Shown: in pieces, positions 1 through 64,000 of the stretch | How the letters are laid out: every line of letters begins with the position of its first letter | Position numbering within the stretch: the stretch's first letter is position 1 | DNA from: Selaginella moellendorffii | Lineage: Eukaryota > Plantae > Lycopodiophyta | Length of the DNA: 64,000 nt | Direction of reading: 5' to 3' | Assembly (NCBI RefSeq): GCF_000143415.4 | Contig: NW_003314274.1 | Location: forward strand, 270,794 to 334,793 | Notes under the pieces: model-generated | What the model saw: only the letters and a program-made list of their open reading frames with translations | What the model was told of the DNA's origin: nothing | The model's database searches: none | Translations under genes and position numbers: made by a program

Positions 1-1290
1 TGGGTAATGATCATGTTCTAATAGAGGTTGATATTGCTGCTGCCCATGTTCAAGAATAAGAACGAGGATGTGGTTGTGGCCGTAATATTTGTTATTGAGT
101 GTATGATGAGGTTAGCCAAACATATTAGTGTTATTGGTGTTTTCGGTAGCATCTTCCATTTTTTCGATGGAGGCCTTGGCATTAACAACATTTTATTGAT
201 GCTGCTATAGTGGAAAATCTTGACACAGAGATTTTTCTAGGAAGAGTTACAATAGTAGTAGAAGGTTTTTATGTGAATAAGCAAATGACCCCTCCATCTT
301 TTTTTTGAGAGTACCATCAAGGGTTCACTCAACACCAATTCATTTAATGTTTACTTTCTAAATTTGTTTTTATAACAAAAGATCTCTTATTATTCCCTTT
401 GTATTGGTTCATAAAAATTTAAGTTTATCTTTTATTACTTGGTCTGTTACCATATATTGCCCTCATTATATGGTAAAGCCAATCTTTATTATTTATAGCA
501 ACAATTGCATGCAATAGTTGATTGACTCAAGAAGGAGTATGTTGATCTCTTCAAATTTAATGTATTGTCTAATGCCAAAATTGCAAGACATCATTTTATT
601 CCAATTGGGGATGATTGTTTAATCAATATTCTTATTCAACATCAATCATCAAAAGAGATCAAGATTTTAATTGGAGAAGGGTGTTATTTGAAAAATCTTA
701 GAGTGTTTGGGCACGTGAACCTTATCTTGTGATAGGTCTAATGAGAGTATTCGATTTTACATTGACTATCATTTATTAAATGATGTGATTATTATGGATG
801 TGTACTTTCTTTCTGACACTAATGATTTTTTGGATTGTTTAGGGAAAAATCATTGGTTCACTAAGTTAAATTTTCCTCAACCATCAACACTTGCTAATAC
901 CCAGAAGCAAAATGTTCCCAAGATTGTTTTTTATACACGATTTAGCTTATATGAATTCTTGGTGATAACATTCACTTTGAACAATGCTTTTGTGACTTTC
1001 TAACGAATGATAGAGGAGCTGTACCATACACCATGAATGTTGCTATCAACTAAGTTTAATTATTCAACTATAATTGCATAGTATCAAATTATTGCACTAA
1101 TTGTTGCTCTAGAGTCAAAGGAGGAGGAGGCTATTGCTTTGCCATAAAAATGAATAAAAAGGAAAAATATAAAAGAAAAGAAATTGAAAAATTTATAAAG
1201 AAAAGGGGATCTAGACAATCTAAAAGCTAAATCTAAAGAAAAATCCTAAACTGAAACACTCCTTAGGAACAGTTAAAATTACCCTTCATC
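1..1290 (-). mobile_element. Heavily decayed internal region of an LTR retrotransposon (family G)
   Basis: Lies next to a minus-strand PBS (~1282-1297 reads TGGTGGAGATGAAGGG, like the tRNA-Ala 3' end) abutting a TG-starting repeat at 1299. Only faint RT-like peptide remnants, no ORF. Confidence 0.4.
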
Positions 1291-1298
1291 TCCACCAA

Positions 1299-1480
1299 TG
1301 TGACTGTATGAAATATAAAAATGGAATACAAAAATGTGCATATCAATTACCTCAAAAACCTTAACTTATATATAACAACAAGTGGTCCAGATTGAAATTA
1401 ATTTGATAGCTATTAAAATCCCACTATGCTAATATTAGTATACAGCATTATAGCTGTACATTTGAACCTCAAAATAAGAA
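1299..1480 (-). repeat. AT-rich LTR-like dispersed repeat (family G); further copies at ~2488-2990 and ~19047-19270
   Basis: Shared sequence ATGAAATAT..AAATGGAATAC..CAAGTGGxCCAGATTGAAA..AAAATCCCA..GCTGTACATTTG in three places; the first copy is adjacent to the tRNA-Ala-like PBS. Confidence 0.55.
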
Positions 1481-4400
1481 ATTATTAATTCTCTAATAAA
1501 TACAATGTATAATTCTAGTTATTTTAAATAGAGGATAACAATAATTTACTCTTTAAACATTTTTAGATTTGTAAGATAGATATAATCCAATACCTCATCT
1601 TGATAATTTATAGCTATAGTATAGAGTCAACTCCATTTATATTAATGCTACAGCATACAACACCTATTTTAAGTGATGAGAAGTATGACTTAATTGTTGT
1701 ATTTATGTAAGTAAATTATATTCATATACTAACTGTTATATTATGATTCAATATTAATCCTATCAAAACTTTGAGCTAGCAAATGAATAATTTTCATATT
1801 TAACACATAAAAAGTTAGCTATAAATCCACATAACATGTTATACCCTTGTTTCCCTAGCTTTTAAGTGCATCATGGGGTATAATCATAAGTGCCTCACTC
1901 ATGAGGGTCTAGTGTGGTGGAAGGACATTCAAGATCATTGGGTTGAACTAAAATATCATTTTAATTATGTATGAAATTTTTAAAAAAATTATGATTCATT
2001 TCACAATAAAATTCTACATTTAAAGTCTAAAAGTGGGATTAATAATTTTGCATAGTGATGAATGATATTTTGAGATTATACTTGAATAATTATTAAATAA
2101 ATAAATTTATTAATAGATGGCACTAAATGCAAAATATCAAAAATCCATTTATTCTCAGCTAGCTTTATAAGAATGACACAAATATATCCATATTTTTGCT
2201 TTACATATGGAAGAAATATAAACTATAACTTTTAGTATTAGAGATAGTTAGCAATACTAATAAATAAATATATAAATATAAATAAATTATGTTATTGTAA
2301 AGTATAAAAGTTAATAGTGTCATAATTAAGTTTATGGTTGTAAGAATATTTTTTTTATTTTTATTTTTTTAATAGAAAAAGTAGCGGAAATAACACTTAA
2401 ACAATCTCATAATATTTTATATAAAACTAGTTTAAAACTTTTTGAAATATTTTATATGATTATATTATTTTCAAAATAAAACTCATTGTGTGAGTACATG
2501 AAATATGGAAATGGAATACTAAAATATGCATATTCAATTAATCCAAAAACTCTAGCAAGTGGGCCAGATTGAAACTAATCTGATGGCTTTTAAAATCCCA
2601 TTATGTTAATATGAGTACTTGCACAGCAAATGTTGTGGTGCTACTCACGCACCACGAGCAAGCAGAGCAGCCATAGAGCCCTAAGAGTGCATGGTGTAAC
2701 ACTTGTCACCACACCCTCTTCTCTTCCCGGCCACACATGCATCCTGCCCATTACCTGCCACAACATTGAGCCAATATTTTGGCTAACCATGGCCACCGAC
2801 CCTGGCCCCTGGGGTGGCCTCCCCTTTCTGAGAACCATGGCTTCCATGCCTGCCCCGGGCTTGGGATCAAACGGCTGCAAGGGTTTGGGCCTTTCGTTCT
2901 TATTATTATAGATTAGTACACGACATCAAGCTGTACATTTGGACCATATATCATCCTTTCATCTCAGAAGGATGGAAAGCAATTAGGGATGATAGGTTTA
3001 CATTTGTTTTACATTTGTTTAGTTTCTAGGGATGATAGGTTTACCAGTTACTCAAAATAGTGTTAAATGGAATATAGTTTCAACATTTCAATTGTCTAAC
3101 TAATAACACAATAATGCTAATCTCAAGCTATATGGACAAAACAGGATCGACACCTTAAGGAATTAATAGGAGCATTTCTATTAATGGTGATAATGGTAAT
3201 AAAAGTGTAATATAGAGATTGTTGTAGTGAAATCATGTAGTCCACAATCTCATATGCTAATTATTATGCACATATTTTTGTCTTTTATGCTTCTCATCTC
3301 CTCAAAGTCTAGATATATATTTTAAATAAATGATATTTATAACAATTTGGACCTGAAGTGTAAATCTTTATTGCCCTGAAATATACAGAAAAATATTTCC
3401 ACTTGCCCTATTAATATTTAGGATTTGTTTCATTGATTAGAGAGAAATTTAATATAATTTGTGGTATACTTCTACATACCTAGAACAATTATGAATTTAA
3501 GACCAACTGTGTATGTTCTAATAAAAAATTTTAAATAATAGAAACTAAGATCTTTTTTATGAATGATATAAAAATACTTTTTTTTATTAAACTAGTAACA
3601 AATTCAATTTGATATTATAAATTTATCAAGAAATTAAAGTTTAAAGTTTCTTTTATAAGTGGTTATCAATGATTTGGTGGAATGACTTGTTTTAACTTTC
3701 AAATAGATGATTGTAAAGTACATAAACTTTTAGTATTTAAATTAAGATAGTTATTTGCCATATCTTTGGTATGCATATGTCACAAGGGTATAGAGTTCCA
3801 TTGATGCTTCGCCATATAAACTCTTATATAGTGATACTACAAATAGAGTATATTTTACCTTCATAATTGGCACGGGTTACTAATGCTAAGTTTTGGGATT
3901 AGTATTTAACAAGCATTCTTTCACTAGTTCAAGTGAACATTTGAGCCGCATGCAAGTGGGACAATAATAACACTACAATTCCCATTATCATCTACTTATA
4001 GAATACAAAGTGGATATAATTCATTTTTCTAATCTTATGGTATATAGTTTGTCTAAAGGGCTCTTTGCTTAGTGGAAGGGACTATATTAAGTATTATAAC
4101 AAATTAAATCATAAATTTATAAGGTTTGGCATGACATTCAATAGGCCAATTCTCCAAAAATTCTACATATACAAAAGCTAAAGCATTTCATATAAAAAGA
4201 TCAAATTGCACTACATACAAATCCACTAATGCTTCCTCCTGATATTCCTTTGGTCAACTTCTTAAGTGACCTTATGAGACTTTGAGCCACCCGCTATGGC
4301 CTGACACACATGATACTTGCCTCAAAGCGAACCTCCAATCAATCACATTGATGTCGGGCCATACTCACAAAGTCACTCTGGTCAGGTTGTGAGAGTTTAA

Positions 4401-5478
4401 TCATAGTGAGACATTTTCTAGATTGATTGATTGCCTTGCAGCCACTACCTAGGAGTGACATAATAACGCAAACAATGTCTTAAGTGAAAAGTGTACAAGA
4501 CAGGAGGCTTATAAGCCAAATTTATGCTCCTAATTCATGTGTGTTATAAAGGAGCATAGACCACATACAAAACAGTGTAAACGGGTGCTGAAGATCCATG
4601 TAGTTTCAACCTAGCCTAATAGAACACCAACCAGCCCATGAGCTGAAAGATTCCCACCCGAATTGTCTGATCCATGTTGAAAAGAGGATGGTGCTGGCCT
4701 GTTTTGTATTGCCAATGTGTCAGTCCCATGAGCTGATAGATTCCCACCATCCATGTTGACCATGGAGAGGTAGTAGTTTCCCACCACAATTGTCAGATTT
4801 GTGTTGACTATGGAGAGGTAGTAGTTAACTTTTTTGATCATTATTTTTTAGAGTACTTATATTTAATATTTTCTATATAAATCACTTACCATGTAATTGA
4901 AGTGGCACATTAACATTTTTATTTGTATATCAGTCAAAAGCAATATCTATTTATATACTATTTGGAGGATTCAAGAATGAACGACTAATGCTCGTGAGCC
5001 AATGTACTCAGATACATGTCTGGGCCGCACATCAAAAGTGACTTCCATGGAGTCTGAGATAACATATTGAGCCATTTTCTCACTGGTGGCCCATCAGATT
5101 CAAAAGGGGATTTAGTTTAGTTGCTCCATTTTCTTCCATACAGTTTGTGGCAAGCCACGCCCCCAAGCCTCACCTCCTATCCCAATACCATCGACAAAAG
5201 ATGCCAGCTTGTTTGAGATCACTTTGGAGTGCATTTCAAACAAAGCTCAACCATACTATTATTATGTTCTCCTTTGGCGCCCATAGGATTTGAACCCAGG
5301 AGCTCGAGGAGAAGAGCCTTGTCAAAGCTACACTCGAAGCTTAAGCATTGTTTGTTATATCCTGTTCTAGCTATTTGAACAGTCGAAACGTGGAAATTGG
5401 AATCTCTCCGGCCGGGGGAGTCATTTAAAAGGTTTACTGTTTGAGACTTGGCCGCGCCCAGCTCTCGCAAAGGTAAAG

Positions 5479-6663
5479 ATGTGCTCACTGCTTCCTCTCT
5501 GCTGCTCTAGAACAGAGTCCCCGGAGGCCGCCAGCGAACACGATGGTCACAACGAAGCTCTCATTGTTGGAGTGACCGGCATAGTTGGCAATAGCCTGGT
5601 CGAAGCTTTGCAGCGTCCCGACGCACCCGGAGCCCCCTGGAGAATCCGCGGCATCGCTCGCAGGCCCAAGCCCCGCTGGTTCGAGCACCCGGACGTCGAC
5701 TATATCCAGTGTAACCTGCTGAATCTGTCCGAAGTCACACCCAAGCTCTCCAGCCTCGGCGGAGTGACTCATGTATTCTGGGTTGCCTGGGAAAAGCAGA
5801 GCACCGAGGAGGAGAACTGCGAGGCCAATGGTTTCATGCTGCGATCTGTCCTCCAAGCGCTGCTACCAGTTGCCAAGAGACTCAAGCACGTCTGCCTCCA
5901 AACCGGTGTCAAGCACTACCTGGGACCGTATTTTCACTTTGGCACCATCAAGCACTATCGGCCTCCATTCCACGAGGACCTGCCCCGAGTCCCCGGCCTT
6001 CCAAACTTCTACTACACTCTGGAGGATATCTTGTTCGAGGCATGCTCGCCGTCGTCGGGCATAACGTGGTCCGTCCACCGGCCTAACATAATCTTCGGCT
6101 TTGCTCCTCGGAACCACGCCAACGTTCTTGGCAGCTTGGCCATATATGCTGCTATTTGCAAACACCAGAAGCTCAGCTTTAATTTTCCAGGAAACCGGCA
6201 GTCGTGGGAGACGCTTACGAACGTTTCGGATGCCGACCTTGTTGCGGAGCAGGAGCTGTGGGCTGCGACGAATCCAAGTGCCAAGAATGAAGCGTTTAAC
6301 ATTGCCGACGGAGACTGCACGAGCTGGGAGAGGCTCTGGGCTGTCATGGCTCGGGAGTTCAAGCTTGAGTGTCCGGCGTACGATGGAAAGCCGGTCAGTC
6401 TCGAACAGCTTCTGAAGAATAAGAAAAACGTGTGGGAGCAGATCGTTGTCGAGAACGGCCTTCTCGAGACGGCAGTACAGGACGAGACGTGGTGGGCTGT
6501 CGATTTGTGCCTCAACTTCCCGTTCCAGGTAGTCAGCTGCATGAACAAGAGCAAAGAACACGGTTTCCTCAGTTACAGGAACAGTGAAAAGTCCGTAATC
6601 TACTGGATACGAAAGATGAAAGAGAAGAATATCTTACCAGACGACAAATTTTGGACCAGCTGA
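5479..6663 (+). CDS. VEP1: PRISE family short-chain reductase (progesterone 5-beta-reductase / iridoid synthase-like, VEP1 homologue), 394 aa, no intron within the ORF
   Basis: Family motifs present: GVTGIVG, GIARR, QTGVKHYLGP, NFYYTLED (catalytic Tyr), WSVHRPNIIFG, SDADLVAEQELW, MNKSKEHGF. The exact start is less certain. Confidence 0.93.
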   Translation: MCSLLPLCCSRTESPEAASEHDGHNEALIVGVTGIVGNSLVEALQRPDAPGAPWRIRGIARRPKPRWFEHPDVDYIQCNLLNLSEVTPKLSSLGGVTHVFWVAWEKQSTEEENCEANGFMLRSVLQALLPVAKRLKHVCLQTGVKHYLGPYFHFGTIKHYRPPFHEDLPRVPGLPNFYYTLEDILFEACSPSSGITWSVHRPNIIFGFAPRNHANVLGSLAIYAAICKHQKLSFNFPGNRQSWETLTNVSDADLVAEQELWAATNPSAKNEAFNIADGDCTSWERLWAVMAREFKLECPAYDGKPVSLEQLLKNKKNVWEQIVVENGLLETAVQDETWWAVDLCLNFPFQVVSCMNKSKEHGFLSYRNSEKSVIYWIRKMKEKNILPDDKFWTS

Positions 6664-6828
6664 GTCGTTGCTCGTGCGGTCCGAATGCTCTGGCCCATCT
6701 AATAGCAATTACGTGCTTCCCTTCTCCACCCTTTCAAACTTTAAGAGAACAAAAAATCCGAAGAATCCAGCTGTCCTTCGCTATCTAACTTTCCAAATCC
6801 TGCTTATCTTACACCTGTAAGTGACGTA

Positions 6829-9438
6829 TCAGGACGGTCTGTCTAGAAAGACCGACTCCACCGATCGAAGCCCCTGATAACTGGCGTCAAACACGAGCTC
6901 CCCAGTTCCCACAGGCTTGGTCTGCTTCTTGAACTTGAGAAAAGCCAACGTGCTCGGATCGGTATCGATGGACTCCTCCACCCGTTTCTTATCCTTGAAA
7001 TCGTCGTGCTTGTCCAGGTACCCACGCTGCATTTGCTTCCGGATAACAGCAGGCTTCCCAGCTTGAACAGCACTAGAAGGTAAATCCCGGTTGGAAATTG
7101 TCCCGTTAATGTTTGGCGCCAACGCCAAAGGCGCCTCTGGTCTCTCATTTAAATCTATCCTCTCCGAAAACTTCTTCCTCGATTCGTTTAAACTCTGCAC
7201 GAAACGGTGCTGTAAATCAACACAAAAGTACATAGTAGAAAACGCTTACTTGTTTCTGCAAAGCTTTTCTCCTTTCTTTCGCTCTGTAAACAGCATTCTT
7301 GATCCCGTCCTTGTCCATCCAGCCCTCAGGCCATAGATCAGCCAGCTGGAAAAAAATTAAAAAAAAAAAAATTCAAGAATATAGTAGGGTGGAGAAATTT
7401 GGACACAACAAACCTCCATATAGAGCTTGCGACTTTGAGTACCTCTATTTTCATCAGTTCCCTGCAGAGGAATAACACTTAACACCTTCAAACGTTGCAA
7501 TAGCAAGTAAACCTCAAGGTACTGATCATAGAGTTCGCAGATCCGGTCTTCTGTAGCTTGGTCCCATTTGTAGTTCTTTTCACCAACTCCTTGAACGTCG
7601 TTGGAGAATCCTTCTTCAGCCTGACAGTTTTCCAACAATTAATGAACCCATTTAACATTATTATACCTTTGCCTGTATCGATTGTACCCTTGAGCGAACA
7701 ATTTCTGTCAAGTCACGCTTCATATGCGACAAACGATGTTCCTTTTCGTGCTTAGCGACTAAGCCCATTTCGACCATCTCCTTCAAATTTCTCTACAGAT
7801 GTAAAGAAAAACATCATTCTAGTGAACAACAGGATGGAGAAAAGTACCTTAAGTGTCTTCAACTGCATCAGATGACCAAGTATGCTCATCAAACGATCGA
7901 TAAGCTCGTCAGGAACTTTGCCTTGCCTCGCCTACAAAAGCACGACCGACTCAGAATCGGTTCGTAAATATCTTTACTGCATACCGCAAGTCTAGCAACT
8001 TTTGCTATTTTGGCCTTTATTTCCCTTGGCAAACGCCTTACTTTTCCGGTCGCATTTGGCTCTAGAACATCTGGAATCGGGCGCACTAGTACAAAGAGCC
8101 ACGTTAGAAATCATCACAAAATATATAACTTCCTTACGCTGAGCAACTCCAGCTTTTAGATCTTGAATGGCCCTTTCCAAAAGTGACACTTTCGCTGTCG
8201 AGCGTTTTTGGGGATCAACGCTCGAGTTTCCTAACGTTGAATTCTGCTAAACAAAAGTTAGAACAGCAATTTAGATCTTTCAGACTTACCGCTGACGAAG
8301 AAACTTTGCAGGCATCTGCACCCGAATATGGCTTCACAAACTTTGGCCGGCTCGGACTTCCAACAGCGCTCTTCTTTAGAGCTACCTCATTTCTCTCGCT
8401 TTCCTTGGTGCGGGAGCTGTTCTTCGTCAACCCTTTCAACGACACATTTTTTGATATGTAATTGGCTTCCCTGCAACTACTCCCGTCCCTTGAGAAAAAC
8501 TTGTTGTAGTCGAAGGAAAAAGCATCATTTCCAGCTGCCTGTCGAACCTGCGTTTCCGACTGCTTGTTTACTAGACATTCCCCGATTCCATCCGAAGAAG
8601 GCCTGTCTACGCTTTCTTGCTCTACCCTTCCAACAGCTTTTGATTTCTTTGAAGAATCCTGAGCATGCATTTCAGAACCACTGGTTTTCACCTCCTTGCG
8701 TTTCCTCTTCTTTGGAACAGGTAAACAAGGCGGATTGGGTTCTCTGAAATAACGATGATAAAACTTCAACGAAAACGCTATGAATCGAATTCAGGTCTTA
8801 CATATTTTCTAGCTTCCCTTTGTTGATAAAGAACCCGCTGTGCTTCGTTTTAGCATAGTCCACAGAGAAGTACTCGTCCTGCATGTTGAGATAAGAACAT
8901 AGAAATCTTTCGAGCAGCAAGTAGTCGTACCAGCTCCTTGTCATCTATGAATGAATCGTCTGTATTATACTGATCATCATCCGGGACGTTGTCAAGGTGA
9001 TTGTCGACAATTTCATCGTCACTTTCTTGTCCTTGTCCCTGTCAAGAGCAAGCTTTTAAGAGTCAAGCTACCAGATAGAAGAATCTATAACCTGATAAAG
9101 GCGTTCTATCTTCTCAATGACGTTACTAAAACGATTTGGACCTCCTCGTGGCTCTTTGCATAGCAGCACCGTCTGATCATCACAGGAGCAGAGAACTTCT
9201 TTATGGAAGGGAAAGAAAGAAAAAAAATCTCGCTTACCTCTGGTGCCAAGCGAGCTTCCAATGCTGGATTAGCACCGGGAGGAGCCTCAGCGGCAGGAGG
9301 GGGTGGAGCACTCTTGAGGAGCTTCTTCCACGACACCACATTCGAGGTAAGCTCCACATGAAACCTCTGCCTCCCGGATTCCGTCCCGGCAAAGGGCGAC
9401 GCCTGGAAAGCAGTCACGAATCCAGAGCCCTCGGGCAT
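6829..9438 (-). CDS. UBN: Ubinuclein (HIRA-complex H3.3 chaperone subunit), multi-exon
   Basis: Exon 1 RQRFHVELTSNVVSWKKLLK. HRD/HUN domain spliced across ~8800-8975 (DDQYNTDDSFIDDKEL|DEYFSVDYAKTKHSGFFINKGKLE). Middle domain LLERAIQDL..RRLPREIKAKIAKVARLA..YKWDQATEDRICELYD..RKLYME. Short GT-AG introns. Confidence 0.88.
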
Positions 9439-9985
9439 TTTCGATAGGGAAGCGAGAGATCAAAACGCCAGATTCTAGCCCGGCATTCCACTCCTGCTCT
9501 TCACCGATCCCTAAAATCTCTTGAGACCTTGCGACAAAAACCTGGATTATGCCGGTTAGCGGTGCCAGATCTTCCGCGAGCTAGGGTTCCTGAGATGGCG
9601 CACCTGAATTTCACCGAAGAAATGCCACTGGCAGCGCCTACTCAACCGCGCGAGACCAGGAATCAAACACGCGCCTCCATCCGGGAGAGCGCGACGAACA
9701 AACGTTACCTAATATGTAGCGTCCCACCTCTCTCTCCAGGCATACTTATAAAACCTTCAGAGACCAAGCACTCTCGAGAGCAGCCTGTTTAGGAATCGAG
9801 CTCTGGACCGTTTTGTGGAACGAATCTAGGCCGTTGATGTCTCTCCATCCAGGCCGTCCGTCTACTCTTCTTCTTTGGCGCCCAATGGGCTAGGGTTTAA
9901 GGCGCGACGACGCCAGAAGAGGTAAGAAAATGCGCAACGTTTTTATTGATTAACACCTTGCCGATTCCTAGCAGCGGTTCTCGCC
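9439..9985. promoter_or_regulatory. Bidirectional promoter region between UBN and TOP6B with an E2F site and a telo-box
   Basis: 547 bp between divergent ATGs. TTTGGCGC at 9874-9881 (E2F consensus TTTSSCGS) and TAGGGTTT at 9891-9898. Probable TOP6B 5'UTR intron at ~9922-9971. Confidence 0.6.
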
Positions 9986-12880
9986 ATGGATTCTAAAAAG
10001 GTTAAGGCGACGAAGACGCAGGATCCCGCTCTAAAGCAAAGTCTGTGAGATCCTTATGAATGCTGATGGATTTTGACTCCGTTTTTGTAGAGTCGCCAGC
10101 GGAATTTTTCTCCGAGAACAAGAACATCGCGGGTTTTGATAATGTATGTAGGCTTTGATTTCTATTTTGTTTTTTGATCCAGGGAAGTTTTGCAGCCTGG
10201 GAAAAGCTTGTACACGACAGTGCGTGAACTGGTCGAGAATGCTCTAGATTCGGCCGAATCCATTGCGGAGCTTCCAACGATCGAGGTCACAATGTGAGTT
10301 CTTCCTTTTCTTTCTCTTTATTTTCTCTCTTCTGGTCTCAAATTTTCCAGTGAAGAGATAAGCAAGTCCAAGTTTAACGCTATGATTGGACTGGTCGACC
10401 ATGAGCGAGTCGATGCGGAGCTTTATGATGACTACGAAAACGAGAAAGCCCGCGAGGTATATTTCTGCCAAGAAGGTCATTTTAAAATCGCTTTCATCCT
10501 GTAAACTTTCAGAAAAGATTGGCTAAAGAAGCTCGTGAGCAAGAACGCCAAGCGAAGGCCATTGCAGCTGGTAAAAAAGTCACTGTTCCTAAGGCTGGGA
10601 AAGGCCGTGGAGATACAGTTTTTTACAAAGTTTCTTGCAAGGTGAGGTTTTTCGTTTTCTGGAATTCTCACGATGATTGGAGTACCCACTCGCTTTCAGG
10701 ACAACGGCAAGGGAATGCCACACGATGATATACCAAACATGCTTGGTCGAGGTATTATTCTGTATATTGGAAGTCATTTTGATGGTTTCTTTACTGGTTT
10801 CTCAGTGCTATCTGGCACAAAATACGGGCTCAAACAAACTCGGGGCAAATTTGGACTCGGAGCAAAAATGGTATCCGCAACATCTTTTGTTAAACGATGT
10901 AAGCGAGAAGTCTCATGCAGGCACTGATATGGTCGAAAATGAGTACTGGCCTGCCCATCGAGATTTCGAGTGCTATGAAGGGGCAGAAATTCATTTCCTT
11001 TTGTCGTTTAGACATTGACATCCACAAGTAAGATGCTGGAGTTTAAAGAACGTTTAACGAGTTTTCTTTCCTTTGTGCAGGAACATTCCTAATGTTCATG
11101 TACTTGAAAAGAAGCCCAATACTACTGGCTGGCACGGGGCCGAAATTCATGTAACCATTGAAGGGAATTGGACGACTTATCGGGTGAGTTTCTTTTCTTT
11201 TTTTTTTTTTTTCTGATGTGCATTTGCAGTCCAAAGTTATAAGCTACATGCGGCAAATGGCTGTCATCACACCGTATGCACAGTTCCTATTTCGCTACAG
11301 AGCAGGGACTCCAGAGTATGTGTATTCTCGTTGTCCTAGTGCCTTGCTGATCGGTGGATACTCAGAAAGAATGTAAGCGTACAGTTTGTGAGGAGGACCG
11401 ATGTTATGCCTCCTGCACCTCCAGAGACCAAGTATCATCCATCTGCTGTGGATTTACTCTTGATCAAGCGACTTATTGCCGAAAAGTCGAAGCAAACGTT
11501 GATCCAGTATTTGCAGCAGGACTTTGTTTCAATCAACAAGTCTTATGCGGAACGTCTCATCGGTAAGCTTAATGCAACTGTTTCAGATCCTGAGCTCTGG
11601 TTTTCCAGGTGAAATGGGCCCTGATTTCACACCAAAAATGCTGGTAAAAGATCTTACCGACCAGCAGCTCGTTCGTATACATCAACTCTTTAGACAAGCT
11701 AAGTTCGACGATCCCGACGGTGATGTGAGTACAACTTTTCTATGTTAATATAGCTAACCGTGCATCTGTTTAGTGCTTAAGTCCCGCCGGAGAATACAAC
11801 CTGCGCCTTGGAATTACAAAAGAGCTGCACCCAGACATGGTCGCCACTTGCCAAGGGAAGTAAGATGATTTCCTGCCTGACTAGAACAGCGAAATGAGCT
11901 TTGGCTTTGACAGTGTTCAGGTCTTTGAAGGACATCCATTCATTGTTGAGGCAGCAGTGAGCTTAGGAGGGAAAAGCGTAAAGCCAGTACGTCCGCTGGT
12001 AATCTTTGTCTGGGCCTCACGTATCTAAATGAACAGGGCTTGAATATTTTCCGCTTTGCAAACCGTATCCCTCTTCTCTTTGAACAAGGTGGCGATGTAA
12101 TTACTAGAACAGCAACGAAACGAATCAGGTTAGCATTTTTCTTTTCCGTGATTTATAATCCCGTTCATTGTTTTGCAGCTGGAGCGCATACAAGATCAGC
12201 CACCTACAGGACAAGGTTGGAGTTTTTGTTAGCATTGTTAGCACAAAGATACCTTTCAAAGGAACTGGTAAAGAGTACATTGGAGATGATATTACTGAAA
12301 TAGCATCCGGAGTCAAGGTTGATCTGTTACTACGTTCGGCTGTGCTCTGACTCGGCTCTTCGTTTCAGTCTGCTATACAACAGTGCTGCATACAGTTGAA
12401 AGCAAAGCTCGTCCGTCAGAAAGCTGCTCGAGATAAACTTGAACGGAAGAAAAACCTTTCCAGGTATTATAAAGTTTCAATCTGCTTGGCTATTGAAAGA
12501 AAACTTGTAGGTACATCCCTGACGTCTCAAGAGCAATTTACGGGGTTCTCGCAAGCATTGCAAATGAACGGGAAGCGAAGAGGCAAAAATATGAACCTGA
12601 TAGCCGGGAGATTTTGCATAAAGTCGCGGATAAAGAAGTTACCGAGGTAACTTTGTCACGAAAGCTTACGCAGTATGTTGATCAGGTAAGTATAGGATTT
12701 TCTTTCTTTTCCGCTATTTTCATTATTTTACAGGTGGATGCCGAGTTGGCTCTTGATTATGCTACTCAAAGTGGACTTGTCAAGGCACGAGAGCCCATTT
12801 CCTTGGCAGGAGTAGACTGGACTCAAGCAAATTATCTCGAGCTTCACAGCCCAGTATGCGTCATGAAGTTGCTCTCCTGA
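9986..12880 (+). CDS. TOP6B: DNA topoisomerase VI subunit B (BIN3/HYP6/RHL3 homologue), many short introns
   Basis: Spliced exons give KSPAEFFSENKNIAGFDN, PGKSLYTTVRELVENALDSAE, DNGKGMPHDDIP, GTKYGLKQTRGKFGLGAKM (GHKL ATPase), RFANRIPLLFE and KIPFKGTGKEYI. ATG at 9986, TGA at 12878-12880. Confidence 0.95.
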
Positions 12881-13536
12881 CCATACATGGTGAGTTGTAC
12901 TCCGAGCTCTTCCGATGGCATTATTTCATCAAGAGGTATGCATGTCTTGTCTCATGTTTCAGAAATCAGGCAACTTTGACTAATGATCCGGACAAAGATA
13001 TTGGTGCTTGGTACTAAACTTGTTGATCGTAGTCATTGCAAGTGATCCGTCTCAAAAATTATAAAATTAAAACAAAAACATTCTTAAGAAAATCAAAACG
13101 TGTTTCTTTTTGCTACGACATTTCACGCCTTCATGTTACTATATATTCAGCTATAAGCTAAGCAACAAAAGTATCTAAATTGGGGCTTTTAGTTTGGTCA
13201 CTACACACTGCTTTTAAATCTTGCTTGTTCTCAACTCTAACATTATTGCAAGATCCTAGAAATGACAAGATCCCCTAAACTAAAGCTCATGGTTCTTTGA
13301 AGAGTGGGCTTTTAAGTGATTTACCTTTTAAAATTTGCAGTTAAACGTGGCTTCATTTTTAATGCTAATATTATAACATTTTATAGAAAAATCCTTGCAC
13401 TTTTTAGCCTGATTACAGACATTATTACAAAACAAAGATAATAAAATGCATACCAGTGGCTGACAGAAACATAATATTCAAACCTTAATCTAATGCTACT
13501 TACTTTTATTTTCTAAAAACTTTTATTAAATGTGAA

Positions 13537-13573
13537 TATATATATATATATATCTCTGTGTGTGTGTGTGTGT
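13537..13573. repeat. (AT)n(CT)n(GT)n compound microsatellite
   Basis: atatatatatatatatatctctgtgtgtgtgtgtgtgt seen directly. Confidence 0.85.
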
Positions 13574-13739
13574 ATTATTTTACCTCTTATTGTTGGTTCA
13601 ATCACTCCACAATATCTAGAAGGGAAAGCATAATTAGAGTATTTGGATTAAATTTTACTAATGTTATATGTCCAGCTTTCAAAGTCTTTGGCACATGCAC
13701 AAGAGTATTAAAGGCATTCTTATGGCTTACTACTACACA

Positions 13740-13990
13740 TTAGACTAAAAAGAAGAGGATGCCTAGGTATGTGAAGTCACAATGAACCCCAGTTGTAAAT
13801 ATCCAATTGATACCCAAAATGATATCACACACTTGGTTAGGCATCATATGTAATGAAAAGGTGTGCCTATACTCCCTAAGTTGTAACAATACATATACCA
13901 TATATCTAAAAGACTTTTGATCTTCAAACACCACACAAAGACATTTATGAAATCTTGTATAACTCAAGCAAACACACCATTGAATAACTA
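13740..13990 (-). pseudogene. Gypsy aspartic protease relic
   Basis: CDIILGINWIFTTGVHCDF matches the retroviral-type protease C-terminal DxILGxxWL motif. Confidence 0.5.
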
Positions 13991-15269
13991 AAGGATATTG
14001 TAACACTAAAACTAGGATATAACCAATCTTGAGAAAAGAAACATAAATCTCTCAATCTTCCAAAATAACATATGCATAGAGAAAGATAGCATGGCCAGAA
14101 GTACATGAGGGTTTGTGCATTGAGGCAGTAGGGCTTGTGTATTTTTAACCAATGAGGAAAAAAATATTATTTGGCATTTTTATGATGATTGACATAATTC
14201 ATCACACTATATCACTAATCTTAACAATCAAAATATGATTGGCAGCACCTCTAAGCACTATTACACCTGCCATAATCACTATCAGGCCTCTATACATGAT
14301 CATGCTAGCCATGATCATTATCGCACCTCCATGCATAATTATGTATGCCATGGCATGCTAACTACTCCTCTTCAACCTATTGCACCACAATTCACAAGAC
14401 AATCAAAAATTTCTATGGAGAGACAAAATATTATTCACCATAAAATAACCCAAGGTCATTTTGGATTATTAAGAACCTATATTTATACAAATTTGACAGA
14501 TTATGCTGACTTGCTGTCTAATATGGGTTGGCTGTTGCCTCTCTTGTCATAAAGTTACTATAAGTGAGGTATGCAAAATCAATTAAGAATCAATGAGTAG
14601 AAGTAGTTACTTGTAAGGAAGCTTTCCAAGCTCGTAGTGCCAGGGGCTGTTCGACACTAGAATTTCCTCCCCGGGCTCAAGATTTAGCTCAGAGTCTTGC
14701 TGAAGCACATATAAATTTATTTAAATTATTAAAGCTCATATTTCTAATAAATACTTCCTCTCTAGATTTTTGTAAAGTACTATCAAATTAATCACATCTC
14801 AATCTTAATGATAACATTAGCTAATTTAAAAAGGCATTTAACTAAAGCATTTAAGAGTTGTTATTAAGTATTCTTCATTTAAGAATGATTTAAAAATTAC
14901 TCATCTTAAAAAATATATTCCTAACTCTCTATATTTGGATATCTAAAAGCATCCAAACTTATTTTGTGTATAGGTTAAGTTTAGTAAGTTGGATGGGTAT
15001 ATTCTAATTCTTTCATTTAATTTTAATGCCCATTGAAAGCTCAAGCTATTTCTTCTCACACAATCATGTCTTGATAATTTATATTGCATTCACAAGATTT
15101 ACATACCCTCTCTTTTGTGAATTTATGTAATTCTTTTCTTTGTTTCCCTCCTTTCTTTTAATTATTAGTTGTTCACATTACTTTCTTTCATGAAAATTCA
15201 TATTGATTATTCTAGCAATTTCTTTCTTTTGGTGTTTTTTTTGTAAGAAAAAGTACTTATTTTCTGTAC

Positions 15270-17060
15270 TTCTCCCAAGGGTTGTAAGGGGTTTCAAAAG
15301 TATAAGAATAAGAACCCAATGTTAAAGGAACTCTCTAGCCAAGTTAAGATTGGGATTACCTTGGGTGAGAATGAACATGCATTTAGGGGGTGTTAGAAAG
15401 GCTTATTAAGGAAGTGTTTAAGAGCAATTTTTACACTCGGAAAGAAAACTAATTATGGTGCTTTTAACTCATGTGGAGTGGTGCTTTACTTAAGTATTAT
15501 ATAACTTATTGGTCCTTGCTCCTTCCTAAGGGTTTTGGCCTTCCCTTTGGGATGAGAGTGGGAATAGGGGTAATTATTCCCTTATACCGTTACACCATGG
15601 TGTTTCCCCTCGGGGTTTTGAAGTAAGAAATGCATACAAGATTTGGGATTTAAAGGGTTCTATGATCAAATCTTGTTATATTAAGAGATGTTAGGAATTT
15701 GGAGGCTTAATGTGCTTGGTTGCTTATGCCTATGGGAAATGGAATTAAACTTTACATTCAATTTAACCAGGGGAGGGGGATTGAGAGAGAATTTGGGAAT
15801 TCATGAAACTTTATTGCTCATGCAGTGAGTACTTGAACCAAGTAAGTTTAAGTAAGAGTTAGTACAATAGGTGTGAACCCTGGAAAGAGAATTTAATAGA
15901 GGCCAACACAAAGGTGGTTAAATAGATGAGATAAATTAGCAAATTGAAAAAAGAAAATTTGTGATTTATAATTTGGTATTTGAGTTTTTTTCTCAGTTTT
16001 AGCAAAAAAATAAAGGTGGATTGTTGAGAAATGGCTAAGGCAAGATGTAAGAATCAAGACAAAGATAAAACCTCCTCTAGAGATGGAACTTTTGGTCAAA
16101 CAAAAAGCTGTGGATAAGGAATCCTTGCATAGTGAGGAAACTTCCAAATAGGAGTTTAGTGGCGAGGTTCAGTCATCCAAGGCTTGATTGAACACTTTAG
16201 AAGGACAAGTGGCATAGACCAATACTTTGTTAGAGACTTTCGTATGTAAGCTAAAGTATAACAAAAAGTGGAAAAAAAAACAAAAGACTATAGATGCTAG
16301 TAGCGCAGAAGGAGTGGACCCTATAGTAGAGACTAAAGTAAGACTAAACAAGGTCGAACAAATTGAAATAGAGTCATTCCCCCAAGCAGTTCCCAAATAT
16401 AAACCAAAGCACTAACCGATCTTTAAGGGAGTGAATGACTATAAAGTGGTGGAAAATTAGTTTTATGATATGAAGGATTACTTTCGAGCATTACAATTAT
16501 CAAACTCTAAAAAGGTTTTATATGCACAACTATACTTAGCAGATAATATTAAGTTTTGGTGGAGAACAACAAAGGCCAATAAAGGACTGGTGGCTACTTG
16601 GAAAGTGATGAAGGTGAGGATTTGTGCAACATGTGTTCCTCGGAATGTTACTCTACATCTAAAGGATGAATTGAGTAGGTTAAAATAGACAAAAATCATT
16701 CAAGAGTGTGTGAATGCATTTTGGCCAAGTAAATCCTTATCACAAATATGGGTGATATAAATGTGTCCTATGCCTCCATGTTAGGCTTGCAAACTTGGGC
16801 TTAAGGCAAAGTGATGCACTAAAACCCGACTAATACAAAGAAGCATTGGATGCAGTGATCAAAATGCATTTTAATGATAACCTGTGAAAAGGGAACATGA
16901 CAGGGTTTGGGTCCATATTTAGTAAGGGAGTTAAACCAAGAGGGACATATGGAAAAGGAAAATTTAGGAAAAGTTTATTTAAGAATGAATCCTCAGGGTT
17001 TCTGAAAGGTAGATCTGGTAGCCAAAGGGCAAGTACGTAAGGTATCATACTTGAGCAAAC
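15270..17060 (+). mobile_element. Truncated family E chromovirus: partial 5' LTR (ends ~15970), decayed Met PBS, degenerate gag
   Basis: LTR end matches the ends at 25382 and 34418. PBS tggtatttgag at ~15974. Gag fragments YKPK..FKGVNDYKVVE, MKDYFRALQL..YLADNIKFWW. Confidence 0.8.
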
Positions 17061-17998
17061 ATGGTTCTAGGGTGATATGGGACTTATATGGTATGCCTCA
17101 TGTCATATGAGGATCATGTCCTCCAACAATTAAGAGTTGGACAACACACCTTTAGTCTAGATCTAGAGGCAAATACTCAAAGATCTCCTTGACAACTACA
17201 GGGTGGATAGCATAGGCTATCAAATTGCTATCAAAATGAACAGAATAGTAAATGTTGTGAAATATGAGATCTACCTCCCAACTATGAATCTAACAAGATT
17301 CACATATCTACCACCATGCTCCTCCATAAGTGAGAAGCATTGTATAGGTATAGAAACCATATTCTTATAGTGGAAATAGAAAGGCAAGGATACCTTGTAG
17401 CCACCTTCATCACTATCTCTTATGCACAATAGCCCAAGTGGACCAAGTGGAAGATGTGTTCCATGAGTTATATAACTGTGGCCTTCAATCAATTCTAGGT
17501 ATAGATATCTCTATTAAAAACAAAGGGTTACAATTGGCCATCTATTTAAGAAAAATAGGTGAATAGCAACACCTGATCATCAAAAGGCCCAAAAAATAGC
17601 CTATCATGGTGAGCAAAGCCATAGTGGTCCTCTTAGTGTGAGGAGAGAGAGAAAGGAGGTTCACTATGGAGTTACAAAACTATCCTTTAATGTTCTTATA
17701 ATTTATTAAGTAAAAAGATCTAGAATATATTAAATAAGAAATATCATTTTCAGTATATGCCACCAGTCTTAAGCCTGTTTATATATAATATTGGGTTGAC
17801 TAGATTTAATACAATTGATTGAAAGGTTTCTATGCTATATTATTAATATTAATGTACTTACTACAAGTATACTCATATTATTTAATGTAAACATGATTTA
17901 TTATTCAGACTAATATACTACAGGATAAAATTTATTTTTATATGTACATGATTAAATTAAAATTCAATATATATTTATATATGATACTCAAAGAAATA

Positions 17999-18764
17999 TT
18001 ATGTACACCAATGTAAGAATCCATTCTTATTTTCAATATAATTCTCTATGTAAAAAATTGAATAGCGGTAATTTGTAAATCCTCCTCCAGTAATACAATG
18101 AGCTTGGATAATAACACCTAATTGATATATACCAATCGTAGTTTCATCACAGCTCACAAGTCCATTAATGCCTTTCTTTAAATGCCCATTAAATTGCCCA
18201 ATATAAAAATTAAGATTAAGTCTAGAAGTAATAATTCTATTATTTTCATTTGTACATGATGCTTGCAAAAAGAAGCTCGATACAATAGAAATGGAAGTAC
18301 ATGAAAGATGGAAACTATACAACATAAGAAAATTACAAACAAAAATAAGATACAAAATTAAAATTAAAATACCTGCCACATATATGAGGAGGATTAGCAC
18401 CAGCCCAATTAGCTGAGAAATCATTTATCTCAAAATTATATGCACCATCATGAAATATATACCACTTTTGATCTTTCATATTTAATAAATTAAATTTAAA
18501 AACTGGAAAACGTATTAATCTTCTATCCCATTGCCCATCACACCAATACTCTGTTGTAGGAGTTGGAAAAATATATTTTTGAAAATTATGTCCATCTGTA
18601 AAAATTTCATCATAGATTATATTATTTCCTGATTTACAAATTAAATGAATATCTTCCCCCATGTAGCTTGTAATAGATATCAATACTCTTGGAAATCCAT
18701 TCACAATATAATTTGATAAGAAAATTATAAAGAAAAAAATAAGTAAGAAAAATTTATTAGACAT
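17999..18764 (-). CDS. Secreted SPH (plant self-incompatibility S1-like) domain fused to a cyanovirin-N homologue (CVNH) lectin; exons 18764-18373 and 18314-17999, 235 aa
   Basis: Signal peptide MSNKFFLLIFFFIIFLSNYIVNG. SPH motifs IHLICKSG, TTEYWCDGQW, FPVF, WYIFHDGAY. A 58-nt GT..AG intron (18372-18315) joins in frame to CGSFHLSC..LQASC..SRLNLNFYIGQFNGHL..VSC..IQAHC..IENYIENKNGFLHWCT*, the CVNH two-repeat pattern. Confidence 0.8.
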
Positions 18765-20084
18765 GAATTAATATAAATATATAAAGATAAAAAAGAGTGT
18801 ATAATAAAATATAACCTTAAATTTTCTAAAATTAATTTTGAATTAGAAAATTAATTTAATGGTCTTTATTTATCTATATAGTTCCAAACTAAATATTAAA
18901 AAAACATTTCGATGAATAATGAACTTAATAACCTAGATTGTATACATCCATATAGTTCTAATTTTAGCTTTTAAAAATATATTTTAAAATATATATTCTA
19001 TATTCTAATTTATAATTAATTAAACAAATAATATTATTTTAATTACTGTCATGAGTGCATGGAATATGGAAATGAAATTAAAAATATGTATATTTAATTT
19101 GCCCCAAAACTTTAGCTTATATACAGGAGCAAGTGGTTTGAATTGAAATACATCTAATAATTAGTAAAATCTTACAATATTATTATTAATATATAACATT
19201 ATAATACACTTAAACATTAAATCATCCCCTCCTCTAAGAAGGATAGAAGGCAATTAGTGTTCTTTAGTTGATAGGTCAAAATTTGCAGGAACATCAAGAG
19301 GAAGCACTAGTGGACCTATAAGTGGTGCAAATTATTTTTTATCTGTTTGTATGAAATGCTTCAGTCATTGCATAACAATTTTTAGAAGATCAGTCTATTC
19401 AAAATTATGTTGAACCTCATAAACTTGTAGTCCAACTTGCTGCATGTAATGCATATGTTTTTACCAGTGTGACCAAGGAAGGTTATACCCACGTGTTAGG
19501 TGATGATATATCCATTGAGGAATTCAAGGTTAAAGTGAATATGAACAGATAAGTGGGATAATTTGGTGACGTGTTTAAGAGCCAATTCTAGCTCCTCTAG
19601 GAGATTGAATGGTCAATGCTCCCAATCCAAGTGTGGGTGGCACTATCTACTTGGATACCTATAGTGGCTCGTTGGAACCTCACTCTAGCCACATGGCTAG
19701 GGCACCTAAAGGCGGAAGGTCGGGAGAGTACCCACAAGGCTTATATAGGGCCATAGTGTTTTAAAATGTTGTCCCAAAGTCCTGCACTAAGGAAAAGAAG
19801 AGGAGTAGTCCTTTTGTGTGGTAACCAAGGATGTAGTCATATGGCAAGGAAGTCCTAGAGGCTAGTGGGGCATAATGGTTGGGCCTATTAGCCTTGACTT
19901 AGTGGTAGTGTTGGCGAACATGGCGATGGACGGAAAGGGAGTTAGTGTGGGCTGAAAAAGGGATATTGGGGAAGGTTGTTCTCTATATGTATAGATATCC
20001 TAAGGAATGATCACTCATGGACGGATGGCCTAATCTTGGAGAGATGGGATTGTGATATAAGTGGTGTTGGATCACTAGTGTGAT

Positions 20085-22686
20085 TATCGCGAATGTAACT
20101 TCGGGTATCGAAAGTTATCTATCGGATAGTCCTTATGGACACTTTCCTTATTGCCACGACGGCAGGAGGTCGGTATTACTAGACCCTTTATTAGTCCCTT
20201 TATTAGTCCCTCTTGTGCTAGTGGAGTTAATTGGTATTTTGAGTGTACTTAGACCGGATGAGCATAAGGACAGAATTTCTATATGCTATTAGTTAAACAT
20301 ACTTAGCTTAGTAAGGAGTTCCCATCTCATTTTATCTTGCACTTGTTAGTGACAAGAACCCTCGCGTATTGAGATTAGTCCTTCAATATCACTATATGAT
20401 AGCTTACCATGTTTGCTAAACACCCTCGCTATCATGCCCTTTGTATTAGTCTCATTTTGGTCTTAAATGCTATTTATGGAAAGTGTTTAGATTTGCTCAT
20501 TTGGCATATCTACAGAATGTAGAGATTGGCCTGAACACAATGGTGTTCATCCTATGTCCAAATTCGCATTCTAGCCCTATTCCATAATTAGTAAATTTCA
20601 AGCTTGTCCCAAAGACTAACTCCTAATACTAAGGGAGGCTTGGGGTGAAAGCCCAAAGTGTGTGTTCCTCAAGGGGGGGGGGGGGTTCTAAATGTATAAT
20701 AGGGATAGTGGGTAGGTTGGGCATGGCCGACCAACTTGAGGCATAGTCTAGCTCTCACTTGCGTGTCTATCTTTGTTCTGCATCCGGCTTGGGTCTAAGC
20801 CCAAGCTCCACCCCATGCTAGCTGGTGGAGTACCTATATCTTTGTGTTAGGCCACCGGTATGCTAAAATAGCACCAAACTCTGTTTCGCTCCGTTTTGTA
20901 TGCTAGTCTGTAGCACACATGGTTTTTACCCTTTATCCTATGGTGATTTACCATAGGATAACACCACGAAGCGCTCTTTGTGCCACGTGACAGATGCCAC
21001 ATGTCACATGCCACATGTCCAAAGGATAGTGGTGTGGAACCTGAGGTTAAGGGCCTTGGGCCACTGAACGAAAGAACGGTGCCAAACTCCCAAGCATGGA
21101 GCCAAGGAGTGAGGGAACCGAACCATGGAGCAACTCCCGAGCATACAGCCCAAGGAGCGAAGGGACAAAATTCCGGAGCGACTTGGAACAGTTCTGGAGC
21201 AAACACCATCCTAATGCCAGGACCAACACGCAAAATGGAGCCAAATGGAGTTTGGCGCTATTTTGGTATATCGGTGGCCTAACGTGAGGACATGGGTACT
21301 CCACTAGCTAGCATGGAATGGAACTTGGGCTTAGACCCAAGCCGGACGCAGAACAAGGATAGGCACACAAGTGGGAGCTAGACTATGCCTTAGGTTGGTC
21401 AGCCATGCCCAACCTACCCACTATCCCTACTATACATTTAGAACCCATGGAGCAACTCCCGAGCATACAGCCCAAGGAGCGAAGGGACAAAATTCCGGAG
21501 CGACTTGGAACAGTTCTGGAGCAAACACCATCCTAATGCCAGGACCAACACGCAAAATGGAGCCAAATGGAGTTTGGCGCTATTTTGGTATATTGGTGGC
21601 CTAACGTGAGGACATGGGTACTCCACTAGCTAGCATGGAATGGAACTTGGGCTTAGACCCAAGCCAGACGCAGAACAAGGACAGGCACACAAGTGGGAGC
21701 TAGACTATGCCTCAGGTTGGTCAGCCATGCCCAACCTACCCACTATCCCTACTATACATTTAGAACCCCCCCCCCCCCCCCCCTTGAGGACATGCTTTGG
21801 GCTTTCACCCCAAGCCTCCCTTAGTATTAGGAGTTAGTCTTTGGGACAAGCTTGAAATTTACTAATTATGGAATAGCGCTAGAATGTGAATTTGGACACA
21901 GGATGAACACCATTATGTTCAGGCCAATCTCTACATTCTATAAATATGCCAAATGAGCAAATCTAAACACTTTCCATAAATAGCATTTAGGACCGAAATG
22001 AGACTAACACAAAGGGCATGATAGCCAGGGTGTTTGGCAGACATGGTAAGCTATCATGTAGCGATATTGAGGGACCAATCTCAATATGCGAGGGTTCTTG
22101 TCAAGCCAGTGCAAGACAGAGCAAAAAAGAACTTAAAAGCCAGGCCAAGTATGCCTGGCTCAATAGACACTTAAGAATTCCTTCCTTATGCTCATCCGGC
22201 CAAGTACAGATGCAAAGTCTAGTTTACTAACACTTGAACAAGAGGGACTAATAAAGGGTCCAGCAATACTAACCTCCTGCCATCGTGGTAGTAAGGTAAG
22301 AGTGTCCGTAAGGACTAGTCGACAGGTAACTTTCGATACCCGAAGTCACATGCGCGACATAGTCCTGACATTGGGATGCTAGTTGCTCTAGGAATGTTCC
22401 AAGTCACTCCATGCTCTTGTCCCTTTGTTCCTTGGGCTGTATGCTTGGGAGTTGCTCCGTGGTCCAGTTTCGTCACTCCTTGGCTCCATGCTTGGGAGTT
22501 TGGCACCATTCCTTCATTCAGTGGCCAAGGCCCTGAACCTTGGGTTCCACACCACTGTTGTATGGACATATGGCATGTGATATGTGGCATATAACATGTG
22601 GCACATGGAGGGTTTAGGTTCTACTTTGTGGTGTTATCCTATGGTAAATCACCATAGGATAAAGGGTAAAAACCACATGCGCTACA
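20085..22686 (+). mobile_element. Family C LTR (T[G>A]TCGCG...GCTACA) interrupted by a second C LTR
   Basis: 20085-20908 plus 22365-22686 is the reverse complement of the inserted copy. Confidence 0.75.
20909..22359 (-). mobile_element. Solo LTR of family C in inverted orientation, with a ~322-bp internal tandem duplication (~21120-21441 / 21442-21763)
   Basis: TG...CA ends; perfect 5-bp TSD TAGTC at 20904-20908 and 22360-22364. Confidence 0.85.
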
Positions 22687-23379
22687 TTCTCTAATACCAA
22701 CTGTAGCGCATTCTATCTCTCTCCTCTTAAGTTAACTAGAAAAGGGGCAATTGCTTGATGAGCGAGCCCTTAATGGCTATTTTATCCCCATTTATTCCCT
22801 AAGGTTCCAAGGATCCACAATGACAGTATATCCAAATCTCATCCCATGATCACATGTGCTACACTCACCTCCCCTTCAGAGATGTTAATGTCTTCATTGA
22901 CTATTGACTAACAACCCTTACTGAGTAAGCCAAGAGGAACCAACACCTCTATTTCCGCACTAAATCTACCAATCCTTCCATTGTGTAGACCAGCTATTTC
23001 ATGTGAGGCAACTAGTCATCCACTCGTATCGCAGTCCCATGGTGGATACCTTCGTCTGTGGATACTCCACACAAGAGGAAGGACATATGCATGGATGCCC
23101 AATACATACGATTTCAAATTTAGGGGTAGGAATATACCTTGCTTAAGGGTATATTATACTTTTAAGTAGCCACTAATCAATAGGAATTGAACTCGTGCCA
23201 TTTTCTCTGATACCAACTATACTGCACCCTATTTCTCTCCCCTTAAGCCAACTAGAAAAGGGGTAATTGTTTGATGAGAGAGCCCTTAGTGGCTATTTTA
23301 TCCCCATTTATCCCCCAAGGTTCCAAGGATCCACAGTGACAGTATATTCAAATCTCATCCCATGATCATATGTGCTACA
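22687..23379 (-). mobile_element. TRIM (family B): ~161-bp LTRs at ~22702-22863 and 23218-23379, Met PBS, PPT, and a second PBS remnant suggesting a former tandem array
   Basis: ctctgatacca (rc TGGTATCAGAG) before 23218 and ctctaatacca before 22702. PPT ctcacctcccct after the left LTR. Internal part ~350 bp with no ORF. Confidence 0.8.
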
Positions 23380-23659
23380 ATGATAAAGGTAAAGGGCACA
23401 GCTTTGGCATAATTGGCTGATATGTCAATGGTACTTTTGGGTGTCAGTCATAGGATCCGATACATGAAACACTTGGACCAAGTGTAAAGGTTGAATGGCA
23501 TGAATGCCATTCTTAGGGTTAATAAGTCCCCAAGTCTGGAATAGGATTTATAGAGGTTGTGAGTGAGACTCCTCTAAGTGGTAAAAGGTGTGGTTAAGTG
23601 ACTAAAATAGAATGGAAAATTTAGTTGTTTACATGACGTTCTTGTCAATACATACTTGA

Positions 23660-24109
23660 GTTTAGACATAGGACGAACACCATTATGTTCAGGACAATCT
23701 CTACATTCCATAGATATGCCAAATGAGCAATCTAGACACTTTTCATAAATAACATTTAGGACTGGAATAAGACTAACACAAAGGGGATGATGCGAGGGTG
23801 TTTGGCAAACACAGTAGGCTATCATTTAGCAAATATTGAAGGATGAAGCTCAATATCGTGGGGGTTCTTGATAGTAGCAAGTGCAAATCAATGATAGGAG
23901 TAAACCAAGCTGACTATGCTCAACAAAAAACACATAAGGTTCCTACTTTATGTTTATTTGATTTAAGTGCACAGTTTCTCAAATAGCTTAAGTGGGAATT
24001 GATAACAAGTCCAACAATATTGACCTCCTGCCGTTGTGATAGTAAGGAAAAAATATCTAAAAGGACTAGCCGACAAATAACTTTCGATACCCAAAGTCAC
24101 ATTTGCGAC
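23660..24109 (-). repeat. Partial family C LTR
   Basis: Homologous to ~21890-22359, ending ...AAGTCACATTTGCGACA. Confidence 0.7.
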
Positions 24110-24339
24110 ACTACAACACTTGATATGGTTCTTTCCACTGAGCAAAGAGTTCATTAAACAAACAATATACCATAAGATTGGGAAAGGTCAATATAAGGTC
24201 ATCCACTTTGTTATAAATCATAAATTTTCTTTTTCCAATTACCAACTTACCTCATCTTTCCGACCACCTTTGCCTTGGCTTCAATTAAGTTCCTTTACCA
24301 AAGTTCACACTTATTATACCAACTCCTAATTTGACCTAC

Positions 24340-27300
24340 TATAAGGAACCAACTCCTCAAGGTGTTGAAGACTAAAGTATCCCTAAAACCACAACCAGAA
24401 TGATAAAGAGTTCATTGGATGAGGCCGAGTCCAAAATCGAGTCCAAGACCGACTCTAAGACTTGGTTTGAGACCGAGTTCGAGATCGAGTCCAAAACCGA
24501 GTTCAAAATCGAGTCTGAGATCCAAAATTGGGTTTGAGACCAAGTCCAAGATCGAGTCTGAAACTGAGTTCGAAGTCGGGTCTGACGAGATCAAGTCTAA
24601 AATCAAGTCCAAGACTGAGTCCGAATACTAATATATATCATGGGGTGAAATCCCAAAGCAATTATCTCCCACGGGGGGGGCCGTAGGGGGCTCTAAAAGT
24701 ACAATAAGGATAGTGAGGTTTAGGAACTAGTCTTGAAGGAACTATCCAGTGAACTAACTTGAGGTTGGGACTAGGGGTTAAGGGCTTTGGATAGGAGTGA
24801 GCATGGACTTAGGTGGTGCCAGAGAGGCCACCCAAAGAAGTAATCAAGAGTAACTCCCAGTCCCAGAAGGGAAACCGACTGCGGTGCTCTTAACTCATGT
24901 GGAGTGGTGTGCCACTTAAGTACCATGTGGCTTATTAGTCATCACTCCTTCCTAGGTGCTTGGGCCTTCCCTTTGGGATGGAAGTGGGGGAGTGGGGGAA
25001 TTAGGCCACAGTGTTTCCCCCTGGGTCTTGAAGTAAAACATGCACCTAAAGCTTGGGAGTTAGAGGGTCTCATGTTTAAGTCTTGTTGTACTATGGGATA
25101 TTAAGATCTAGAGGCTTCGTGTGCTTAGTTATTTATGCTTACAGAGAGTGTAACCAAAACTTAAGTCTAATCTAACATAAAGAGGGGGATAAAATGAGAA
25201 TTTGGGAATTCATGGATGGATGGCTAACACTCCGTTACTCATGTAGTTAATAGCTGAAACCAAGTAGGAGATAGTACAATAGGTGGGAACCTTGGCAAGG
25301 GAATTTAATTAAGGCCAAAGTAATGGTGGTTAGATAAATGAGGTAAGCTAGTAAATTGGAAAGGAAAAATTTATGGGTTACAATTTGATACTAGAGTCTT
25401 TCCCTCAATTTTAGTGAAGGATAGAGGTGGATTGTTAAAAGATGACTAAGGCAGGGCATAAAAGAACCAAGGTGGAGATGAAACCCCCTTTGAAACTGGA
25501 GCCTTTAGTCAAACAAAAAGCTATAGATGAAGAATCCTTATATAATAAGGACTTCAGTGAGGAAACTCTTAAACATGAGTTTGATGAGGAGGTTCTATCG
25601 TCCAAGGCTTGATTGAATGTTCTAGAAGAACAATTCCCACAGACCAATGCCTTGCTAAAGACCCTTATATGCCAGCTAAAGTGTGACAAAAAACAAAAGA
25701 AAAAGCAAAAGACTATAAATGCTAGCAGTATAAAAGGCATAGACCCTTTGGTGAGGATTGAGGTAGAACGAAACAAGGTAAAACAAACCAAAGTAATATC
25801 AATCTCTCAAACAATTCCTAAGTACAAACCAAAGCCCCCATCAATCTTTAAAGGAGTGAATGACTATAAAGTGGTGGAGGATTTATTTTATGATATAATC
25901 CGAGTATTATGGTTACCAAGCTCAGAAAAGGTTTTATGTGCAAAACCATATTTAGCAGATAACGATAAGTCTTGATGGAGAACAACAAAGGCTAATGAAG
26001 GATTTGTGGCCACTTAAGAAGTCATGAAGGTGAGGATATATGCAATTTATGTTCTTCCGAATGCTAATTTGCACCTAAGGAATGAGTTGAGTGAGCTAAA
26101 GTAGACAAGAACCATTCAAAAATATATCAATGGGTTTATGGCCAAAAGGATCCTTATCACAAATATAAACCACATGGATGTGTGTCATATCTTCATATTA
26201 GGCTTATAGACTTGGGCTCGGGGCAAGGTGATGCCAACCAACTAAAAGGAAGGATTGGATATAGCTATTAAGATGTATTTCAATGATAACTTGTGAAAGG
26301 GGAACACAACGAAGTTAGGGTCTATGTTTAGCAAAGGAGCCAACCAAGGGGGACATATGGAAAAGGGAAATTCTAGAAAAGTTTTTCTAAGAATGAATCC
26401 TTAGGGTTTTAGAAAGGTAGATCCAGTGGCCAGTGAGCAAGTAAGTGGGGGAGTCAGATGAAGTCTAAACTAAGGTACATGATCTAGTCCCTAGCACAAA
26501 GTTACTCATGTAATGAGTAACTTTGGTAAAGAGTCATCTGCGACACAAATCTTTAAGCCTAAAAGTGGAGTAGAAAGGGTGCCACATGGTAGTGGTCGAA
26601 GTAGATGTCCAACAAACATAACATGTTTGGACCAAAGGCTCTTACTTGGAAAGTTGAAAGTGGGAGTGGAACTCCAAACAAAGTGCTCAAAGGATGAGAA
26701 TGAAGCAATCAATGAATGAGCCTCTAAAAAGGGATACAAGAAAGACTGACATATGGAAGTGTCAAGAATGAGTCTAGAAAAGAGTCTAAGAAGAGGTCCA
26801 AGATGGAGTCCAAGAAAAAGTTCAAGATGGAGTCCGATATGGACCCAAAATAGAGTCTAAGATGGAGTCTAAGATGGAGTCCGATATGGACCTGAGATGG
26901 ACCCAATATGGACCCGAGATGGAGTCCAATATGGAGTCCGATATGGACCCAAGATGGACCCGATATGGACCCGATATGGACCTGAGATGGAGTCTGATAT
27001 GGATCCGAGATAGAGTTCGAGATGGACATGATGTGGAGTCTTAAGTCGAGCCCAAGATGGACTTGAGATGGAGTCCAAGATGGACTCGAAACCGAGACTG
27101 AGATTGAGTCTGAGATCGAGATTGAGTTTGTGACTGAGACCAAGTTCAAGTCCAAGTCCAAGGGTGAAAGCCCAAAGTGATTATCTCCCAGACCTTAGGG
27201 TTTGGTGAGCTCCAAAAGTATAATAGAGGGATGACTCTAGTGAAGCTAGTTTGGCCAGGAAAGGCCAATGTGACCAAGGAAGGTTATACCCATATGTTAG

Positions 27301-30215
27301 ATGATGATATAATCATTGAAAAATCCAAGGCTAGAGTGAATATGGACAAACAAGTGGGATCACTTGATGAAGTGTTCAAAAGTCAACTCTAGCTCCCCCA
27401 AGAGATCGAATGGTTGATATTCCCAATCCAAGTGTGGGTGGCATTACCTACATGGATACTTGGCATGGCTCATTGGAACTTTGTTTTAGCCATATAAGTA
27501 AGGCACCTAAGGGTAAAAGGTGGGGAAAGTACCTACGAGGTTTGCGTAGGGCCACAAATGTCATCCCAAAATCCGAGACTATGGAAAGGAAGAAGATAGT
27601 GTAGTGACCAAGGATATGGTCACATAGTAAGGAAGTCCTAAAGGTTAGTTGGATTTAGTGGTCAGGCCTTTAGGCCTTGATCCAGTGGCAGTGTTGGCAA
27701 GTACGACTGTGAATGGAGAGAGACTTGGTTGGAATATAAAAAGGGATATTGGGGAAGGGTGTTCCTTATGTCTTTGGGCATCCTAAGGGTGCTAAGGTGT
27801 GGTCAAGGGATGACCACTCATTGATAAATAGCCCAATCTTTGAGAAACGAGATTGTGATGCAAGTGGTCTTGGACTACTGATGTGGCAAGGGTGAATAGA
27901 TATGGCCTTAGTGTAATGGGTTGATATATCAACAGCATCTTTGGGTATTGATTATTGAATCAAACACATGGAGCATGAGGACTAAGTGCAAAGGCTAAGT
28001 GGTATAGATGCCATTCATGAGGTTAACATGTCCCTAAATCTTAAATAGGATTTACAGAGGTTGTAAGTGAAACTCTTCCAAATGGTCAAGGGTGTGGTTA
28101 AGTGACTAAGGTAGAATGGAAAAATTAGTCGCTTACAAATCATTTGTGATATCTACTAACCCTCCAAGGGAAACTCAAAGATAGTTTTGTTAAGATCTTT
28201 ATTGACATGGATGCTTTAGATAATTTTGTAGCTATAAGCATAGTTCGACAAGCTTAACTAATGGAGCAGTGGCTGAGAGAACTAAGGACTCTAGATTTTT
28301 TTCAAGGTAGCCAAACCACTAATGAGGTACATTAACAAGTAAAAGTCAAAGTACAAACATAGAAAGTGGATATGAATTTCACCATTTTGGACATAATAAG
28401 ATTTAACATGATCTTTGGAGATGAGTTCAATAGGTTTGTGGTGGGCTTGCACAAACAAGGTAGGAACCTAGTGGTATTGGCGCATGTTTGAGGAAAATGA
28501 TTTAGGGTGCAAGCTCTGAATCTAAGTGAATACCTAAGGAAAACAATCTAGGGTGAAGGCTTAAGATCTAAAGGTAGGGCAATATAAAGCCAAAGACTTC
28601 TACTTAAACCTAGTGTTTATAAAAAGACTACTCATTAAAGGAACCAAAGCAGCATTTTTAAGCTTACTTCCAATAGGGAGTGACAAAAACACAAGAACAT
28701 AGGAAGTACTTTTGGTAATCTATTGGGTGTTAAACCAATTTCGAGATACTATGCTAGAGGAGTTACCAGTGGGGTTACCCTCTGCATAACTAATAGAATA
28801 TAAGATCGAGCTAGTCAAGAGTGTTAAAATGGTGATTCATCCCCCTATCAATTGAACAAAAAAGAACTTGAAAAGCTCAAGCACCAACTTGAGAAATTAA
28901 TGAATAAAGGGTATGTTAGGTTGAGAAAGTTGCCATATGGGGCACTAGTATTATTTATGAAAAAGAAAGATGGCTATATACACATATGTATAGACTACCA
29001 GTTGCTCAACTAGTATATAAATAAGAACAAATACACTTTACCAAGGATTGAGGACTTGTTTGATAATTTGGAAAATGCAAAATACTTTTTAAGGATTGAC
29101 CTAAGTTCAAAATATTATTAGATCAGGGTAGCAAAAGATGATGTCAAAAGAACAACTTGTGGAACAAGATATGGAAGCTTTGAGTTTCTAGTGATGGCCT
29201 TTGAGTTGTGCAATGCACCGGCAATGTTCTTGGCATTAATAAACCACATTTTTGTACCCTATCTAGATCACTTTGTAATCATCTATATTGATAACATCCT
29301 AATCTATAACAAGACGCTAAAGCAGTATGCTAAACACTTGGCGAAGGTGTTTGAGAAACTAAGGAACGCAAGTTGTATGCTAAAAAGAGTAAATGTGACT
29401 TTGCTTAACAAGAGATAAAGTTTCTCCAGCATATGGTGGCAAAGACAGGCTCAAAGTGGACCCTAAAAAGGTCTAAGCAATCCAGCAATGGGAACGATCA
29501 TTAAATATACATGAGTTAAGGTGTTTTTGGGGATATGCAACTACTACCGAAAGTTTATCAAACACTATTCAAAAGTAACCCTACTTTTAACGAACGAAAC
29601 AGAGAAAAACGAAGATGGTATAAATAGTGGAATGCAAAATGGCATTTGTCCATCTCAAAGGGAAATTGAGGAAGACTCCTGTGTTGGCATTATTTGATAG
29701 TAAGGACTTTGAAGTAGAAATGGATGCTTCAGAATTTGCATTGAGCATAGTTTTAAAGTAAAATAACCACCCAATGGCATTCTTCTCAAAAAAGTTTGAT
29801 AAGACTCAGCGAAAGTGGCATGTCTATAAAAAGGAATTGTTTGTAGTGGTCAAAGCACTCAAGGAATGACAACACTACATTGGGAGACACTGGTATATAT
29901 GGATAATATGGCAACAAAACACTTATCACAACCTGACCTATGAGGAAAACAAAGTTAGTGACCAATGCTTTAGCCAAGTTTGATTGTGAGATTCTGTATC
30001 CTAGGAAGAGCATTATTATAATAAATGTGCTAAGTCAAAAAGCAAATTTAAAGTTGGTGATATCCAGTGAGACAACCACCTTTTGGGACAATGTGCAGAT
30101 AACGTATGAGGACGATGGTCTAGCATAAGAAGTGTGGCTAAGGAACCAAGACGTGGCTCATTAAAGAGGCAAGCCGCGTATAGAAGAAAAAATAAGTTAT
30201 GTGGAACGTAATGAA
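24340..30215 (+). mobile_element. Family E Ty3/gypsy chromovirus, 3'-truncated: 5' LTR 24340-25382, decayed PBS, gag, protease, RT, RNase H (pseudogenised)
   Basis: LTR matches the solo LTR at 33299-34418. Gag YKPKPPSIFKG. RT fragment MAFELCNAPAMF..FVIIYIDNILIY. RNase H region encodes VEMDASEFAL. Confidence 0.88.
26537..28137 (+). mobile_element. Solo LTR of family D inserted between gag and protease of the E element; contains a GAGTCCGAGATG-type array (~26765-27160)
   Basis: TSD AGTCA/AATCA. Removal restores ..GGTAAAGAGTCA|TTTGTGATATC.., matching the copy at 31620-31660 (rc). Confidence 0.82.
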
Positions 30216-31700
30216 CATCTTCTTTTTTCCCGTTTTGTCTGTTAAAGGTAGGGTTACTCTTGAATAGTGTTTAATAAACTTTTGATAGTAGTTGCATAAC
30301 CCCAAGAATACCTTTAACTTATGTACATTCGATAGTTATTCCCATTCCTAGATTATTTGGACCTCCTTAGGGTCCACTTTGAGCCCGCCTTTGCCCACTA
30401 CATGCTTAATAAACTTTGCATCTTATTAAGTAAAGTTATATTTTCTTTCTTTAGCGTATAACTTGTGTTTCTTTAGTTTCTTAAACATATTTATCAAGTG
30501 TTTGATATGCTCCTCTAGCATTTTGTTATAGATTAAAATGTTGTCAATATAGATGACCACAAAGGGATTTAAATAGGGTATAAAGATGTGGTTCATTAGC
30601 ACTAAGAATTTTGCTAACACATTGCACAATCCAAAGAGCATCACTAGGAACTCAAATCTCCCATACCTTGTCTAATATATTGTCTTCTTAATATCTTCTT
30701 TTGCTACCTTGATTTAGTAGTATCCTAACTTTAAGTCAAATCTTGAGAAGTATTTTACCTTTCCCAACTTATTGAACAAGTTCACAATCCTTGATAAAGG
30801 GTGTTTGTTCTTCTTCATATACTTGTTGAGCAAATGATAGTCTATATATGCACATCTTTTTTATTCACAAATAACACCGGTGCCCCATATAATAACTTGC
30901 TCAACCTAACATACTACCATTTATCAATCAATTCCTCATGTTGGTGTTTGAGCTTATCGAGTTCTTTTTTGTTCAACCAATAAAGGGGATGAACCACTGC
31001 CTTAGCACCCTCAACCAACTCAATATTATATTTTATTAGCTAAGCATGCGGCAACCCTACTGGTAATTCCTCTGGCATAGTATTTTAAATTAATCTAACA
31101 TCTACTAAATCACTAAAAGCACTTTATTTATTCATGTATCTTTGTTGCTCACCATTGAGAGTAAGCATAAAAATGTTACTTTGGTTCCTTTAGTGAGTTA
31201 TCCTCTCATGGATATGAGGTTTAAACATGAGTCTTTAGCTTTATATTGCCCTACCTTTAGATCTTAAAGTTTCACTCTAAATCATTCCCCTCAAACATTC
31301 ACCAATACCATTAGGTTTCTACCTTGTCTATGCAAGGCTACCACAAATCAATTGAACCTATCCATCCCAAATATCATGTCAAATTCTACTATGTCCATGT
31401 CTATATTCACTTTCTATGTCCTTTCTTTGACTCTTGTTTATTGAAGTACCTCATTGGTGCTTTGGTTACTTTGAACAAACTCTAAAGTCCTTGGTTCTCC
31501 TAGCTATTGCACTGTTAGTTAGGCTTGTTAAACTATGTTTATAGCTACAAAATTATTTGAAACACCTATGCTAATAAGGATCTTAACAAAGCTACATTTA
31601 AGTTTCCTTTGGAAAGCTAGTAGATATCACGAATGACTCTTTACCAAAATTACTCGTGTAATGAATAATTTTGAGTTAAGAACTAGATCACATATCTCTT
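30216..31700 (-). mobile_element. Second family E protease-RT segment, inverted tail-to-tail with the first
   Basis: ORF 30426-30644 LFGLCNVLAKF..VVIYIDNILIY; reverse-complement similarity to ~28143-29620. Confidence 0.85.
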
Positions 31701-33298
31701 CTTGAGAGAATGTCCCTACCTGAAGAAAGCTAAAGTCAATATAGCCATTAAATCGGGTGACTTCCAAACTGTGTTTCACTTCACCACAATTGTAATATAT
31801 ATATTATTCCCCACACTACTACCAAACTTGGTTTGTTTATCAATGTGTTTGTCCCTTTTTGTCTGACTCTACACTCACATATAGTTTTTATACAATCACA
31901 AATTATATTATTGTATTAGAGGTGTTGAAGGATGTAGAAAGTTACTATAGTCATGTTGTATGGTGTGGAGATGTAGAGACCTAGACTTCGCATAAAATAA
32001 TGGCAAGAGCTTGAAGGGCTGAAACAAAAGTTCATCCTAATAGAATTTGGGGCTTAGAGTTGATTTGCTTGCAAGATTTCTCATCAAATCTTGCAAGCAA
32101 CACCACAAATTAGCAAACTTATCCAATTTCTCACACAAATGGAGATATGTCAATAAACAATCATCACGCAAAGAATGCATGGTCTACTTACCATGGAAGG
32201 AAACAAAAAAAGGAAATGACATATGCAAAACAAACAAAACAAATGGCCTAGGTGTGGGAGCACCCAACCAACAAAAGCAAATAGTGAAGCAAACCCAATT
32301 GAGCCCAAGAGACAACTTAGTAACTGTTTGGAGGTGAATAGGAAGGCAAGAATGAGAGGATGGTAATAGAGATCTTCATAATAACATTCTCAAGAGCTAC
32401 CTCCTAAAGTGAGAAAGGGAGTATAGAGTATAGTAGAAGTGAAAACTATGGAGTGGCTTGGGCATAGAGATGGCAGAACCTATGTATGGAAGGAACAAAA
32501 AGACCCTCAAAATGAACTTGCAAATAAGTCTTATGCTTATTGTTGGGCACATCAAAACTGCCAAAATAGAATATAAATAAAATGGGTTTCTACTTAAACT
32601 TGTGTAACCAAATCTTGAGGACAATTTAGATGCAAATTTAATATTCCCAAAAAAATATTCTTTTTTATTCATGCTATGCATGCCCCCCATTCCCCAACTA
32701 GCTTGCCCAAGGACCATATCATTGGCAACTTATGGCTGCCCACCACTGCTATATCACTCACAAAACCTTAGTATGTGAAATGAGCAGGCTCTAGCAAGTT
32801 ATGAGAAGGCAACAATATCAAACACAAATCCTATAGCCCCAAAGTGGAGCCAAAAGTGTAGCAGGGAGAGTGTGGGGGTTGGACTCTAGTGGAATCAATT
32901 TGGCCAGAAAAGGTTAATATGACCCAGAAAGGTTATACCCACGTGGTGGATGATGATATAACCATTAAAGAGTCCAAAACTAGAGTGAACGTAAACGGAT
33001 AAGTGGGGCAAATTGGTAAAGTGTTCAAAAGCTAACTATAACTCCCCTGTAACAAACTAAATTTTTTATTTTACTTTAGTCACCTAGTCACACCTTCGAT
33101 CATTTGAAGGAGTCTCACTCACAACCTCCTTGAGTCCTATTCCGGACTTGGGGACTTGCTAGTCCCAAGAATGGCCTCCGTGCCATTCAACCTTTGCACT
33201 TGGTCCAAGTGCTCCACATGTCCAATCCCATGATTAACACCCCAAGGTATCACCAACATACCAGCCTATTATGCTAAGGCCATGCCCATTCACCTTGG

Positions 33299-34418
33299 TG
33301 TAAAGAACCAACTCCCCGACGTGTCATAGGCTAAAGGATCCCTGAAAGCATGACCGAAATGACAAAGAGTTCATCGAATGGGACCAAGTCTGAGATTGAA
33401 TCCAAGACCGACTTTGAGACCGAGTTTGAGATAGAGTCCGGGATTGAGTCCGAGGCCGACTCGAAGACCGAGTTTGAGACAGAGTCTGAGATATGAGATC
33501 AGGTCCGAGACCGAGTCCGAGGTCGAGTCCGAAGTCGAGTCCGAGATCAGGTCTGAGATCGAGTCTGAGACCGAGTCCGAAGTCGGGTCCGAGATCGAGT
33601 CTGAGACCGAGTCCAAAGTCGGGTCCGAGATCGGGTTTGAGATCGAGTCCGAGTACTAATACAAGTCAAGAGGTGAAAGCCCAAAGCACACGTCTCCCAG
33701 GGGCCAGGGGGTGCTGCAGGGATAGTGAGGTCCAGGAACCAATCTTCAAAGAACTCTTCCAAACTGACTTGAGGTTGAGACTAGGGCCAAGGGGCCTTGG
33801 GTGGGAGTGAGCATGGAATCGAGTGGTGCCGGAGGGGCCACCCAAGGAAGTGCTCAAGAACAGCTCCCACTCCCGAAAGGGAAACCGATTGTGGTGCTCC
33901 CGGCTCATGTGAAGTGGTGCCCCACTTGAGTACCTTGTGGCTCATTGGTCCTCGCCTTTCCTAGGGGCTTGGGCCTTCCCTTTGGGATGGAAGTGGGGGG
34001 GGGTAGAGGTACCTATACCAGGCCATTAGGCCACGGTGTTTCGCCCCGGCGTCCTGAAGCAAGTGCTGCACCCAAGGCTTGGGATTTAGAGGGTCCCATG
34101 ATCAAGTCTTGTTGTACCAAGGGATGTTAGGAACCTGGAGGCTTGGTGTGCTTGGCTGCTTGTGCCTGCGGGGAGTGTAGCCGAACCTTAAGTTTAGTCT
34201 AACTCGGGGAGGGGGATTGGGAGAGATTTGGGAATCCATGGATGGATGGCTAACGCTCCGTTGCTCGTGTAGTGAGTAGTTGAAACCAAGTAGGACCAAG
34301 TAAAAACTGGTACAATAGGTGGGAACCTTAGTGAGGGAACTTAGCAAAAGCTAAGGCAATGTTGGTCAGATAGACAAGGTAAATTGGCAAATTGGAAAGA
34401 AAAAGTTTGTGGATTACA
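33299..34418 (+). mobile_element. Solo LTR of family E (1120 bp) inside the D 3' LTR; hexamer-derived array at ~33380-33655
   Basis: TGTAAAG...GATTACA; perfect TSD CTTGG (33294-98 and 34419-23). Confidence 0.9.
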
Positions 34419-35169
34419 CTTGGTCACACCGGTGGTCCAACACCACCTGCATCGCAGTCCTGTCTTTCAAAGACTAGGCCATCCATCCATGAGTGACCAT
34501 CCTAAGTCCACTCCTTAACATCCTTAAGATGCCTGTAAACATGAGGAACAACCTTCCCCAATATCCCTTTTACAATCCCCACCAAGTCCTTTTTCTGTCC
34601 ATGGCCGTGTTCACCAACACTGCCAATGGGACAAGGCCCACAGGCCCGACCACTAAGTCCCACTATCCTTTGGGACTTCCTCACCATATGACCGTATTAT
34701 TGGTCACTACACCAAAGGATCATTCCTCTTCCTTTCCATAGTCTGGGACTTTGGGACAACATTTCGGAACATTGTGGCCCTACACGAGCCTTATAGGCAC
34801 TCTCCCCACCTTTTGCATTTTGGTGCTCTAGCCGTGGGCTTAGAGCGAGGTTCCGTTAAGCCACGCTAGGTATCCAAGTAGGTAGTGCCACCCACACTTG
34901 GGCTGAGAGCATCGACCATTCGATCTCTCGGGGGAACTAGAGCCGGCTCTTGAACACTTCACCAAGCTACCCCGCTTGTCGGTCCATATTCACTTTAGCT
35001 TTGGACTTCCCAATGGTTATCCCATCACCCAACACTTAGGTACGGCCTTCTTGGGCCAAATTGGCCTTTTTTGGCCAAACTGGCTCCACTAGAGTCTTCC
35101 CCCCTACTATACTTTTGGAGCTCACCAAACCCCCCAGGGTCTAGGAGACGAACGCTTTGGGCTTTCACC

Positions 35170-35600
35170 CTCAGACTCGAACTCGGACTTGGACTCGGAC
35201 TCAGACTCGGACTTGGACTCGGACCCGGCCTCGGTCCCGGTCTTGGCCTCTGTCTAGGTCCTAGTCCTAGTCCCAGTCCTAGTCTCGGTCTTGGTCTCAG
35301 TCTCAGTCTCGGTCTCTGTCTCGACCTCGGACTCCATCTCAGGTTCTTCTCGGACTCCATCTCGGATTCCATCTTGGGTCCATCTCAGACTCCATATCGG
35401 ACTCCATCTCAGACTCCGTCTCAGGTCCATCTTGGACTCCATCTCAGACTCCATCTCGAGTCCATCTCGGACTTCATCTCGGGTCCATCTTGGACACCAT
35501 CTTGGACTCCATCTCGGACTCCATCTCGAGTCCATCTCGGACTTCATCTCGGGTCCATCTTGGACACCATCTTGGACTCCATCTCGGACTCCATCTTGGG
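35170..35600. repeat. 6/12-bp minisatellite (GGACTC / GGACTCCATCTC) in the D LTR; counterpart at ~42260-42600
   Basis: Direct observation; copy number differs between the two LTRs of the same element. Confidence 0.9.
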
Positions 35601-36265
35601 TCCTCTTGTGCCCCTTTTCTAGAGACTCACTTATTGCTCGCTTCATATTTGTTCCTCGAGCCTTTCATTAGGAGTTTCACTCCCACTTTCAACCTTTCAA
35701 GTTAGAGTTTTTAATCCAAATGTGTTACGCTCGTTTAGCTTTTGCTTCAGCCACTACCATGTGGCACCCTTTCGGCTCCATATTGGGGCTTAGGGATTTG
35801 TGTCTCACAACTCCACCACCCATAGACGAAGTTCGATATCTTTATTGAATGATAAACTATTTTATAAAGTAATACTAGCATGTATTACCCTTCCCATCCT
35901 TGGCACTTAGCCAATATTTGTCAAGGGTTGACACCAAAGGCTCACCCTGCCTCGTCCATCCTCTAAGGAATATAGTCTCTCTAACATAGAGAATCGATTG
36001 ACCACTTGTGGTGGTTCTTTCCCTTTTATTGGTTTAACTCTCACTAAACCCATTAGAGACACCTTCTCTATCTCAATTCTACTACTCATTCTCGAGTAGT
36101 CTCAACTTCTATTGATATAACCATTCCTTTTTCAAACTTTAAGTCTTGACTTCTTGAAGTCAATGTCTTAAGTGTCTCTGACAGCTTTCATTACACATAT
36201 TGTGCAAATTCCACTTCCCCATCCCAGGAAGTTCTTTAATTGAGGGCACCATCCTCCTCTTTTTT

Positions 36266-36436
36266 ATTTCGTGCCACCTTTGGCACTAAGTTCCAATTAT
36301 CATAAGTTGTGCTAAGGCTATCCACAGCCCTATCATTTAGCTACCTTGCCTATTTCGTGCCACCTTTGGCAGTAAATTCCAATTATCATATGTTGTGCTA
36401 GGGCTGTCCACGACCCTATCATTTGGCTACCTTGCC
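36266..36436. repeat. ~85-bp direct tandem repeat, 2 copies
   Basis: TATTTCGTGCCACCTTTGGCA...CTACCTTGCC occurs twice in tandem. Confidence 0.8.
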
Positions 36437-36445
36437 ACTCCCTCT

Positions 36446-37029
36446 TATAAGCTCCTGAGTTTGGACTTCCTGGGAGGTCACCTAGCCTAATACTATTCAA
36501 ACCTAAGGATGTTTAACCCCAAGTATCCCAAGACCCTTAACCGATTGGAAAAGGGGGTGCACGGGCCCTTTCCCTTTATATTTAAACCCCATAGATGGTC
36601 TTTTGAGTCGTTCCTTTTGGTTGCTTACAATCCACTACGCTTCTTTGTAAGTTCACACCCTCGTGAACAAAAGCTGAGAGCTGCAGCTCTCTCAAGAGCC
36701 CCGCTCTCTTGACACCCTACCCCTCGGGTCAAGCCCAGCAGGAGTAAACTAGACTAGCCAGATGTCAATCAACATGTGCTGTGATTCCCTTAACCAACCA
36801 ACAGAGTCGGACTTGAGACCGCCTTTGATACCAAATGTAAGCTCTTGAGTTTTGACTTCTCGGGAGGTCACCCAACCCAGTACTATTCAAACCCAAGGAT
36901 GTTTAACCCTAAGTATCCTAAAACCCTTAACTGATTGGAAAAAGGGGTGCATTCTTATTCATGGGCCCTTTCCCTTTATATTTGAACTCCATGGATCGTC
37001 TTTTGAGTCGTTCCCTTTAGTTGTTTGCA
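36446..37029 (-). mobile_element. Cassandra-type TRIM (older copy), LTRs 36446-36629 and 36836-37029
   Basis: Same 5S-like LTR as the 38101 copy. Met PBS (tttgatacca). TSD CCTCT/CCTCC. Confidence 0.85.
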
Positions 37030-38100
37030 CCTCCCTTAGAGCTTGCACCTTTACCAAATTAGAGCATTTGGGAATCTATTTTTGGAAACACACTTCCTTT
37101 CTCATAATCCATTAGTATCCAACACATTAGTGTTTTTTGCTTAACTTTGCCATTTGGATTCCTTCCAATGAATTCCATGGCCCACACTTGGCCACTAGTG
37201 TTTTGCTTTTATCTATTGATTGTTGCACCAAGCAACATAGGATCACTACCTCCATTCTCGAAGTATTTTTTTGGTTCCATGGCAAAGGCTCTACTTTGCT
37301 GAGTTCTAAAGGTGCTCACCCTTAGTAGGTCTCTTTAGCATTTTCTGTTACGGGCTTCGTCTATGGTCCAACTTTGCGACCCTCCTATAGGTCTTTCCTA
37401 GAGACTATTTTCTTGGATTCATTATACCATTGTTTCAGTATAATTGATTTCCTTTTAGGTGTCCTTCCCACTTGGTCACCTTGACCAAGACACACCATCT
37501 TTAATAGTTCAAGTCAACACTTTGAACTAGGAATCATGTTCCTTAACCCAAACAAAGACCTTGTCCTTGTTTAGCCACAAGTTCACCTAGTGATATCATC
37601 TTGACCATTTAACAGGTCTACCAATGGGAATTAAATCTTCCAGGCCTTTTAAATTGTTGACTATGACCCCAGGGGCATCCCCCACACTTGGTGGTGAGCC
37701 CAAGCTAGCTCTTCCAACCAAGGATCCATAACAACTGAGATTAGGTGTCCCCATCTCATTCACCATGACCTTGGTGCTACTTTGCACCAAAGTATTCAAG
37801 TTAGATATGCCAAGCTTTCACACTAGGCAATTTAACCGTGCATCACGACTCCGAGGCATCCCTCGCTTGGCAGTGTGCCCAAACCAGTCTCCTCACTGAG
37901 AGTCCATGACCACCGAAAAATGAGTGTCCTCGTATTCTAAACCATCACCATGCTCTAGTGATTTGGGACTCAAACCCAAACACTAGAGGGTCGGAACTCA
38001 AACCCAACCTCCATATATACATCTATGAACGGCATCACACAAGATGCTTAGTGTGACTCCCCATGCCGGTGCACCAACTTATACTCAAAGTGCGCTATGG

Positions 38101-38832
38101 TGTAAGCTCTTGAGTTTGGACTTCCCGGGATGTCACCCAGCCCAGTACTATTCAAACCCAAGGACGCTTAACTCCAACTATCCCAAGACCCTTAACCGAT
38201 TGGAAAAGGGGGTGCACTCTTGTTCATGGGCCCTTTCCCTCTATATTTGAACCCCAACAGATCGTCTCTCAAGTCGTTCCCTTTGGTTGCTTACAATCCA
38301 CCACGCTTCCCTGCAAGTTCACGCCCTCGTGAACGATTGGAAAAGGGGGTGCACTCTTGTTCATGGGCCCTTTCCCTCTATATTTGAACCCCAACAGATC
38401 GTCTCTCAAGTCGTTCCCTTTGGTTGCTTACAATCCACCACGCTTCCCTGCAAGTTCACGCCCTCGTGAACGGAAGCTGAGAGCCACAGCTCTCCCGAGA
38501 GCCCTGCTCTCTTGACACCCTACCCCTCGGGTCGAGCCCAGCGGGAGCAAACTGGACCAGCCAGATGTCAATCAACATGTGGTGTGATTCCCTTAGCCAA
38601 CCAACAGAGTCGGACTCAAGACCTCTCTGATACCAAATGTAAGCTCTTGAGTTTGGACTTCCCGGGATGTCACCCAGCCCAGTACTATTCAAACCCAAGG
38701 ACGCTTAACTCCAACTATCCCAAGACCCTTAACCGATTGGAAAAGGGGGTGCACTCTTGTTCATGGGCCCTTTCCCTCTATATTTGAACCCCAACAGATC
38801 GTCTCTCAAGTCGTTCCTTTTGGTTGCTTACA
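38101..38832 (-). mobile_element. Cassandra-type TRIM (young copy), 195-bp LTRs 38101-38295 and 38638-38832 carrying a 5S rRNA A-box/IE/C-box segment
   Basis: LTR rc AGTTAAGCGTCCTTGGGTTTGAATAGTACTGGGCTGGGTGACATCCCGGGAAGTCC versus plant 5S AGTTAAGCGTGCTTGGGCGAGAGTAGTACTAGGATGGGTGACCTCCTGGGAAGTCC. PBS ctctgatacca at 38625-35. Perfect TSD TATGG. The LTRs are nearly identical. Confidence 0.92.
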
Positions 38833-41800
38833 TATGGATCACCGTTTAGAAACCTAATTCCTCTAAGTCCTCTCACTTGACAAGTCTGTGATCATGCATG
38901 GACTCCTCCATGGGCCACCCCTTTTGAAGTTAGCATCTTCAACTAGGGCATTTGTTCCCCCCCGACTTGCCAACCTTGCTTAGCAAGTCATCTGACCACT
39001 GTAACATGGTTTGTGCATAAGCGTGAAAGTCCTTAACCATCGACTTTCGATCAAAGCCCTATTTTTGACCACTCAGGAACTACTTCCCTAACCTTGATAA
39101 CCTCACCTTATGGCAAGCTTCAAGACCACGCTTCTGCTGTACCACTCTGATTTCGCACGCTTTATGAATCATTTACACTTGGCTCTCTAGGTACTCATCT
39201 ATCTAAAATTGTTTTTAGGAACCTTTAAGGAACTTTGTTCCTTAGCTTGCTAAGGCCTCTCCTTTTTGCAAGCTTTCTTACCATATGGTTTAACATGAAT
39301 AATTCCATATTTAGACTCCATGATATCATGGTTGCTAATAACAAATTGCTTGAGCCCCCACTTGAATCTTCACTCCCAATTTGCATAATTACCCTTGGTT
39401 ATGCTTTTCAATTTCTATAGTTCTATTCTATCCCTTTACTACTTTCTTTTTAGCCTCATATGTTTCCTTTGGTCATTCTCCTCTAGATTAGGAGGATAAC
39501 TTTGCACTTTCTACCATGCCTTAGCAAGTATTCATAGGGATGAACCTACCTAATAGTCTAGAGAGTGGTTCTTCAATCCAGGTATACTCACCTTGTGATC
39601 CCACACACCGGGATTAATGTTGCTACTTATAGGCCTTTATATGCCCATCACTAGCCTTGCCAAAATCCCTTTTTGGCTTTGTCCAATTCGGGTAGATGGA
39701 TTCTTCCCATCTCCGCAACCTTAGACGTTTGGATAGCATCTCCTATCCATTATTTGTTAGAGACTTAGTCCCTTGGGTTTTATCTAATGCCCTCACGACA
39801 CCAAACACCGCTTCCTGGTGTTATAGAGTGTTTGGGTGTCCTAATGATGACCTTCTTTGACAATGAACATTCCCTTTACGACATTAACTTACTATATGGC
39901 AACATGAGCGATTTATCCCCCGTGAGGGTATGTTTAACTTTTTTATCCTAGTAAGAAGTTTTGGGTAGTTACCCTTTACCAATTTGATCAATTATTTTGC
40001 ACCTTTTGCTTAGTTGCCTCATAGTTGTCAAGTTTTACAACTCATTGCCAGTGTTTCTATACCTCCATTATTATTTGGGTCAACATACTTTAATTACATG
40101 CCTTCCAGCTTAGGTTATGCCATTCCCACTTCCATTGGGATTTTTTTGGCAAGGGGTTCTCATGAACTTGCCAACTTGACCTCAAGGCATCACGCTTTGG
40201 CATATTCGGTGTCTCCACACCATCGACTCCACGAGTGTACTTTTATGACACTTTTTACTTATGTCTATGTCTTTGCCAAGAATAATATAGTTATCTCTTA
40301 TGCCAACTATCCGTTAACATTGCACCATAAAGTTTATGCACAACTTTGTGTCAAAGTTGTTTCCTCTTGGGAACACCTTTCCCACAACTTTAGTATGGCA
40401 TATTCTGCCATTAATGAGATACCCACTGTTCTTATGCTTGGATCTTATGATTCTCCTCATCCTTCGTGGGGCACAACACACTTCAGTCCAAATGCGTCCA
40501 TCAATCCTTTAGGACCATTCCTTGACTTCACTTGAGTCATTTAGCTTTTTGGATTTTACTAATCCCACAACCCATAAAGTCTTATTTTTGAAGTGCTAGC
40601 TCATTGGAATATAACTTCTTGTATTCATGTCCTACTCACTAAGACCACCATTATAAGTGTTATTCCAACACTTGATTATTTTTCGTTCCCTATAGGCTAC
40701 CTTTACCACTTAGGACTATCTGTCCATATGATGAGAATACAGACTCATCCTCTAAACATACCCCCAACTCCTTGGGTTTGCTCCAACATTTATAAAGGTA
40801 GCCTCAGCTACTATTTCAAGGACTTATGTCTTTATCCATATTTGACCTCCCATAGTTATTAATTCTGATCTCAAATTCATAAGCACCAGCCTCAACTACA
40901 TGAGGGTAATTTTGTGACTCCTTTATTGTCTTGGAGTCTTTATCTTGCCCGTGATCCTAACTATAGTTATTTACCACAACTACATTAACCAGTTTGCTAA
41001 GTCAAATGCTCATCTGGATCACATCCTCAACTCTCTGAGGAAAACTTTATACTATTCCCAAGATCCCAAAGTCATTCCATTATTGACCCTTTTCTATTCA
41101 CCCCCTCATCTACAAGTTCACATATGAACTGTAGTGGAGAGCCATGTCTTCCCAACTTGCTACTCCCCAAGGATAGGCCCACTCCTAAGACCTTCCGATA
41201 CTAACACCAGTGGTGATATACTTGAGCACCAATAAAAGTCAGACGAAGGAACAGCTCCGATACCAAATTGTAAGAGACTAAATTTTTCATTCTACTTTAG
41301 TCATCTAACCACACTTTCGATCACTTGGAGAAGTTTCACTCACAACCTCTTTGAGTCCTATTCCGGACTTGGGGACTTGCTAGTCTCAAGAATGGCCTCC
41401 GTGCCACTCAACCTTTACACTTGGTCCAAGTGCTCTATATGTCCGGTCCCATGACCGACACCCCAAGGTACAACTGACATACTAGCTTGTTCCGCTAAGG
41501 CCATGCCCATTCACCTTGGTCACACTGGTGGTCTAACACCACCTACATCGCAATCTTGTCTTTCAAAGATTAGGCCATCTATCCATGAGTGACTATCCTA
41601 AGTCCACTCTTTAGCATCCTTAAGATACTTGCAAATATGAGGAACAACCTTCCCCAATATCCCTTTTACAATCCCCACCAAGTCCCTTTTTTGTCCATGG
41701 CCATGTTCACCAACACTGCCACTAAGATAAGGCCCACAGGCCCAACCACTAAGTCCCACTGTCCTTTAGGACTTCCTCACCACATAACCGTATCATTAAT

Positions 41801-43139
41801 CACTACACCAAAGGACCACTCATCTTCCTTTCCATAGTCTAGGACTTTAGGACAACATTTTGGAACACCATGGCCCTACACGAGCCTTATGGGTACTCTC
41901 CCCACCTTCCACATTTTGGTGCTCTAGCCATGGGCTTAGAGTGAGGTTCCGTTGAGCCACATTAGGTATCCAAGTAGGTAGTGCCACCCACACTTGAGTT
42001 GGGAGCATTGACCATTCGATCTCCCGAGGGAATTAGAACCAGCTTTTGAACACTCACCAAGCTACCCCGCTTGTTAGTCTGTATTCACTCTAGCTTTGGA
42101 CTTCCTAGTGGTTATCCCATCAGCCAACACTTGGGCATGGCTTTCTTGGGCCAAATTGGCCTTTCCTAGCCAAACTGGCTCCACTGGAGTCCTCCCCCCT
42201 ACTTTTGGAGCTCATCCAACCCCCCAGGGTCTAGGAGATGAATGCTTTAGGCTTTCACCCTCGAACTTGGACTCGGACTCGGATTTGGACTCAAACTCAA
42301 ACTCAGACTCGGACTTGGACCTGGTCTAGGTCCCAACCCCGGTCCCAGTCCTGGTCTCGATCTTGGTCTCGATCTCGACCTCGGACTCCATCTCAGACTC
42401 CATCTCAGACTCCATATTGGACTCCATCTCGGACTCCGTCTCGGGTCCATCTCGGACTCCATCTCGGGTCCATCTCGGACTCCATCTCGGGTCCATCTTG
42501 GACTCCATCTCGGACTCTATCTTGGATCCATCTTGGACTCCATCTCGGACTCCATCTCGGACTCCATCTTGGACTCCATCTCAGACTCCATCTCGGGTCC
42601 TTTTATGTCCCTTTTCTAGAGACTCACTTATTGCTCGCTTCATGCTTGTTCCTCAAGCCTTTCATTGGGAGTTCCACTCCCGCTCTCGACCTTTTAAGTC
42701 AAAGTGTTTAGTCCAAGCGTGTTAGGCTTTTTTGGTTTTCGCTTCGGCCACTACCACATGGCACCCTTTTGGCTCCATTTTGGGGCTTAGGGATTTGTGT
42801 CTCACATCCCCTAGGAGATTGAATGGTTAATACTCCCAATCCAAGTGTGGGTGGCATTATTTAATTGGATATTTGGCATGGTTCATTAGAACCTCGCTCT
42901 AGCCACTTGGCTAAAGCACCTAAACGTGGAAGGTGGGAGGAATACTTATAAGGCTTGTGTAGAGCTATTATGTTTCAAAATCTTATCCTAAAGCCTCGAA
43001 TTATGGAAAGGAAGAAAAGCAATCCTCTTATGTAGTGACCAAAGGTATGGTCATGTGGTGAGGAAGTCCTAAAGGTTAATGAGACTTAGTGGTTTGGCCT
43101 TCAAGCCCTGATGTAATGGTGGTATTAGTGAGCACTATT

Positions 43140-44338
43140 TGTAAACCATAAATTTTTCCTTTCCAATTTGCCAACTTCCTTTATCTATCGGACCAACACT
43201 ACCTTGGCCTTAGCTAAGTTCCCTTGCCAAGGTTCCCACCTATTGTATCAGCTTCTACTTGGTTCTGCTTGGTTTCAACTACTCACTGCATGAGCAATAG
43301 AGCATTAGCCATCCATCCACAAATTCTCGAATCTCTTCTAATCTCCCTCTCTGGGTTAGATTAGACTTAAGGTTTAACTACACTCCCCATAGGTATAAGC
43401 AGTCAAGCATACCAAGCCTCCAGGTTCTTAACATCCCTTGGTATAACAAGACTTGATCATGGGACCCTTTAAATCCTAAGCCTTGGGTGCAACACTTGCT
43501 TCGGGATACCGGGGGGAAATATCGTGGCTTAACGGCCGGGTATAGGTACCCCTACTCCCCCACTTCTATCCTAAAGGGAAGGCCCAAGCCCTTAGGAAGG
43601 GCGAGGAGCCACAAGGTACTCAAGTGGGGCACCACTCCACATAAGCCGAGAGCACCACAGTCGATTTCCCTTCCGGGAGTTAGAGCTGCTCTTCAGTATT
43701 TCCTTGGGTGGCCCCTCCAGCACCACCCAAGTCCATGCTCACTCCCACCCAAGGTCCCTCAGCCTTAGTTTCATCTCAACCTCAAATTAGTCTGGAAGCA
43801 CCACTAGAGAGTTCCTTCAAGACTGGTTCTTGGACCTCACTATCCCTACTATACTTTTGGAACCCCCTGCAGTCCCCCCCCCTCAGACCTGACCATGGAC
43901 CTGACCTCGGACTCTGTCTCGGACTCGGTCTTAGACCCAATATTGGATCTCGACTCAGTCTTAAACTCGGCCTTGGACTTGATCTCAAACTCTGTCTCAA
44001 ACTCGGTCTTGGACCCGATATTGGATCTTGACTCGGTCTCAAACTTGGCCTTGGACTTGATCTCAAACTCTGTCTCGGACTCGGTCTTGGACCCGATATT
44101 GGATCTCGACTCGGTTTCAAACTCAGCCTTGGACTTGATCTCAAACTCTGTCTCAAACTCGGTCTTGGACCCGATATTGGATCTTGACTCGGTCTCAAAC
44201 TTGGCCTTGGACTTGATCTCAAACTCTGTCTCGGACTCGGTCTTGGACCCGATATTGGATCTCGACTCGGTCTCAAACTCAGCCTTGGACTTGATCTCAA
44301 ACTCGGTCTCAGAGTAAGTCTCGGACTCGGTCTAAAAC
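43140..44338 (-). mobile_element. Family E LTR (inverted), truncated by a family F LTR; contains a 78/156-bp higher-order repeat
   Basis: Reverse complement of ~33400-34418; starts TGTAAACC at 43140. Confidence 0.82.
43905..44330. repeat. Tandem array of ~5 x 78 bp (13 hexamers) with alternating A/B variants, giving a 156-bp higher-order unit
   Basis: GGACCCGATA-like motif recurs at 43933, 44011, 44089, 44167 and 44245. The alternation shows in the translation (NSALD..SNS / NLALD..SDS). Confidence 0.88.
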
Positions 44339-46208
44339 TATTGGGGGAAGGAGGGGCACCTCCCCCAATGCTCGCTCAAACACGAGAAATACTTCAATGC
44401 TCTTCACAAAAATGCCTCCCCTTGCCCTTATGAGGCAAGGGTTTTATACAAGGAAGATAGGGAATATTTTGAGGACCAAAATATTCCCTCTCTCTCTCTC
44501 TCTCTCTCTCGGTGGCCATGCCCTAATATGCAACCACAGTGGATTGTGCTAGCTCCAGAAGAGTGTAGAGTGTACCTTTGCTACTGATGCCAAGTGCTAG
44601 TACATGTGTGAAATAATAGAAACTCTAGAAAACAAAGTGGAAAATAAAGAAAAGAGGTAGGTGTGAAGTTTGGAGACGGAGGAAAACCCGGTGGGAAACC
44701 CTATAGTCAAATTGGACCTTGAAGTTGAAAAAAAAGTGCAAAAAGAGTGTGAAAAAAGGGGGAAAAATAAGAGAAAAAGAGTGTGAGTACCTAAAGAACT
44801 TAACCCGTACCTGGATTTCAGCTCAGGAAAGTGTAATATGCAAATGCAACCTCTTGATGACTTCTAGTATGCTCTAAGGATTGGCTGAAATTGAGAAAGA
44901 AAGAGAGGTAAAAGAGGGGATGTATTGCCCAAGGGTGGTAAGTGTGGGAATGATGAAAGATGGAGTGATATGGTGGAGCGCCGAGATAGTGGTGGCACTC
45001 TGAAAAGGTGGCCATTGATACAATGACCTCTTGGAGTAGCCGGTAACTAGTAACCAGTAACTAGTAACTAGTAACCAAGGACCTATAACCGGTAACCACC
45101 CGCTCTCGCTCTTACTCTTGCGCCTGCTTCAGCACCAATATGGTGGAGTGGTATGGTGGACCATCAAGATGGTGGTGGCCCTTTGAGAAGTGGTAGGCCA
45201 ATGGACTAATGTGTCGGACTGAGGAAGACAGTAGCTAAAAAGGACAATGTAGTCACTAGGTTGCCGGTAAAGAGAGGTGGCATGTGTCCACTGAGTGCTG
45301 GAGCAGAAGAAAGTGGCTTTAGCTTCTGTGGCCTCGCGTAAAGATCCACCTAGGAGCCTTAAGTGAACAAGCTCACCTTGTTGGAAGAAAGTCGCTCCAG
45401 AAAAGCTAATGTGTTATCGGCAAATGGCATAAGGACATCTTGGAAATGGCACTTCCAAATAAGGTGGTGTCTTTTGCTGCTGGTGCATATACGTGTGTTT
45501 GTGTAAATCTGACCTCAATCGGAGATGTGAATGATGGTGAAAGAATGAAAGATGCAAGATGGGCATCTAGAGATAAGTGCAAGCAACGTTGTTGGAAGTG
45601 AGTGGTGATAGAACTGTGAGTGTAGATAATATGGAATGAGTGAAGGGAATGTGTGGGGTGTAGTAATGGTAAGAGAAGGACCAAAGAACCTGGAACATAG
45701 ACCGAGCCAAGCAAGGGCCCTCCATACAAACGGCAATGCAGCTTGAGCACAAAATCCAAGGCATGGCCCATGGTCCAATGGAGAAACACCCTCTGAAAGT
45801 AAGAAAAGGAGCCATGAAAGTAAAATGAAAGAAAGGAAGAAAAAGAAAAAGTAAAAGAAGAGAAGAGGAACACCTCACCAGATGAAGTGTTTGAGATGAG
45901 AGTGGTTGTGAGCATGTGGGAGCTCACATCCATCAGCATCAACTAGCACATATGCTCGGGGCTAGATAGTTTTTGAGTTGAGCTCACGAGCTGAGATCAA
46001 GTTAATAAAAGTCAATGAAAGTCAATATAGTCCACCAAATACAAAAGTTGATGTTTAAATGATTGGTTTGGGATGAACCAACAATTTTATTCAAAACTTA
46101 AGACATATTTTCAATTCAAGAAAAAGCTAAATAATATAAATCTAATAAGAAAATAAATGTCATAAGTCAAAGAAGAAACTCTACATTACCTCTAAAAAAA
46201 GCTAAACT

Positions 46209-49200
46209 TAGTCTTCCTTGACATCCACATCCACAAAAGGAGGAGTTTGTATAGTATTATGCTCTCTAACTGTGGGCTCTTGTTTTATATAAGCTTGTGC
46301 CTTTGCTTCTACATAACATGGCAAATTATAGCCCATGTCATCGATCCACCTAATATACACAACCATGATGAAATTTATACTTTATTATCACCTATTATGC
46401 AATGTCCCAAGAACACCTTCAAATGCACTCTCCTTCTCTAATGCAAAAACTACACGCCCAGTCTCTTTAGCCGCTAGCACCATCGAACCAAAACCTATTG
46501 TAGCATCAAGCACAATCCCCTTAGGAGGACAAAACAACTCTAGGAGGATTTGCATGGCCTTTGGTGAACAATGTCGATAACCAGGGAACTCTATATGATG
46601 GTCCTTGTCGATAACATTTGGGATGATATCTGTTGAGCTATCATATCCTGGCAATGCCAAACCTACACGCTCATCAGCTCGTGTAATACTGTGACGGCAA
46701 GCATAGTGGTAGAGAGTATGGTAGTTCCATGCTAAAACCTACAAGGAAAACAGGCAATCAATTTAAGATATGAAAAATAAGGAAATGCAAACCTTTTGGA
46801 TTCAGCCACCTGCTCCATTTGTTTCGACTGGGATATTTGAGAGTAAGCAGCCTGATGCAAACTCAACCAATCTAGAGTCATCTTCTCTGCCATCATTGCA
46901 AGAAGACCTCCCCAAAATAAAGAACGAGGAAGAATGATTAGCATAATGCCCTCGTATCGCAACACTTTGGATGCCACATCCACTGCTTGAGAAATATGGT
47001 CTAGTCGAAGGATGTTCCAAGATGGAGTGTCACCTTGTAAAGGTGGTAACCCATCAGATAGGTCGAAGAATGCGAGGTCAATGCCGAAAGTATTGTTCAT
47101 TCCCAATCCTCACATCCATTAATGGAACATAAAAGACTCTCGGCTCACATTGTTGGAAAGCTGAAAGTAGTCCCCAATAACTATTTTCACGTTGCCAACA
47201 CTTCCCATAGGAGAAAGAGGGCGAACCTGAATAGTGTTCAAAACTAGGAAATATTAAAGTTCATACATGTTTTTTTCCATACCTGTTTATGTGAAGCCGA
47301 TGAAGATAACTCTTGGAGGTCATCCTCTGTAGCAGTGGGAAGGGATGGAAAGAATGCATTTGTACGTTGACGTATAAAGTGCTAGTTGGTTTCTCCAACA
47401 TCTACAACCAAATTACAATAAGCAAGGTCATTGAAAATCAAGTTCTTACTCTCTTGGACGTCCTCACTATGGAGCTGCCTTCGTACATTTCGAACAGTCG
47501 AGGCTAGACAAGTAGCGGCAGTAGGATCTGGGGAATGAGCAATTGTTGTAGGATGAGATGGGGCAGGAGAGTTTTCAACCAGGTTCTCCACTCATTTGTC
47601 TTCAGCCTACTCAATATGAATCTCTTCCCTATCTTAAGGCATCTCCACTCTCTCCAAAAGTGCCTCTTCAATAAAGTAAAAACATAAGTTACTATTAGGA
47701 AATTTTACTCATCAAACCTAGATGACACTTGAGGTAGAGATCAAGCTCAAAAGGTGACAATGGCATTTGCCTCCACAACTCCAAGTACCATGGACAAAGT
47801 TTTCACTCCTGCACAGTGGAACACTGAAACTCTAGCTTATACATGCCAAGTTTCTTCCCACCAGTTAAGAGCTTAAGAAAAACACTTGCTGTGTACACTG
47901 GAGCACTTGGGCAATGATTTAAATACCTACAAAAGAGTCATGATTAAATAAACAAGTCAAATTCTTGCAATATACCTATATGCCATGCGGCACGAGAAAA
48001 ATGGTTAGCCCAGTTGGTTCTTGAAATCCATAGAGCTTGAGCTGCCATCAGGAAGCCGTCCATCCCCAAGCTCTTGAAGGGAAGCTTGGACATATTCTGG
48101 AAGTGTTATGCCGGTGCGGGCATTAGTAAGGAACTTCATATCCCATACTTGAAATAGCTCCTCAACAGCTGCAATACTCTAAGTGATATAGAGCTTCTCC
48201 TTCATCACATTCTCAAATTTGCTCTCCAACCTCTTATCATTGTTACGATGCCAAGTGTTGAGGAGTTCCAAGTAAGAGGTTTGTTCGTTGAAGGAAAGCT
48301 TGCTTTTTGCAATGTTATAGATCAATTCTTCAGGTGCTTTACCATTTCCTGCAAGGACAAGGATTTCAAAGTGGAATGAGAAAGATAAAAGGGACTAACT
48401 TACTACTATGAGAGCATATCTCTGCAATGCAATCCAACCAATCTTTATCATGGCGAATGTCTACAATTGCACATAGCTTCTTCACCTTTGATTTCTTCGA
48501 GTTCAAAATGCACTGCTCAATTTGTCGCAATTCAAGGTTCTTTACACCTCATCTGTCACTTGTGTAATCTTCAAATATGAGTTTTGCTTTGCCTTGACAA
48601 TTGGCTAAAAGAAAAACTTGTGAGTAGAAAACACAATTTCATGCAAGAAAAGGATACCTTTGCCCAGACCAAAACCAAAAAATCCATAGGCACCTAATAC
48701 CAAGTAAGCAACGCTTGGCCTTTACGTGCTACAAGCTTTGCTTGAACCGCTTCCATAACTTCACAACTATACAGCATCTTGATTTCGTCGAGAGAAAGCA
48801 TGCCAACATATTGAAGGTGCTTGATATCATGGACCAAGGTATGTGCTTGGAAAGAAAATTGATTAAGCCTGTAACATAGTTGGTGAGAACAAAGGTTACA
48901 AGTAAAAGATTCTTACATGTTGATCTTGTGAAATGCCAAGTTGAGCCTCATAGCTTGGTTTCAATCTTATGGCTCCACAAGTGTCATTGGAACACAAATA
49001 TGTCACTTGTCATCATCCTGGAACTTCTCTTGGATACACCTCCAAAACACAAGCCACCGGTGGTTTCCATCAATAATGAAGAACATCCAGCCTACAAAGG
49101 CTTGTGTCTCTTGGATCTAGACACCACTGCTCCCACCATGGTCTTCCTCCGAAGCAGTGCTTTGAACTTGTGAGGTGTCCCTAGTGAATCTAGCACAACG

Positions 49201-49266
49201 ATCTAGTCGTTTTCCTGGAGAACGGGTCCATTGAGGTTGACCAGGACACTTCTTCTGTTGTGGCAT
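46209..49266 (-). pseudogene. Multi-exon ParB/Sulfiredoxin-like domain plus beta-class N4-cytosine/N6-adenine DNA methyltransferase fusion, with premature stops
   Basis: ParB/Srx motif FFIIDGNHRW (IIDGNHR at 49077-49057). MTase motifs in beta order: VKIVIGDYFQL, IDLAFFDLSDG (motif IV position, 47067-47050), SKVLRYEGIMLI, then LLELFCPPKGIVLDATIGFGSMVLAAKETGRVVFALE (motif I, 46513-46484). In-frame GT-AG splice seen between the first two coding exons. Gene ends approximate. Confidence 0.75.
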
Positions 49267-49330
49267 GATTTATATATCTACATGAAAATGACAAATAAAC
49301 TTGAGTAAACATTAAAAAAACTGCAAAGTA

Positions 49331-49803
49331 GTTCCCTTGGCACTGGGAAGATTGGTTCGTCACCGAACTGATCTTCGCAGCACCAAGGGAACAAAAAAAA
49401 GAAGAAAAGAAGCAGTTCCCTTGGTGCTGGGAAGATTGGTTCATCGCCGAACCGATCTTCTCAGCACCAAGGGAACAAAAAAAAGAAGAAAAGAAGAAGT
49501 TCCCTTGGCATAGGGAAGATCGGTTCGTTGCTGAACCAATCTTCTCATCACCTAAGGAAAAAAAAAAGAAGAAAAGAAGAAGTTCCCTTGGCATTGAGAA
49601 GATCGGTTCGTCACTGAACCGATCTTCCCAGCGCCAATGGAACGACAAGAAACTAAAAAAAGCCCAAAACCTGATGTGTTGGGAAGATTGGTTCGTCGCC
49701 GAACCAATCTTCTCAGCGCCAATGGAACGACAAGAAAAAAAAAAACCCAGATTCTGATGTGTTGGGAAGATCGGTTCACTGCTGAACCGATCATTCCAGC
49801 GTG
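49331..49803. repeat. Array of six palindromes of up to ~62 bp (period ~84 bp) separated by A-rich spacers
   Basis: Consensus GTTCCCTTGGYRCTGGGAAGATCGGTTCG-N4-CGAACCGATCTTCYCAGCACCAAGGGAAC. Units start at ~49331, 49415, 49499, 49582, 49675 and 49757; the last two have a shortened left arm. Confidence 0.9.
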
Positions 49804-50375
49804 AAGTAGTTGTGAGGCGCAAGTTACTTGCAAGCTAGGAGCAAGATGGGGAGATGGAAAAGCAACAGAGAGAGGCATACCTTGATTGAGGAGTGTCTTT
49901 CTAGTGTCTTGAAGAGCATCTAGCATCCTGATTGAAAAGCATCTTGAAGCATTCAAGCATTTTTCTCTTGCCCTTCCTTGCTCAAACCCTACCCTAAAAA
50001 TTAACAGTCACAATCAATGGTCATGATCAATAGTCACGATTAATTTTTTAACAGTACTTGGATATATTTATAGGACAAATCCACTATGAACATAGATTCC
50101 ACATGTTCTTTCCAAGGAAACAATCATTCAATGCTTTAGATATTAATTGTATAATTGATTATGAGAGGAATAATATTGTTGAAATGAATGGGGTTATGAG
50201 TGAGAGGTGCCAATTAATCACAAGAGTTGTAGCATTAATTGCTTGTTCTCCTCATTTCCATGCTCTTTTCCTTTCAAAAGAGTTTCATTCTTTTTATAAA
50301 TGAGAGAGAGTCAAGCTTGAAAATGTTGGTTTAGGGTTTAGGGTCATTAGATCTCTTGAGCAGTCATCAAAAGCT

Positions 50376-51509
50376 TTGGCTGCACAGGAAGCAAGGTTTG
50401 CTAGTACAGGTCCAAACTTAGACAAGCTTCGAGAGCGGGTTGGTAGAAGGACATCACTAGCAGTAGGGTCAATATCTAAGATGGTGGGGGAAGTTATTAC
50501 TGGAACTCCTATGGAATCAAGTTATGAACCACTTGGGGACATGAGGACAGCCTGTTTGAAGCGTCGATAGACATTTGATGGGACTAACATCACTCCTTCT
50601 AGCTCTCACCGTCCAGAGTTTGACTACCATTCTGTTCCATGACACCGGAGAAGAACTAAGGAACATGGAGTGGAGGAGGTGCCAATTGTTACACAAGTAA
50701 ATCCAGTGCCAAAGGTTGAGAAGATTATTGCTCGTGAGCCAATTTCTTGTATCAACTGGGCAATTCGAAGAGTTAGTACCAAGAGTAATGCACATTGCTC
50801 TGGAATGATTTAGAGTCAAGATCAGTGTCTCGCATTTGTGCGCTCAGGTTCAAGTTCTTCAGCAGTACCATGTTTCTGGGGCTGTCGAGATCTAAGGGTA
50901 AAGGGCCGTCAGTCAACTTGGATTTACTGTTGTGGGACTGATGTTACTCATACAAACCGGATCCATAGCTCAATTATCTTGAAGCCAGATTCTGTGCTAG
51001 AGGAGTGGCCAGTTGAGTGAAGCTGCAATCTTTTAAAAGAAGAGATTGAAAGTCTGAAGAGAGCTGGTTTCAAGCTGAAGACTTTCTCAAATGTTGTTAT
51101 TGATACTACTATGCCACCAATGTCAACACTAGACCGGCATACACGACCAGCTAGAAATGGGAAGGCTGTACAATATAGGTTTTCCATTTCAAAAGGTGCA
51201 CAAGAGAAGATCAAACTGGCAAAGGTGTTGAAATGCACAATCAGAAGGATAAACTACATCAGTGCTGTGGCTAAGGAGTTTGTTGTTGTGACTGAGTCAT
51301 CAAAGGGTATGAGCTACACTATCAGAATCTACAAAAATCCATCCTGTACCTGTCCAAATCTTACACAGAGGGAGAATAGGGGAAAGGTATATTTAACCTG
51401 CAAGCACATCTATTACATTTTTATGCAGGAACTAAACCAAGATCTTAAGGTCGACAATCACATCCATCAGGCAAGCTTTACAATTGTAGAGCTTGAGAAG
51501 TGTTTCTAG
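50376..51509 (+). pseudogene. SWIM zinc-finger protein, one reading frame broken by stops; possibly a transposase C-terminus or accessory ORF
   Basis: ORFs 50376, 50838 and 51111 share one frame. SYTIRIYKNPSCTCP..TCKHIYYIF gives the CxC..CxH SWIM signature. No DDE core recognisable. Confidence 0.7.
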
Positions 51510-54500
51510 ATCACTTTTGGTGTTCAGATCTATATTTATATTTGTATTTTATGGATCGAATTTACTTGGAAATATAGATTAAATCAAAATTTGATAAATG
51601 AAAAGATGTTGGTTCAAGATGAACCAATGTTTTCCTTGTGTTTGAGAACTCATGAGCTCAGCTCGTGAGCTCATGAACTCAAAACCTACCCGGGCTCATA
51701 TGCTCCACCTCCAATGTGTCACTGGACAAAGTAGGGGCTGGTCCAACGAGGGGAGAACTTCGAAGGTGGCGTAAACTCCATGAGTAGAACAAGATTGCCA
51801 TCCTCGAATGGTTCGGCAAATTACTAGTGATCAATGACTGAATTGATCTTCTACTTGCCTCGAAGGAGATGTTCTGATGTGATCGTCACTGTTCTTCCAA
51901 GGCAAGAACCTCCAAGTCACGTGCATGAAGCTTGTCCTCATCGCTAAGCTGCATCGCTGTTGCGTATCAAAGAGAAAGTGAGAGTGATGGCACTTGGATC
52001 TCCATTGGAAGCACGGCCTCTGTCCAATAGACAAGGGAGAATGGGGTCACAGAATTGGATGTCTTGAAGGATGTCCAAAAGGCCCACAACGCCATAACCA
52101 AGTGTTCATGCCAATGCCTTGGGTGATCCTCCACAAGCTTTGAGATGACTGTCTTCAATCTCTTGTTGCTGAACTCCACCTGGCCATTGCACTCAGGATA
52201 ATAGCTGCTTCTCTTCACATGCTTGATCTGTAGCCATTGGAGAAGATGCATCACACACTTCCGCCGCATATGAAAAGTTGGCTGGAACTCTTGGATGGTC
52301 ACAATCCAAGCTAAAGTATGAGGATTGTGAACCAATTGTTGTAAAAGAAAGGTCAGCATAGTAAAACAGACATGGGAATGGATACAGGCTCTAGCAAGAA
52401 AGTGATGAAATCACTCCAAGGTGTAAATAACAGCCACTACTTCTTTTTCCGCATCCACATACTTCTTCTTAGTGTCTTTGAACGAATGTGAGGCATAGTA
52501 TGTTGCATGTGGTGGCTTGCCAAGCTATGAACATTGGCAAAGGTATACTCCAAAAGCCTCTACACCCGTTGTGATGTAAATGTCGAAAGGAAGTTGTCAT
52601 TCTGGTGGTTGGAGTACTGGGGGCTCCATAGTATGAAATTCTGAACTCAAAGAGTTATAACTCGCATGCAACACTTTTAATTGGCTTGATTCTTTCTGCC
52701 AATTGTGTGTCTGGAAGTCATGTTCTGTCTCCATGAAACGGCATGACAAAATACACTTGGAGTCGTCAGCTACTAGGATTTTAGTAGGAAAATGCCTGCT
52801 GTATGACACCTCAAATACTTGCTGAGGAGGGTTGAGTCTGGCTATGTCCTGTGAGAGATGGAGCTGGTCTAGAGTGACTGTGTCATCAAGCTCCATAAGG
52901 GGGAGTTGGTCCCATGCATGAAACGAATCAAGAAGCCCTTCCTCTATCAAGAAACACTCCGAAAAGCTGGATATAGGAGCCCGTACCCTATAAGCCCCAC
53001 CATCAAATAAAGAGGGCGTGGCAAGAGGCTTGGCCTTACTCTCAAAAAAGAGAGTGAAACTGAGAGATGTCTCGAGCTATCTGACTCACCTCCAACCATG
53101 TCAATCACATTGCATGAAAAAGCATCCGTTGTATAGATGGTCGACTCCACCGCCAACTCAAGAAAAGCCTCTGTGAGCTCAGGAGGAAAGTGTGGTGTGG
53201 AGACCACTTTAGTCCAAGCCTTCTGGGCTTGTTGAGAAAGAACTCTACCATCATTGTTAAGAAAGGTGGCGCTATGGGTTCCATTGCTAATTTCCATTTT
53301 GCCTTGCGCACTGTCAATGGTGCAATGGGCTGTGACTTGCCATGAGCGGCCAAGGATGATAGAGTCCTTCAAAGAGGATATTCCAAGATGTTAGTAGTCA
53401 ACCATGAGGAAATTCGCCTCAGAAATAACACTCTGCACAGAGACCTTGACACCACAACAAATGCCTGCCGGAGGAACAATGTGGTTGGTGAAGGTCTTGA
53501 GCATGATGGAGGAACTCTCGGTGATCTGTATCTGTGCTGGAAGGGCAGCTTCAAGAGAGATAATATTGCTTCCAAAACCAGAGTCAACCAAAGCATCCAC
53601 CCTACAAGAGGAAGTACCAATCTGCACTGGGACGAAGAATGGACCAGGATCTCCACCATATCTTGTCATGTCGATAATGTGCAACTCTTGAGGAATCCTC
53701 TTGAGAATGCTCTTTGGTGTTCCTGACCGTGCAAACTCCTCTAAATGTTGGCCGAATCCTGGGACAAAACACAATATATCTCTGAGTAAAAAGGTGACGG
53801 GAGTGTCAACTAGCTATTCGAGAACTGGCTCCAGAACAGGAATAGCTGTTGGTGAGATCTCAGGAGGAGAAGAGAGTAGTGACTTGAAGGGGAGCCTACA
53901 AGCCACCCTCTATGTCACTAGATTTGATGCCGACAGAGATTCACTCTCAACCGGCACCGAGGGATCTATGGCAGGTTGAGCAGCTACCTTCTTCTTCGCT
54001 TGGGCTCGAGTGGCTGTGGTTTGCTGCTGTTGCCTATAGAGTTCCTCGGCTACCAAAATCGTGTTGACCGATGAGGCTCATGCTTTGCCTTTGCTTGACG
54101 AAGAGGCTGCCTCAATTGCTTGTTGCTCCAACTGCACCTAATATGCACCTCAAGACGATGTGGAATTATCAGCAAAGGGATGTTGTTGGACATGTTGAGA
54201 AGATGGAGGCTAAAGCTTTGGGTGAAGCTTGAAGCAATGCTGCGTGTTGTGTGTGTTTGTCTTGCAATGAGTGCGCCAACGAGACCTAAATCTGCATTCT
54301 TGAGTAGTAGCAGCCTCTTTCCTAGATTCCACCAGCTCCTAGAGCAATTTGTCATGGTGTGATTGCTGCTGAAGAATGATCTCCTTTAGTTGCCACATCT
54401 CGTTGGCAAAGTTCTCAATAGCTAGAGGTGTATGCTCAATAACAACGGGCTTTGGTGTGGACGGATGAACAGTTGCACAAGGTGACTCTGAGGGGGTGAT

Positions 54501-55979
54501 GGCTTGGTTGAAATCAACTCTAGCAATCCCCAGGTCAATAAGAAGCTCTCTTTCCAACTTCGTGGCAAATGAAAACGCCTCGCGGCAAGACCTGAATGTC
54601 TTCTTAAGAAGTTTTCACTACAAGTTCCCACGCAGACTTGTTGTGAATGCCGTGGTCCCCTGTTGCTCATCTTGGACCACTCTGCGATCCCAACACTACT
54701 TCCAGTATGCTCAAAACCGAGTGATATAGTCAAGAACAGACTCGTGCGCACCCTGCTAGAACGAAAAGAGGTCAACAAGTAGCTGATTTGTGGGTTTTTC
54801 TTCAACGAAATGTTCTCTGAAAGAATTAAGTAGTGTCTGGAAGTCTGTCTGGTCCTCTGGGAGGAGAGAATCTGCCTAAGTTTTTGCTTTGCCTTCGAGA
54901 GACTGCAAGAACTCGCGGCACATATGATCATCATTGATGATCATGTTTGTGGTGCAGTAGTAACCAAAGCGACTGATATGTGATGTTGGAGAGACTGTTC
55001 AAACACCTAAGAAGGTCGGTAGATCACTCCCCTTCTGTAGAACATGGAGTTGAGGTCGAGCTAGAGGTGGCTGCGCCATAGCTTGTAGATCCAAGTCACT
55101 AGAATCTGCTGAGGATGAAGAGGACTTGGCCCGAAAAGGTGCAGTGTCGTACCTAAGCTGCCTTTGGATGTTAGAAAGTTTACTCTATACCTTAGGGCAT
55201 TGAGGTATGGTAAAAGGGTGCCAATTTATCGCATGTTTAGTTTGTACTGGCATCAAATACCCTGAACACTACAAATGCCCGGCCAAGGCAACTGGGTTGA
55301 CAAAAGTAGGGAGACTATAGACTTATGCTCAAGCTACTCAAAGTTGCCCAAAATGCCTGTGACGAAGAGAAATAAGGGTCAAAATGGAAGGACATGTAGG
55401 CCTCAAGCACACGTAACCATTGACCCATAGGGTAACTGTCGAATTAGCCGCTGGAATAGCCACTAGAGTAGCCAATAATTGATAACTGGTAACTAGTAAT
55501 TGGGGACCTATCACTGGTAACCACCCGCTTTCACTTCTACTCCTGCGCCTATTCCTCTTGTTCCTATTCCTATGCCAACCTATTCCTTGAAGATTCTTTC
55601 ATTCCCAAGGAACCCCCCAACAAAGTTTAGCCCAAAAGAGAAAAATGAGTCATCTAGTCTTAATCCTTCCCCGTTTTGACTATTGGCGGGCTCATTGGAA
55701 AGAGCTCAGCCCCATCTACCCTCTATCGCAGGAACTTGGGAAGAAGCCGCCTCAATATTCCCCAAAATCCAAGAAGAGGTAGCCTAGAACGTCAATATTG
55801 TGGAAAAATATGTGCATATCACTAATGTAGATTGATACTAAGGTGCTATTGGAATTTTCAGAAAGCCTAGGACCAGAAGCACCTCTAGAAACAAACAACA
55901 TCCAAAACAATGCCTAGAAGAGCATGAATTCCTGCTACAAAGATGACCAAATCTAGTTGGAGAAGAAAATTTTGGTCAT

Positions 55980-58900
55980 GCTTTCAAGGATCTTTTACCC
56001 TTCGACACCTTGGGGAATTTATTCTTTACAACTCCACTGCCTATAGAAAAAGTTCAATGCCCACATTGAATGCCTTTTTTTAATTCTATAACTTGTTGAC
56101 CATGTCTCTAGGGGCATCCCCCCACTTAGCGATGTGCCTAAGTTAGCCTCCCTGGCTAAGAGCCCATGACAACGGAATATAGATGTCCCTATACCCCTCT
56201 CCTCACCATGCCTTAGTATGGGGTCAGGACTTGAACCCAGCCTTGCTTTACTAGTGGGTCAAGATTTGAACCCAACCTTCGTAGAATATGCCTACAGATT
56301 CGACATCCCTGTGGCATAGTTTCCTACATCTGGTCGACCTAGCTAACCCATGCTAATTAGCTTACCTCTAGCACACCTTCGGATCCCAACATATAATATT
56401 GCTCAAGTTCTCAAATAGATTCTTTAATTGAATTTGGCATAAGTATATAGAGTTCTACCTTGCAAAAATTCTTCCACTAGATCCCGTGTGTTTGCTAGGT
56501 TCTCCTTTGGTTCCCATATCGCTTCATAGCGTGGAAATCTTTTCCACTTCACATGGAACTCCCTCACCTTGCATACTTGTCGTTGCTCTTGTGCGCATTG
56601 AGGATGGCCTCAACTTCGTATTTCTCTTCCCCTTGGATAACCTCAGGTAAAGGTCTTACTTGGTCCTTTCAAAGTAGATCCTCAGAGTACAGCTTGAGTA
56701 AGTTCACATAGAACACAGGATGCATCTTTCCCATCTCTCATGGAAGTCAAAGGCGGTAAGCCACCTTACCAATTCGTGCCTCAATCTCATAAGGCCCTAT
56801 GAACCTGCTTAAGGAACTCAAGATCAGTTCATTTCCAGAAATATATGCATTTTTACCTTTGGGTCAGTTTTCGGCTGATCCCATTTAGTAACCTTAGGTT
56901 CTTGGTGTTTAGCCACACCTCCTCCCCAGGTTGGAGCTTTACATCCCAGCACTTCTAGTTTGCATACTTATTTTGCCTTTGTTAAACCCATTCGAAGGAC
57001 TCCCTCACTAGATTCCAAATGTTGAGTCTTTCTATCATAAATACCTCCACTGCGGGTAACTCTCTATGATACTCGGCCACGCTAAGTTCCACAGGACCTT
57101 TAATAGCTCGCCTATTGATGACTTCCCATGGACTCACCCTGATACTCGAGTGTGGTGAATTGTTATAGCACAATTCCACAAGTCCTAAATGACTTACCCA
57201 ATTAGTCTGGTCTCTAGAGACATAACATCGCAAATAATCCTCTAGCTGCCTATTCACCCTTTCCGTTTGTCTATCTATCAAAAAGTGTTAGTGCCATCAA
57301 ACTTAACTTATACCCAATACTTGTCTGTGGGTGATAGGTTGTGCTGAATTTCAACTTGGTGCGATATTGTTGTAGGAGAGTTCTCTAGAACCTACTAGTG
57401 AAAATGTTATCTTGATTTGAGATAATTTCTTTTGGCTTTCCCCACACTTGAACCACTTGTTCGAAGAACAGCTTCACCACACCTTCCATATCCACTTCTA
57501 TTGTGGTGGGTATGAAATGTTCCATCTTCGAAAATCAATCCACCACTATGAATATCGCATCAAACCCCTCACTTGGGGGGAGTCCCGTGATGAAGTCCAT
57601 CATAAGACATTTCCATAGGCGATCTGGAATTGGGATGCTTTGTAACAAGCCCCCACTAGCCTTAGTCACGGCTTTGAATTGATGAGATGTTGGACATGTC
57701 TTTACATAGTCTTAGACGTCTTTAGCCATATTTGGCTAGTGATACTTCCTCTTGAGTAAGCCCATAATCTTAGGCACTCCGCCGTGTCCTACAAAAGGTT
57801 CGTCATGACACTCTTCTAAGGCTACCTTCCTTAGTTCCCCTTTTGGAATATACACCCTTGTTTGTTTATAATAGATGAGTCCATTGTGTTTTGCATAGCT
57901 TGTTTTCTCTTCCGCTGGCAACTCACCTCTCTAGTGAGCTTCCTGCGCCTCTTGATTCCTTAGCAACACTTTTTGTGCTAGACCATCATTCTCATATGCT
58001 ATCCGCACATCATCCCAAAAGGTTGCTGTCACGCTGGATATCGCCAACTTCAAGCTCACTTTTTGACTTAGAGCATCTGCCACGATGTTGCTTTTCCTAG
58101 TTTTATATAAAATCTCACAATCAAACTCGACTAAAGCATTAGCCCACTGACCTTGTTTCCCTCTTAAGTCAGGCTGTAACAAAAAGTTTTTCATTGCCAC
58201 ATTATTTGTGTAAACTTTGAAGTGTCTCCTAAAGTAGTGTTACCACTTCTTGAGTGCCTTAACCACTACAAACAATTCTTTTTCGTGGGCAGGCCATTTT
58301 CACTAAGCCTTGTCCAACTTCTTTGAGTAGAACGCTACTGGATGGTTGTCTTGCTTCAACACTACGACCAACGCAAAGTCTGAAGCATCTATTTTTACCT
58401 CAAAATCCTTATTACAGTCGGGTAACACTAACACAGGACCTTCCTCAACTTCCCTTTGAGGTGGATAAATGCTACTTCGCATTCTGCTGTCCATACCATC
58501 TTCCCTTTTCCCATTTGGTCCGTTAAAGGTAGGGTTATTCTCAAATGGTGTTTGATAAACTTTCAATAATAGTTGCATAGCCCCAAAAATGCCTTCAACT
58601 TGTGTACATTGGATGGCCGTTCCCATTCTTGGATCGCTTCGACCTTCTTAAGGTCCACCTTGAGCCTGTCCTTGCCCACCATATGCTGAAGAAACTTTAC
58701 CTCTTGTTGAGCAAAGTTACATTTGCTTTTTTTAGCATATAGTTGATGTTCCCTTAGTTTCTCAAACACATTCGTCAAATGTTCGGCATGCTTTTCTAGC
58801 ATTTCGCTATAGATCAAAATATTATCAATGTAGACAACCATGAAATGATCTAAATAAAGTATAAAAATATGGTTCATTAGCACCGAGAATGTTGCTAGTG

Positions 58901-59873
58901 CATTGCACAACCCAAAGGGCATCATTAGAAACTCAAAGCTTCCATACCTTGTTCGACAAATTATCTTCTTGACATATTCCTCTACTACCCTGATCTGGTA
59001 GTATCCTGACCTTAGGTCAATCCTCGAAAAGTATTTCACTTTTCCCAACCTATTGAACAAATCCTCAATCCCTGGTAAAGGGTACTTGTTCTTCTTTGTA
59101 TACTTGTTGAGTAACCAGTAGTTTATGCACATGTATATAGATTCATTTTTCTTTTTCACAAATAACATTAATGTATGATACAGTCACTTGCTCAACCTAA
59201 TATACCCTTTTTCCACCAACTCCTTAAGTTGGTGTTTGAACTCCTCGAGTTCCTTTACGTTCAACCGTTAACCAGGACAAACCACCACCTTAGCACCCTT
59301 GACCAACTTGATCTTGTGTTCTATTAGTTGTTTGCAGGGTAACCCCGTCGGTAGCTCCTCCGGCATAGTATCCTGGAATTGGTCTAACACCCGCTGGATC
59401 ACTAAAGGTATTTCTTCTGTTCCTGTCTTTTTGTCACTCTTCACCGAGAGTAAGCACAAAAATGCTGCCTTGGTTTGTTTAGTGAGTTGACCACTCGTGG
59501 ACACCAAGTTTAAGCAGGAGTCTTTGGCCTTACATTGCCCTACCTTTAGATCCTAGGCCTCCACCCTGGATTATTCTCCCCAGGCATTCGCTAGTACCAC
59601 AAGGTTCCTCCTTTGTCCATGCAAGGCTACTATGAACCGATTGAACCAATTCATCTCGAAGATTACGTCAAATCCCACCATGTCCAACACAGTGAAATCC
59701 ATGTCTAATTTCCATGTCCCTACTTTGACTTTTGCTTGTCAAAGTACCTCATCATGTCCCTATTTTGACTTTTGCTTGTCGAAGTACCTTATCATATTTT
59801 GGCTACCTTGAATAAACTCTATAGTCCTTGGTTCACTCCGCTGCTGCACCATTAGTCTGGCTTGCCAAACTAT
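55980..59873 (-). mobile_element. Family E chromovirus pol (protease C-terminus, RT, RNase H, integrase, chromodomain), pseudogenised and cut at 59873 by a family F insertion
   Basis: RT FSRIDLRSGYYQIR..MPFGLCNA..VYIDNILIY. RNase H VKIDASDFAL. Integrase ECHDEPFVGHGG and QTERVNRQLEDYLR. Chromodomain at ~56455-56630: EKYEVEAILNAH..FHVKWKRFPRYEAIWEPKENLAN. Confidence 0.92.
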
Positions 59874-62800
59874 TGTTAGGGCGTGGCCATCGAGAGAGTG
59901 AGAGTGAGAGAGGGAATATTCTAGTCCTCAGAATATTCCCCATCTTCCTCATATTAAACCCTTGCCTCACAAGGGCAAGGGGGGGCATTTTTGAGAAGAG
60001 CATTCAAGCATTTCTCATGTTTGAACGAGTGTTGGGGGAGGCGCCCCTCCTTCCCCCAACAAATGGTGAACCCAGTGTGACACACAGCACTTTCTGACGT
60101 GTCATTTCTCTTTTTCTTTTGGCCACAGACTTTGGGAAGGAATTCCTTGTTCATCTGGCAGTGGTTTTGTTTGATCTTTGGCGTGTTGGATATGTCTGGA
60201 GCTCTTTTTTCCAGCAAGGTATGGCGCTCATCAAGCTGTGCAGTATAGGAAGAGATACAACGTTTCTTGGCTTGGTTGGATGAACATTTTAGGGTTTTCT
60301 CATCTGGATTCTCAGCAAAATTTTTCAAGGTAGTGCATTTAGGCTTGTAGATCTTGCCTAGATCTACGAGTAGTGGTGATTCTTGGCACTAGATTTGGCC
60401 AAATTGGCAGCATGCAAAAGGATTTTCTTCTCCGGCTAGATTGGGTCATCTTTGTAGTAGAAATTTGTGCTCCTCTAGGCTTTGTTTTAGATGCTGTTTA
60501 TTTTCAGAGGTGCTCTTGATCCTAGGCTTTCCAAAAACACCAACGGCGCCTTAGTATCGATCTACATCAATGACATGCACATGTTTTTCCACAATATTGG
60601 CGTTCTGGGCTACCTCTTCTTGGATTTTGGGGAGTATTGAGGTGGCTTCTTCCCAAATTCCTGTGATAGGAGGTAGACAGGGCTGAGCCCTTTCCAATGA
60701 GCCCACAAACATTCAAAATGGGGAAAGATCGAGACCAAAAGACTCATTTTTCTCTTTTAAACTAAACTTTGTTGGGGGTTCCTTAGGAACAACGCAATCT
60801 TCAGTCTTGGGAATGTAGGAACAGGAAGAGGAGTTGATGTAGGAATAGGAACAAGGGGAGCAGGAACAAAAGTTGGCGTAGGAACAGGAACAGGGGGAGC
60901 AAGAACAAGAGTTGGTGTAGGAACAGGAACAGGAGGAACATGGATAGTAGGAGAAGGCGTACAGGTAGGAGTGAGAGTAGGGGGTTACCAGTTATGGTTT
61001 ACAGGTCCCTAATTACTGGTTACTAGTTACCGGTTACAGACTACTCCAGCGGCTACTTTGGTGGTTACCCAACAGGCCAACAGTTATGTGCGTTTGAAAC
61101 TTATATCCCCTTCACCCTTATTTCTCTTCATCATAGGATGTTTGAGCAACTTGAGCACAAGTCTACAGTCTCCTTGCTTTTGTCAACCCAGTTGCCTTGG
61201 CCGGGCATTTGTAGTGTTCAGCATATTTGATGCCAGTACAAACTAGACATGCGATAAATTGGCACCCTTTTACCATACCTCAATGCCCTAAGGTATAGAG
61301 TAAACTTTCTAACATCCAAAGGCAGCTTAGGTACGACATTGCACCTTTTCGGGCCAAGTCCTCTTCATCCTCAGCAGATTCTAGTGACTTAGATCTATGA
61401 GCTATGGCGCAGCCACCTCTAGCTCGACCTCAACTCCATGTTCTACAGAAGGGGAGTGATCTACCGACCTTCTTAGGTGTTTGAACAGTCTCTCCAACAT
61501 CACATATCAATCGCTTTGGTTACTACTGCACCACAAACATGATCATCAATGATGATCATATGTGCCGTGAGTTCTTGCAGTCTCTCGAAGGCAAAGCAAA
61601 AACTTAGGCAGATTCTCTCCTCCCAGAGGACCAGACAGACTTCCAGACACTACTTAATTCTTTCAGAGAATGTTTTGTTGAAGAAAAACCCACAAATCAG
61701 CTACTTGTTGACCTCTTTTCGTTCTGGCAGGGTGCGCACGAGTCTATTCCTGACTATATCACTCGGTTTTGAGCATACTGGAAGCAGTGTTGGGATCGCA
61801 GAGTGGTCCAAGATGAGCAACAGGGGACCACGGCATTCACAACAAGTCTGCGTGGGAACTTGTAGTGAAAACTTCTTAAGAAGACATTCAGTTCTTGCCG
61901 CAAGGCGTTTTTATTTGCCACAAAGCTGGAAAGAGAGCTTTTTGTCGGCCTAGGGATTGCTAGAGTTGATTTCGACCAAGCCATCACCCCCTCAGAGTCA
62001 CCTTGTGCAGCTGTTCACTCATCCACACCAAAGCCCATTGCTATTGAGCATACACCTTCGGATATTGAGAACTTTGGCAACGAGATGTGGCAGCTGAAGG
62101 AGATCATTCTTCAGTAGCAATCACACCATGACAAACTGCTCCAAAAGCTGGTGGAATCCAGGAAAGAGGCCGCTACAGCTTGGGATTGCAGATTTAAATC
62201 CCGTTGGTGCACTCACTATGAGACAAACACACACAACACATAGTGCTGCTTCAAGCTTCACCCAAAGCTTCAGCCTCCATCTTCTCAATGTGTCCAAAAA
62301 CATCCCTTCGCTGATAACTCCAAATCATCTCAAGGTCCAGAGGCATATCAGGAGCAGCTGGAGCGACAAGCGATTGAGGCAGCCTCTTTGTCAAGCAAAG
62401 GCAAGGCACCAGCCTCATCGGTCAACACAATTTTGGTAGCCGAGGAACTCTTTAGGCAACAACAGCAAACCACAGCCACTCGAGCCCAAGCGAAGAAGAA
62501 GGCACCTACTTAGCCTGCCATAGATCCCTCGGTGCCGGTTGAGAGTGAATCTCTATCGGCACCAAATCCAATGACACAGAGGGTGGCTTGTAAGCTCCCT
62601 TTCAAGTCACTACTCTCTTATCCTCCTGAGATCTCACCAATAGCTATTCCTGTTCTAGAGCTGGTTCTTCAACAGCTGGTTGACACTCCCGTCACCTTTT
62701 CGCTCTAAGACATGTTGTGTCTTGTCCCGGGATTTGGCCAGTGTTTAGAGGAGTTTGCACAGTCAGGAACACTAAAGAGCACTCTCAAGAGGACTCCTCA

Positions 62801-64000
62801 AGAGTTGCACATTATCGACATGACAAGATATGGTGGAGATCCTGGTCCATTCTTCGTCCTAGTGCAGATTGGTACTTCCTCTTGTAGGGTGGATGTTTTG
62901 GTTGACTCTGGTTCTAGAAGCAACATTATCTCTCTCAAAGCTGCCCTTTCAGCATAGATACAGATCACTGAGAGCTCCTCCATCATGCTCAAGAACTTCA
63001 CCAACCACACTATTCCTCCGGCAGGCATTTGCTGTGGTGTCAAGGTCTCTGTGCAGAGTGTTATTTCTGAGGCGGATTTCCTCGTGGTTGACTACCAACA
63101 TCTTGGAACGTCCTCTTTGAAGGACTCTATCATCCTTGGCCACTCATGGCAAGTCACAGCCTATTGCATCATTGACAGCGCAAAAGGCAAGATGGAAATT
63201 AGCAATGGAACCCATAGCGCCACCTTTCTTAACAATGATGGCAGAGCTCTTTCTCAGCAAGCCCAGTAGGCTCAGACTAAGATGGCCTCTACACCACACT
63301 TCCCTCCCGAGATCACAAAGGTTTTTCCTAAGTTGGCGGTGGAGTCGACCATCTATATGACGGATGCTTTCTCATGCAATGCGATTGACATGGTTGGAGG
63401 TGAGTCAGATAGCCGAAGACATCTGTCAACTTCACTATCTTTATTTGAGAGTAAGGCCGAGCCTCTAGACAGTCCCTCTTTATTTGATGGCGGGGCTTAT
63501 AGAGTATGGGCTCCCATATCCAGCTTTTCAGAGTGTTTCTCGATAGAGGAAGGGCTCCTTGATTCGTTTCATGCATGGGACCAACTCTCTCTTATGGAGC
63601 TTGACGACACAGTCACTCCAGACCAGGTCCATCTTTCACAGGACATAGCCAAACTCAATCCTCCTCAGCAACTATCTAAGGTGTCACACAGTCAGCATCT
63701 TCCTACTAAAATTGCAGTAGTTGATGACTCCAAGCATATTTTGTCATGCCGTTTCTTGGAGACAGAGGATGACATCTAGACACAGAATTGGCAGAAAGAA
63801 TCAAGCCAATCGGATGTGCTGCGTGTGAGTTATAGCTCTTTGAGTTCAGAATTTCCTACTGTGGAGCTCCCGATACAAGTCCAAGTGTATTACAGTGAAA
63901 CTTCAACACCAGACTTGGAATAGACTTCAGTGGAGGATCTTCCTTCACTTGCAGAGTACTTGGCTACAGTCCTTGCATTGGACATCAAGCGCTCAGAGCA
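59874..64000 (+). mobile_element. Second family F gypsy element (runs off the window): 5' LTR 59874-60061, tRNA-Trp-like PBS 60064-60073, long 5' UTR, decayed gag and protease
   Basis: TGTTAGGG...CCCCAACA followed by TGGTGAACCC. Protease VDVLVDSGSRSNII. Reverse-complement similarity to ~52600-55970. Confidence 0.88.

Follow-up and report, generated by a model that had tools for sequence, protein, structure and literature searches.

The S-protein homologues (SPH) are small, secreted, disulfide-bonded proteins of plants, and a function is known for the PrsS protein of poppy alone (PMC6439154; bioRxiv 10.64898/2026.02.10.705222). In poppy, the SPH ligand triggers an ion influx and cell death in pollen. 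The structure of SPH15 from Arabidopsis (PDB 6g7g) is a beta-sandwich of eight or nine strands, and the topology of the SPH fold has been likened to that of membrane-binding domains. The second family of relevance here, the CVNH lectins, is known among the seedless plants from bryophytes, lycophytes, and ferns (PMC6362431). A survey published in 2019 listed 27 'cyanovirin' proteins for Selaginella moellendorffii, 25 of them with a single domain and two with a double domain (PMC6362431, Suppl. Table 3), and in this work plant CVNH proteins were of single or double domain only, a chimeric architecture being listed for none of the plants (PMC6362431). The table of this survey leaves room for hidden fusions, because an N-terminal module as weak as the one described below falls under the InterPro thresholds. 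Our literature searches found no paper in which cyanovirin or CVNH is paired with SPH as a fusion, and none that names both S-protein homologues and Selaginella. An earlier note on the DNA described here, made from the sequence alone, stated that no SPH-CVNH fusion had been described, and this statement agrees with the lack of any such paper, with the single and double CVNH architectures of the 2019 survey and with protein searches, in which no fused relative was found. The predicted protein, with its putative splice, is in this respect a new domain combination, in which two kinds of secreted plant protein, each known already, are brought together.

The locus is located in a window of 64,000 nucleotides, by which we mean the whole stretch of S. 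moellendorffii DNA that was analysed, and it forms part of the scaffold GL377578.1 (assembly GCA_000143415.2), which is 2.86 Mb in size. It is nuclear spikemoss DNA and not contamination, because it lies within a plant scaffold of this size with ordinary plant genes on either side. Two overlapping open reading frames are present on the minus strand, one of 143 aa (ORF 1, 18764-18333) and the other of 141 aa (ORF 2, 18424-17999). When these are joined across a putative intron, the following features are obtained:

Window 17999-18764, minus strand: two-exon gene, SPH-like + CVNH (S. moellendorffii scaffold GL377578.1, record ~288,792-289,557)
18696-18764, minus strand: signal-peptide-like N-terminus, residues 1-23, read from the sequence
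18423-18695, minus strand: divergent SPH-like domain, residues 24-114, Pfam PF05938 below cut-off
18373-18422, minus strand: linker, residues 115-130 plus the bases AG of the split Ser codon, with exon 1 ending at 18373
18372-18315, minus strand: putative intron, 58 nt, GT-AG, phase 2, GTATTT...TTGTATAG, GC 0.155
17999-18314, minus strand: exon 2, complete two-repeat CVNH domain, Pfam PF08881, stop TAA 18001-17999

As intron candidates we considered every in-frame GT..AG pair at a distance of 30-400 nt, and both domains stay whole with one of these only, viz. that bounding the 58-nt intron. The next-best candidate, an intron of 61 nt that would yield a protein of 234 aa, was rejected, as the first CVNH cysteine is lost with it. 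Removal of the putative 58-nt intron leads to the junction ...CAT ATA TGT GGC AG/GTATTT...TTGTATAG/T TTC CAT CTT TCA TGT, at which the frames of the two ORFs are therefore joined via a split AG/T Ser codon (..HICG-S-FHLSC..). The joined reading frame consists of 130 + 1 + 104 = 235 codons; it starts at the ATG at 18764-18762, where an in-frame TAA is found two codons upstream, and it ends at the TAA at 18001-17999. The putative splice sites comprise a canonical CAG/GT donor and a pyrimidine-rich TAG acceptor, and the segment between them, which bears a short (AAAATT)n-type repeat, is much lower in GC (0.155) than the two exons (0.27 and 0.30). Introns of plants are typically richer in AT than exons. 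The two overlapping ORFs, the GT-AG intron that joins them in frame to 235 aa, and the extra cysteine at either end of the lectin domain, all of which had been pointed out in the earlier note, were thus recovered in the sequence, the splice itself being putative. We regard the two-exon in-frame model as the most economical reading of this sequence.

According to a different reading, which we consider rather improbable, there is no fusion and the locus gives rise to two separate products: an mRNA retaining the intron would encode the SPH-like protein of 143 aa, ending in a 13-residue tail, and the 141-aa ORF (18424-17999) would produce the CVNH domain from its own ATG, behind a hydrophobic leader of 37 residues. 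Plants commonly retain introns, and an SPH-like product translated through the intron would contain four cysteines, which is an even number. Additionally, upstream of the acceptor the frame of exon 2 continues for 37 codons without a stop (18424-18314), up to an ATG immediately behind a TAA. The chance of such an arrangement is ~0.05 at this composition, and the leader thus encoded is almost wholly hydrophobic. However, this leader is encoded partly by the T-rich intron, which bears the (AAAATT)n repeat, and partly by exon 1 read in another frame, and in such sequence composition alone is expected to produce hydrophobic codons; nor does the leader resemble a typical signal peptide, given its 37 residues and the lack of a charged n-region. 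The splice model also accounts for the fact that position 1 of the PF08881 profile corresponds to the first residue after the putative acceptor, i.e., the CVNH profile starts exactly there, and canonical CAG/GT and TAG sites bracket just that segment whose GC content lies under that of both exons. Lastly, transcription of CVNH alone would require that exon 1 contain a promoter. The hydrophobic CVNH leader is probably a by-product of the T-rich intron, yet it would permit a CVNH-only product.

Under the preferred two-exon model, the identity of exon 2 as a CVNH domain is solid based upon sequence comparisons of several kinds. The Pfam profile PF08881 matched it in two stretches with a score of 45.4 bits (cut-off 24.5, E 1.5e-11), and the closest solved structure was that of CrCVNH from Ceratopteris richardii (2jzj, E 1e-7), followed by CV-N. 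The alignment with CV-N spans residues 4-102 of exon 2, and both of its halves align to the repeats of CV-N and CrCVNH; a direct alignment of one half with the other gave a z value of 0.6, which is not significant alone. Similarly, 27 of the 30 nearest neighbours of exon 2 in the ESM language model were CVNH clusters. A single-sequence AlphaFold model of this exon had a pLDDT of 40 and was unusable.

Exon 2 has cysteines at its residues 5, 20, 55, and 72, which are the family positions. The first pair matches the cysteines of CV-N (which are paired C8-C22 and C58-C73) column for column, and in the second pair the spacing is 17 in comparison to 14-15 in CV-N, so that HMMER shifts this pair by a few columns. 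Two further cysteines flank the domain. One of them, Cys129 (18380-18378), is contained in the linker, which falls beyond the end of the Pfam SPH match at residue 114, and the other, Cys234 (18007-18005), is located directly before the stop codon. The total number of cysteines is eight, which is even: the SPH positions account for two, the CVNH positions for four, and the flanks of the CVNH domain for the remaining two. Two motifs of CV-N with the form ..I-x-N-x-D-G-x-L-K.., which we take to carry the Glu/Asn/Asp residues that contact the sugar, correspond in exon 2 to ..I-G-Q-F-N-G-H-L-K.. and ..I-E-N-K-N-G-F-L-H.., where Asn takes the place of Asp and the positions remain polar. That the exon-2 domain binds sugar is plausible on this basis.

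The relationship of exon 1 to the SPH family is more distant. The Pfam profile PF05938 (Self-incomp_S1) matched residues 37-114, corresponding to profile positions 12-94 of 104, with a score of 20.4 bits and an E value of 7.9e-4, which is under the cut-off of 24. A phmmer search of exon 1 against 1.84 billion representatives gave two matches with E values no higher than 1e-3, and the sole credible one was a protein of Kingdonia uniflora with three SPH repeats (3xSPH; E 3.7e-4), whose own Pfam score is 229 bits. The second match, an ankyrin-repeat protein of 2103 aa (P0001), was rejected as compositional. When exon 1 was compared with the three K. uniflora repeats individually, BLASTP gave E values of 3e-07, 6e-07, and 2e-04 at 23-33% identity, and the identity was 28-31% in a MAFFT alignment in which the hallmark motifs of the family (..V.L.xTN.., ..HCKS.., ..T..WC...W.., and ..W....DG.Y..) were aligned. 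A comparison by hhalign of a profile of the three repeats with exon 1 gave a probability of 80.7% (E 1.3e-5, 86 columns), and all 30 of the nearest ESM language-model neighbours of this exon were clusters of S-protein homologues. In the alignment with the three SPH repeats, C43 and C75 are at the first two conserved SPH cysteine positions, and no second SPH cysteine pair is present in exon 1, where the corresponding loop is shortened and contains no cysteine.

Structural comparisons of exon 1 were less specific. An AlphaFold model based upon four sequences was all-beta with seven strands at a mediocre pLDDT of 60, and at this pLDDT its TM score against a model of an SPH cluster was 0.53, amid other generic sandwiches. 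A fold search of the PDB with the same model (pLDDT 60) retrieved C2-like sandwiches at Z ~7, with SPH15 outside the top 50, and sequence searches of the PDB with exon 1 alone and with the four-sequence SPH profile gave no usable match, SPH15 (6g7g) being obtained at E 0.78. A word-index protein search with one SPH repeat also retrieved nothing. These results, weak but concordant, suggest that exon 1 codes for a divergent SPH relative. We refer to it as SPH-like, and do not assign it as a member of the family, because in the two tests applied its score lies under the Pfam threshold and a second cysteine pair is lacking.

The N-terminus shows, by inspection, a basic n-region, a hydrophobic core of 12 residues, and a c-region of small residues ending in ..VNG; the mean Kyte-Doolittle value for residues 5-16 is 3.47. 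The domain assignments of the earlier note can now be judged in the light of these comparisons. Its CVNH domain is established by the Pfam E value, by the CrCVNH and CV-N structure matches, and by the language-model neighbours, and when the two profiles it had named were applied by HMMER, CVNH scored above its cut-off and Self-incomp_S1 below it. Its SPH domain survives in a reduced form, in that four weak tests (Pfam, phmmer, hhalign, and ESM) are in agreement, but the score is under the Pfam cut-off and the second cysteine pair is missing. Similarly, the signal peptide is retained as a signal-peptide-like segment only, based upon the observed n-h-c pattern.

Similarity searches were carried out using exon pieces or natural ORFs, one at a time. 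Exon 1 was the subject of a full HMMER search, and exon 2 was compared by means of the word-index, PDB, Pfam, and ESM. Word-index searches with the natural ORFs against predicted proteins of 78-247 aa gave no match, and neither these searches nor the phmmer search with exon 1 revealed a predicted protein that is identical or similar. Apart from one distant SPH match, neither exon has a detectable relative in the protein collections searched. No related locus was found in a collection of genome contigs consisting of bacteria and archaea only. The gene appears to be unannotated, with no call for it in the NCBI annotation collection, where the neighbouring record was covered up to window position 16,663, 1.3 kb short of the gene.

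In its composition, the gene is very different from its neighbours. The GC content of the coding sequence is 0.28 with a GC3 of 0.18, compared to 0.55 and 0.68, respectively, for the PRISE gene at 5479-6663, and the much higher AT content that had been claimed for it is therefore real. The claim that the frame contains no stops was also upheld: 234 codons are open, for which the probability is ~1.3e-9 at the gene's own composition (27-28% GC), where the stop probability is ~8% per codon, and the other five frames of each exon contain 4-17 stops apiece. One may nevertheless ask whether these are chance open frames in AT-rich DNA with no gene at all. In a Markov simulation of 3.5 kb with the regional composition, a stop-free run of at least 130 codons was observed in 57 of 2000 trials, and it is therefore the domain matches, and not the open frame alone, that carry the argument. 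A chance frame would not be expected to match the CVNH profile with the Pfam E value noted above, over both repeats and with all four cysteines, while the only credible match in the entire library for the frame adjoining it is an SPH protein. The absence of a gene is hence scarcely conceivable, and it is effectively refuted already by the Pfam CVNH and PDB matches.

GC1 and GC2 in the gene (0.31-0.36) are higher than GC3 (0.17-0.20), as expected of a constrained coding frame under AT-biased mutation, and the persistence of an open frame with two recognisable domains under AT pressure argues for long constraint, at least along the lineage. However, the open frame could instead reflect a recent copy of an AT-rich parent, without selection on the present copy. 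The ratio of observed to expected CpG amounts to 0.30 for the gene and 0.16-0.28 for its flanks, compared to 0.90 for the neighbouring genes, and the gene itself contains an excess of TpG. Depletion of CpG with an excess of TpG is the signature of prolonged deamination of methylated cytosines, and a CpG-depleted make-up of this kind is that of methylated, usually silent DNA, which counts against the reading as a gene. The locus could thus be an intact-looking copy that is silent or decaying, i.e., a young duplicate of an AT-rich member of an SPH-like/CVNH family that came to lie in TE-like, methylated DNA and has lost its expression. Its open frame would then reflect youth or constraint at the level of the family rather than function at this locus. 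The lack of a call in the NCBI annotation collection, and of any recorded predicted protein that is identical or similar, also fits such a copy. Against this, the 234 codons have remained free of stops at the per-codon probability given above, both domains are of full length with all of the CVNH cysteines present, and a GC3 far under GC1 and GC2 indicates that AT pressure has been long and that the protein has been kept. We consider the silent copy unlikely, while giving it serious weight.

Other features noted in the window include the following:

5479-6663, plus strand: PRISE-family gene (progesterone 5-beta-reductase / iridoid synthase-like), intronless, 394 aa, annotated in GCA_000143415.2
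20087-22357: hairpin-like element composed of nested inverted repeats, longest arms 336 nt at 92% complementarity
21123-21744: tandem duplication of 300 nt, within the hairpin-like element 20087-22357
20933-20961 and 22634-22662: palindrome with perfect arms of 29 nt, TTATCCTATGGT..ACCATAGGATAA
58563-59168, minus strand: RVT_1 reverse-transcriptase ORF, 201 aa, E 5e-27, retroelement remnant or copy

Blocks of AT-rich DNA are observed at 13000-19600, 1-4000, and 28000-32000, with a GC content of 0.17-0.39 and an observed/expected CpG ratio of 0.16-0.30. The neighbouring PRISE, HUN, and topoisomerase VIB genes (5479-12880), with their ratio of 0.90, are expressed-looking. The genome appears to be split here between a CpG-depleted, presumably methylated compartment and a normal genic compartment, and the borders, at ~13.2 kb and ~19.6 kb, are sharp. 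The surroundings of the gene had been described earlier as debris of transposable elements (TE), and for the immediate flanks this was not borne out: in the ORFs there, no TE or other domain scored at or above the Pfam cut-off, the two sub-threshold matches were at chance level and not to TE families, and the flanks consist of CpG-depleted, AT-rich DNA. Elsewhere, open frames encoding periodic peptides (of LDL/GLG type and of SISDS/HIGL type) are present on both strands at 24412-24631 and 26724-27161, and the DNA underlying them is probably minisatellite-like rather than genic.

On balance, we lean towards the reading that the locus is a real, unannotated two-exon gene for a chimeric lectin of the secretory pathway of ~235 residues, a 'chimerolectin' of defence or signalling. 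As predicted, this protein would begin with a signal peptide, followed by a divergent beta-sandwich module of SPH-like type and, after a short linker, by the complete CVNH domain with its two repeats. Following splicing of the intron, it would be exported to the apoplast, where the CVNH domain may attach to a cell surface that displays mannose-rich glycans, most likely that of a fungus or an oomycete, and by being so bound it would concentrate the SPH-like module on the surface of the target. The four canonical CVNH cysteines would be paired as in CV-N, and an extra disulfide between Cys129 and Cys234 perhaps staples the ends of the lectin domain, in which case C43 and C75 would remain to form the SPH-like pair. 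The most economical role for such a protein would be apoplastic defence against fungi or oomycetes, and a role in cell-cell recognition is possible. The functions that the earlier note had proposed, i.e., recognition of gametes or spores or defence against microbes, are speculative.

A more specific proposal, which is speculative and which we hold to be quite doubtful, is that of a lectin-targeted SPH protein, in which the CVNH domain would dock on mannose-rich glycans, either of a microbe or of the plant's own gametophyte or spore surface, and the SPH-type beta-sandwich would perturb the membrane or signal there. If this were true, the large SPH family would gain its first functional handle beyond self-incompatibility in poppy, and the use of the SPH module in the construction of secreted effectors would be shown to be older than the seed plants. 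A natural SPH-CVNH fusion would also suggest that the targets of SPH-type proteins are glycan-bearing cell surfaces, and it would give a directly testable protein. Additionally, the gene would exemplify intact secreted-protein genes that reside in an AT-rich, CpG-depleted compartment of Selaginella and are missed by annotation pipelines, and the lectin and defence repertoire of this species would therefore be under-counted.

The chimeric lectin that we favour can be compared with three kinds of described proteins. The proteins of the fungal structures 2l9y and 5c8o are presumably from Magnaporthe, with LysM inserted within the CVNH domain, whereas the partner in the predicted spikemoss protein is SPH-like, N-terminal, encoded by a separate exon, and found in a plant. 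Based upon the PDB titles, the fungal CVNH-LysM lectin (2l9y) and the MoCVNH3 variant (5c8o) share with it the use of CVNH as a module of a chimeric secreted lectin. In comparison to the SPH/PrsS proteins (PF05938; PrsS of Papaver rhoeas; SPH15), the spikemoss module would likewise be a small, secreted, all-beta module with the hallmark motifs at ~30% identity, its secretion being predicted; it differs from them in that it is under the Pfam cut-off, is devoid of the second cysteine pair and its loop, is fused to a lectin, and occurs in a lycophyte, and to SPH15 itself it has no detectable sequence match. Lastly, with the CVNH lectins of seedless plants (CrCVNH, 2jzj) it shares a two-repeat domain of ~100 residues with two cysteine pairs, and what distinguishes it from these lectins is the predicted SPH-like module at its N-terminus, the two extra cysteines that flank the lectin domain, and an extreme AT codon usage.
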